NCBI RefSeq assembly: GCF_006345805.1
Contig: NC_043013.1
Span: 744,001-808,000, forward strand
Source: Octopus sinensis
Lineage: Eukaryota
Direction: 5' to 3'
Length of the DNA: 64,000 bases
Positions 1-64,000 of this stretch are shown piece after piece. Each line of letters begins with the position of its first letter. Position 1 is the stretch's first letter. The translations under genes were made by a program, and so were the position numbers. Under the pieces are notes generated by a model. That model did no database searches. It saw only the letters and a list, made by a program, of their open reading frames with translations, and was not told the DNA's origin.

Positions 1-89
1 TTCAACAACTCTTAACCTTCACTTGCCCTAGGGCGCTGGGTGTGCTCCGGCAAGTGATTGCATCAAACATGCAGATTAAAAGTAAATGA

Positions 90-160
90 CAATAACAATA
101 ATAATTATAATAACAACAATAATAATAATAACAATAATAATAATAATAACAACAACAATA
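90..160. repeat. (AAT/AAC)n microsatellite (representative)
   Basis: Direct reading. Similar tracts: (AAT)n 380-405, 22765-22800, 41810-41858, 57199-57230; (TA)n 1563-1593, 30381-30413; (GT)n 2489-2548, 24995-25030; (CA)n 47240-47283; GA-rich tract 60314-60432. Confidence 0.95.
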
Positions 161-443
161 ATATCCTTTTTACTGATGGCACAAGACATGGAATTTGGTG
201 GGGAGGGGACTAGTTGATTACATCAACCCTGGTGTATCACTGGTACTTAATTTATCGACTCCCAAAAGGACAAAAGCACAGTTGACCTCGGCAGAATTTG
301 AACTCAGAATGTAAGGGCAGATGAAATGTGGCTAAGCATTCTGCCCAGTGTGCTAACAATTCCACCAGCATGCTGCCTTAATAATAATAATAATAATAAT
401 AATAATGATGATGAAGAAGATAAGAATGAAAAGAAGCAGTTAC

Positions 444-562
444 CTGAGAGGACTCTGGATACTAAGTGTTGAGCTTTGCACAAGTTTTACTTTACTTCCA
501 GGCCTCAAACCAAGCTCTGTGAGGGAACCATGAGCTTGTACAGAAGTCAGTTCAACAATAAC
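444..562 (-). CDS. DYNC2I1: DYNC2I1 exon (VIVELTSVQAHGSLTELGLRPGSKVKLVQSSTLSIQSPL), phase 0 to 2
   Basis: Acceptor ttctttgtacttgcag, donor GTAACT; matches human [30 protein letters not shown]. Confidence 0.93.
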
Positions 563-1559
563 CTGCAAGTACAAAGAATTTCAGTCAACCGAACATTCCA
601 GAAGTTCTTTGAAGTTCTAAGTGCATAAAATAAGATGGTTATGTAGATATATTGGAGGGTTTTATGTTGCAGGTGCCTGGAGACCTCACCATTAATGGTG
701 CCACATAGAAAGCACCCAGTACACTCTGTTAAGTGGTTGGCATTAGGAAGGGCATCCAGCTGTAGAAACCATGCCAAAGCAGACATAGAATCTGGTGGAG
801 CCCTCTACCCCTTCTGTTCTGGTCACACCATCTGACCCATGCCAGCATGGAAAACAGATGTTAAGTGATGATGATGTGGAAAAACGTGCCTGGGGGCATA
901 TGTTCCTTACATATGATTATGCATAAAGGGGGCTCTTTTGTCTCGTGGATTACAAGGCCATTTCACCAGAGAGAACAGTTAATGCTTCTGTTGAAGATAA
1001 AGCTAATAAGAATTTCTATATAGTTGTTGAACTTGATGTAGAACCTAAATTTCTTTACAAATAGTTCTTGGTCGTTCCTAAAACTATACAGAAGAATTAT
1101 TACCAACAAATATAATACAATCAATACTTAAGACAAATGACTAACCCAAGAATGGAATCAGAAAAATTGGGTAAATATGAATACACAGACTCCAGTTAAA
1201 GAAGCTAATTTTCTCAACAACCCAACATAATGAGGATGACCCACAGGTAAGTGAAGGTAGTTACATCCACCTGGCAGAAATGATATCAATTGCAACAGGA
1301 GAAAGACAATAGCCACCCTTTCACAGCTCTACAAATTACAGCAAATATAAGAATGTAGATATTCTTTTACCCAGATATTGATGTGTCCAATACAATCCAT
1401 GCTTAATAGCTGGAAGGAAACTTCTGGTTCCAGACCTAAAAGATAAATTTAAAATCAGTTTTAATCATTGCAGCAATGAGTTTATTGCTTTCACAGAAAG
1501 CTAATAAAGATATAAACAAGGAATGTTCACGTGTGTATACAGAGATGTATAACAGATAG

Positions 1560-1597
<38 letters not shown>

Positions 1598-4500
1598 GAT
1601 TCTATATCACAACTGTTCGATGAATGGGAATACGAAACCCTGGGTGGCAGATTTTTGGGATATTTTTGTAGCTTCAACAGAACTGCCACATTGTGTTGGC
1701 AAGGAGACTTTACTCTTTGGTACTGTCACTACATATTTCTATTTCTTGCTTCAAAGTACTTCAAAGTACTTGTTTTTCTCTTTATGAGATCAGTGACTGT
1801 GTGTTGCTTTAAAAGTATATACTGTGAGCAAGGTTGAGTGGCTGCCATCTCTAGCTGGTCTGCAGGTATCGTTAAGGCTAGAAAGGGAGTAATAAACTCC
1901 CTTGCTCACAGTTTAAGGACACAGACCATGTGTTGGTAGCCAGCTGGAAAAGATGTTTTCCTGCAGCTAATAAGTAGTAACATCATCATGTGTAGGACTG
2001 CCACACTATGTTGGCAAATAAACTTATATATATATATATATATATATACTTTATTTAAAGCAGCGCTTTAAATAAAGCATATTACTCTACCACTGGTATT
2101 TGAGTACTCTTTTTTCCACCTTGTTTCACATTTATGTGTTTACTCCGGTATATATAAATATAATAGTGCTCCAGCATGGCTGAAGTCAAATGACAAACAA
2201 AAGAGTAAAAGTATATATATATAAATCTTACTCCCAAAACATGTGGTCACAATATATGGCACAACTGACTTTTACTCCAGACTTGGCCAACAAAAGCCTT
2301 GTGAGTGGGAATTTGGTACACAGAAAGTGAAACCGATGCCAACACGGAAAATGGGCATTAAATAATGATGGCATATATAAAATCCTCATTCAACATCCAT
2401 TTGCCATGTTGGTGGTGAGTCACAGACCTGCATTGTGCTCCATGTCAGCTTTGGCATGGTTTCTACAGCTGGATGCTCTTCCTAACACGTGTGTGTGTGT
2501 GTGTGTGTGCGCGCGCATGCGTGCATGTGTGTGTGTGTGTGTGTGTGTGCTCATATCATGTGATGGTTGTAAACGAATATCACCATACAAGCAAATGTTG
2601 TTCATTTTCAGCTTTCCATGGAAAAACTTTGTCTGGTATTGAGGAAATATTATCTTGCTTTGAAACAGATGAGAGTTAACAACAAGAATGGCACCAAGTT
2701 GTAGAAAATCATCAACAAATTCCATCCGACTCATGCAAACATGGGAAACTGGACGTTAAAAAATAATGTTAAATATATATATCATCATCATTTAATGTCT
2801 GTTGTCCATGCTGGCATGGGTTGGATGGTTTGACCAGGGCTGGCAAGGCTGGAAGGCTGCACTAGGCTCCAGTCAGATTTGGCTTGGTTTATACAGCTGC
2901 TGGATGCCCTTCCTAATGCCAACCACTTTACAGAGTGTGCTGGGTGCTTTTCACATGCTACTAGCATGAGTGCTCCCTAAGTGGCACTGGCACAAGACTC
3001 TTGCAGGCCAAACCTCTTCACCAGTGGGAGTGGCCTTAACACTTCTGCTGTGGAGTACGGATCCTCTTGAGTACAGCATAGCACCAGGCATCTTGGTCCT
3101 TTGTCTTCTGAAAGGTTCAGCATCCCATGCCTTCCTGGGTTTCCCACTTCCACATCATCCATCTACTTTGAAAGAGCAGCACTTCTTTATGCAGCTGTCA
3201 GCATCCAACCATGTCACATGACCAAACCAGCACAATATATATACATACTTACAGACAGACAGACAGACGGGGTGGGGGGATCCTCCCAACTTGCAAGAGT
3301 AATGTGCTACTGAAAAACTTGCCAAAATGTGAAATCTCATAACATGGATTGGTTTCCCCATTGATTTTTATATCAAATTCTGATGGGTTTTTTTTTTTGA
3401 AAAAACAAACAATAAAACTACTTGGAAATAATAATTTCAATGAATAAAATTAAATTCTAAACATTCACTGTGCAAGATGAATATATAAAAATGTCTGAAG
3501 AGAATGTCATGCAGGAATAAATAAGAATCGTATCATAATAAAATACATTCTTACAACAAAAGATGTTGATTGTGGTAATGAGAGTTTTTGGACAATTTTT
3601 GGAAGCTGATATTTCTTCTAGAGAAATAAAGGTTCTAACAAGGATGCACTTCCAGAAAAGTGTCAACATCAACATCAACCATTGTAGCTTTTTCCGAATG
3701 ACAACTTCCTTGACATAGAACCTATTGATTCAACCTCTGACCCTGCATAATTACACTTAATTATTTGGTTAGTTAATGCAATCATTGAGAGCCATGAGAG
3801 TTAGAATAAGTAACATACCAAAGCAAATACATGACTGGATCGATTTAATTAAAACAGAAACAAAGTAGAATGAAGACAGAACTTTCAGCTGGTTTTATAT
3901 TGAAAAGACGTAACCTGAGTTAATTAGAAGAAGATGTCTTGAAATAACAAGTAGAATGAAGACAGAACTTTCAGCTGGTTTTATATTGAAAAGACGTAAC
4001 CTGAGTTAATTAGAAGAAGATGTCTTGAAATAACAAGTAGAATGAAGACAGAACTTTCAGCTGGTTTTATATTGAAAAGACGTAACCTGAGTTAATTAGA
4101 AGAAGATGTCTTGAAATAACAAGTAGAATGAAGACAGAACTTTCAGCTGGTTTTATATTGAAAAGACGTAACCTGAGTTAATTAGAAGAAGATGTCTTGA
4201 AATAACAAGTAGAATGAAGACAGAACTTTCAGCTGGTTTTATATTGAAAAGACGTAACCTGAGTTAATTAGAAGAAGATGTCTTGAAATAACAAGTAGAA
4301 TGAAGACAGAACTTTCAGCTGGTTTTATATTGAAAAGACGTAACCTGAGTTAATTAGAAGAAGATGTCTTGAAATAACAAGTAGAATGAAGACAGAACTT
4401 TCAGGTGGTTTTATATTGAAAAGACGTAACCTGAGTTAATTAGAAGAAGATGTCTGAAATAACAAGTAGAATGAAGACAGAACTTTCAGCTGGTTTTATA

Positions 4501-7500
4501 TTGAAAAGACGTAAACTGAGTTAATTAGAAGAAGATGTCTTGAAATAACAAGTAGAATGAAGACAGAACTTTCAGCTGGTTTTATATTGAAAAGACGTAA
4601 CTGAGTTAATTAGAAGAAGATGTCTTGAAATAACAAGTAGAATGAAGACAGAACTTTCAGGTGGTTTTATATTGAAAAGACGTAACCTGAGTTAATTAGA
4701 AGAAGATGTCTTGAAATAACAAGTAGAATGAAGACAGAACTTTCAGCTGGTTTTATATTGAAAAGACGTAACCTGAGTTAATTAGAAGAAGATGTCTTGA
4801 AATAACAAGTAGAATGAAGACAGAACTTTCAGCTGGTTTTATATTGAAAAGACGTAACCTGAGTTAATTAGAAGAAGATGTCTTGAAATAACAAGTAGAA
4901 TGAAGACAGAACTTTCAGCTGGTTTTATATTGAAAAGACGTAACCTGAGTTAATTAGAAGAAGATGTCTTGAAATAACAAGTAGAATGAAGACAGAACTT
5001 TCAGCTGGTTTTATATTGAAAAGACGTAACCTGAGTTAATTAGAAGAAGATGTCTTGAAATAACAAGTAGAATGAAGACAGAACTTTCAGCTGGTTTTAT
5101 ATTGAAAAGACGTAACCTGAGTTAATTAGAAGAAGATGTCTTGAAATAACAAGTAGAATGAAGACAGAACTTTCAGCTGGTTTTATATTGAAAAGACGTA
5201 ACCTGAGTTAATTAGAAGAAGATGTCTTGAAATAACAAGTAGAATGAAGACAGAACTTTCAGCTGGTTTTATATTGAAAAGACGTAACCTGAGTTAATTA
5301 GAAGAAGATGTCTTGAAATAACAAGTAGAATGAAGACAGAACTTTCAGCTGGTTTTATATTGAAAAGACGTAACCTGAGTTAATTAGAAGAAGATGTCTT
5401 GAAATAACAAGTAGAATGAAGACAGAACTTTCAGCTGGTTTTATATTGAAAAGACGTAACCTGAGTTAATTAGAAGAAGATGTCTTGAAATAACAAGTAG
5501 AATGAAGACAGAACTTTCAGCTGGTTTTATATTGAAAAGACGTAACCTGAGTTAATTAGAAGAAGATGTCTTGAAATAACAAGTAGAATGAAGACAGAAC
5601 TTTCAGCTGGTTTTATATTGAAAAGACGTAACCTGAGTTAATTAGAAGAAGATGTCTTGAAATAACAAGTAGAATGAAGACAGAACTTTCAGCTGGTTTT
5701 ATATTGAAAAGACGTAACCTGAGTTAATTAGAAGAAGAAGATGTCTTGAAATAACAAGTAGAATGAAGACAGAACTTTCAGCTGGTTTTATATTGAAAAG
5801 ACGTAACCTGAGTTAATTAGAAGAAGATGTCTTGAAATAACAAGTAGAATGAAGACAGAACTTTCAGCTGGTTTTATATTGAAAAGACGTAACCTGAGTT
5901 AATTAGAAGAAGATGTCTTGAAATAACAAGTAGAATGAAGACAGAACTTTCAGCTGGTTTTATATTGAAAAGACGTAACCTGAGTTAATTAGAAGAAGAT
6001 GTCTTGAAATAACAAGTAGAATGAAGACAGAACTTTCAGCTGGTTTTATATTGAAAAGACGTAACCTGAGTTAATTAGAAGAAGATGTCTTGAAATAACA
6101 AGTAGAATGAAGACAGAACTTTCAGCTGGTTTTATATTGAAAAGACGTAACCTGAGTTAATTAGAAGAAGATGTCTTGAAATAACAAGTAGAATGAAGAC
6201 AGAACTTTCAGCTGGTTTTATATTGAAAAGACGTAAACTGAGTTAATTAGAAGAAGATGTCTTGAAATAACAAGTAGAATGAAGACAGAACTTTCAGGTG
6301 GTTTTATATTGAAAAGACGTAAACTGAGTTAATTAGAAGAAGATGTCTTGAAATAACAAGTAGAATGAAGACAGAACTTTCAGGTGGTTTTATATTGAAA
6401 AGACGTAAACTGAGTTAATTAGAAGAAGATGTCTTGAAATAACAAGTAGAATGAAGACAGAACTTTCAGGTGGTTTTATATTGAAAAGACGTAAACTGAG
6501 TTAATTAGAAGAAGATGTCTTGAAATAACAAGTAGAATGAAGACAGAACTTTCAGGTGGTTTTATATTGAAAAGACGTAACTGAGTTAATTAGAAGAAGA
6601 TGTCTTGAAATAACAAGTAGAATGAAGACAGAACTTTCAGGTGGTTTTATATTGAAAAGACGTAAACTGAGTTAATTAGAAGAAGATGTCTTGAAATAAC
6701 AAGTAGAATGAAGACAGAACTTTCAGGTGGTTTTATATTGAAAAGACGTAAACTGAGTTAATTAGAAGAAGATGTCTTGAAATAACAAGTAGAATGAAGA
6801 CAGAACTTTCAGCTGGTTTTATATTGAAAAGACGTAACCTGAGTTAATTAGAAGAAGATGTCTTGAAATAACAAGTAGAATGAAGACAGAACTTTCAGCT
6901 GGTTTTATATTGAAAAGACGTAACCTGAGTTAATTAGAAGAAGATGTCTTGAAATAACAAGTAGAATGAAGACAGAACTTTCAGCTGGTTTTATATTGAA
7001 AAGACGTAAACTGAGTTAATTAGAAGAAGATGTCTTGAAATAACAAGTAGAATGAAGACAGAACTTTCAGGTGGTTTTATATTGAAAAGACGTAAACTGA
7101 GTTAATTAGAAGAAGATGTCTTGAAATAACAAGTAGAATGAAGACAGAACTTTCAGGTGGTTTTATATTGAAAAGACGTAAACTGAGTTAATTAGAAGAA
7201 GATGTCTTGAAATAACAAGTAGAATGAAGACAGAACTTTCAGGTGGTTTTATATTGAAAAGACGTAAACTGAGTTAATTAGAAGAAGATGTCTTGAAATA
7301 ACAAGTAGAATGAAGACAGAACTTTCAGGTGGTTTTATATTGAAAAGACGTAAACTGAGTTAATTAGAAGAAGATGTCTTGAAATAACAAGTAGAATGAA
7401 GACAGAACTTTCAGGTGGTTTTATATTGAAAAGACGTAAACTGAGTTAATTAGAAGAAGATGTCTTGAAATAACAAGTAGAATGAAGACAGAACTTTCAG

Positions 7501-10500
7501 CTGGTTTTATATTGAAAAGACGTAACCTGAGTTAATTAGAAGAAGATGTCTTGAAATAACAAGTAGAATGAAGACAGAACTTTCAGCTGGTTTTATATTG
7601 AAAAGACGTAACCTGAGTTAATTAGAAGAAGATGTCTTGAAATAACAAGTAGAATGAAGACAGAACTTTCAGCTGGTTTTATATTGAAAAGACGTAACCT
7701 GAGTTAATTAGAAGAAGATGTCTTGAAATAACAAGTAGAATGAAGACAGAACTTTCAGCTGGTTTTATATTGAAAAGACGTAACCTGAGTTAATTAGAAG
7801 AAGATGTCTTGAAATAACAAGTAGAATGAAGACAGAACTTTCAGCTGGTTTTATATTGAAAAGACGTAACCTGAGTTAATTAGAAGAAGATGTCTTGAAA
7901 TAACAAGTAGAATGAAGACAGAACTTTCAGCTGGTTTTATATTGAAAAGACGTAACCTGAGTTAATTAGAAGAAGATGTCTTGAAATAACAAGTAGAATG
8001 AAGACAGAACTTTCAGCTGGTTTTATATTGAAAAGACGTAAACTGAGTTAATTAGAAGAAGATGTCTTGAAATAACAAGTAGAATGAAGACAGAACTTTC
8101 AGGTGGTTTTATATTGAAAAGACGTAACTGAGTTAATTAGAAGAAGATGTCTTGAAATAACAAGTAGAATGAAGACAGAACTTTCAGCTGGTTTTATATT
8201 GAAAAGACGTAACCTGAGTTAATTAGAAGAAGATGTCTTGAAATAACAAGTAGAATGAAGACAGAACTTTCAGCTGGTTTTATATTGAAAAGACGTAACT
8301 GAGTTAATTAGAAGAAGATGTCTTGAAATAACAAGTAGAATGAAGACAGAACTTTCAGTGGTTTTATATTGAAAAGACGTAACCTGAGTTAATTAGAAGA
8401 AGATGTCTTGAAATAACAAGTAGAATGAAGACAGAACTTTCAGCTGGTTTTATATTGAAAAGACGTAACCTGAGTTAATTAGAAGAAGATGTCTTGAAAT
8501 AACAAGTAGAATGAAGACAGAACTTTCAGTGGTTTTATATGAAAAGACGTAACCTGAGTTAATTAGAAGAAGATGTCTTGAAATAACAAGTAGAATGAAG
8601 ACAGAACTTTCAGCTGGTTTTATATTGAAAAGACGTAACCTGAGTTAATTAGAAGAAGATGTCTTGAAATAACAAGTAGAATGAAGACAGAACTTTCAGC
8701 TGGTTTTATATTGAAAAGACGTAACCTGAGTTAATTAGAAGAAGATGTCTTGAAATAACAAGTAGAATGAAGACAGAACTTTCAGCTGGTTTTATATTGA
8801 AAAGACGTAACCTGAGTTAATTAGAAGAAGATGTCTTGAAATAACAAGTAGAATGAAGACAGAACTTTCAGCTGGTTTTATATTGAAAAGACGTAACTGA
8901 GTTAATTAGAAGAAGATGTCTTGAAATAAAGGATTATATTTACTTACTTAAATGTCTTGAATCTTTTAAACTGCCAAAATAAAATATTTAGATAATAACC
9001 ATGAGATAAGTAAACAACAACAACAAGATATTGCATAATATGTAAGCTCTCAGTGTCACATGCATTCCTCCCCTGGTTATAATCCTCTCACTGTTTCCCC
9101 CATCACACTCACCCCCTCTTCCATTCAATTATCCTCTTCATCACATTTACATTAACCACTCAGAGACAATGTAGAACAGAGGTGTTTTAGTGAACCAGGG
9201 AGATGACACTCTTTTTAGTGCTGCTGCCACTCTGTACAGCGATGGGTGTTAGGAAGGGTATGGGTCCTTAGAAGCTAAGTAATCATCATCATTAAATTAC
9301 TGTTTTGAGATGTTAAAACTAAAATGGCTTTTTTTTCAATGGTTTTTATAGATTTTGTTAGCAGGCAGTTTCAGAATTTTGTCTGTGGGCAACGGATTGC
9401 TCAGCCGTGCAGGGTGGCAGCAGAGAGAGAGACAAGGTAACTGACATTTCAAGCAAGAATCTTTGCAGCGTTTGCTGAGTCATTAGAATACCTTGAAGAA
9501 TTCAATTTGGCCCTTTATTCTTCAAATGGTTTCTCCAGCTGGATGCTCTCCCTAATGCCTGAGTCCAAATCCTGCAAAGATCAACTTTGCTCTGTACCCT
9601 TTCATGGTCCCTAAAAATTAAATCTGAAACCAATTCTTCTCTCTGTGGAAGAAATTGGATGTGATCTGCCAAATTTAGATGGCCACCACATGTGGAATAT
9701 CGTGATGGCTCCATCAGGATTCCTATCAATGATGCCAGTGGAATGTGAAAAGTTCTTTTCCAGTGTTGGGCCTCACAGAGGCAATGACTGAGACCTTTGG
9801 CATTATGCTGTGCTTGAGAAGAAGAGCCATCAAGTCAAGTAAAATCGCAGTCGTGGCAGATACTGGTGTCACACAAATGTGTCAGTGGCACATAAAAGCA
9901 CCCATAACACTCTCGGAATGGTTGGCATTAGGAAGGGCATTCAGCCATAGAAACTATGCCAAATCAGACTGGAGTCTGGTGCAGCCTTCCAGCCGGGACA
10001 ACAGACATTAAATGATGATGATGAAGAGGAGGAGGAGGACAACACAAATAAGGTTAAAAACAAAATCTGTTTTGCTCGGTCTTACAGTAAACCTTAAAAA
10101 GAAATAAGCTTCTTTCTGACAAAGGGATTTGTTCAAAAGCATCAGGCATCTTGCCACTTCATGGCAAACTTTACTGAGAAGAATGACAATGACATTGTGA
10201 CGCTCGACTGTGCCATGCAAAATGCTTAGTGGCATTTTATCTGTCTTTATGTTCTGAGTTCAAATTCTGCCAAGATTGACTTTACCTTTCAAGGTTGATA
10301 AACTAAGTACCAGTTGCGCACTGGGGTCGATATGAATGACTTAACCCCACTTCTGAAATTGCTGGCCTTGTGCCAAAATTTTAAACTAGTAACGAGAATA
10401 ATAGTAATGGTAATGCAACTTGGCACCAGAGGGTAGGAAATCAGCAAAATAAGGATCAGTAAAATGCATGGTACTTACTTATAAGACTGTCTGGGTACAT

Positions 10501-13500
10501 GACAAATGCTCTGCACAGGGGCATGGTGTGAGGTGAACATCATTAATCCAGCTGAACAAAGATTAAGAGATTAAGAATTGAAACGTGTTGAACTTTTACT
10601 GGAATTTTTGTTGTTGTTGTTGTTATGGTTGCTATTACTATTTGTTGTTGTTATTGTAGTTTGTTCCTTTTATAATTTTTATCAAAAGAAATGAAAAAAA
10701 AGAATATATTAAAAACAAGCAATAAAGCCCCGCAACGGTTTCTAGTTAGCAGTGGGAGGGACTGAGGGGTCTTTCCATGGAATGGAATTCATGAAGTATT
10801 TGGATGGTTCCGTAGATATAACTGGTAGTTTCTGTTACCATGGAGATGATTTAATTAAATGTCACAGGTGAATTCTGTGAAAGTTGAGTTGCCAGAATAA
10901 AGGAGTAGTGAAAGCAGTTCCGTGTTGTTGCTGCTGTGTAGAGACAAAAGTGTGTTTAAGGAGTAAACTGCTGCACGAAAGCAAAACATTGGCAGGGGAC
11001 AAAAAGAAGGAAAAAGGGATCAAGTGAATCTGGTTGGCTGAAAGCAAAATGTTGTTGCAAGCGCAGAATGTGAAAGGGCTGAGAGGGTGGGGTGGACGGG
11101 GGTGGATATGAAAGGTATCAATAGATGAGTGGACTGGTATGGAGACGCGAGAGGAAAAGGATATGTAGTAGAGGAGGAAGAGAAGGAGAGAGGAAGAGAA
11201 AGGAGGAGGTTGACACATCTTGTTGACCCCTTGATTGTTACAGTCCCTGGTCATCTCCTTCATGTGGTTCAGCCTCCAAACAATAACTTCCATGCTTCTC
11301 TTAGTTTTCTTTTCCCACTGTTTCCTTCCATTTGGATCCCTTTTGGCACTTCTCGGTGCCACTGCTATTATTATTCTTTATATGTACCACATGTGGGGAC
11401 CAGAACAGTCTTTTCTCGTGTACATTCTTCCCAATTTTTCCCTCATTCATTCCCACTAATGTCACAGCACAATTGGCTCACCTCATTTCTTTCGAAGCCC
11501 TCTCACACCAACATCACACACTTTGTCTAGAGCACTGTCTGACTTTCATCGCTTCTCAGTTGAGGTGATGTTAAGACAAACTAGGTATACTCATCCACTA
11601 CAAGGTCCAGTTCTTGTTGCAGTGTGGTGGCTTCGATACCTCAATGATCCTTACAGCAGGGCTTCACATGCTAGACAGGTCAAAGGTTAGAGGCCAGACT
11701 ACTATGGATCATCTCTTCCCAGAAGGAAAAATGGATTTATCTAGGGCCAACAGCCCTGCCTAGAGAAAAGCAAAGTTACAGATGCATTGATGACATCATC
11801 ATTATTAATTAGCAGCTGTTTTCCATGCTGTCACAGGTTGTACAGTTTGACAAGAGTTGGCCAGCTGGGGAGCCATACCAGGGTCCAATTGTCTGCTTCG
11901 GCATGGTTTCTACAGCAGGATGCCCTTCCTAATGACAACCACTTTGCAATGTGGACTGGGTGCTTTTCACATGGCACTAACCAAGAAAACCTGAGAGAGG
12001 AAGGCTTTATAGTTCAGAGTGGAGAAGAGAAGAGAAGAGAAAAGTTATCCCTGAGCTCCGCAGGGAGTGAAGGACTTAAGAAGGGAACTATAATAATGGT
12101 TCCTAACTTTATGTTACTTACCAGTGTTATATGCTGGATGCCGAACTGTATATGAGACTCCATCGAGGTGAATAGATTGGTGTAGAGATTCTGCTTCACG
12201 TGTATCCCACACGAGGATAGAGCCATCAACCTGAAGCAGAGAACAGGTGACATTAAGAGATATAAACAGGAGTGGCTGTGTGGTAAGTAGCTTGCTTACC
12301 AACCACATGGTTCTGGGTTCAGTCCCACTGCATGGCACCATGGGCAAGTGTCTTCTACTATAGCCTTGTGAGTGAATTTGGTAGACAGAAACTAAAAGAA
12401 GCCTGTCGTATATGTGTGTGTATGTTTGTATGTGTGTCTGCCTGTCCCCCACCCCCCATCACTTGACAACCAATGCTGGTGTGTTTAAGTCTCCATAACT
12501 TAGCGGTTCGGCAAAAAGAGTCTGATAGAATAAGTCCTCGAGTTGATTTGCTCAACTAAAAGGTGGTGCTCCAGCATGGTCGCGTCAAATGACTAAAACA
12601 AGTAAAAGAATAAAAGAATATACCTTCTGAATTATATATATATATATTGAGACTCCCTTCGATCATGGCTGACCGTGGGATTGCACCTAGACAGTTACCC
12701 TCTCAGGCACAAGTCCAGGCAAGATTGTTTATGGAAGACCAGCAGTCGCCCATGCATACCGACCTCTCCTCCTCACACCACCAGTGTTATCCAAGGGAAA
12801 GGCAACAGCAGATACAGCTTGGCACCTGTGACGTCACAACTCATTTCTACAGCTGAGTGAACTGGAGCAACGTGAAATAAAGTGTCTTGCTCAAGAACAC
12901 AACATGCAGCCTGGTCCAGGATTCGAACTCATAACCTCACAATCGTAAGCTCGACGCTCTAACCACTGAGCCATGTGCCTTCATATATATATATATTATG
13001 TTCTCGTTTCTCATTTTGTCTACATTTTTTTTTATGTCCTGTACCCATACACGCATGTATATATACATATATATGTAGGTATGTACACATATAAAAGTTC
13101 TCCCAAGCCGTACAACCTATTGTCCTGCCAAAAGGGAATGCTGATTAATGCGTTTTCCGTTTGCCCCATGCCATTCCTATATCATAGGACGTTTAAGTAA
13201 ACAAATGTGACCTATATTAACTTAGCTATAGTTAAAATGGTACATTCATTTTCCTAGCTAGTCTGTATCATTAAAATACCAGCAGTTTATAAGAAAAATC
13301 AGTGAGAGTGACTAACAGGGAGTTGGCTGACCGGCTCAAACGAAATGCCAGCTTGATTGAAGTAACGTCACAGAGGGACAACTAATGGAATTCCACCAAC
13401 GATACAGTTGTCTCTTCCCACCACTCTCTTACTTTCTCACTAACTCACTTTCTTTTCTACATCACTCAGTCTCTTTCACCACCTGCTCCTGCTTGAATGA

Positions 13501-16500
13501 CCCAGGACACATAAGTCTTACACTATCCACTTGTTAAACTTACAGTCACTCTATCTGCCTCTGATCCCTATTTTAGCATCAAATAGTTAAACCCGAAAAC
13601 AGCAACAGTCATGCAGGAGGACATAACTCTTGTTACCTCACATGCTTTCCAACTTATATTATACACATTTTTATTTCTTTATTACCCACAAGGGGCTAAA
13701 CACAGAGGGGACAAACAAGGACAGACATAGGTATTAAGTCGATTACATCGACCCTAGTATGTAACTGGTACTTAATTTATCGACCCCGAGAGGATGAAAG
13801 GCAAAGTCGACCTCGGCGGAATTTGAACTCACAACGTAACGACAGACGAAATACGGCTTTAATTATATGCAACGGTGCCAATAAATATTTGATCCACAAC
13901 TTTGGCCACTGTCTTTCTTTCCTGGAGTCATCATTATCATCTTCGCTTTCAACATAGACAACAACCATTACATTCTGGTAACCAGTCCGTTACATGCAAT
14001 TGGTGACCCTGAGGCTAGCAACCCATTACAGATGGTGGCCCTGAAGTTAACAACTTGTTATGATTGGTGAACCCAACATTAACAACCTGTTATAGATATA
14101 TACACTTCATCATCATTTAATGACTGTATTCTGTGCTAGCATGGGTGGGGCTACACATAAATACATACAAGACACACACACACCATTTTGCCTCGAGTAC
14201 AATGCAATCTTGAATAAAATATGACTTTATTCTTTGTAAACTAACAATCATCATCATCATTGTCCATGCTGGCATGGGTTGGATGGTTTGACCAAGGATG
14301 GCAAGGCTGGAAGGCTGCACCAGATTCCAGTCTGATATCGCATGGTTTTCTATGGCTCGATGCCCTTCCTAATGCCAACCACTCTGAGAGTGTAATGGGT
14401 GCTTTTATGTGCCACCAGCACAGGTGCCATTTGCATGACACCAGCGTATGTCTACGTGCCACTGGTACAGGTGCCAATCAGAAATATATCTTTTATCCTT
14501 TCTCTTTTTGTTCCATTCATGTATAATGCTATCCATTAGTTTTGACTTTGATGTTTTGTACTCAATTTCTCACATTATACACAAGAAATAGGGTTTGTGT
14601 GTGTGTGTGTGTGTGCATGTGTAAACAAGTTTGTATATGTTTCTCTTTGTCTCTGTGGTTTAAGTAAAGAGAATATTTAATACTTACACAACCAGCAAAT
14701 GTTAATTTAGAACTTGAAGGACCAAAACAGCAACAACTAATTTGAGATTCACTTGAAAGAATTCTGAAAAAAAAAAAAAAGCCCAAAACAAGAAAACAAT
14801 TACAAGAAAATTTCATAGAATTATTTTTGTTGGTAACAGGAATAGTGAAGCTATGAAGTAAAACATGTTTTCAGCAGGATGTAAAAATAATTATTCAAGG
14901 ATAGCCTTTACACTTAATTTTGTCAATCCCCTTGCTCTTTAAGCCTCATTAATCCAACCCAATATTCCTGGAAAGGAAAATACTTATTTTTCAATAATCC
15001 ATAATGATATATTTTCTACTGAACCAAATTTGAGGGTTTTATACTATCAAATTCGATATGGCAGTTGAATTGAATCTCGCTTAATTTACAGTCTATCCTA
15101 CCAACTTAAAAATATGACACATTGTTTAAGGAAGTTGTAGATACAGTATTCCTGATTAACTGAAAGCAAAGTAATGACTTGACCACCTTTGATCATACGT
15201 CACTTCGGCAGGCCTGAGCATTCCTTGGACCAAATTGTGTTAACATATTTCTAGCTTAATTCCCACTAAATTTCAAAAAAATAGTTGTGCAATAGTTGTT
15301 GTGAAGGTCTTTTGCTGGTCAGAGTTAACCATTTAACTGCTCCTGGAATATTCCGCCTCAGGAGGCTTGCCTCCCCTATATACAAGTGTTTCCCTCTCTG
15401 TAGCATTGCCATTTTCTAAAGGAAAGGTAAATAAATTTTGGCAGGAATTGCTTTCACCAAAGAACAGATACCAAAAGGCAACTCCTCTGATGCTCCAATC
15501 ATTTCAATAATCCATCACTCTGGACTGATACATTTTTACCGACCCTGGATGGATGACAGGTGAAGTTAGCCTCAATGTGATTTTGAACTCAGAGCACAGA
15601 GTTAGAATAAATACTGCAAGGGGTTTCATTATGACCCCCTAATGTCTGCTAACACATCACCTTGCATGTTATTACTTATTATTAGGATGTTGTTTTATCA
15701 ATGTATGTGTTTTATGAAGGTGTGTGCATATTTGGACACCTTCACTTTGGAGCTCTTTTATGCGGGGGAGGGGGGCATTTAGGAAGTGGCTGGAATGCTA
15801 CAACAAGTGTATTGAAGCCCGAAGATTCTACTTTGAATGAGATTAGAATTTTATACAGCTTTGAAATGAATAAATGTCTCTGCTGAAAAAAATCTCAAAA
15901 CTTCTGGAATGTACTTTGTATATATGTGTGTGTGTGTGAGTATGTGCAGTGGCCATACTTAACCACACCCGGCTCTGGGCAGATACCCTCTTCCAACCCC
16001 AACTCAGAGTAAGTGTTTTGGTCTTTCATCCACACCAAATTCAGGACCATTTTTCCTAAATTTTATTGCTATTGTTGTAATGTCCTCTCATGAATTAATA
16101 AAGAATTTACAAAAAAACTGGAAAACTCACTTGGCTGGCTTTGAAGGCTGTTTAAGGTCCCAAACGCCAAGAAAATTCCTACCATTAATATTATCTTTGG
16201 TTTGTGCCTAGAAAGAAAAAAACCAAAAAAACCCCGAAAGTATGTGAAGTACCAATGAAACTGATAAATGTGAATCAAAGAGGAAACCTATATGTGGTTG
16301 CTTGATCTGCTAGACATAACAATCATACTCCCTCAGATCATACAACTCTATAGTCCTAAAGACATTAGCTGGTGTAGTTTTCTTGAGGCAGTGTTTTATG
16401 GCCAGATGCCCTTCATGTTAACAACCTTTTCAGGTCACCTTTTACAGCTATGAAGAAACAATGTACCTATTCTAAAATCAGGAAATACATGGTCAAAAAA

Positions 16501-19500
16501 AAGACCAACTTTAAAGACTAAGAGAAATGTTCTTGTTTTATGTTGTTTAACCCAAGGTCAATAATAACTGAGTATGATCCATGATCAAAAGCTTATAGAT
16601 TATGCAGGACTAAAAACTGGTATTGTTTATGTTGTGCTCTTGTCTGTCCTATAACAAAGCAGTTTGATGAATGGAGATTGATAAAATGAGTACCAGACTG
16701 TGTAAAAGTACGAGGGTTGATGTTATGGACTTTGAAGTTGGTGCCCCGTTCTGGCAGCAGTTGCATGACAAATCAATGAGTGACAATGCACGTACCTTAT
16801 ACATTTTGATGTCGTTGTGGACAGTCATGAGAAAATCTGTGAAGTTGGTGCTCGAACAACAGCAATGCATCACACTCTGCTCTAAACGTTACAAAGAAAG
16901 AAGAAAACGATTTCAAATATTGCTTTAACATATTTTTAGATTTATATATTTTTTTTTTTATTCATATGTTTATATCATATATTTTTGTATCTTTCCATTT
17001 AGAGAGATTACATTCTTGCCAAGAAACAGGACAGAAGGGCTATTCATCATCATCATCATCATCATTATTTAACATCTATTGTCCATGCTGGCATACGTTA
17101 GATGGTTTGACCATGGCTGGTAAGCTGGAAGGTTGTACCAGACTCCAGTCTGATTGTGAATAGAAAACCTCTCCTGGTGAAGAATGCACTACACAACATA
17201 GGTGAACGGCTGGTGACTTGAGAGTCAGAGTTGGACACACAGAAGCAAAAAAGGACAGAGAGAAGGAAGATATGAAAACTAAAAGATCCTGCAATTGGGA
17301 ATAAATTTAGGGAAGTTCTAACTGATGCATATGATTGTCAAGAGTAAGGTTTAGATACCTGTAGCATAGATGACAGGTGAGAATTTTTATGAAATAACCT
17401 GCTGAGGACTACAGAATAGACATGTGGCTGGGCTAAAATCCCTGCCAAACCTAAATGTTACAAGGCAATGGGGATGATACGGTTGATAGAGTGGTAAAAG
17501 CTAAGAAACAGGCTTGAAAAATCTGGAAAGAAAGTGATTGTAGGGAACATTACCAAATGGCCAGAAGGGCAGCCAGGCAACAGGTATCCTTGGCTAAGGG
17601 TGAAAGTATTTTCCATTATTCAAGTGTATAGCTGTGTCTTGTGATTGTCATTATGCCAATAAGATTTGTTTCAACACATGATTTCACATCAAGAATCTTG
17701 CAAACCAAATACCAAACACAAAAATATAGATTTGTAAGAAAAAAACTTGTATAAAACAATAATAAAGTTATTTCATTTCAAGGAAAATCAATCATACTTA
17801 CTACCAAACAAAGGACATATACTGAGAGTGAAGTAACCTGTGCAGAATGCAAGTTGTGAAGAATTCTCAGAAGTGTTTACCATCAAATTATTGTCAGGTA
17901 GTTCCTCTTCTAACAATACTGACATCACCTAAAGAAAAAAAAAAAATTCTTTCTTCGATAAAAAGATTATTATTGTTGTTATTGTTGTTATTAAAATCAG
18001 GACTAGGAGAATGGATTGACAGAATCAAAAAATTGAACAATATACTATAGCATTTCTTCTGGTTCTTACTGTTCTTGGTTCAAATCTGCCTTTCATCCCT
18101 CCAGCTTGAAAATACCAGCGAAGTCCTTATTTTATCAGGCTTTTCCCCCAAAATTTCAGGCCCAGTGCCTGTGTTAGACATAAAGTCAAGGTGTTAGATT
18201 TGTAGAATCATTAGTGTGTAGGGCAAATACCTTATGCTATTTAGTTACAGCTCTTTGTATTCTGAGTTCAAATCCAGTCAGAGTCAACCTTGCCTTTCAT
18301 CCTCCTAGGATCAATTAAAATAAGTATCAGCAAAGTGTTGGAGGGTCAATATAATGGACAACACTTCTCTCAGCCAAATCTGAAGTCTTCTGGCCATGGT
18401 TGGAACAATTAATAAAGCCAGAGTTGTTGTTGCTTAACCTCATGTTGCTGTGATGGAGTAGAACTATGATTGAAGGTATTCCAGCGGTGACCATCTCTCC
18501 TTCATTGTTCTTGGCAAGTATAGCATACTCCAAACTACATTATCCAACGTGTCCTTTCTTTTCAGAGATGATGAAGTGTGACTTGGGGAACTTTAGCTGC
18601 TATTTCAAGCTGGCTGATCAACCATAGAGAAGCTCCTTTATTGACTCATGTTAATCTTAGTCAATTCACTTGATCCCACTGGTACTTCATTTGGGACCTT
18701 TTAACATTTTAATTATAGCTGTTGTTTTTGTTGTTGTTGCTTCACTTCCAAGTGATCTTTGATCAAAAGCATTCCAAAAGTGACCAACTTCGTACTGGGA
18801 GGTCTATGATTATATTCTTTTCCTAAGACAGTAGGTTATAATTTGAGAGAGAGATCTGGCTGCTATTTCTAGAAAGCCAAACAACAAGGTAGAGGTTACC
18901 TTGTTAGGGTAAAGTGTACTAGTGTAGCCAGTCGACTTTTTTATTGGCTTGGAGTGGAAGATGGAACTCTACTCATAGAATTTACAGGAAATCTCAGTAT
19001 ACCAAAAGTAAACTAATGTTTTATTGAGCTTATAGAAATGAAAGACTATTCATATCACAATAAGTTGGTGATGAGGTACAAAAACAATGTGAAGACTGTT
19101 CATTCTTGGTTCAGTTTATTACAGTCTTCCTAAATTTCTCTGTTTTGATTGGTTCTGGTCAGCTTTGCTTGGTTCTAATTGTAGCAACGAGATAACCAGT
19201 TCAAGGAGTTGCAGGATTGTTCACATGTCTTGGACCCCAGGTATGCTAAACTCCAGCTTGTTTTGGGACCGTTGTATGCTCTCAGCCAGACAGTGATTAA
19301 GTATAATTAGGGTTGAATATTCATGTGCTGTGATTAATATTAATTAAGTTTATTTATTCACTGATTATCCACAACAAAGATTATCCATATAGGTGCAGGT
19401 CTGGCTGTGTGGTAAGAAGTTTGCTTTCCAACCACAGGGTTCCGGGTTCAGTCTCACTGTGTGGCACCTTGGGCAAATAGCTTTCTACTATAGCCTTGGG

Positions 19501-22500
19501 GTGACCAAAGCCTTGTGAGTGGATTTGGTAGATGGAAACTGAAAGAAGCCCATTATGTGAGTGTGTAACTTTTAAGATTTACATTCGTTTCTCTTTTATA
19601 TACGACAGAGTGTGAGCACCCTGAGAGAAAAGTTGGACATAAGAAGCATCAAATGTGGTGTGCAAGAGAGACGACTGCGCTGGTATGGTCAAGTGTTATG
19701 TATGGATGAGGACAGCTGTGTGAGGAAGTGCCACACCCTAACTGTGGAAAGAATCTATGGAAGAGGTAGACCTAAGAAGACATGGGATGAGGTGGTGGTA
19801 TGACCTTCAAATGTTGGGCCTCACAAAGGCAATGACAGGAGACAGACCTTTGGAGATATGCTGTGATTTTAGAAGACCCGACAACTAAAGTGAGATCGTA
19901 GCCATGGCCAATGCCAGTGTTGCATGTCCGGCCTATTTAAGAGTACCCTTGATGTGTCAGGCAATATGATATGCTTGAGAAGACCTGTTGAGTCAAGTAG
20001 AACCAAAATTGTAGCGGTGGCCAGTGCTCCCTGACTGGCTTCCATTCTGGTGGCATGTAAAAAGCAATATCTGAATGTGATCGATGCCAGGGCCACCTGA
20101 CTGGCTCCCGTGTCGGTGGCATGTAAAAAGCACCCACTACACTCTTGGAGTGGTTGGCATTAGGAAGGGCATCCAGCTGTAGAAACACTGCCAGATCAGA
20201 TTGGGGCCTGGTGCAGCCTCCTGGCTTCCCAGACCCCAATCGAACCGTCCAACCCATGCCAGCATGGAAAACGATGATGATGATGATGTATGATGAAGAA
20301 GATAAAGCAAGTTAAACATAATTACCCTTGTGGCATGAAAGAGAAATTTGTTGAGTCTGACAGAGTCGAATTCAGTCTTGGAGATTTGATTCCCCACCTC
20401 AGAATGGTTTAATTGGTTACCTACAATGATTTATTAATAGGAGAGAAAAAAATGAAAATTAAAAGAAAAATGCATTTGTTAGTGGTATGAGGGAAGTATG
20501 AGATAATTAAATAAAAATATTAAAAGAATTTAATAAAAGTTGCTTACCTCCAGCAGAATCATGTCCACTTGGAGGATACTGTGTCCATTTATCAACCATC
20601 TCAGTCTCTTCTGTTTGGATGTCTCGGTCAATAGAATCATCTCCAGTTTGGACAAATGCCTGGGAATACAAACACATACACACACATATATATATTTGTT
20701 GTAATAATGGAGTTGAACCAAATAATGATATTTGGAAATCATTTCATATGTAATATCTCTTATTCCTCAATCCAGCCCTCACTGTATCACTGCTACCCTC
20801 TTGTCCACCAACTCCTCTATATACTCACGTTTCACCAGTCACTACATTCCCCCCAGCCACTCCATGCATTCATGTGAAGTACCTACTCCCTATTCATGCA
20901 CCCTTGGCAATACTCTGCCATCCTATTTACATTCTGAGCCCTACCCCATACCTTGAGGCTAGGGTCCTGGCACTTTTCCACCATCTCTCTGTATCTCCTC
21001 TACAGTGTAAGACACCTGTTTCTGTCCTTCTGTCATAACCTGGCACAAGGCCACCTCCCCCAATGCCCCCCCCCTTCTCTCAAAGGATCTTTGACTTGCA
21101 AGTTACTTGGTGACTCTGCCAGTGCTGGTGCCATGTGAAAAGCACCCACTCCACCCTGTAAAGTGGTTGGTGTTTGGAAGGGTGTCCAGCCATAAAAACC
21201 ATACCAAAACGGGTCTTGCTGGTGCCACATAAAAGAGCACTCAGTCCATTCTGTAAGGTGGTTGGTATTACAAAGGGCATCCAGTCATAAAAATCCCCCC
21301 AAAACAGACAGTGAAGCTTAGTGCAGTCGTCTGCCTTACCAGCTCCAGTTAATCATCCAACCGTTACCATGGAAAATAGACATTAAATGATGATGGTGAT
21401 CATGATGATGATGTAAGTTTCAAGTTTGCATGATGGGAAATGCATCCATTATGTAAACCTTCCTCAGAGAAAACATTTCAAAATATCTCTATTTGGTTTG
21501 ACTTCATTATTGCAATTAATACTACTCGATGCCAGTACAAACTTGTCAGTCTTCATTCCACTTATGCAGATACTTGAACAATGATTTGGTGTAGTTTATT
21601 ATCTTTCACTCAAGTCAAAAATCCTGGTGCCACCGTCCAACCCATGCCAGCATGGAAAGCAGATGTTAAACGACAACGCTATATATATATATATATATAT
21701 ATAGAAAAATAGTAGTTGAAAATGCACTGAGAATAATTAGAATATTTTTTATTAATATATTTAAAGCTTTAACTGGTTTCACAGTTTACACGGATTTTCA
21801 AAAGTTCAAATAGAAAGATGTGGCTTATGTTGTAGCTGTCTTGCTTTTGACTAGTGTTTGAAGCTTGACCTATTTTTATAGGATGTCAAGGATGTAATGA
21901 AGATTACATAGGTCAAACAAAGTTTACTCTAAGAAACAGACCGACCATTCACCGATAACAAATACGAGACGCCAGTACTAGACAGATTCCACTGAGTGGA
22001 CACATAGACATATGTGCAAAAAAATAAGTCTCCCAAATTCCAGGTCTTCCCACTCTACTTATATTCAGTGAATACCACAGATGAAGCATGGATAAACAGA
22101 GAATACTTTCATATAAAAGTAAAAACCCAGACTTAACAAACTTTAACAGAATACATACACAAATAACTATTCACACACAAAACTCATTCTACCACTTAAC
22201 ATGAAGAACCTCCACAGCTAACAATCTAAACTTTAGCCATTGGACTACATACATACGACTCCCACCAGAACGATTAAATTTGGAGTGCCTTGATTATAAC
22301 TAAACATGTTCACTCAACTGTGTCTGCCTTCTTTTTAGGCACAAAATATACTGTCACATGACACTAATGCACGAACATGGGGTCAACGTATGAAAGGTTA
22401 TACACTTAATCATGTGTTCATTCTCTACAAACACTTAACAGAAAACATTCAGAGCATTGATTGTTTGGACTTGTTCAGTCAACCGTGTCAGCCTTAACTT

Positions 22501-24994
22501 ATGACGCCAAACATTGTCACTTGATACTAACACATGGACATAGTGGGGAAGCCACAAAAATTTCTAAGACCAGTCATGTGACTATCCTCTACCAATCAAA
22601 TCTTATTCAAAACATACATTAATTTGAGCCATGAACTCCCTATAAAAATAGAGCAAGGTTCAAACCTTAGTCAGAAGCAAAACAGTTGCGACATAAGCCA
22701 CATCTTTTTATTTCAAATTTTTGAAAATCAGTGGAAACTGTGAAACTGGTTAAAGCTTTAAGTATAATAATAATAATAAAATAATAATAATAATAATAAT
22801 AAAAATATTTTAACTATTCTCAGTGCATTTTCAACTTCTGTTTTTCATATATTTCTACCTGTGCGGAATAAAATAACTTTGTTTTCTATTGTAAAAAACA
22901 AAACAAATGAATATGAAATACACATTTCCATAATCTACAGCTGCATGTATCTGCATAAGTGTGCATGTGCATCTGTTATGCATGTATCTGCATAAGTGTG
23001 CATGTGTGTGTGTCTTATGCATGTATCTGAATGAGTGTGTGTGTGTGTTTGTTAGTCTTAAGTTATTTGCGTTACAATTTGACAGACATTTTTTATGGCA
23101 TTGGCAATGATTTTGAAAAAACCATTGCCGATGCCACATGTATACGTGAGGGATGGACTTCTTCAAGAGAATCAACCCTAATTTATGACAGGTAATAATT
23201 TTATCAATTACAGAGGGATGAAAGACAAAGATAACACTTGTAACATTTAAACTCAGAATATAAAAGAACAAAGCTAAATTCTATTAGATTCTCAGTGCAA
23301 TGTCCCATGGTTTCTGCCATTTCAAAACTAAAAGAATAATGCCAAATGACAATACTTGTGTGCAAGATGTATTTTAGAGAAACAAAAAAGAAAAAGAAAC
23401 AATGTAAAATAAAGGATTGTTGTTGTTGCTCAGCCTCAAATCAGTTGTGATCAATTAGACAACTTGTGATTAAAAGGTCTTCCAGCTATGACCATCCAGT
23501 TGGTTCTGTTTTCTCAGACATGCTATATTTTAGATTATATAATGTATCCTTACTTTTTCAAGTGAGTAGGGTGTGGGTTGAAGAGTATTTGCTACTGTTT
23601 CTAGCAGATCAAATGGTCATGTAATCCAGTTAGAATTTAGGGAAATACTTTAAACACGCAGCTGCTGCCAGTCACCGCTATCATCACACACACACACACA
23701 CCTGTATATAGACCATCATCATTTAATGTCCACTTTCCCATGCTTGCATGGGTCAGGCAGAATTTTTCTCTGGCCAGACATTTTTTTCATGGAAGACTGG
23801 AAAAAAACCTCACTTGTGTGACAATGATGCTCATTTACAACCATCACAAGATGTTTAGACAAACAGGGACACACACACACACACACACATGTACAAGACA
23901 GGGTTCTTTCTGTTTCTTCAGAGGTATTCCTCTTTACATATCATCATCAGCATCATCATCAAACATCCATCTTCCTTGCTTGCATGGGTAGGACAGTTGA
24001 CAGAAGCCGGCCAGGTAGAAGACTACCCCAGGCTACTCTGTCTGTTTTGGCAGGGGTTTTGTATGGCTGGATACCCTTCCTAACAGCAACCACTCAAATA
24101 TACACACATATGTGTGCGTGTGTGGGGCATGTCATGGAATCAATTGCCAACAAAAGTTGATGCATTCCTGCAAATGAAGTCATCTAAAGATGACATTTAT
24201 CTGATAAAACAAGAATCATTCCCAGCTGACACTAGTTTCTAACGGATTTAGGAAATCAATACAATGAATTAAATCATCCCCAACACTTGACAAGCCCTTT
24301 AATTTATTGATGCCTATAAAAAAAAGAAAAAGTTTGAAAGCAGAACATAAAAACTGCTAAACTAAATATTCTTTTCTATTCTAGGCACAAGGCCTGAAAA
24401 TTTTGGAGAGGGGGCCAGTCAATTAGATTGACCCCAGTATGCAAATGGTACTTAATTTATCGACCCTGAAAGGATGAAAGGCTAAGTCAACCTTGGTGGA
24501 ATTTGAAGTCAGAACGTAAAGGCAGATGAAATACCGCTGAGCATTTTGCCCGGCGTGCTAACGATTCTGCCAGTTCACCGCCTTACTTATAAACTAAATA
24601 TTACAAAAGCTAAGTGTCTGACTCTGTATCAGGTTTACTAATTAACTGCCTGTTTAATTAGTACACCTTGCATGGGTAGAAAGCTTCAATATGTTGGTGG
24701 GGGCTGGGGGGGGGGGGTAACAGAAGAGCTAATCAATCAGAAGTACTAATAACTTGTACTGATTATAGTGACTATCATACACGCCCCCATCACACCCCAC
24801 CACACCTCTATAAAAGGATAAAGATGAAGTCAACCCTTAGATGGATTTGAACTGGGAATGGAAAGGGACATCACTAAAAAGAGCAAGGCATTCAGTATGA
24901 CTCCTTCATTTAGCCCAGTCATTAGTTTACTTAATTAATAAAAGCTCAGCTCAGTATACACTGTTTATTTTTAGCTCTTATTGTTACTGATTGT

Positions 24995-25032
<38 letters not shown>

Positions 25033-28000
25033 ATTAACACACACAAACTAGATCATCAGCTATGATTCATTCAAATGTGGGTGTAATTAAAATGTAATTT
25101 TCTTTCAATAGCAACAACAAATTATATAAGTTCATGAGTAAAACACACACACACATGTGCAAATTTTATTTGACCTACAGCGATGAATATTCAAAACTTT
25201 ATGGGCCAATCCTTCATTTGCTGTTACATAAAGACAACATCATTATCATTGTCACTACAATTCAGCCACAAATCAACCTCAGTTGTAATGATCTATGAAG
25301 AAAGGCACTCCAGTTATGACCATCCTATCTTTTATCCTGGACCATATTATGCAATGCATTCTTTTCTAAGGCAATCCAGCAGGGTTTGAGGAAAATTTGG
25401 TTGCTATTTCTAAACATTAGAAGCTCCCACATAGGCCTCAGATTGTAATTATTGATGTTGTTTAAGAACAATCATCATCATAATTTAATGTCCGTTTTCC
25501 ATGATGGCATGAGTTGGACAGTTCGACTGGGGTCTGGGAAGCCAGGGGCTGCACCAGGCTTCAGTCTGATCTGGCAGTGTTTCTACAGCTGGATGCCCTT
25601 CCTAACACCAACCACCCCAAAAGTGTAGTGGGCGCTTTTTACGTGCCTGAGAAGGTTGGCAACGACTACGATCGGTTAGTGCTTTTTATGTACCACCAGC
25701 ACATGATATATTGGGTTGGCAACTAAGTTCCCGCTGTTTTTTTTTTAATTTTGGAATTTATTGCGTTTTTAAATTTTGGAATCTATAGTTAATTTTTGGA
25801 ATGTCAAGTTAAGAAAAACGAGCATTTTCAACACCTCCTCCTTTTTGCTTTTAATCAAGGTTTTAAAGCCACAAAAGCTGCTCGTGACATTTGTGCCGTG
25901 TATAGCGAGGGTGCCATAGCTGGAAGAACCGCTCGTGATTGGTATGCCAAGTTCAAAAATGGAAATTTTGACCTCAAAGACGCACCTCATTCTGGCCATC
26001 CAGTTGAGTTCGATGAAGAGTAATTAAACCAACTTTTGCACGAAAATTCTTGTCAAACGACAAGGGAACTGGCAGAGAAAATGGAATGCTCCCACACTGC
26101 TATAGAGAAGCATCTTCACTCGATGGGAAAGGTTCAGAAGTATGGAGCATGGGTTCCACATGCTTTAAGTGACAACAAAAATCAACGAGCCACAATCTTC
26201 GCTATCTTGCTTACTTGTCACTGCTCAACTCATGGACACAAGCAACGATTTCTTTACCGAATCGTTACTGGCGACGAAGAATGGTGCCTGTACATCAATA
26301 TGAAGCAGCGTAAGGAATGGCTTAGCCCCGGTAAACAAGCGATACCGCGCGTGAAACAAGATCTTCATCCGCGTAAATCGAAGTTGTGTGTATGGTGGGA
26401 CTGGGAAGGGATTATCCATTACGAATTGCTTGAACGGAACCAAACGGTCAACGCGGAACTCTATGTTCAACAGATGGAATGACTCAACACGGCTATTCAA
26501 GAGAAAAGACCTAATCGGCAGCATGGAGTTCTTCTGCATGACAACGCTCGCCCTCATATTGCCAATATGACCAAGGAAGCCATTCAAATGCATGGCTGGG
26601 AAATGCTGCCACACCCGCCGTACTCTCCTGATTTGGCACCAACGGATTTCCAGCTCTTTCGATCTCTTTCAAATGCTATGCGCGGAGTTTCGTTCAATAC
26701 TGATTCAGAATTGAGAGCTTGATTGAATCAATTTTTTGAGTCGAAATCAGGTGATTTCTACCAATGGGGTATTGAAAATCTTGTTGAACGTTGGGAAGCA
26801 ACAAAGGTGAATACATTATTGATTAATTAGTTGTTATTTTTTATTAAACCTTTTAAAAAATCTAAATTTTAAAAAACGGTGGGAACTTAGTTGCCAACCC
26901 AATAAAATAATCCCTTGACTTTTGTGGGTTTTACATTACTAAACCCCTCGTGATAGGTGAAAATCCACACAATAGAAACAATACTGTGCTACATATTTTT
27001 TTTGGTTATCTTTATAATTTGTACATATTTATTTTATTATAAATGCAAAACAAACACCACAGAGGAATTGACGGAAGCGTAAATGAGAAGCCATGACAGG
27101 TGAACTGCGATATGGTGAGAGATTACCATATGCTGTATAGGATAATGACATTCAATGGTACATGAACAGTAATGGATTTAGACATAACCTTAGCAAACTA
27201 GACCTTAGGGTCTCAATCTGTAGGGGCCTCCAAATAATTAAAAAGCACAAATGTTTTCAATTTTTCTGAGATTTTCTAGTGTGAATTTTCTTTAACAATA
27301 GTCTCAAAACTTTATACAAGCAAAGGGCCTCAACAATTTATATAGATTAGGGCATCTGAATCCAGCATAGATAATAATATTGTGAACGAAGGCTTTCCAA
27401 AAGTGACAAGATCAAATTTTTTTAAGCAATAGTGTATCTAGTGATTTGAAGGAGATTTGGCTATTATTTCTAACAGTTTGAATGACTGTAAAGTCTCTTT
27501 TGCAGCGAGCTGACAGGAATGGTATCATGTCAGACTAAATTCTTAGTGATATTTTAAACACACCTCCCTAAAGGTGGCTTTACCTTTCAACATTTTGGAG
27601 TGAAAATTATGTAAGTAACAGTCATACACTGGGGTCATCCGGTCTAAAATAAATTTTGTGCCTAAGTAATAAATCAATATCATACAAAAACCATGATTGC
27701 TATCCATCAAGAATTATAGAAATATTTCTTAAACTCCTGAGGCAAGTCTAGAAAAATATCATTGAATAAAACTACTGAATGGATATTAAAATAAAGACCT
27801 GTTTGTAATTGGCACGGCCAAAACTGCTGATATAAAGTTCATATTGACTGATGGGTGACATTTCAAAGACTTCCTGATCAACATCCGTATCCAACACAAT
27901 CAACTTCCTCAATTCTTTGTAGCGAGCGATTAACTTGGACTTAACTTCTTTACTGACATGTCGTCGATTTGTCCTTGTGATCTCCACAATGCCATAATTA

Positions 28001-30378
28001 TAGGGTTTGTTAGATTTTGTTTTGGTAATGTCCTGCTGATCATTATTAACTGAACCCCTGTGTAAATCTTCTCTTGGACTTGGTGGTGTTGGGGTTTTCT
28101 AGAAGAGTATTTTGAAAGAAAGAAGACAAGATTTAATCAGTTTTTGTAAAAATATTTTCTTAAATGTTTTGTCATATTTATGTAAAAAAAAAAAATTTAA
28201 CCTGTCACAGGAACAACATTGAACTCTTACTTATTTTAGCAAATATGGGACAGCACTCTAGACATATTCTGGACCAATTAACCCTCTTCAGCGAAGCATA
28301 CATTCACTATATTTGCCAAAGTAGTGATGGAGAGAATCACAAAGTATACTGCATGGTACACAAGTTGAAAGAGAAAATTAGCAAATTTTAAACAAACAAA
28401 TTACTAAGAAATACCATCTTTATGGAAAAAGAAAACAAAATATTAAAATTTTGTGACAACATATTTAATGTAGCTAGCTTTAAGATATACACTATGAATA
28501 AAAGACAACATTAATCAATTATTAATATTATTTTAAATATTCCAACAGGCAAGGGACACAACTCTGAAAATGTTTTAGCATTATTATTCTTCCTCAACAA
28601 CACAAATACTTTATCATGTATGTGAAAGTAATAATTAAAAGAACAACAAAGAAAATGTACAATATTATAAAAACATTAGTTACTGATTAATAATTTTGCT
28701 TCATTGCATAATTACAAATAAATGCTTTTTCATATAGATAGCATGGGTGGTCTAAAATAGAAAAACTCTATAATGCACTTTGCTACTTACAGCATGAGGA
28801 ATGTTAATTTCATACTGACAAATTAGTTATTGGACTGAATGAGCAGGGGTTAAACCTCCTGGCAAAGGATTCAGTTCAATTCCAGTGATAGTATATAAAC
28901 AACAGACCCACAAAGTGAAGGGCCAATATCCTAATAATTCAACCAACTGCATTTCTTATGCTATGAATAGTTTATATTGTATGTAATTTTTCTGAAGCAA
29001 AGTATATTTTTAACTCAATATTGGTTTTAAACTTTGGTGCAAGGCTAGCAATTTCAGGAGAGGAAGTAAGTCGATTACATTGACCCCAGTACATGACTGG
29101 TACTTATTTTATCAACCTTGAAAGGACAAAAGGCAAAGTCAACCTCAGCAGAATTTGAACTCAGAACATATGAAGTGCTACTAAGCATTTTTATGAACGC
29201 ATTAATGAGTCTGCCAGCTCACCGCTTTTTCTAATCCCAATTTTAGAACAGAATAGAAAAGGAAACTGCTTCTCTTATTAAAGAAATCAAAATGAATTGA
29301 AATATCTTTGTCTTTCAGGTATCCATTTGCCATATATCACTAAAGTTCCACTTACCTCTACCTCCGTTTTCTCTGTGGCACTTGGAATTCTTACATTATC
29401 CTAATAAGAGAGCAAAACATTCCGATTGTAAGATTCTATTTTCATGATGTTCGTCTTTCTTTAAATTTCTAAATCTGAGAAACAAAATTATTTTTTGTTC
29501 AAAATTACAACATTTAGAATTTTACAATTTATTCTTTGTATCTTTTACTTGTTTCAGTTATTGGACTGTGGCCATGCTGGGGCACTGCCAAATCAACCCC
29601 AATACTTATTCTATCAGTCTTTTTTCTTTTAGCTGAACTGCAAAGTTACAGAGATATAAACACACCAACATCAGTAATCAAGTGGTACTGGGGTGGGGTA
29701 GGGTGAGGGGACGAGGGGGACAAATGTGCACATCTGATGGATGGTTTTTATCTGCCAAATTCACTCACGCAGCATTGACCTGCCCAGGGCTATCAGTAGA
29801 AGCCAACTGCGCATGGTGCCATGCAGCGGGACTGAACTCAAAACTGTGGGGTTGGCAAGTGAAATTCTGAACCACAAAACCCATGCCTCAATATCTTTCC
29901 AGTAATATCCAATTCTGACATCATCAATAGAGTGATGGTTGAGTAAAAGGTGGATTTAGTGAAGATGGAAAGTACTTATGGGGAAACTGGGTGAAGCTGA
30001 CCATAATGGCAGTGGTAAACATTCTTTTGTAAGTATTACCAGAAGGTACAGCTAATTCATTTCTTTGTTTCTTGTTACCTTCTAAAGTTAAGCATAAAGG
30101 TTATGTTTCTTCAGAGGAGGGGAAATGAAACCTGCCCTGCCCATCTCCTTCCCAGAAGAATTGGTAATGAATGTGCCAATAAATAACAATAACTATAAGT
30201 CACAATTAAGTTACAACCCGAGCTTCTGTTTTGAAGTGTTTCCCATATGATACTATTGGTGGTATTCAACTACTCACCATTAGCACAAAGGTGGACTTGT
30301 ACAACACTGCAAGCTAAGAAAAATCTTGTCATATCTATAGTCACTTGGTTATTGATAAAACACAATCAACCCTGGAAC

Positions 30379-30418
<40 letters not shown>

Positions 30419-33400
30419 CAAGAGAATCTAGGCACATTGGCATGTAGGACACCAGGACTGGCTAGGTACCATAACATTGAGTTCACGGTGAGGTAAAGAC
30501 AATTATGAGGTGTCATGTGTCAATAATGTACTGCATGTATGTATATATTAGGTACCACATCCAATACAAACTGTAAATCTGACTCAGGGTTAGTTCCAGG
30601 TGTGGTGTAGATATAAAAAGAATGAGGTTTAAAACTTAAAATTTACTGCACCTTTTAAACCCCATTTGTGTTCTTTATATATATATATATATCTCAACCA
30701 ACACACTCATAAATTAGATGCAGTTTAATCTTGTCAGTGACCAGGTTACAGTTTGTGCAATGAAAATTTTGACATCAAATATATGTTGAAATGAAGTTAA
30801 GAGACTTTGGATGTTTTTGATCGGCTAATATGGGTGTCTTTCTTGAACTGTTTTAGTTTCACCATTGGTCTTGGATCAAATGCCAGGTAAGTGTACCTTC
30901 AAGACAACAATTGTTTCTGATTTAAGCACAAGACTAGTAACTGTAGGGGTGGGGAGGGATTAATCAAATACACCAGCCCTAATAGTTGACTGGTACTTTA
31001 TTTTATTAACCTCCCCAAAAGGATGAAACGCAAAGATGACCTTGGTAGGATTTGAACTCAGAATGTAAAAGACCTAGAAGAAATACTGTAAGAAATTTTG
31101 CCTGATTTCAACTCAAAACTAGAGGTTAACAAAACAGTTTTCAAATAAGAGTGTCCTCTGAAAGTCCCTATTTATAACAAAATGGTAGAATCTGAGAAAA
31201 CTGGTGGTGTTCCACAATGTCAAATATTTGCACTGAAAGTAAATTTTATGCTGAGAGGAAAACGAGAAGGTTAATATTTTGGCCAGAACAATTCACAACA
31301 GAGAGAGAGAGAGAGAGAGAGAAATTTGTTCCCTAGTGGTACTGGATTAATAAATTTATAAAGAATCAGTAAAAAATACACTGTGGTGTAATATCAGTGG
31401 CAGCTCTTTCATCATGACAACCTATAACCTACCAATTCCATAATTGGTGACTCAATTTACTCAAATGACAAAATAGAATAAAAAAAGTACTTTAGAGAAG
31501 TACTTTCTGATTCCTCAAAATATTTAATACCAATAAAAGTTGTATTTACAAAGTTAAACTCGCAAATATCTATTAAGAAAAGTTCAGATATTTGCATTCC
31601 AACTAAACATATTCAGAAGTGAACGGCTTTTGTTCTCAGACTTCAATCGACAGGAAGCAAGATACATTACTCCAATCACTAATCAACTTGGTTATTCGTT
31701 CTGTTAATTTCCTGTATATTATTACCTCTTTCATCAACAATCAACAGAATAAAAAGAGAAGCTGACAACAGTAGAAGCTTCTCTCAACATATTTACTTTT
31801 ACAGCTGCACAGTTGTAGTTAATGACTACATAACGAGTAACAAATACATATTTTTTAATAAATAAATTTTTACATCTTCATTTTCTTTGCTGTGAGGTTC
31901 AGACAAACTTTCATCAAAGTCATCAGAATAATCCTGTAAAAACAAAGACTTGTAATTAATCTTTTAGTGGCAAACACATCTATTTTAAGAAAACATTTCC
32001 TAATATGGCAAAAGAAAGAAACGCCAGTATTAGAACTGTTATCAATTATATTACTGAAGTTAACAAATTTTTACTCCACCAGTTAAGCTATAAATGGAAA
32101 TATTAACATTCTTATTTAGAAGATTAGATTTTCTATAATTTCTCAATCAAAATGATATAAATTAACTTTAAAAAAATCATGACAAGTTACAGATGTTTTC
32201 TTTCTCAAAGTAGAATATAATCCTTATGGATCAAAGAGAATATATTGATATGATACTTTTATATATAAATATATTTGTGCTGAAAAAAAAACTGGAAAAT
32301 TATGAAGTAAAGGAAATTTTGCTCCCTTTAGTCAGTTTCCACTTCTTATTTTAAATTATAATGTAAACATTAGAGAAGAAGAATTTTTAAAAAATATATC
32401 AGACTATGGTGAAAGAAGTTTTAGGAGATTCTGCAATTAAGAAATTATATTTTGTTGAAATTCCCCCCATTCTCACTAAAGGTCAATACTGGTATTTCTT
32501 TACTACTTTTAATTCTAAGTTAGTCAAAGACATTCCAATCTCAATATCACTGTCATTTGTTGAAGAGCACTTTCCATTATCATCTTTAAGCTGACTTTGA
32601 TGCTTTTGCTGTGGTGCAGAATCTCTAAGATGTACTTCAGTTCACTAACGGCACGGGCAGTCAGCATTCTAACTGTAGCCATTTTGTCGATATAACTGGA
32701 ACACAGAATTTAAAGATATGGTTGCTGTTTGGACAACAGTGAAATGTTTTGTTTTTGTGAGGGAATTTCATCATTGTATTAAGTATAAGAGTGACAAGAG
32801 ATTGAGATAAAGATCAATTTAACCAATTTTAATTAACATGAAGTGCATAAGAGTGACAGGAAATCGATCTTTACCTCAATCTCCTGCCACTCTTATGCAC
32901 CTGACATTAATTAAAATTGTTTGCCAGCTCTGTCTGGCAACCGTGTCGGTGGCACGTAAAAGCACCATCTGTTTGCGTCCGTTGCCAGCCTCGGCTGGCC
33001 CCCGTGCCGGTGACACGTAAAAGCACCATCTGTTCGTGGCCGTTTGCCAGCTCTGTCTGGCCCCGTGTCGGTGGCACGTAAAAGCACCATCCGTCCGTGT
33101 CCGTTGCCAGCCTCGGCTGGCCCCCCGTGCCAGTGACACGTAAAAGCACCGTCCGCTCGTGGCCGTTTGCCAGCTCTGTCTGGCAACCGTGTCGGTGGCA
33201 CGTAAAAGCACCATCCGTTCGCGTCCGTTGCCAGCCTCGGCTGGCCCCCGTGCCGGTGACACGTAAAAGCACCGTCCGTTCGTGGCCGGTTGCCAGCTCT
33301 GTCTGGCCCCGTGTCGGTGGCACGTAAAAGCACCATCTGTTCGTGTCCGGTGCCAGCATCGCCTGGCCCCGTGCCGGTGACACGTAAAAGCACCATCCGT

Positions 33401-34065
33401 TCGTGGCCGTTCGCCAGCTCTGTCTGGCACCTGTGCAGGTGGCACGTAAAAAACACCCACTACACTCGCGGAGTGGTTGGCGTTAGGAAGGGCATCCAGC
33501 CGTAGAAACACTGCCAGATCTGACTGGGCCTGACGAAGCCTTCCAGCTTCACAGACCCCAGTTGACCCATCCAACCCATGCTAGCATGGAAAACGGACGC
33601 TAAACGATGATGATGATGATGATGATGATGTATTAAGTATAGCAAACAACTGCAGAGAGGATCAGGTTTGGGACTGTCAAGACATTTGAAGCCTAATGAA
33701 ATGAATTCTGTTTGATCCAATATCAAGCTTATACTATGAAGAATCAACCAAAATCTCTTACTTCAAAATCATCAGCATAATCGTAGTCATTATCATATGA
33801 ATCATTTCTCTTCTCAACCGTTTCTTCCTCAATCACATTTGCTTCACTTGCTTCTTTTATCTTAAAAAAAAAGAAGAAAAAATCAAAAAGAAATAAATAT
33901 ATAGGTGCAGGAGTGGCTGTGTGGTAAGTAGCTTGCTTACCAACCACATGGTTCCGGGTTCAGTCCCACTGCGTGGCACCTTGGGCAAGTGTCTTCTACT
34001 ATAGCCCCGGGCTGACCAAAGCCTTGTGAGTGGATTTGGTAGACAGAAACTGAAAGAAACCTGTC

Positions 34066-34096
<31 letters not shown>

Positions 34097-37000
34097 CTTG
34101 TCCTCCCACCATCGCTTGACAACCGATGTTGATGTGTTTGCCTCCCTTTGACTTAGCAGTTCAGCAAAGAGATCGATAGAATAAGTATCACCTGGTTAAC
34201 TATACTGGTGACTAGGCTATAGCCAACACCGCCAGATATTTTGAGCATCTCTGCAGTGATTCCAGGCTTTTCATGTCTTCATACTCTTAATTGCTTTATC
34301 TACCAAGGTACTGTCAATTCGGATAGCTCATCCCTCTGTTGGGTGGACATTCGGCAGACTCTCTTTCTCCCATTCATTCTCTTTATTGAGCAACCTTTCA
34401 TAGTGGCACCTCCAAGCTTCTCTCTTTGCAACCTCGTTTAGTGCAAGTGAACCATCATCCATGTGGATACATTTCTCTCCTACCACATCACGATTCTCTC
34501 TGTCTTGCAACATGAAATACTTCAAGTCTTTGGTCCTCACAGTGCAGAACATTGGCAAATTTTTTCCTATCTGCTTCCCCTCTGGCTAAATAAACCCGTC
34601 TCCTAGCTTCCCTTCTGGCAGTCTGATACAATTTCCTGCTACCACTGTTCTTCCAAGCCTGTTTCTTTTCTCTAATAACCCTGTCAGCAAACATTGTTCC
34701 ACCACCACATTATCTTGGGTCAAGAGGGCACTTTGCACCATCCACAGATCTGGTCAGTGGCTCTCAGCAGGTCGTCCCACAGAAACCTCCAGTTGTCTTC
34801 CACATTGTGCGAAGTTATATCCCCTTCTATTTTGTCAAAGGCTTTAAGTAATACGTCTCTACATTTCTGTCCATTCACAGAATCTTTAAGCTTCCAGACT
34901 CTTCTCCTCCATGCTGGTCATCCATTTAGCCCTGATCCTGAAGTCGCTAACTACTAGTCCATGTTGTGGGATACATTCTTCACCTGCATTTATTATCAGC
35001 CATCTTTCCCTTTTTCTGGTGAGGATGTAGTCAATTTGGTCAGTGTGCCTGCCAGAATGGTAGGTGACTAGGTGACTGGCAGGTTTCCTGAAGTTAGTAT
35101 TGCAAACCATAAAATCATTTGCATCGCAGAACTCCAGCAACCTGGTTCCATCCTCAATGCGGGAACCAAACCCATAGCCTCCATGTACGCCATGGAAGAC
35201 CCCTGTATGTTGTCCAACATGTCCATTGAAGTCACCAACCACAAAAAGAAGGTCCTCGTCATTCGTCAACGAGGTAGTCTGCAAGAGGGTATTATAAAAT
35301 CAGTTCTTCTGTCCATTGGGTACCCCTGGCTGAGGGGCATAGACCAAGATAATGGTTGCTAACCCATAATGAAGCACTAATCTAATCTTAAGTATTCTGT
35401 CACATACTCTGACTACCTCGATTACCTTATCCACCCATTTCTCCACAAGAAGTATACCCACAACCCCGACCCCATCAGTGTTCCCTGTCCAGAAAATCTT
35501 GTTCCTGTGTTCTTTGCCTGTGAGGAACCTAGCAGAACCTTACTTCTTGGAGGCAGCACAAATCAACACATCTCTGTTCAAGCATCTCAACAATCTCACC
35601 AGACCTACCTTTCAGTGTGCCAACATTGAGTGTGTCAACCCTGACGGTGTGGGAGGTGTGTGCTCATGAGACCCTGGGATGGGGGACAGCAGTGTCATGT
35701 ACCTAAAAAGAAAGCTTGCATTTGGCAGAATTCATAAACAAACAATAGCCTTCAACCTGCATACACTACACCATCATTTTTATGTGCTACATGATCACAA
35801 CCTTACATAGCAGATAAACCCTAAGTAGGGGTGGGGATGGCGTTAAGCCTTTAGAAGTGTTCATGGGAGACAACCAAAGGATGACAAAAGATAGGAACTT
35901 CCGGTAGAGGTGGAGGGGGTGGGAGGGCAGGCATACCGCGAGGTAGCAAATTTAGACGAGAGCATCTTCTGGATTCAAATTCTTTTGGTGGAGGTATTAA
36001 AAATCGAGTAGGGGAATCCAGGTGGGTGTGCTAGTTTATATAGGGTGGGGGTGAGGGTGGAGGAAGTGTTGGTGAAACAAGTGGTAATCGAAAGAGAAAG
36101 AGAGAGACAGACAGGCAGAGAGAGAGAGAGGGGGCCAGTGTTAGGGTGGTCAGAACACGAGGGAGAAAAATATTCTTTTGGGATTTTGGGTAACATAATT
36201 TAATGAAACAGCAAATGCCAATAATAGTGAAATAGAATTGAAAAATCTTATCATTAAATTCTATTTTTAACATAATTAACCTACAATGATTTATAAGATG
36301 TGTTGATGAGCCACAACTTATCAAACAAGCCACATCTCAGTCACCATTCATGCTTCTTCAGCTTATGAAGTGGACTATGCTTTGAGGATTCCAGATTTTA
36401 CAAAAGTATTTTGATTTTCTCACAACTGACATTTTCATAAACATGTCCAGTGTTTATAGGAATCCTCATGACAAATTGTCAAAGAATTCAATTGGACAGA
36501 TGCTAACACGTTAGGAAAAAAAAAAAGAAACTCAAAATTTTCCTATTTTGTATGCTTTGTTCATTATTTCGAGTAGTTTTTTTTTTTTTTAGAAAATTAA
36601 TTATGGTTGCTTTTTAACCCCAAACAGACCTGTGATCACCCCATTTTCTTTCAGTATGTCCAAGACAAACATTATCCTGTATAGACATATTTTCTGTTTA
36701 TATGACAATAGCATATCCATTCACTATTCCAGGAGTAGGGTGCTCGCAATGGACCCTGGCTGGATTCACAAGCATGAATACCTGAGACTATGGATATTAT
36801 CCAACCATCCCATTCTTAACCAATCCTTTCTTGTGACATTCTAATCAAGTCTGTGGAGCTGGATTCTCCTTGATCTCCAAGCTATGCACCCTGTTAAGTA
36901 ATGCTACCCCTGTGATCCCCATTAAAGAAACCCCATTTTGGTTACTTATACCCAGCATTCATGACCACAGGTGAAGAGAGACACAGAAACCAAATTGAAG

Positions 37001-40000
37001 ATAGCAAGTTTGGCTTTTTTTACTGAAATCTCTCCTTTTCTGAGGATCAAATGCCAGAACTGGCACATTACCATCCCAGCAGCTACAATTCTAGCATCCA
37101 ATTAGGCCTCCGACTTCCAATCATTCAAGAATACTTCTCCACTTGTCTGAGTGACGTTCCACTAATACGTAGATTTGAGGGAGAGCTGGCTGCTCTATCT
37201 AACAAGTCAAATGACTATGTAGATGCTCCTTTGTCTGAGAAGGAAGAGCTGTGTTCACAGATTAAAGAGTTTTCTTTTAAATTTATAAAACAGTAGAGTT
37301 ATAAGTCTATATTGCTGTGGATGAGATGGAACCTTGCACATTCACTTTCTGAAACAAAACGAAATTGGAGAATTGTATCTGATGCAAGAAAAGGACAGAA
37401 AAATGCTTTGAAATTGCAATCTATAGATATAATGTTTGATAGCATAACTCACCCATGGAGTGGGTGGGTATTTGGGTGAGGGAGTGAGTGAGTGAGAGAG
37501 TCAAGGTAGTTTGGTTGCTGAGTAAAAGCTTTGGAATACTTGATCACGAATGTGTGAGTATGTATATATGTGTGTATATATGCACACACAAAAATATACA
37601 TACAAGCACACACAGAATGTATGAAGGTAAGCACCCATTAGAGAGTGTGATCAGTTTAAATAATGGGGAGATAAAAAGAATTCAGTGGGATCTAAGGCGT
37701 ACTGGCAAGAGTAATAGAAGGTAGGTAGAGAAGTTGTAGTAATTAGAGTTGTTAACGTGAGGGCAAATCTCACCAACAGACTAAAAACTCAATCCCACAG
37801 AAATTTTGTTCTTAGTTCTGCCTCTTTTATCTACAAGACACCTTGATCCTTTGAACTTTAGGTTGCTAATTAATTTTATCCAGTTACGTGATTTTGTATA
37901 TCTAATCCAGTGTCCTTCCTTATTTAAAATGATATAAGCATGTTATTTGACTACCTTTTCTAGCACACCATGCAAACTGCTGGGCATCAAAGGCTTTAGA
38001 TATTGGCTGATGTTTTCACAAATAACAACTGTACTAGTTTAGTAACGTAACACAAATGGATGAAGAATTCTGGGTGAAATAATGCCATGAATGCTGAAGG
38101 AGTGTATCCACGATAGAAACAGATCAAAGACTTAGGAAGATGAAATCCTTGTAAATCTTTGAATTCTGGAATTTTTAATGGAGCAAGATAGATACACATG
38201 GAGGAATTCTAATATTACAGACCTATACACCCCATAGCAGAATGGAAAGAGATTTAAAAAAAAAAGACAATGGTGGTGGTAATAGTAGCTGTGAACCAGG
38301 CAGACAGCAACTACTTCTGGACCTGGTAACAGACAATTCCAGAGATAATTTGTACACTGTACAAGGGAACACTAAATATCAACATAACTTATATTAATAT
38401 AGTCAAAAGAATTTAAGAAAAACAAAAACACACCATCATCATTTAATGTCCGTGTTCCATGCTAGCATGGATGGAACAGTACCACAACAGCCGGCCAGGC
38501 CGAAGCCTGCTCCAAACTTCTGTGACTGTTTTGGCAGGATCTTTACAGCTGGATACCCTTCCTAACACCAACCGCTCAACAGAGTGGACTTAATGCTTCT
38601 TATGTGGCACAAGCACAGGTGAGGTCAGTTTTGGCAAGGTTTTTACAGCTGGATGCTCTTCCTAACACCAACTGCTCAACATAAATCTATGCAATAATTG
38701 TAAAATAATTATACATCCATTTCATTTGTATTTGCACAAAAATAAAAGCCAATCATTTTCTAAGTTGCAAGAATCTAAAGAGCCAGTGATAGCAATAACC
38801 ATTTTGCATTTGTACAGGCCATATCACACTAGATCTGGCCAGTTTGAACACCAAGCAGGTAGAATATTTGAGCCTGTCACACCTGTCTCATAATGTCATT
38901 CTAAAAATAAACAATCACACCATTGAAATTTTGAAGCTATGAGATAATGCAAGATTCATTCAAAACAAGGAAAATAAGGATTACATTTGACAGGATAATC
39001 TGAATGCTAAAGACTTAACTAGATTAGAGATAAAACTTCCTTTGGACAGTCCTGTACTTGACTTTAGGTAACTTTCCCTGAGTTAAGGTGTGTGAGCCAA
39101 TAAACCAATCAAAAGGATAGAAACTGTTGGGTTCCTGATTACTTCCTTGTGCCTATCCCCTATCAATACTGCCAAGCACACACACTCACTTAAAAATAAG
39201 ATCAACACATTATCAATAGTCCTTAGTGACTGAATAAAATTCAAGGAAGCAAGTGAAGTTCTTATGGCCAATGATAGTACCACCTGACTGGGTGGAAATA
39301 CCTACGTAGGTAAGTTTAAAATATGATGGAAATACCTATGTAAGTAAGTTTAAAAAGCACCATTTGAGTAGGGTCAATGCCAGTGCCACCTGACTGGCTC
39401 CCGTGCCAGTGGCATGTAAAAAAACACTATTCGAGTGTGGTTGATGCCAGTGCTGTCTGACTGGCCCCATGCCGGTGGCACATAAAAAGCACCCACTACA
39501 CTCTCAGAGTGGTTGGCATTAGGAATGGTATCTAGCTATAGAGACCTTGCCAGATCGGATTGGAACCTGGCACAGCCTCCTGGTTTGCCAGCTCTCAGTC
39601 ATACCATCCAACCCATGGAAAGCAGATGTTAAACGATGACGATGACGACGATGGAAATACCTACATAAGTAAGTTTAAGCATTGATACAGTAAAAGATGA
39701 ACTAATTTTAGGCTAAATGGTTAAATATCTCTAATGCAAAGTTACTGAGAATTTATAATAAATAAGGTTATTAATCATAACATGAACAAAATCTTCATCA
39801 ATTAGAATACAGATTTATATATACATCACAGTAACGACCAGGCAGTCAGGTGTTATACCTCACTGATCACAATGCGCTTCAAATTGTTTTAGGCTTTTGA
39901 ATAATGCCACCCCACTGGCTAGGCGAGCAGGCCTGACTGAAAGGCTATTCTGTCATAGGGTATAAGGTTACCCATTTATAGCTCAGTGGACAGGAACAAC

Positions 40001-43000
40001 ATGAAATGAAGTGTTCAGCATAAAAAAACATCACTGTCAAGGAATTGAACCTATGATCTAGTTATCATGAATGCAGAATCTTAACCACTGGGCCATGTAC
40101 CTTTACACACTATATATATATTCTTTTATTTGTTTCAGTCATTTGACTGCAGCCATGCTGGAGCACTGCTTCTAGGCAAACAAATCGATCCCAGAACTTA
40201 TTCTTTGTAAACCTAGTACTTGTTCTATTGGTCTCTTTTGCGGAACCGCTAAGTTACGGGGACATAAACACACCAACATTGGTTGCAAGCAATTGTGGGT
40301 AAATAAACAGGCACACAAACACACACACATATATATATATATAGAAAAAAAGATGGACTTCTTTCAGTTTCTGCCTACCAAATTCACTCACAAAGCTTTG
40401 GTCGGCCCAAGGCTATAGTAGAAGACACTTGCCCAAGGTGTCACGCAGTGGGACTGAACTCAGAACCATATGGTTGGTAAGCAAGCTACTTACCACACAG
40501 CTACTCCTGTGCCTATATCATCATCATCATTGTTTAATGTCTGCTTTCCATGCTGGCATGGGTTGGACGGTTTGATTGAGGATTGGTGAGCCAGAGGCTG
40601 CACCAGACTCAATCTGATCTGACAGTTTCTACAGCTAGATGCCCTTCCTAATGCCAACCACTCAGAAAGTGTTGTAGGTGCCTTTTTCGTGCCACTGGCA
40701 TGAGGGCCAGTCAAGCGGTTCTGGCAGTGACTATGCTCAAAAGGTGTGTATTTTACGTACTACCTGCATGGGAGCCAGTCTGGCAACGACCACACTTGAA
40801 TGTTGTTTTTCATGTGCCACTGGCAATGATCACGCTCGGATGTGCTTTTAATGCTCCACTGGCACAAGTGCCAATCAGGCGGCACTGTCATCAGCCACGT
40901 CACCGATTTTGATTTGTTTACAGTTGCCTCAATAGGTCTTCGCAAGCAAAGGTCATGCCCATTCCAACCTCTTACATCAAATACATCATCTCATGTGGTC
41001 CTACCATCTATTTTTCAAAACAGAGTGAGATTTCAGGGAAATTTGTCTTCTATTTCTAACGAGTCGAGTGAACACACAGAGGCTTCTTTCTTGTCTCATG
41101 TTTTTGTTTAGCACCAAGTCAGCCCTCATCAAGCAGATCTTATGGTCAAATGCATTTCAACCGTGACCATCCAGTTTTTTTTATACATCAGGGACTACAC
41201 TGTCCAATATGTCTTTTCTTTTTTAACACAGAGTGTGGTCTGAGGAGCTTTGGTTATTTCTTGCAGGTTAAGCAATAGTCAAACAATTCCGTCGGTGGTT
41301 TGTTCCCTGAATTAGTTATTAACTACAGAATCAATTTATTTTAAACATATCACTGTGGCTTACGAAAGTTTTAAACGTAGGTTTGTTAAATCTCAGATTC
41401 CTAGGTTAGAAGGAAATAATTATGACGTGTTTGTCCTTCCTTAAGGAAATTGACAATGTAGGATGTTAAGCTGGGAATCAAAATCGATCGTCTACTTCAA
41501 TTCCCAATAGTTCCATTTCCAGTGCACCCCCCTCCAAATCTATGACATTTGTTACAACGGATCAATAAACGTTCTGAAAAAGAACAAATGTAAAGTTGAA
41601 CATGTTTTTATTCATACAATTTACTCGAGTATATTTACCACAACAAATAGTTAATACATGCACAAACAAATAATTTAACTATCCAGTCCGAACACACACA
41701 CACACACACACATAAAAGTGCCATAACAATTGCTAATCTGTCTCAAATGTGTCAAGCTAATTTTACGTGACAGAACATCTCATTGACTTGACCACAGATT
41801 AAAGTAACATAATAATAATAATAATAATAATAATAATATAATAATAATAATAATAATAAAAGAACGAATGGGGAAAAGATATTTCGAAATTCAAAATGAT
41901 AGCTTAGTAATTGAAGTGAGGGAAAGTAAGGTTTCGTTTTCAATTTCGAATCCTCACATTTCCCGTCTTAGATTCACAACCTGCAGACGCGAGGAGAGAA
42001 AAAATAGGCGTCTTGTGGACGATGATTTAGGTTTTAAATCTCATCCAAAGACATCAACCTTTTCGTAATTTAGTTAACAGAAAGGAAACCAGCCACGGAT
42101 TGGCACAAGATGTGCAGACTTTATGTTAAATCACAGATTAGTAAGAGACAACCTTCGTCTAGGAAATAATGGTAAACATTTCTTTAGTCAAACATACTAA
42201 TGGGTGTATCAAATAATTCAAGTTTCAACCTTTTAAACAAACCACCCATGAAAATTCTACAAAATACAGTCTTGAGAAAATAAATAATGGGATTGTTAGC
42301 CACAAAATCAAACATTTTTATTTGTATTTTTGTTAAATGTGCAGTGAACAAAACAATAAATCTTCGTTTCCAAATTCATCTTTAAAAGTTGTAAATTGTT
42401 GTTTCGGTAAGGTTTTCCCATTTTCGCCGATGGAACCAAAGCGTCTTCCAAAGAACTACTCTTTAATGATTCTAAAACCTTTGTGTTCCAAACAGGGTAT
42501 ATTCTGCCGATTAGAAAACGTGCACTTGTCGATGCGAGACGAAGGGCTGCCTACCTCACATAACCATATTTTCATCTTCTCCACATTCGCTTCGCTTCCT
42601 TGTAAATTACCCTTCACGGTACCCTGGTAGGTGTTCAATACCCAGCCAGCTAAGTTCAGACTTATTGCCTTTTCGTACGTGTGCTTTCGGAAGAATACAC
42701 CTTGTACAATACCGAAAACTTCAAAGTCAACGGATACAAGATTTGTTAAACGTTCAGTCATGTTGCAAAGCAGAAGAGACGATCACCGAGAGGCAAAAAC
42801 GGCGAATTTGACAAAATCGGAATTAGTAAACACGGCGCGGGAACTGAGAATTACTTCCCTTTGCTAACCTCTCCCTTGCTTCCCTTGCAATTATAATTCC
42901 TTTGACATCTCAGCTTCTTTCTAGGAATATTAAACCTATCTCAGAATTTGACTGCTAATTTATTTTATCAACGCCACACGAATGAAAAGTTAGAATGTGA

Positions 43001-46000
43001 TAGGAGGAGAAAAAACAAACTAAGCAAACTATAGTTTAGTCCAGGGATATAGAACCATTGACTCTTAAGTATAAACTATAACTAACTTATGTTCTTATCA
43101 CCATTTTTGAAAAAAACATAGCACATGATTAATGCTTACAGGAATGATCGGTTGATACTCTTAAAATAATTCATATCCTTATGTAGTTTTCATTAATAAT
43201 TCATTTTCTGAACTAAGAACACAAAGAACCATAAAGTTTGCCATTAATGAGTTTGTCAGCTGACCACCTTATTTTGGAGAATGATGTAATTTCAAACATT
43301 TTATCTTCCTGAATCAAAGACAATTTACTGTCATTATCATCAATAAACTACCATTGGTTGGACTAAAAATGAAATTACTTTAAGTGGTGTCACTGTTGAT
43401 AATTTTAGTTAGCAACATATCTTTGTAAAATGTCCTGTTATTTTTACAACTAAAAGTAAGATTCTCTGCAGACATGTAAGATTTTATAGATTAACAAAAA
43501 ACAAAAAAAATCACTTTTAACCTGAATTAAAGATGATTTGTTAACAGCAGCCACATTAAAATTATGGTAATTTGTTGTAATACTGTCTTTGTAGACATAG
43601 AATTATAGAAATAACATCCTGCAAAAATAATGGTTTTTCCACTCTTAGGAAGCAAAATAAACTATGATAGATTGCATTTCATTTACCTTCCTTGTTAAAT
43701 GCTAGGCACAAAGCATCTCTAAGAGCCAAAAATAAAGTCAGCCAAACATGAGTAATTAATAGTAACAATTAATTATAATCACAATAACAACCCCTTAACA
43801 GAAACGATAAGAACACCACCACCAGCTAAGCAGTAGAACAGCTACATCAAGCCAACAAGGAAACCTCTACATGGTTATATGACCTGCTAGACATAGGAGT
43901 CAAATGTATACAACCACTTTAAAAAGAAGATACTGTGTGAAGAAGACAGAATGGTCATGACTGGAAGGTATCATTGGTTTGCTTCTTTAGGGTTGGCCTC
44001 AAGCTAAACAGCAACAGCTAAATTATACTTTAATCCCAAGTAATTCCTTCTGACTTGTATTTGAGTGTGGTTTTGCTATTGTTTAATCAATAAAAGATAA
44101 AAGTTAAGATGCAAATAACTTCATCCATGAAAGGAATCAAACTTATGGAATAACCAAAAGTCCTCGCCTGCCACCAAGATAATATAGCCAGGGCTGGCCC
44201 TACGGTTGCTGGTGCCCCGGGCAAGCTGAAGTTCAGTACCCTTACAAGAATAATTTTTTGAAACTTTCACAAAGATGAAGACTGAAAATGTAGACTAAAA
44301 AGCCCATGGCATCCCGGGTGACTGTCTGAGTTGCTGGTGCCTTGAGCTGGCCCTGAACATAGCCAACCTCTACAGAGGTTGGCTAAATTATCTTTTGGTG
44401 TTTAGTCAGAGGGGGGGGGGACTCAATTTTTGATAGCAAAGATACAAGTGATAAGCCATGATCCACTGACCTCTTTAATCCATTGACCTCTTGCTGTCTG
44501 AATCACTTTCAACTAGGCTATCTGCTGCTTAATACACTAAACAAATTTTTAACACATTCCTACTATGTTCCGAATTATAAATCCTTGTGAATTAACCTAA
44601 GCCAGTGAATACCAAGAGGTATCTAGGCGTTGCAGAGATTTAAACCTATAAATTAAGGTTTTTGAAAAAATACACAAGTGCTTAAACAACTTGAAAAAAC
44701 ATATTTGTAATTTTCTTCTACACAAATACAATCAACAAACAAAGCAATGATTTTTGATATTTTTTTCTTAATTTTAAACTTTAAAACGGTTTTATGTTTA
44801 TTTTTTTTTTACTTTCCAGATGAAGAGTGCCAGTTAATTGTTTTTATTTGATGTCCAGTGAACCATGAAGTCATAAAGATAGGGAGCCACTGGCCTAAAT
44901 ATTAACTTTCTAATAACTCCATACATATTGGTAAACTTTAAAATTAAGAATCATCATCAATCATTTGATGAGAGAATTTTGTGTTATAATCGTCAACAAC
45001 ATTGAAACTATTTAACAGTGTTTTGTTATTCTGGGAGTGTTGTGTGTGTGTGTGTATGTGTGTGTGTGTAATGGGTAAATTGTTGCCATTTTATAATTTT
45101 AATTTCACACATGTGCATTGTTTGTTTTTGATTTTGTTAACTACACAGTATAGTAGGGTCAGCTGGGCACTGTCTATGAGAAAAACAGCACTGTAGCACA
45201 ATTCACTCTGCCAGAAATTTGGAAACAACATGCTGTACTGCTTGGCATTTGCACTGGCAGCTCCAATACAAACATTTCAGAGTGTTTGGGTGTCAATCTG
45301 AGGACATGTACCAAAAGTCATAAAAATCAAATATCCAGTCAACATCATGGTGTTTGGAGTGATCACTAGTGATGTTGATGTTATGCTTCCATTCATCTTC
45401 CCACATGGCCTCAGACTCAACATGGAGGCCTACATCAAGTACCTGGAGGAGGTAGTGCTGCTCTGGGTCAAGAGGGTGGCTGCTGGAAGACCAACAGGAC
45501 TCTGCACTATGCCACACAAGCAGGAGAACCCATTCATGGCTTTCAGACAATTTCTGCGACCACGCCACCTCTAACATCTGGCTACCAAACTCCCCAGACT
45601 GCAACCCCCTTGATTATTATGTGTAGGGCGCAGTTGAGTGAGAGACCAACAAAACTCCTTTGTAACACCAAAGATGAACTGAAGGAAAGGGTTATAGCAG
45701 CATTCACCAACTTAAACAAGGAGACTGTCCAGAAGAGTTGCAGAAGATTCCATAGTCATCTGGAGGTGATGGTTGAAGCCAATGGCAATTTTATTAAATA
45801 AATTTACTCTTTAGTATTTCAATATATTTTTATGTAATTTTGGTAAATATATCTGTTAAAATGAGATGTCAGTGTTTTCATTTTTGCATAATTTAGATGA
45901 CCGTTTATTCACCACATGTATATATGTGTGTGTGTGTCACAAACGTGAGTACACATGTACATTGATTAATTATCATCATTTAATGTCTGTCTTCCAAGCT

Positions 46001-49000
46001 GGAATGTGGTTCAACAGGATCCAATAAGCTAGAGGACTCGAATGTCAACTTTGCAAGAAGTGGTTCAGGAAGGAAGATGGGATGCATTGGTAGAATGGAA
46101 AGGGTGGAGAGCAACAGTGGAATAAAACCGTAGATGGATGAGAAATAAGAACGTGATGCATGGAATAGATAGATAATATATAAGGTATAATGCTTGAATA
46201 GGTAAAGTTGCTGCAGCATGGCCAAATGGCTTAACTCTTTGGTAGTCAGATTATTCTGTCAAATGTAATGATTTTTCATTCAGATTCATCATCATCATCA
46301 TCATCATCATTTAACGTCCGCTTTCCATGCTAGCATGGGTTGGACTGATTATTTTTAATTAATCTTGTACTATTTTGCACCTTTGAAATTTTGATGATGT
46401 GATTGTATATTTTATAATGACATTGAAGGGAAAGCGTGACAGGCTGGATCTGGCTGGTTAGAACATAAAATGGGTAGCATATTTGGGGTGGATACGGCTG
46501 GTTTAAATGCTAAAGGGTTAAGAAGTTTGATTGCCAATCACGAGGTTGTGGGTTTAGTCCCACTGCCATTACAAGTGCCTCGTTTCAATCCAAGCTTTGT
46601 GAGTAAAATTAGGTAAAATGGAAACAGTGTGGAAGCCCATCAGATGGTTTGTACTTGGAATTCAAAAAGTCCAGCTTGCCACATATTGTGTCATGCTGAT
46701 TCTGACTGAAAATCACATTAAAAGGTACATGGAATATTCAGCCACCTATAAATTCAATGAAGATCAAACAACTGAATCCTCATTGTTGAACCACCTTGTG
46801 GCTCTTTAAGTTTTGAGTTCAAATCTTGCCAAGGCCAGTTTTCCCTTCCATCCTCGCGGTGATCAATAAAACAAGGTATCAGTCAGGTAAAGGATTGATT
46901 ATCCTTTCTCTCTCAATTTTCTGGATTTATGTCATCATCATCATCATCATTTAACGTCCATTGTTCATGCTGGCATGGGTTGGATGGTTTGACCAGAGCT
47001 GGCAAGCTGGAAGGCTACACCAGACTCCAGTCTGATTTGGCATGGCTTTCTACAGCTGGATGCCCTTCCTAATGCCAACCACTCAACTACTCACTATGTC
47101 AGAACCAATTATTAAACTACATAAGGGCAGTGGATTGACAGAACTGCTAAAACACAGGACAAAATGCAATCCTGTCCCCACAAAAGGTTTAACTGTTTGC
47201 CTTTGTTAGAAATTATCATTAAATTGCATATTGTGTGTACACACACACACACACACACACACCACACACACACACACACACACGAAAACGTTGTAGTAAT
47301 GATTAATTCTAGACAATGTCTTACTGTATTTTCTGGAAAATCTTGTTTGAGTGGAGAAATGTCTGGCTTCGATTCCTCTTTCTTTCTTGATGATTTATGA
47401 GATTCACCTGAGTGTTTACGTTTTGGACTCTCATCGACGTGGCTGTTATATTTTACAGTCTTCTCATGATGTCTGAGCTGAAGAGAAAGAAAAAAAAAGA
47501 AACAATTAGGAAACATGTATGGATGTGTGGTTAAGAAGCTTGCCTCCCAACTACAAGGTTCTAGGTTCAATACCATTGTGGAGCAGTGTCTTCTACTATA
47601 GCCCAGGGCTGACCAATGCCTTGCAATTGAATTTGGTAGATGAAAACTAAAAGAAACCTATTGTGTGTGTGTTTAGTGCTCTCCAATGGTCACTACAAGA
47701 AGTGCTGTTTGTTGTCATTTCTGTCAACTGCTTGTTTGCTCATTCTGTGCTTTCATAGACATGTGAAACAAGATTTCTGACTTCAATAAGTAACAGGAAG
47801 AGCATCCAACTGTAAAACAATGCCTCAATAATATATTTGTCAAACCCATTCAAGCATGGAGAAAAAGGGATATATTTGTCAAACCCATTCAAGCATGGAG
47901 AAAAAGGGATATATTTGTCAAACCCATTCAAGCATGGAGAAAAAGGGATATATTTGTCAAACCCATTCAAGCATGGAGAAAAAGGGATATATTTGTCAAA
48001 CCCATTCAAGCATGGAGAAAAAGGGATATAAAATGAAAGAATGAACAAACAGGTGAGTTAAACCATTGGCTGGAAATTCAATGCTAAAGTTGTGAGGTTT
48101 CTAACACATTATGACCTCCATGAAGGTGGTGTTCTAACAGGGTCTTATGTGTGAGTCTGAAACTATCTATCAGTTCAGTTTTGCTGCCCATCATTCCTTA
48201 GAAGGCTATGGCAGCAGAGTGCTCAGACACCACCTCCATGTCTTCAAATCAAGCATATGCCTTTCAGCAAATGCTTGCTTTGTAAACCTAGAAAAGCTGT
48301 ATAACTGAGTACAGGGGACATACAGTGGTAGGTTTTGCAAGGGTTTGGGAGTAATGGGTAACTTCTGGTTACTATGAGGTCCCCATACAAATACTCAGAT
48401 ATTCTGATACATGGTCAAAATGTCCCAATGTGGGTGTTGGACCTCAGCAAGGGTGCATATTATCACCACTCCTTTTCCTAACTTTTAAAAAACTGTACCG
48501 ACATAGACAGCTGTTGTGGAAGTGTATCATAAGCCGTGGATGGAGGATCAATTAGCTGAAATAAACCAAGGAAATAAAAATTATAAAAAAGATATACATA
48601 GTTGTAAGTTCAAACTTAGGTACCAAATACTGTTGTACATTTGAGCAAGGCACTGCCTAGTTGACAGTTGAGCAATTGGCAGCAGGAAGAGTGAGGTGTC
48701 CCTTTTTAAAAGCAATTTATCCACCAAAGATCTGCTCAATTATAGCTGACCTGGGGTTAAGCAGTAATAAGAAACAATAAAAGAATTCCCTAATTACTCA
48801 CAGATGCTTCAGAATTTTCTTTCCTTCTTTCTTCTTTTGTTTTTTTTTCATTTCCCTGCAATGAAACCACAAAGATCTACTCATATAATTTTCTCTAATG
48901 AAAATAGCCCCTACCTCACGGATGGGGAACCCCACACTTTCAAGTGAAATCTCTCCCACATTTAAATTTGGAATCACACTTAACCAAGTCTCCCAAAACC

Positions 49001-52000
49001 ACATAAATGAAATGCCTTAAGCCTTATAAGTTTCACATGAATGAATTTGTAAAATAAAAGATGCATTATTTTTCTCAGTAAAGATGTGCCTTTGGTAAGT
49101 TCTTCTCTAAGAATGAAATCTCTGTTCTATGTAGTCACTCAACCTGCTAGAAATAGTAGCAAAATTCCTTCAAATTACACTTTACTGTCTTAATAGTAGA
49201 AAATAGAAAATATATGTAGGCTCATGAGGGGCAGTTTCCCGGTTTCAATGGCGTATATAATCCTCACCTGGACGGGACGCTGATCTAGTGCAGGATTATT
49301 CATTTTTACCAGCTGAGTGGACTGGAGCAACATGAAATGAAGTGTTTTTCTCAAGAACACAATGGATCACCTGGTCCAGGAATTGAAACCACAATCTTAT
49401 GATCATGAGTCAAACACCCTAACCACTAAGCCACCTAATAGTAGAAAGGAACACATAAAATAAAGTAGCCCTAGATACACACTATCTCTGAAAGTGAAGA
49501 GGATAGGCTGACCACAGCTACAACACTTTCACTGCAAATCTATTTAATCAGGGAGAGCCACCGTTTGTGTTGCCCAGGGCAGTCCTTTAGTTTTCATCAT
49601 CATCCTCATCCTCATTTAACGTCCGCTTTCCATGCTAGCATGGGTTGGACGGTTCAACTGGAGTCTGGGGAGCCCGAAGGCTGCACCAGGCCAGTCAGAT
49701 CTGGCAGTGTTTCTACAGCTGGATGCCCTTCCTAACGCCAACCACTCCGAGAGTGTAGTGGGTGATTTTATATGCCACCGACACAGGTGCCAGACGAGGC
49801 TGGCGAACAGCCACGCTCGGATGGTGTTTTTTATGTGCCACCGACACAGGTGCCAGACGAGGCTGGCAGACGGCCACGCTCGGATGGTGTTTGTTACGTG
49901 CCCACAGCACGGAGGCCAGTCGATGCGGTACTGGCTACGGCCACGTTCGGATGGTTTTCTTGTGTGCCACCGGCACTGGTACCACAAAGATACAAATTCC
50001 ATTGATGTTCATCTATTTTGATCTGGTTTGATTTTCACTTGCCTCAACAGGTCTTCACAACTGTCACACACTTGCCTCAACAGGTCTTCACAAGTGTCAC
50101 ATACTTGCCTCAACAGGTCTTCACAAGTGTCATAAGAAGGAAGGTATGCACAGGTGGACTGACTACGTCCCAGGTAGGGACCACGGGTTATGGCCTGACT
50201 AGTCTTGCCGGGTCTTTGGATGGTGTTTTTATGTGCCACCAACACAGGTGCCAGATGAGGCTGGCGAACGGCCACGATCGGATGGTGTTTGTTACGTGTC
50301 CACAGCACGGAGGCCAGTCGATGTGGTACTGGCTACCGCCACGTTCGGATGGTTTTCTTGTGTGCCACCGGCATTGGTACCACAAAGATACAAATTCCAT
50401 TGATGTTCATCTATTTTGATTTGTTTTGATTTGATTATGATTATTATTATTATTATTATTATCACTTGCCTCTACTCCATAATTCAAAAAAAGCATTACT
50501 GAAAACATAAATTCCTCCCACTACACAAAACGAAAACGTTGACCAGGGTAGCGTGTCCCTCTTGCCTCCTTTTAACTATCTTTTTATAGCTAAATAACAA
50601 AGAACACTTTGTAGGAGGCCAACAGTGAAAAATATTGGGGAATTTAATATCAAACTAGCAGGACCCATGAAGATTTCATGGAATTAATGGTAAACCTATT
50701 AGGTTATTGCTGAAAACTTTATCCAAAAACTCTGAAAGCGTAGCCTGTGTTGTGTCTGTATGGAAAGACAGTCGCTCATCTGCTACTCATTGGAAAATGA
50801 AAGAAATTGGAATATGATGGTGACTTAATACACTTTATATACTTTATACACAATTTTATAGACTTAATACACAGCATTCATAAAATAAATATTTACTTAT
50901 TTTTCCATTTTTCCCAAAAACAACAAAAAATATTCCATACATATGATACAACCTTTAGTTAAATTGCATATGTCTGCCAAGAAAATAAGCATGAATATTT
51001 CATAGAATTGCACTTATGCACATGTGTTAAGTGATCTGTGATAGAAAATACTTCATCATCATCATCGTTTAACGTCCGCTTTCCATGCTAGCATGGGTTG
51101 GACGGTTCAATTGGGGTCTGGGAAGCCCGAAGGCTGCACCAGGCCAGTCAGATCTGGCAGTGTTTCTACAGCTGGATGCCCTTCCTAACGCCAACCACTC
51201 CGAGAGTGTAATGGGTGATCTTATGTGCCACCGACACTTAGTTCAATTAAATAAAAAATACACTTTTCACTATCCAATCACCACCACCTCCATCACCATA
51301 TCCCTCTTTGTCTTTCTTTAACCTTACCATCAGAACATCACCCCTCTGCTAAAATTATTACGTTCCCCCCCACCTCACATCATGGACACCTCTTTTTCTT
51401 TTTCTTTCTCCCTCTTTCTGTCTCACTCTTCACCTTATCTTCTTTTTCTCTTGGCTCTCTTTCCCTTCAACTGATTACGTGAAAGTGTTACAATTACATT
51501 CCCTTTACCTCATGTCATTCACGCTTCTCTCTCCCTCTTTTTCTCTAATCACATGAAAGCGTTACAATGACAAACAGAATTATAAGATTTTCATTTTACT
51601 TACTTCTTCGTATCTGTAATGTTTAGACTTGGAATCTTTCTTTTCTCTTTTCCTGGACGTTTCTGCCTGAAGATATAAACTGATAATTAGTCGAGAGGCA
51701 TACGTTATGCTGCTTCTACATTCTACCACAAAATGTTAAATTGTGTCAAAGATTAGAAGAAGAAACCAGTTCCAAAATAACCAAATTTAGTTTCTTCACA
51801 AACATCACATTTCTAATCCTTGTACTCAATGAAAATTAGTTTAATTTACATCCTTCAAACTCTCCCCCACCCACTTTTTCTCTCAATCTCTCTCATTTTA
51901 TAATAAGGATTTTTAACTAACCTCAAAACCAGTTTTTGTACGAGAGATAATATGTCAAAGGAATCAGGTCTCCTGCATTACAACTGCTTGTTTTATTGAT

Positions 52001-55000
52001 GTTGCCCACCCAAAATGGCAAGTGGTCCTACAGCAAGGCATTTTGGACAAATGTCTTCTACTAGCCCTAAGCTGACCAAAGCCTTGTGAGTGGATTTGAA
52101 ACTGAAAAGAGACCACTGTGTGGGCATGTGTCACCCTTGTCATTGCATGATAGTTGTGAGTGAGTGACACTGTCACATAAATGGCATCATTTGTTCCCAA
52201 TCTTCCATGAAAACATTTCCAGCCAAGGTGAAATATTACCTTACTTGGAAATGGATGAGGGTTGGCAACAGGAAGAGCATCCAGCCATAGAAAATCTGCT
52301 TCAACAAATTCCATTCAATCCATGCAAGCATGGAAAAGTGGACATTAAACGATGATGATGGTACAATCACCACATTGAAGTTGACCACATTAAATTCTCA
52401 ACTCAAATCAATGGCACCACAAAATGCCCACAAGAGCTCCCTGCTATATTATTTATTCCCATTTTGCTGTTTTTATTTATAAATTCAAAGCAGAAATGGA
52501 GTTTCTGATATTCAATCAAGTTTTGAATACATTAAAATTCTTCCAATTACCTTTATAACCATGTCCTGTATACTTCAGTACCAGAACTGGTTCCAATGTA
52601 AAACATTGTTCCTCATTTCACCCATTTAAAATTTTTTTTTATTTATTTAATACATTCATCTTGTGTTCTTAATGTAATCAATTCTATATTTCAAACTTAT
52701 TTCTATTCTATGCGTTTACTAATTCTCCTCCATTCTCCGTCTGCAACTGTGATTGCTCATGAAACCCACAGCCTTTTATCAGCTGGAATCAGTAAAAATG
52801 GAATTTCTCTAAGGATATTTATTCAAGATGTTTGGCATCTAAAATGGAACTTATTCACCATATTTCAGAAAAACCTGAATTTTGAAAGGTAACCCCTCTA
52901 ACAGCAGTAATGTGATACAAATACTTCACCTATTTTTTTCCTTCAGTAGTTGGAGGTCTGAATTACCTGTCCTGTGGAAAGTTAGAAAACTAATGTTTCT
53001 TTTGAGAAACTTACTCGCTTTTAAGTGCTTAGATCAGACTAGAGAATTATGTAGAGTTCCTAACTTGACATACAGCCAGTTGCCAAAAATACTCCTACCT
53101 GTGTCAGTGAGTACCAGTGGAAAATGTTTTCTAGAAAAAAAACTGAAAAATAATTACGATGTTGGTAAAGGTAATGTTTTATAAGAATATCTAATGAGAC
53201 AATGGTTAATAACATCTTCTAATTCACACCAGCTTAAACCCAACCCTGCCCACCACCACCATATACAAATGGATTTTGAGTCACTCACCTAAATTTCCTA
53301 CATGTCTCTCAGTTCTCTCCCAGACCCAGCCAATCTATATAAATTTTGTTGTGTATAGAGAGATTCATTACACAAATTTACATAAAGAATCTTGCAAACC
53401 AAATACAAACATGAAGAATCTATCATCATCATCATCATCATCATCGTTTAGTGTCCGCTTTCCATGCTAGCATGGGTTGGACGGTTCAGCAGGGGTCTGG
53501 GAAGCCAGGAGGCTGCACCAGGCCCAGTCGGCAATGTTTCTACATCAAAGTTGAGTAGTTTTCAAAATTAAAATTATTAGAAAATAAATTTACTTCCTCA
53601 TTTTTTTTCACAGATTCTTTCTGTTTTCTATGTTTTTTCTCCGTTTCTCTCTGAAATGAAAACAGTGAAAATATTTAAACAACATTTGTAGGCTGAAGAA
53701 TATAGTTTGGGAGAAATTGCAAACAGCTATTGATAAAACTTCAAAATTCAAAATTTCTGTTATTGGCAGGAGACTTTAATGTTAAGGTTGGTGAAGATAA
53801 TGAAAACCTAGAATGTTATGGATGAGTGAAAATGGAGATTCAATGAAGCAAAATGACGAAAGCCTTGTGGAGCTTTGTATGATCCTAAATATTAATAGAA
53901 GGAATTTTAACACACCCACACTCACCACCACTGAATCTTTGAATCCACCTGGAATTTTCCAAGTAGATGCAGAATAACAAGGGAAACTTTCTCTACATAA
54001 ACCAAAACTTTTGGATATCATTATTAGATTTAAGAGATTACAGAGGACGATAATCTGCCTTGTGGTAGAATGAAATGCCACAGCAGAAGAAAAATTAATA
54101 ACCAAACAGAGAAAACAAATTTCTAAAGAAAGAAAAAAAATAAGTAAAATTCAGAATTTGAAAAACAAAAAAGAATATTTAAAAACTAAAGGAATTGTCA
54201 AAGAAGGGATTTTGTCCAGAAATGCAATGGAGGAGCAAATTTAGAGAAGAGCAAGAAAACCATTAACATTATTGGATATGAATAATCGGATTATAACATG
54301 TGGGTCTTGCTTCGTTTTGCAAAGCTGCTCCATGTGATTGAAGAAGAGAAAGTAAAGAAACAAGTGAAGGATGAAGAAACGGACAAGACAGCATCTGGGA
54401 ATAACGAGGCAAAAGAAGGCAAAATACAAAACGGAATCGATTGTTTATCCCACTGAAACAAGGAATATTTAAATTGAGATATTCTGTGAAGCTGTGGTCT
54501 TCAACCTGTTTGTTTTTTTGCATCATAGACTCAGGAATCACACACATGACAAAACAAAGTGCATAAATATATAAATATTAATTATTACATACATGTGATA
54601 CATGTGTATATTACATAATACATGTGTATATTTCATAATACACGTGTATATTACATAATACACGTGTATATTACATAATACACGTGTATATTACATAATA
54701 CACGTGTATATTACATAATACACGTGTATATTACATAATACATGTGTATATCACATAATACACGTGTATATTACATAATACATGTGTATATTACATAATA
54801 CATGTGTATATTGCATAATACATGTGTATATTACATAATACATGTGTATATTACATAATACATGTGTATATTACATAATACATGTGTATATTACATAATA
54901 CATGTGTATATTACATAATGTATGTGTGTATTACATAATACACGTGTATATCACATAATGCACGTGTATATTACATAATACATGTGCATATTACATAATA

Positions 55001-57198
55001 CACGTGTATATTACATAATACATGTGCATATTACATAATGCCTGTGTTATTACATAATACATGTGTATATTACATAATACATGTGTATATTACATAATAC
55101 ATGTGTATATTACATAATACATGTGTATATTACATAATACATGTGTATATTACATAATACATGTGTATATTACATAATGCGTGTGTATATTACATAATAC
55201 ATGTGTATATTACATAATACATGTGTATATTACATAATGCGTGTGTATATTACATAATACATGTATATATTACATAATACACGTGTATATTACATAATAC
55301 ATGTGTATATTACATAATACATGTGTAATGCAAAGATACCCTACAGATGGTGATAGTCAATAAAAGAGAAATACAATTTGTTCTTTTTGTGCAGCCAGGT
55401 ACCAAATAATCCATGGTCTGCAGCTAAGTGGTGGGGACTGTTGCTTGGAGGAACTAAAAAGGAAAATGATTAAAATTGATGGAAGATAAATGAAATATGA
55501 AATGAGCAGCCGACCAGGATATAGAGAGATTTTGGTCAATTCAAACTGAAATCTTCTTCAAAATTTTGGGCAATGGAAAATGATCAAGTTAAATATGGAG
55601 ATGAATTAGTCAAAATGAAATTAGCAAACAAAGCAATCAATTAACCAAATAGAAAATAAATTTTAGCATTTCACTTGTGGCACTCACTTCCATTTATGAA
55701 TGCTAGGACCGTCCATCATACAGAAATGCTGTTTAACAATAGAATATGGAAAAGAGAAATGGCACCAAATAGCAAAGAAAGGCAATTCTAGAGATAACTG
55801 TATCTAGAGATGAGTAACACTTCTTTTTGCAGTGGCATCAGTATTTTGCAAGATTACATTTAACAGAGTAGTGTTTCCTACCAATCTGTTATTTATAGAG
55901 AGGACATTTCTACCATTGGTCCACAACATTCTTTCACAAAGCATATGCCAGCCATTGACATGTTCAGTCTAACATGTCTCTCTCTTCTGCAATACATATG
56001 GTAATGCTTTTACAACCCAATTGCTTTCTAAATGATGTTGTCTTCAAATGTCAACTGTTCATTTGCACATTCTGAAGATTGAACTCCATTCTTTGGACAA
56101 AATATTACATCATTTCAACCTCTTCAAATGTTGGTAGAAATGAATACAAAAACAGTAATAGATTAAATTTAATACCACCTTCATTATAACTTACCGATTC
56201 TATTATATCATGACTTTTTGACTTTTTCTCATGCTTCTGTTTCCTTGATTCCTGCCAACAAGTAAATAATTGGAATTATTAAACCAAACCTATTCTATTA
56301 TATTAGACAGTCCGTCATACTTCAAAAGCATCCACATAACTATGGAAACCTTAAAGAAAATAATGAACTCTGAACAACTGTGTCTGTAAGAAATTCTACT
56401 CACAAGCTAAATTAATCGTTAAAACTGTTAAGGTAATTAATAACAAGATTTAAGAATTTTACTTAATCTAGTTTGTAAAATATTTATGATGGGGAATAGT
56501 ATTTCTCTGGAAGGGAGCAATTAATCAAACTAAGAGATGTATCCTTAAAAAAAACTGATGACCAATTTCTGCCAGGATTTCATTGAAGTCCCCAAGAATG
56601 TTATAAATCATGATTATCTGCTCCTTGCCAGTTATTAAGAATCTATTTACCTCAATAACAATCCACACCAGAAATTTAAATAACTATAACACAACAACTG
56701 TTTGAAGAGCTGAAGTGGAAACCTAATTTTAAGGATACAGTTTTGGCAATGTTACATATGTAGAATTTGCCTGGTATCAGTAGCAACTTCCATCTTCCCA
56801 GGATCACCATATAATAAATATCAATGGAAGTCAAGCTGAAACTGATGAAATTTAAACTTACAAGATGAACGGATACAACCAAATACTGCAACAGACTCTG
56901 CCATTCCTTGCAGTTTTGAAGGAGACTTGGCACTACTTTAGCATGTGATCTATCACAATAGCCATAGGTTGTACTATGAAATGACCTGCTCTGGGTCAGA
57001 GTAAGTGTGTAGGGTTAAGGTTAAACAACATGCCGAAGTGGCACTGAAGACTGTGTATGGTTACTTAACCAGAGAAAAAAAACTCAAAATGTACTGAAGT
57101 CGAACCTTAAAAATCTTAAAAAGAATACATTAGGTATTGTAATTCTAGATACACTAAATCTGGTAAAAATATAAAAGGAATGGTTATGGATTGGTCCA

Positions 57199-57232
<34 letters not shown>

Positions 57233-60200
57233 TACACAAGCATAACTCCAAATCAATTAACAAAATAATACAGAGAATAATTAATAATATCAATTATGGG
57301 TTGGAATGATTACCTTTGCATAACTGCTGCTCTCTTCCTGATGCAGTAATCGGACATCATCATCCTATTAAGTACCAATTAATCCAAAATTAAGGTCTCT
57401 TTAAAGGTATGTCCATGCATGCATCCATCCATCCATACATACATAATGAAATGTATGATAATGAACAACCATGTTCTAAACGCTTTACATGAAAGCAAAG
57501 TTTAAAAACTTTTCAATTTAAGAAACAAATTGAGGGTGATGGGGAAGCATAAAAATAAAGAAAAAAATCATAAATTGTTTGTTAAAGAAGTGGTGAATGT
57601 CATAGAGTAGAAATATTTTTTTGGTTGTCTGATGAAAATGTGACAAATTTTAATTCACCGTTAGAACCATTTTGGCATTATTTACAAGTCAATGACAAAC
57701 TTCAGTTCTCTTGCTAAGCCTGCTATAATTAGCAGTCAAAATCTCTCAAATTACACCCTGTCTTTAAAAAAATCAGAAAGACACATTGGATGAGATAGTT
57801 CTAGATATCCCTAAAAAGACAAGATAGTCATGGCTAGAATTCCTTTGATCATAGATTGGTTTTTATCAGCAGCAACAATTAATCAAGACAAAATCATTTG
57901 TTCATTAACACAATTGTATTAATTATCATGCAAATTAATTAAACTTAGGTTTCCTAATTCTTGAGATACATAAGGAAGTAAGTTTCCTCTGGTGTGGTTG
58001 ATCTGCTGCAGTTCTCTCTATTCCTGTCCGGTCCTTGTGCATTTGAGGTCTTCCTGGAATGCCCAGTGACAGATGTTCTTGGGCTGGCCCTTTTAACATT
58101 TTCCTTCTTCTGGTGTCCCCATCATTACAATCTTATCATGTCAAGTTGCTGGCAGGTGCAAAATATGATTTGCCAGGTGAAACCAACACAATGCCAAGAT
58201 GTCTTGCAGTACTTTACAGAAAAATTTGCTCATTTGTAATTCTGTCAGGTGACTTTGAGGACTTTTCTTAGACATTGTTAGTAAAACATGTCTAACTTCT
58301 TGGTCATGTTTGTTGCACTGCAACTTTAAATGGTCATATTTTCCCCTGACATTAAGCAGGCAATCACATGCTTGTCTAATGCAAGTTATAAGTCAGTTTC
58401 TTCATGAAATAATGACTTGTAGTTTTAACTCATAAAGCACTGGGATTTGAACTTACATAGCATGGAGTGCTGAGCACATTTTCTGAAAAGGAGACGACCA
58501 TGCACACATCAAAAACAAAAAATAGTTAAAAGATCTTGTTAGTATATAATGGTGGCAAGTTTTACATCATCTGAAGAGTCATTAGTTGAACTATTAGTCC
58601 TCTTGCATTCTGTGGGGTATCAGAGTGTTTGATTGACATTAAACCCCCAACAAAAGCCCATAAATTAAATGTATCTATCTGGGCCACAATCGTGGTCTGT
58701 TGACCTCTGCCTGGTGGTCATGATTGCAGCCTGTTGCGCTTTATGTGTTAAATTTTAGGCTAAGGCCTACATTTCTGTCTCATAAGATTTCATAGATAAA
58801 CCTTCTTTTTTCTGTTTATTATATACAGTTTTTCAACTAATCAAGGCAACTTTCTCTCTTTTATTGTCTCAAGGAACCAAAACTTTCTCCATGAAATTCA
58901 TTAATTTAAAAAGCAAAATCTCCCCCTTGGACTTTGAGTGTCATCACGACCAACGTGAATTATAGTTTCTGTCATTCAGCACTCTGTTGCTCCAGTTCAC
59001 TCAGGTGTGGAAATGAGTTGCAATGTTATTGGAGCCAAGCTGTAGCTACCTTTGCCTTTCTCTTGAATAATATCGATGGCATGGAAAGGGGTGGCTGATA
59101 TGCATGAGTGACTGCTGGTCTTCCATAAACAGACTTGTACCTTAGAGGGAAACCTTTGAGGTACAATCCATGACCAAAGGAGATCTTTACCCTTTACCCG
59201 GTTCAGTACTCTATTTCTGTGACTCAACTGGGGCAGCATTTACTTCTAGTTAAGAATTAGGTTAGTTTACAATTCTATATTTAAGAGATGAGGAATTATG
59301 TACATTATTTACATTTGACGGATATTTGTCCTCATCTTGTTTGTTGTAAACACAACATTTTGGCTGATATACCCTCCAGCCTTCATTGGGTGTCTTGGGG
59401 AAATTTCGAACCTGGGTTCTCATTCCTTAGGTATTTTTTGATGTTATTATTATTATTATTATTGAAAAATATATATAGAAACTATATATCTTAAATGGCA
59501 GTGGATCCAACTACAAAATTATATGCTCCTCCAACATTTCTCTGAATATATAAAACTCTTAATAATTTACTTACCTTATAATTGTAACTTTTTAACTTTT
59601 TAGCCTCTTTTTTTGCTTGTCTTTCTTGTTTCAGCCGCAGTTTCTCCTCTTCTTCCTGAGTGCAGAGAAAATACGTTAAGAATCACTGAATCCAAAACAA
59701 AAGTTTGTCACTAACACAAATATGAAGATCTCCTCAGCTTGAAGATACAATGATGCTTGGATAATTATTTTGTGGTCATCAACTTCAAAGCATTATGTAA
59801 CTGAGCTGTGTCGGTCACAAGCATTATCTATATTTAAATAAATATCCTTCTTTATCGCAACTGGCATTTGACAAAACTGAGGCAAGAGCCACATTTAAGT
59901 CTTGTTCCAACAAGCTGCAATAAAGACATTCCAGACTACATCCAGAAAAGGACCAACTGGTTGATTGGTATAAAGTTGCTCCAGCCCTTAGCTAACAAGT
60001 ACACTGTCTGTTCATCAGATATGACTGGACCTAAGACATCCCCATTCAAGGATTCCTACGTTGTTCATCTTTCTTCTTCTCATTGGTCATGTATCCAATT
60101 TCCAGACCTTGCACTATCTACAACATCCAGTCCTTCTTTATATGAATGCCATCCCACTGGAACCTCCTCTTTGGTTGTATCTTTCTCACAAGTGTTGACT

Positions 60201-62551
60201 TGGAATAGTTCAAAAGGAGCATTAACAATTGGATCCCCTTCACCTAAAGCCAGAAAATAACAAAAAAGAAAGAATAGTTGGAAGTCCATGGCTGCAGGAA
60301 AAACATCTGCAAGGAGAAAGAGAGAGAGAGAGATGGAAAGGAAGGGGAGAAAGAGTGGAGAGAGATAGAGACGGGGAAGGAGAAAGAGAAAAAGAGAAAG
60401 GAGAAAATAGAGAGGAGGAGAGAAAGGAAGAGAGTTTTCTTCTTCTAGGTGTGAAGGGAAAAGGAAAATCCTGTTGTTTTAGGATTTAGAGACCATCTTG
60501 GATACAAAATTCTAAATCAGCATCTTCTGCTGGTCCTAAACCAGAAATAATTACTAGTTTTATTTTCTTTTGCATGTTGTTTCTGCTTCCGGAATATTCT
60601 TATTTTCATTTTGAAAAAAAGCAGAAACTGTAAAGAGCTTTCAGAAAAGAATAAAATAAAATGAACACATAAAATTCCAAAAGATGGTCAAGTCATACTT
60701 CTCTCAGTAATTCTCGTTTTTTGGCAGCAAAATCTTTTTCTTTTTCACGTTGAATCATAGTTTCCATCCGCTCTTTTTTCTCAGTCTAAAAGTGAAAGTT
60801 TTACAAAAGTTAATTAACAAATAATTAATAAAATACACAATATTTTAATACAGATACAGGCATGGCTGTGAGGTTAAGAAGCCAGCTTTGCAATTGTGTA
60901 GTTTTGGGTTCAATCTCATTATGCAGCACCTTGGGAATACTCTACCATGGGCTGACCAATGCCTTGTGAGTGAATTTGATAGATGGAAACTGAAAGAAGC
61001 CCTTTGTATATGCACATGGGTGTGTGTGTATGTACATGCATGTGTATGTTTGGGTTTGTTACCCACCACTACATGACAACCAGTGTTAGTTTATTTATGT
61101 CTTAGTAACTTAGTGGTTCAGCAAAAAGCGACTACTGGAATAAGTACCAGGTTTAAGAATTAAGAACTGGAGTTGATTTGTTTGACTAAACTCTTCAAGG
61201 TGTTGCCCCAGTATGGCCGCAAACCAGTGATTGAAACAAGATAAAAGATACAATGACAAAGAAACAAGTAATCCTTTCTACTCTAGGCACAAGGCCTGAA
61301 CTTTTGGGGGGAGGGGATCAGTTGATTAGATACTGTAGTCAAAAGAAATGAAGTGAGCATACTTCACTGGATGTGTAATATTAGTATGTATGAACGACAG
61401 AGTACAAATGATCTGAGAGCAAAACAAGGAATCAGGCTTGGAGTGCAAGAGTATGCTCACTTCATTTCTTTTGACCATCATTGTTATCCTTACTTGAATT
61501 ACTTCCACTTTCTGTCCCCTCTTTCATAATAAGGTTGCTCAAGCATTATTAATTTAGGGTCTGGTTTGGCTGTATGTTACATTTGTATTTAGTTCTTTCA
61601 TTAGTAATTTCTTTAGGTGGCAAACTGGCAGAAACGTTAGCATGCCGGACGAAATGCTTAGTGGTATTTCGTCTATCTTTATGCTCTGAGTTCAAATTCC
61701 ACCGAGGTTGATTTTGCCTTTCATACTTTCAAGATCAATAAAATAAATACCAGTGAAACACTGGGGCTGATGTGATCAACTTGTCCCCTTCCCCACATTT
61801 CAGGCCTTGTGCCTAGAGTAGAAAGGATTATTTCTAATTTCCTTTGAGGTGGCAACCTGGCAGAATCGTTAAGCACTCCGGACGAAATACTTAGTGGTAT
61901 TTCATCTGTCTTTATGTTCTGAGTTCAAATTTCGCCAAGTTCGACTTAGCCTTTCATCCTATCAGGGTTGATAAAATAAGTAACAGGTGAATATTGGGGT
62001 TGATCTAATCAACTGGCCCCCTCCCCCAAAATTTCAAGCCTTGTGCCTAGAGTAGAAAAGACTGTACTGGTTTCATGTACATGTAATACATATGAAGGGA
62101 GACAGTTTGGAAGAAGTAGTGGAGGGCTGCTCTCAAGGGGTTGAACTTTATTAAAAAGTTGAAAAGTGACTGCAACAAATGGCAAAGTGCTGTGAAGGGA
62201 AAGGCTTGTCGAACTTATGCAAGTAAGGGAAAATGAAGATAGAATTATAAAGATAATGGTGGGTTTCTGGATAAATGTCACTCAGAAGGCTTTTATTAAC
62301 CTGGGCCTAGAGAAGATAACACTTTTCCTGAGATGTCACATCCTACTACTACAGTGAAGCTGGTACCATTATTTCAAATAAGACTAAAGAGCAACAAATT
62401 AAAACTAGTTAAAATTGGAATTTTAGTCTCATTAAACAAAAAGAGGAAAACATTTTCACTTCACCTCATCTGTGTAATGAGTTGATTTCTTGGCAGACAG
62501 TTGGCCTGATTTGCTTTTCTCTGGGTGGCTTTTTCGTTTTGAATCAACTTC
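444..62551 (-). CDS. DYNC2I1: Dynein-2 intermediate chain 1 (WDR60), multi-exon gene, partial at both ends; 23 coding exons in window
   Basis: Spliced translation matches recalled human WDR60 motifs in order: FEMSPISQYELYISSFGRANYKQ|AFVQTGDDSIDRDIQTEE..KWTQYP (human [41 protein letters not shown]..WTQHP); VMSVLLEEE; GVWDLKQPSKP; SESQISCCCF; FAGCVDGSILVWDTRE; SFQLLSMDCIGHINIW|VIVEL..GSLTELGLRPGSKVKLV. All introns are GT-AG with matching phases. Exons: 62465-62551, 60699-60785, 59575-59655, 56195-56251, 53594-53650, 51604-51666, 48802-48855, 47325-47477, 33762-33860, 31874-31933, 29356-29400, 27799-28098, 20548-20659, 20326-20420, 17802-17928, 16796-16881, 16131-16207, 14688-14763, 12122-12230, 10479-10551, 8948-8970, 1371-1435, 444-562. 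Confidence 0.92.
1371..1435 (-). CDS. DYNC2I1: DYNC2I1 exon (LEPEVSFQLLSMDCIGHINIW), phase 1 to 0
   Basis: Acceptor tttatcttttag, donor GTAAAA; matches human GLSFHIASLDESGVLNVW. Confidence 0.92.
3862..8929. repeat. Tandem satellite array, 86-bp unit, about 59 copies
   Basis: Unit caagtagaatgaagacagaactttcagctggttttatattgaaaagacgtaacctgagttaattagaagaagatgtcttgaaataa; period 86 (e.g. 3865 to 3951); near-identical copies with no spacers. Confidence 0.98.
8948..8970 (-). CDS. DYNC2I1: Putative 23-nt DYNC2I1 microexon (N-LKDSRHL-S), phase 2 to 1
   Basis: Acceptor tattttattttggcag, perfect donor GTAAGTA. It supplies exactly the phase bridge needed between the exon ending in phase 2 at 10479 and the exon starting in phase 1 at 1435. 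No protein-level similarity to confirm it. Confidence 0.72.
10479..10551 (-). CDS. DYNC2I1: DYNC2I1 exon (GLMMFTSHHAPVQSICHVPRQSY), phase 1 to 2
   Basis: Acceptor ttaatctttgttcag, donor GTAAGT; resembles human GILTSVNHRSPLQAVEPI. Confidence 0.85.
12122..12230 (-). CDS. DYNC2I1: DYNC2I1 exon (VDGSILVWDTREAESLHQSIHLDGVSYTVRHPAYNT), phase 0 to 1
   Basis: Acceptor tgttctctgcttcag, donor GTAAGT; WD-repeat motif matching human HGSVVVWDLREDSRLH. Confidence 0.94.
12640..12982 (-). mobile_element. tRNA-derived SINE, family C (tRNA-Arg-like head)
   Basis: Minus strand reads tggctcagtggttagagcgtcgagcttacgattgtgaggttatgagttcgaatcctggacc, then the core gtgttcttgagcaagacactttatttcacgttgctccagttcactcagctg. 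Other copies at about 39830-40110(-), 49210-49440(-) and 58960-59200. Confidence 0.85.
14688..14763 (-). CDS. DYNC2I1: DYNC2I1 exon (ILSSESQISCCCFGPSSSKLTFAGC), phase 2 to 0
   Basis: Poly-T acceptor ending cag, donor GTAAGT; matches human [24 protein letters not shown]. Confidence 0.94.
16131..16207 (-). CDS. DYNC2I1: DYNC2I1 exon (AQTKDNINGRNFLGVWDLKQPSKPA), phase 0 to 2
   Basis: Acceptor tttttctttctag, donor GTGAGT; matches human VLCVWDIWQPSGPQK. Confidence 0.92.
16796..16881 (-). CDS. DYNC2I1: DYNC2I1 exon (QSVMHCCCSSTNFTDFLMTVHNDIKMYK), phase 1 to 0
   Basis: Acceptor ttctttgtaacgtttag, donor GTACGT; phase fits both neighbours; aligns with human [20 protein letters not shown]. Confidence 0.85.
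17330..17605 (+). mobile_element. RTE-type LINE linker fragment
   Basis: DRVVKAKKQA*KIWKESDCREHYQMARRAARQQVSLAKGE, homologous to the linker peptide at 34488-34694. Confidence 0.7.
17802..17928 (-). CDS. DYNC2I1: DYNC2I1 exon (VMSVLLEEELPDNNLMVNTSENSSQLAFCTGYFTLSICPLFG), phase 0 to 1
   Basis: Poly-T acceptor ending ctttag, donor GTAAGT; matches human VMAVLLEED. Confidence 0.92.
19600..20295 (+). mobile_element. RTE-type LINE 3' end: ORF2 C-terminus, 3' UTR and (GAT)n tail
   Basis: LREKLDIRSIKCGVQERRLRWYGQVLCMDEDSCVRKC...GRGRPKKTWDEVV, then a UTR with gtggcatgtaaaaagcaccc...ggaagggcatccagctgtagaaac...acccatgccagcatggaaaac and a GAT repeat. Confidence 0.9.
20326..20420 (-). CDS. DYNC2I1: DYNC2I1 exon (NQLNHSEVGNQISKTEFDSVRLNKFLFHATR), phase 1 to 0
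   Basis: Acceptor aaatcattgtag, donor GTAATT; matches human IDTPRLCSFLRAACQ. Confidence 0.88.
20548..20659 (-). CDS. DYNC2I1: DYNC2I1 exon (AFVQTGDDSIDRDIQTEETEMVDKWTQYPPSGHDSAG), phase 0 to 1
   Basis: Acceptor tgtattcccag, donor GTAAGC; matches human [29 protein letters not shown]. The DIQT motif fits the LC8 light-chain binding consensus of dynein intermediate chains. Confidence 0.95.
21702..22857 (+). mobile_element. Penelope-like element fragment: GIY-YIG endonuclease end between long inverted repeats
   Basis: From 21884 it reads CQGCNEDYIGQTKFTLRNRPTIHR*QIRDASTRQIPLSGHIDICAK, then after a frameshift SPKFQVFPLY...NPDL. Arms about 21702-21882 and 22637-22857 are reverse complements (ttgaaaatgcactgagaata...gatgtggcttatgt...ctatttttatagg). 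Confidence 0.78.
25711..26902 (+). mobile_element. Mariner DNA transposon (DD34D), near full length, inactive
   Basis: 22-bp perfect TIR ttgggttggcaactaagttccc at both ends, with TA on each flank (25709-10 and 26903-04). Transposase frame runs from 25796 to about 26830: WVPHAL, TGDEEW, HDNARPH, YSPDLAPTD with 34 residues between the second and third Asp. Start is TTG, stops at 26021, 26480 and 26720, and a C-terminal frameshift (NKGEYIID* lies in another frame). Confidence 0.96.
27799..28098 (-). CDS. DYNC2I1: DYNC2I1 exon, 100 codons (KTPTPPSPRED...YKELRKLIVLD...FEMSPISQYELYISSFGRANYKQ), phase 0 to 0
   Basis: Acceptor aatactcttctag, donor GTCTTT; open for 300 nt; strong match to human LLRLIDLD...[21 protein letters not shown]. 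Confidence 0.94.
29356..29400 (-). CDS. DYNC2I1: DYNC2I1 exon (DNVRIPSATEKTEVE), phase 0 to 0
   Basis: Acceptor tgctctcttattag, donor GTAAGT; positional match to human LEELPLAQKKEIQE. Confidence 0.78.
31874..31933 (-). CDS. DYNC2I1: DYNC2I1 exon (DYSDDFDESLSEPHSKENED), phase 0 to 0
   Basis: Acceptor ctttgtttttacag, donor GTAAAA; matches human DYEDDFE. Confidence 0.88.
32825..32918. other. Long imperfect inverted repeat (37-bp arms, 20-nt loop)
   Basis: aattttaattaacatgaagtgcataagagtgacagga / tcctgccactcttatgcacctgacattaattaaaatt. Confidence 0.85.
32919..33630 (+). mobile_element. Young LINE-tail copy with nine tandem 61-bp modules and (GAT)n tail
   Basis: Nine occurrences of (g/a)cacgtaaaa at about 61-bp spacing from 32952 to 33442, then the canonical tail and a GAT repeat. 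Confidence 0.9.
33762..33860 (-). CDS. DYNC2I1: DYNC2I1 exon (IKEASEANVIEEETVEKRNDSYDNDYDYADDFE), phase 0 to 0
   Basis: Acceptor ttcttttttttaag, donor GTAAGA; matches the human acidic ..CEDDFE segment. Confidence 0.88.
33900..34190 (+). mobile_element. tRNA-derived SINE, family A (representative copy)
   Basis: A box tggctgtgtgg, B box ggttcagtcc, core ggcaccttgggcaagtgtcttctactatagcc, internal (TA)(TG) microsatellite. Other copies at about 12262-12620(+), 19389-19560(+), 29545-29885(-), 40125-40515(-), 47510-47660(+) and 60855-61250(+). Confidence 0.88.
34200..35700 (-). mobile_element. RTE-type LINE fragment: APE endonuclease plus linker, RT missing
   Basis: TLNVGTLKGRSGEIVEMLEQRCVDLCCLQEVR, VVGDFNGHVG, GTRLLEFCDANDFMVCNTNFRK, QIDYILTRKR and AWRCHYERLLNKENEW; several frameshifts. 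Confidence 0.92.
39354..39650 (+). mobile_element. 5'-truncated LINE-tail insertion with 28-bp target-site duplication
   Basis: Flanked by atggaaatacctatgtaagtaagtttaa (39326-39353) and atggaaatacctacataagtaagtttaa (39651-39678). Confidence 0.85.
42317..42322 (-). terminator. Candidate polyadenylation signal (AATAAA) of the acylphosphatase gene
   Basis: tttatt on the plus strand, about 135 nt past the stop codon, followed on the minus strand by a T/GT-rich stretch (atgtttgattttgtgg). Confidence 0.45.
42456..42761 (-). CDS. ACYP: Acylphosphatase, 101 aa, single exon, nested in a DYNC2I1 intron
   Basis: Intact ATG-to-TAG ORF: MTERLTNLVSVDFEVFGIVQGVFFRKHT...GWVLNTYQGTVKG...GSPSSRIDK. Carries the VQGVxFR phosphate-binding loop with catalytic Arg and the GWVxN catalytic Asn. 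Colinear with recalled ACYP1/ACYP2; A at -3 (gcaacATG). Paralogue not assignable. Confidence 0.95.
   Translation of the reverse strand: MTERLTNLVSVDFEVFGIVQGVFFRKHTYEKAISLNLAGWVLNTYQGTVKGNLQGSEANVEKMKIWLCEVGSPSSRIDKCTFSNRQNIPCLEHKGFRIIKE
42762..42870 (-). promoter_or_regulatory. CpG-rich putative promoter / 5' UTR of the acylphosphatase gene
   Basis: About ten CpGs within 150 bp spanning the ATG and upstream region (gacgatc, accgag, acggcgaa, atcgga, cacggcgcgg), against CpG-poor flanking intron. No TSS can be seen from sequence. Confidence 0.5.
44189..44355. mobile_element. hAT-type MITE, 167 bp
   Basis: Ends cagggctggccc...gagctggccctg; 8-bp flanks aatatagc (44181-88) and aacatagc (44356-63). 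Confidence 0.72.
45063..45920 (+). mobile_element. Degraded, internally deleted Tc1/mariner-superfamily element (maT-like)
   Basis: Transposase fragments MVFGVITSDVDVMLPFIFPHGLRLNMEAYIKYLEEVV, WLPNSPDCNPLDYY and CNTKDELKERVIAAFTNLNKETVQKSCRRFHSHLEVMVEANGNFIK; imperfect inverted ends. Boundaries approximate. Confidence 0.8.
46231..46521. mobile_element. piggyBac-type (TTAA) MITE interrupted by a LINE-tail fragment
   Basis: ttaactcttt...aatgctaaagggttaa; (CAT)n tail fragment inserted at about 46287-46347. A related copy in opposite orientation lies at about 38810-39017. Confidence 0.65.
47325..47477 (-). CDS. DYNC2I1: DYNC2I1 N-terminal exon (LRHHEKTVKYNSHVDESPKRKHSGESHKSSRKKEESKPDISPLKQDFPENT), phase 0 to 0
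   Basis: Acceptor tttttctttctcttcag, donor GTAAGA; 51 open codons; charged low-complexity composition like the WDR60 N-terminus. Confidence 0.8.
47833..48028. repeat. 39-bp tandem repeat, 5 identical copies
   Basis: Unit atatttgtcaaacccattcaagcatggagaaaaagggat; explains the 13-aa repeat ORFs in the track. Confidence 0.97.
48180..48480 (+). mobile_element. Degenerate LINE reverse transcriptase fragment
   Basis: GVGPQQGCILSPLLF at about 48433-48477 (RT motif GVxQGxxLSPLLF), preceded by an LEKLYN (DLEKAYD-like) segment. Confidence 0.7.
48802..48855 (-). CDS. DYNC2I1: DYNC2I1 N-terminal mini-exon (GNEKKTKEERRKENSEAS), phase 0 to 0
   Basis: Acceptor ggtttcattgcag, donor GTGAGT; K/E/R rich. Confidence 0.72.
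49595..50430 (-). mobile_element. Composite LINE 3' end with internal duplication and 33-bp triplication
   Basis: (CAT)n, then the tail and 61-bp modules. Segment 49870-50025 recurs at about 50280-50420. Three copies of cacttgcctcaacaggtcttcacaa(c/g)tgtcaca at 50036-50132. Confidence 0.85.
51604..51666 (-). CDS. DYNC2I1: DYNC2I1 N-terminal mini-exon (AETSRKREKKDSKSKHYRYEE), phase 0 to 0
   Basis: Acceptor tttatatcttcag, donor GTAAGT; K/E/R rich. Confidence 0.75.
53594..53650 (-). CDS. DYNC2I1: DYNC2I1 N-terminal mini-exon (RETEKKHRKQKESVKKNEE), phase 0 to 0
   Basis: Acceptor ctgttttcatttcag, donor GTAAAT; K/E/R rich. Confidence 0.72.
53760..54455 (+). mobile_element. Degenerate LINE endonuclease/linker fragment
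   Basis: LAGDFNVKVGEDN at about 53763, then K/E-rich linker-like peptides with many stops. Confidence 0.62.
54599..55328. repeat. 20-bp minisatellite, about 36 copies
   Basis: Unit tacatgtgtatattacataa with cacgtg/catgtg variants. Confidence 0.97.
56195..56251 (-). CDS. DYNC2I1: DYNC2I1 N-terminal mini-exon (ESRKQKHEKKSKSHDIIES), phase 0 to 0
   Basis: Acceptor tttacttgttggcag, donor GTAAGT; K/E/R rich. Confidence 0.74.
57990..58330 (-). mobile_element. Degenerate LINE ORF2 C-terminal remnant
   Basis: GTPEEGKC*KGQPKNICHWAFQEDLK resembles the WxPxxGKRxRGRPKxTW...DL signature. Confidence 0.55.
59575..59655 (-). CDS. DYNC2I1: DYNC2I1 N-terminal exon (EEEEKLRLKQERQAKKEAKKLKSYNYK), phase 0 to 0
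   Basis: Acceptor attttctctgcactcag, donor GTAAGT; coiled-coil-like charged peptide. Confidence 0.8.
59900..60250 (-). mobile_element. Degenerate LINE ORF2 C-terminal remnant
   Basis: KIQPKRRFQWDGIHIKK resembles the RRLxWxGHxxR signature; stops follow. Confidence 0.45.
60699..60785 (-). CDS. DYNC2I1: DYNC2I1 N-terminal exon (TEKKERMETMIQREKEKDFAAKKRELLRE), phase 0 to 0
   Basis: Acceptor actttcacttttag, donor GTATGA; charged helical peptide. Confidence 0.76.
61338..61475. other. Perfect 26-bp inverted repeat
   Basis: gtcaaaagaaatgaagtgagcatact (61338-61363) and its exact reverse complement (61450-61475). Confidence 0.93.
61615..62060 (+). mobile_element. Two tandem copies of SINE family B
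   Basis: ggcagaatcgttagcacgccggacgaaatgcttag...ctgagttcaaattccgccgaggtcgactttgcctttcatcc...caggccttgtgcctagagtagaaa. Other copies at about 165-380(-), 10190-10390(+), 13670-13860(-), 24370-24585(-), 29030-29225(-) and 30920-31100(-). Confidence 0.87.
62465..62551 (-). CDS. DYNC2I1: DYNC2I1 N-terminal exon (EVDSKRKSHPEKSKSGQLSAKKSTHYTDE), phase 0 to 0; most 5' exon found
   Basis: Strong acceptor ttttacccttttaaattcag; weaker donor GTGAAG. No ATG-bearing first exon was found between 62553 and 64000. Confidence 0.66.
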
Positions 62552-64000
62552 CTGAATTTAAAAGGGTAAAATAAAATATTAATTATTAACAACTGATACC
62601 AAACCAGAGATAAAAGAGGGTTTTTTTTACTTCTATATACCACGATGTCTCCCAGATCTTATAACTTTAAATCTGGTTTCCTAGTTAAGAAAAAAGATAG
62701 CTAACAGTACAATATATTTCTTTTCCATAATGTCTAACAATGATTTTTCTCATTTTGTATTGTTTAGAGGATTTACACAAGAACATATAACAAATCTGTA
62801 AACTATAATGTGTCTTGAATGGCACAACAATGCACTATAGTAACAACGGACTATAATAACTAAATATAATTTAGCCATCCATCCTCTGATATAATATTTC
62901 GGAATATAAAAATTCCTTCTTCAGATATCCCTAGGAATTGATTGAGTCACTGCTATAATCAGTATTTCTTTTTCTGGAAGTGTCTCTGCAGTGGTCCCAC
63001 GAAGCTCCTTCCGGAATTCCTCATGAGAAGTGCATGAGGGCAGCCATGTCTCAAGCTCGTGTGTGCTGGCACATCTGTAGCGCTGCTTCTAATTTATGTA
63101 TCATATGTGCAGTTTCCTTTTTTTCTTTTATTTTTGTCATTTCATACCCTCCATCAAGCATCTACCATACTCTGAATGCCTTGCTTCACTGGGCATAGAT
63201 ACATTGAAGTTCCAACGTCTGGTAACTGACTCGGTAAACACCCACAAAATTATTAACCATCATCCTGAACACTTTTTGAGAGAGAGAGTGAGAGAGAGAG
63301 CAGATGTGGATCAGAGGGTGGAGCATGTGTTTGGGTGATATAATACCAAACAGATGGGTGGCCCTTCTTTAGTTGCAACCTAGGCAGTGTGTTGCCTCTA
63401 AAATTCAACCTTAAGTGATAAAGATAAAGGCTGACAGTTCTACAAGCAGCAAGAAAAACCATCCCTCTTATGTACAAGAAGTTCTTTCCCTAAATTTGCT
63501 TAAACTAAAAAACCTCGTTCAATAGTTATGTCAATGAAATCTCAGCTAAAGTCATTGGAATTGCATCATGTATTTTAAAATAATACCTTTTTTCTATACA
63601 TTTCTGTGTCAACAACTCAAGACAACTGTCCAACTGTCGGTGCAAGAGCTTAAAACACAATCTCTTTCATACAGGACACAAAATCTTTAGATTTAGTCAC
63701 TTCTCAATTCTTTTGTGACAATATTTCTAATGATATACACTGTTCTCATGTTCCGATGACTTTTAAAAATAACAAACTTCCTTATTGAGCTAATCTTTGG
63801 AAAACTCTCATCATAATTTTATGTCTGTTTTTCCATGCTAACATGGGTTGGACAAACCTTCTCCAATAAAGCCTCTCTTCACATGTTCTAGTCCTTTGTC
63901 ACCTCCTTTATGAGGCTCAACCTTTTATCAATCAGCTTTCACCACTTCTTATATTTTCTTTTGCCTTCCACTTTGATTGCTTGGTACTTCATTCTTCAAC

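Follow-up and report, generated by a model that had tools for sequence, protein, structure and literature searches.

A single-exon acylphosphatase gene nested on the same strand within an intron of DYNC2I1/WDR60 in octopods

Why does a complete, intronless acylphosphatase (ACYP) gene lie inside an intron of a ciliary gene, on the same strand as its host? The arrangement was noticed in a window of 64,000 nucleotides from Octopus sinensis (contig NC_043013.1, positions 744,001 to 808,000; coordinates below are those of the window). A sequence-only reading had described the gene as a retrogene or intron-loss copy that landed in DYNC2I1. We examined the coding sequence, the host exons on either side, the corresponding locus in other octopods and the non-coding flanks. 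The results make it likely that ACYP is a functional single-exon gene, carried in sense orientation within an intron of the N-terminal region of DYNC2I1, which arose by an old retroposition and forms a transcription unit of its own.

The coding sequence and its host gene

The ACYP coding sequence occupies one exon on the minus strand (42456..42761) and runs without interruption from an ATG at 42761..42759 to a TAG at 42458..42456, encoding 101 amino acids. The protein matched positions 2-84 of the 85 in the Pfam Acylphosphatase profile (PF00708), with E=1.2e-22 and a score of 80.4 bits where the cut-off is 22.5, and it matched human ACYP1 structures with E~2e-26 over residues 7-100 at approximately 50% identity. 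The phosphate-binding loop reads VFGIVQGVFFR (signature VxGxVQGVxFR) and contains Arg25, and the motif GWVxNT is present as GWVLNT with Asn43. In the alignment with human ACYP1 these two residues fall on the catalytic Arg23 and Asn41 of the vertebrate enzyme, and the initial description of a complete 101-aa reading frame with both catalytic residues was therefore correct. Judged by its sequence, the octopus protein is a member of the acylphosphatase family, resembling ACYP1 and ACYP2 in its full domain, its loop, its catalytic Arg and Asn and its length of about 100 aa; it is predicted, most likely, to be a catalytically competent enzyme, and its similarity to solved structures would fit the beta-alpha-beta-beta-alpha-beta fold of the family and the hydrolysis of acyl phosphates. 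An Octopus bimaculoides protein (XP_014783068.1), the only ACYP of that species among the matches listed, was 93% identical to it. Exact-sequence look-ups with the ACYP proteins of the window, O. bimaculoides and Lingula returned no contigs.

Host exons were found on both sides of ACYP, also on the minus strand. The exon directly upstream (47325..47477; 153 nt, 51 codons, phase 0) matches amino acids 32-85 of a WDR60-like protein of Argonauta and positions 11356-11541 of the Argonauta contig L004. The exon directly downstream (33762..33860; 99 nt, 33 codons, phase 0) ends in ...YDYADDFE, contains no in-frame ATG, and joins the next exon, 31933..31874 (DYSDDFDE...), in frame to give the YxYDxDFEDYSDDFD motif of the orthologues. 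Both flanking exons have polypyrimidine-AG acceptors and GTAAG donors. In the whole window they ranked first and third among matches to the Argonauta protein's N-terminal 135 aa, and were colinear with it; the composition-corrected E value across the two was only 0.028, the N-terminal exons being of low complexity and the Argonauta model partial and computational. The intron between them, 13,464 bp long (33861..47324), holds ACYP together with SINE-like and mariner-like repeats.

Further upstream, minus-strand exons at 60785..60699, 59655..59575, 56251..56195 and 51666..51604, all in phase 0 with AG/GT flanks, code for a K/E/R/S-rich N-terminal region and were colinear in tblastn with L004 positions 15-83, 373-465, 6346-6438 and 9914-10051. 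Downstream, after 31933..31874, the host continues on the same strand with 28098..27799 and 20659..20548, for both of which exact ends were determined. Beyond these, exons bounded by tblastn HSPs were placed at ~20421..20320, 17928..17797, 16879..16796, 16198..16130 and 14765..14688, and at ~12227..12120, 10555..10470, 1439..1368 and 568..443. The downstream exons match amino acids 109-558 of the Argonauta WDR60-like protein, and their top match in the PDB was human WDR60 (6rlb_C; E=9.3e-36, residues 468-845, colinear), the second match, at 3.6e-11, being a generic WD40 protein. A HMMER search returned 630 orthologues at E<=1e-10, with the Argonauta hians 'WD repeat-containing protein 60-like' as the best. 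By these sequence comparisons the host is the orthologue of the dynein-2 intermediate chain gene DYNC2I1/WDR60. The exon assignments are based on the PDB match, the exhaustive HMMER search and the comparison with Argonauta; word-indexed homologue searches with the two flanking exons, or with a 320-aa concatenate of exons, gave no match.

Two base-composition features elsewhere in the window were traced to repeats. The GC-rich stretch at 32.9-33.6 kb, considered as a host promoter, was ruled out as such, being a SINE-like element that carries a 61/123-bp tandem array inside it. The remnant of a mariner-like transposase accounts for the CpG-rich stretch at 25.8-26.7 kb.

ACYP would be intergenic if the exons above 47 kb formed a separate upstream gene and DYNC2I1 began downstream of ACYP. 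The Argonauta hians gene set does divide the region between two genes, one upstream and coding for 267 aa, the other a partial WDR60-like gene; the upstream exons are of low complexity, and the conserved first-exon motif of the host, M..K.DTW..EL, is absent from the window. However, three exons lie 5′ of the ACYP ORF in the Argonauta WDR60-like model, partial as it is, so that its annotated exons span that ORF. Exon 33860..33762 cannot be a first coding exon, because its acceptor is strong and it contains no in-frame ATG, and the seven exons between 60.8 and 31.9 kb, all in phase 0, join into a single open frame. Orthologues from other phyla, moreover, carry a K/E/R-rich region of 350-400 aa directly before DDFE within one protein. 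An intergenic position is thus very improbable, and the placement of ACYP inside a DYNC2I1 intron, in the orientation of the host, was upheld by the colinearity of the flanking exons with the Argonauta WDR60-like model.

Conservation, selection and loss of introns

The same arrangement is present in the paper nautilus Argonauta. Contig L004 contains an intact 98-aa ACYP ORF at 12218-12514, on the same strand as the WDR60 exons and between those at 11371-11526 and 14214-14306, the homologues of the two exons that flank ACYP in the window. These flanking exons are neighbours in the Argonauta WDR60-like protein, meeting at aa ~82/83. The arrangement therefore dates at least to the common ancestor of both lineages. 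Between the window and two other octopods, Argonauta and the source of the Logan contig L013, ACYP dN/dS was 0.09-0.11, with Fisher p<=5e-10 in three pairwise comparisons. Synonymous divergence is near saturation (dS 0.5-1.8), and the ORF is still intact in all three octopods. The catalytic motifs are invariant in Argonauta and L013, and in Argonauta non-coding sequence is conserved as well, close to the putative promoter, around the poly(A) site and in a block further downstream.

These data bear on whether the ORF might be a non-functional retrocopy, open by chance. ACYP is unannotated in the Argonauta assembly, as such a relic might be, but intact frames and an invariant catalytic motif at this synonymous divergence, together with a conserved poly(A) signal and upstream block, are against it, and a dN/dS of about 0.1 effectively refutes neutral evolution. 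We regard chance survival as exceedingly improbable. The nesting of ACYP in DYNC2I1 is old and selectively maintained.

The ACYP genes of Pomacea, Littorina and Clarias have four coding exons (x/17/110-131/115 nt), with a 17-nt microexon, a 115-nt last exon and three CDS introns in common. All three introns are absent from the octopod ORFs, so that a gene of four coding exons in gastropods and fish is a gene of one in octopods, and the neighbours of gastropod ACYP do not include DYNC2I1. Complete, simultaneous intron loss combined with relocation is the classical signature of a retrocopy. With its introns lost, and the gastropod gene lying elsewhere than beside DYNC2I1, octopod ACYP is best read as an old retro-derived copy, an origin that is well supported at the sequence level. 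As to mechanism, we infer that a processed ACYP mRNA was retroposed into the DYNC2I1 intron, which would have removed all three ancient introns at once. The insertion would predate the divergence of Octopus and Argonauta, and probably took place earlier in cephalopods. The initial description of a retrogene or intron-loss copy thus gained three lost introns and a probably new neighbourhood in its favour; 'landed', read as a recent event, did not survive the comparison with Argonauta.

Searches around ACYP found no A-tract remnant past the poly(A) site and, as a possible target-site duplication, only a 10-nt AT-rich direct repeat at chance level, in agreement with the sequence-only reading. Such traces are expected to be missing from an old insertion, yet retroposition stays unproven without them. 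No second ACYP copy or remnant was found in the window or in Argonauta. A related contig, L001, carries two tandem intronless ACYP copies, with no host exons around the pair within the 18 kb examined.

A different history would have a multi-exon ACYP move at the DNA level, or occupy an ancestral place near DYNC2I1, and later shed all three introns where it lay, recombination with its cDNA being one possible route. Besides the missing poly(A) tail and target-site duplication, conserved non-coding sequence that reaches beyond an mRNA-sized unit on either side would fit this course of events, as would the tandem pair on L001, which points to DNA-level duplication at the locus. It would have to account, however, for the disappearance without trace of three introns, including those around the 17-nt microexon, and for gastropod ACYP genes lying in other neighbourhoods. 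We consider it fairly unlikely, and retain retroposition as the preferred origin.

The flanks of ACYP and its transcription unit

A 30-nt promoter-proximal block (AGAGGTTAGCAAAGGGAAGTAATTCTCAGT; 42843..42872, minus strand) lies 82 nt 5′ of the ACYP ATG. It is 90% identical to L004 12117-12146, is also found in L013, and is a candidate core promoter or initiator. The block terminates in TTCTCAG (CAG at 42844), which could be a weak splice acceptor; its acceptor quality is poor, with a polypyrimidine fraction of 0.39 compared with 0.61-1.0 in the host exons. Between the block and the ATG is a presumed 5′ leader (42762..42842, minus strand), CpG-rich but not conserved in sequence, and an in-frame stop sits seven codons 5′ of the ATG. 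On the other side of the ORF, the 3′ UTR (42300..42455, minus strand) contains the AATAAA noted previously, at 42322..42317, 134 nt past the stop codon and followed by a T/GT-rich downstream element. The poly(A) region (42359-42261) is 73% identical to L004 12941-13048 and is also kept in L013.

Beyond the poly(A) site a further non-coding block (41886..42181, minus strand) is conserved in Argonauta and L013. Its identity to Argonauta is 67% over 326 nt; between L013 and Argonauta the core reaches 84%, compared with 77% for the CDS. Within the block are a polypyrimidine-CAG|G motif (42004..41980) and a hairpin (41964..41920), and every frame has stop codons. Rfam gave no matches at the gathering threshold, and a tRNA search found none.

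A CpG-undepleted island (41600..43000, assigned to neither strand) takes in the ACYP unit and continues for about 700 bp on its downstream side. For the whole island CpG o/e is 1.03, and for 42290-42875 it is 1.16, as against 0.20-0.29 in the remainder of the host intron and 0.33 in the whole window, in which no second island of this kind was found. CpG o/e is raised in the Argonauta counterpart too. The CpG-rich upstream region reported by the sequence-only reading is therefore present, but it is rich only relative to its surroundings, with a GC content of only ~0.40. CpG retention could reflect constraint on the sequence as an alternative to hypomethylation.

These features suggest that ACYP is a small unit of its own, roughly 0.55-0.6 kb long, extending from ~42.85 kb to ~42.30 kb. 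Its predicted start is a CpG-retaining promoter, unmethylated in the germline, within a host gene body that is elsewhere depleted of CpG and would be methylated. The ORF, the 30-nt block ~80 nt 5′ of the ATG and the AATAAA region have been kept by purifying selection since the insertion. That ACYP has its own promoter, that its poly(A) site is used and that the island is hypomethylated are all predictions from base composition and conserved motifs.

ACYP might instead have no promoter of its own and be driven by the host, with translation from its own ATG, either as an alternative 3′-terminal DYNC2I1 exon reached through TTCTCAG or from host RNA that retains the intron or is polyadenylated within it. 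Gene and host share a strand, and the last letters of the conserved block are CAG, at 42844. Colinearity between L013 and the genome extends from 220 nt 5′ of the ATG to 450 nt past the poly(A) signal; if the run were RNA-seq, this would be in keeping with read-through or with intronic RNA. The low polypyrimidine fraction of the acceptor-like motif argues against this route. As the host exons are in phase 0, splicing at TTCTCAG would give FPRRVY-stop and leave ACYP as a downstream cistron behind >200 host codons, a poor context for translation. In-frame fusion of ACYP to host exons through this motif is impossible: all three frames contain stops, and the motif has no polypyrimidine tract. The CpG-undepleted island, too, is centred on the ACYP unit. 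Host-driven expression is unlikely on this evidence, and a transcription unit belonging to ACYP itself remains the preferred reading.

Relation to known nested genes and retrogenes

Nested genes in mouse and human are biased only slightly to antisense, those on the same strand being slightly rarer, and in mammals they favour long 5′ introns (PMC11694760). The premise of the sequence-only reading that nested genes are more often antisense is weak in this light. In mouse H13/Mcts2, transcription of a nested retrogene leads to intronic polyadenylation of the host (PMC13309782). Octopod ACYP resembles both this pair and the mammalian catalogue in being small and intronless, with a CpG-island-like putative promoter region, in a long 5′-proximal intron. 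The effect on the host seen in H13/Mcts2 is the one first proposed for ACYP and DYNC2I1, whose transcripts might be cut short at the ACYP poly(A) site; the sequence-only reading also suggested that ACYP expression may be tied to ciliated or sperm cells. Transcriptional interference, imprinting and methylation switching would not necessarily extend from the mouse pair to ACYP, whose host belongs to an invertebrate with mosaic gene-body methylation.

Long-lived functional retrogenes and retrogene replacement have been described for amphioxus SYCP1 (PMC5803294), and orphan retrogenes in human (PMC3548309). Octopod ACYP is similar in having one exon where the ancient gene had several, in lying at a probably unrelated locus and in being under purifying selection, but it has no visible poly(A) tail or target-site duplications. 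It belongs to a familiar class, the nested retro-derived genes, and not to a new kind of system. The single O. bimaculoides ACYP among the matches listed is compatible with replacement of the parent gene, and the retrogene may be the sole ACYP of coleoid cephalopods, having taken the place of a four-exon ancestor. This is the milder form of a bolder proposal, that the sense ACYP unit is a conserved regulatory module of DYNC2I1 whose promoter activity and AATAAA, with a downstream 120-nt element better conserved than the CDS, set premature termination or processing of host transcripts. We think the bolder form improbable; if true, an invertebrate would have a counterpart to the effect known from H13/Mcts2, and the output of acylphosphatase and dynein-2 would be linked.

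The locus provides a clean, datable invertebrate case in which a retro-derived enzyme gene of housekeeping type has long been retained within the intron of a ciliary gene, in sense orientation and with its putative flanking control elements conserved as well. It also corrects the Argonauta hians gene set, from which ACYP is missing and in which WDR60 is split. ACYP and DYNC2I1 form a simple cephalopod locus at which to ask whether the promoter and poly(A) site of a nested gene, when on the strand of its host, disturb host transcription, and whether CpG-retaining islands in methylated gene bodies mark nested promoters.

An acylphosphatase gene within a DYNC2I1 intron

The minus strand of 41800-43400 contains a single unbroken reading frame of 101 codons (42761..42456). 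This frame matches nearly the whole Pfam acylphosphatase profile (PF00708, E=1.2e-22), and its residues 7-100 match solved vertebrate ACYP1 and ACYP2 structures with E ~2e-26. The motifs VFGIVQGVFFR (Arg25) and GWVLNT (Asn43) align with the loop that binds phosphate and the pair of catalytic residues in the vertebrate enzyme. These matches far exceed chance, and bear out the sequence-only reading of an intact 101-residue acylphosphatase (ACYP) with both catalytic residues at this position. The nearest protein, 93% identical and also 101 residues long, is the acylphosphatase already annotated in Octopus bimaculoides (A0A0L8G8W6 / XP_014783068.1). No exact copy of the window protein was found among the proteins searched, so the window belongs to an octopod other than this species.

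Word-indexed homologue searches with host queries gave no match, and an exhaustive HMMER search yielded 630 relatives at E<=1e-10, the best being an Argonauta hians WDR60-like protein (P0121, GAB1609443.1; 61% identity). A concatenate of minus-strand exons from the window matches human WDR60, dynein-2 intermediate chain 1 (6rlb_C), colinearly over residues 468-845 (E=9.3e-36); generic WD40 proteins come next, at E>=3.6e-11. Using tblastn, residues 109-558 of P0121 were placed colinearly on exons of the minus strand between 31.9 and 0.44 kb, and the three best matches to residues 1-135 in the whole window lie in order at 47474..47307, 33860..33762 and 31957..31874, all on the minus strand. When the two exons flanking ACYP (47477..47325 and 33860..33762) were joined, they aligned with P0121 residues 40-112 with no gap at the junction (E=0.028, composition-corrected BLASTP). 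Joining 33860..33762 to 31933..31874 gives ...YDYADDFE followed by DYSDDFDES, the YxYDxDFEDYSDDFD motif of the orthologues. Four minus-strand exons further upstream (60785..60699, 59655..59575, 56251..56195 and 51666..51604) each have an AG acceptor and a GTAAG/GTATG donor. Their lengths are all multiples of three, they share one open frame, and they match the Argonauta sequence 5′ of its ACYP in colinear order. ACYP is thus nested in the host orientation within a DYNC2I1 intron of 13,464 bp, as first proposed, and the suggestion that the exons above 47 kb might belong to another gene is contradicted by the colinear P0121 and Argonauta matches. A 39-bp tandem repeat (47831-48030; 5.1 copies, 100% match) lies 350 bp 5′ of exon 47477..47325.

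Because exon 33860..33762 lacks an in-frame ATG and is preceded by a strong acceptor, it cannot start the protein. The first-exon motif M..K.DTW..EL, conserved in 31 orthologues, was not found in the window, and the start of DYNC2I1 must therefore lie beyond 64000. The last mapped exon, 568..443, corresponds to about residue 558 of the 767-residue Argonauta fragment. DYNC2I1 overruns the window at both ends, beyond 64000 and beyond position 1, and is therefore well over 64 kb here, compared with about 30 kb or slightly more in Argonauta.

Same-strand nesting had been regarded as unusual. This premise is weak, as the orientation bias of nested genes is slight in mouse and human, where long 5′ introns are favoured (PMC11694760). 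ACYP resembles these mammalian nested genes in occupying a long 5′ intron.

Conservation and selection in octopods

The Argonauta hians locus L004 (GCA_054771915.1) carries an annotated WDR60-like gene at 10001-30606 (+). An intact 98-residue ACYP frame, unannotated in this assembly and 75% identical to the window protein, is present on the same strand at 12218-12514 (+), with WDR60 exons on either side (11371-11526 and 14214-14306) that are homologous to those flanking ACYP in the window. The intron bearing it is only 2.7 kb. Besides common SINE-like repeats, the introns of the window and Argonauta share four aligned blocks, all on the minus strand of the window: 30 nt located 82 nt 5′ of the ATG (42872-42843, 90% identity), the ACYP coding sequence (42761..42456, 75% identity), the AATAAA region (42359-42261), and 300 nt of non-coding sequence past the poly(A) site (42181-41886). 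In a third octopod, Logan contig L013 follows window 42903..41904 colinearly at 80% identity and contains the same blocks.

Further 5′ in L004, at 5664-10051, are at least seven tandem short exon-like units encoding QEELSGKRDKRRDS.SKYNQYE, to which window 51604-51666 and 56195-56251 provide one close counterpart and one looser one. The Argonauta annotation sets this N-terminal part apart as a separate 267-residue gene.

Nei-Gojobori estimates over 95 codons gave dN/dS values of 0.093 for window versus L013 (dS 0.52, Fisher p 6e-10), 0.089 for window versus Argonauta (dS 1.8, p 5e-15) and 0.106 for L013 versus Argonauta (dS 1.4, p 1e-13). ACYP is under strong purifying selection, and neutral evolution, which the sequence-only reading had left as an alternative, is contradicted in all three pairs.

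The block just 3′ of the poly(A) site (41886-42181, minus strand; core 41895-42015), kept in the three octopods, is the least explained item at the locus. Over its 89-nt core, L013 and Argonauta share 84% identity, more than over the coding sequence (77%), and the block has stops in all frames. It contains a polypyrimidine-CAG/G motif (42004..41980, minus strand) and a hairpin (41964..41920, minus strand) with limited covariation support, the RNAalifold structure having 2 compensatory pairs and some pairs broken in Argonauta. The fold z-score is about -2, and Rfam gave a weak miRNA-precursor-like match (E=0.6). Possible roles are those of a small RNA encoded in the intron, of an element acting in splicing or recursive splicing, or of a regulatory element.

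The probable ACYP transcription unit

The AATAAA noted in the sequence-only reading was found at 42322..42317 (minus strand), 134 nt past the ACYP stop codon and followed by TGTTTGATTTTGTGG. The CpG richness reported for this region was likewise recovered, with observed/expected ratios of 1.16 (42290-42875) and 1.03 (41600-43000), against 0.20-0.29 in the rest of the intron and 0.33 in the whole window, and no other copies of the region were found within the window. The ACYP unit, from ~42.87 to 42.30 kb, shows three hallmarks of a self-contained gene, which it most likely is: a conserved upstream block with an initiator-like 3′ end (TCAGT), a CpG-rich leader that is not conserved, and a conserved poly(A) signal.

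The upstream block also ends in the acceptor-like sequence TTCTCAG, at which ACYP could be spliced as a terminal exon of DYNC2I1. This is disfavoured by the purine-rich tract preceding it (pyrimidine fraction 0.39, versus 0.61-1.0 at host acceptors). Splicing there would leave stops before the ATG in all three frames, and phase-0 host exons joined at this site would give FPRRVY-stop. A self-contained gene is thus preferred.

CpG dinucleotides are strongly depleted in the intron around the ACYP unit; where animals methylate gene bodies, such depletion indicates germline methylation. The ACYP island keeps its CpGs despite its age. A mariner remnant at 25.8-26.7 kb, a young insertion, likewise retains CpGs; at ACYP, youth is excluded as the cause by the conservation across octopods. 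The most plausible reading of the island is that of a promoter region left unmethylated in the germline.

Mariner/Tc1-like transposase remnants with several broken frames lie antisense in host introns at 25796-26722 (+) and 45302-45798 (+); the CpG ratio of the former (~1.0) fits a young insertion. An array of 61/123-bp units at 32919-33451 (GC 0.63, CpG-rich), within a SINE-like element just 3′ of exon 33762-33860, mimics a CpG island. The same SINE family (translating as ...LALGRASSCRN.A.SDW...) is dispersed over the window and common to Argonauta.

Transcription of a nested retrogene can cause intronic polyadenylation of its host at mouse H13/Mcts2 (PMC13309782), and the conserved sense-strand AATAAA could in principle do so in DYNC2I1.

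Intron loss and origin

Exon chains of ACYP were rebuilt exactly in Pomacea canaliculata (coding exons of 55/17/110/115 nt), Littorina saxatilis (58/17/110/115 nt) and Clarias, a catfish (124/17/131/115 nt). The same three coding introns, with a 17-nt microexon encoding GVFFR(K), occur in each of these species. These introns are therefore older than the protostome-deuterostome split, and octopod ACYP contains none of them. DYNC2I1 was not found as a neighbour of ACYP in either gastropod, the neighbours being an 1838-residue gene and a prenyltransferase in Pomacea and a purple acid phosphatase in Littorina.

A gene that has lost every intron and has also moved bears the signature of retroposition, and to this extent the proposed retrogene origin is supported. 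Around ACYP, neither a remnant of a poly(A) tail nor a credible target-site duplication was found, in agreement with the sequence-only reading. Such absence is expected at this age, and because neither trace is left, we infer retroposition from intron loss and relocation.

The next-closest ACYP proteins (ENA contig L001 and Logan contigs L003 and L007-L012; 65-67% identity) are also uninterrupted. L001 (ERZ21867824 ctg112105l), probably from another cephalopod, carries two tandem intronless ACYP frames (10001-10408 and 11747-12022), 49% identical to each other, with no host exons detectable in the surrounding 18 kb. The first of these and its orthologue P0276 (77 sequencing-run blocks) have a 35-residue hydrophobic N-terminal extension absent from the octopod protein. 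These contigs are likely to come from decapodiform cephalopods, in which case the intron loss is older than the coleoid split.

Within the literature library searched, no paper mentions acylphosphatase together with octopus, and none treats acylphosphatase as a retrogene. Octopod ACYP is a well-conserved addition to a known class, that of nested functional retro-derived genes.
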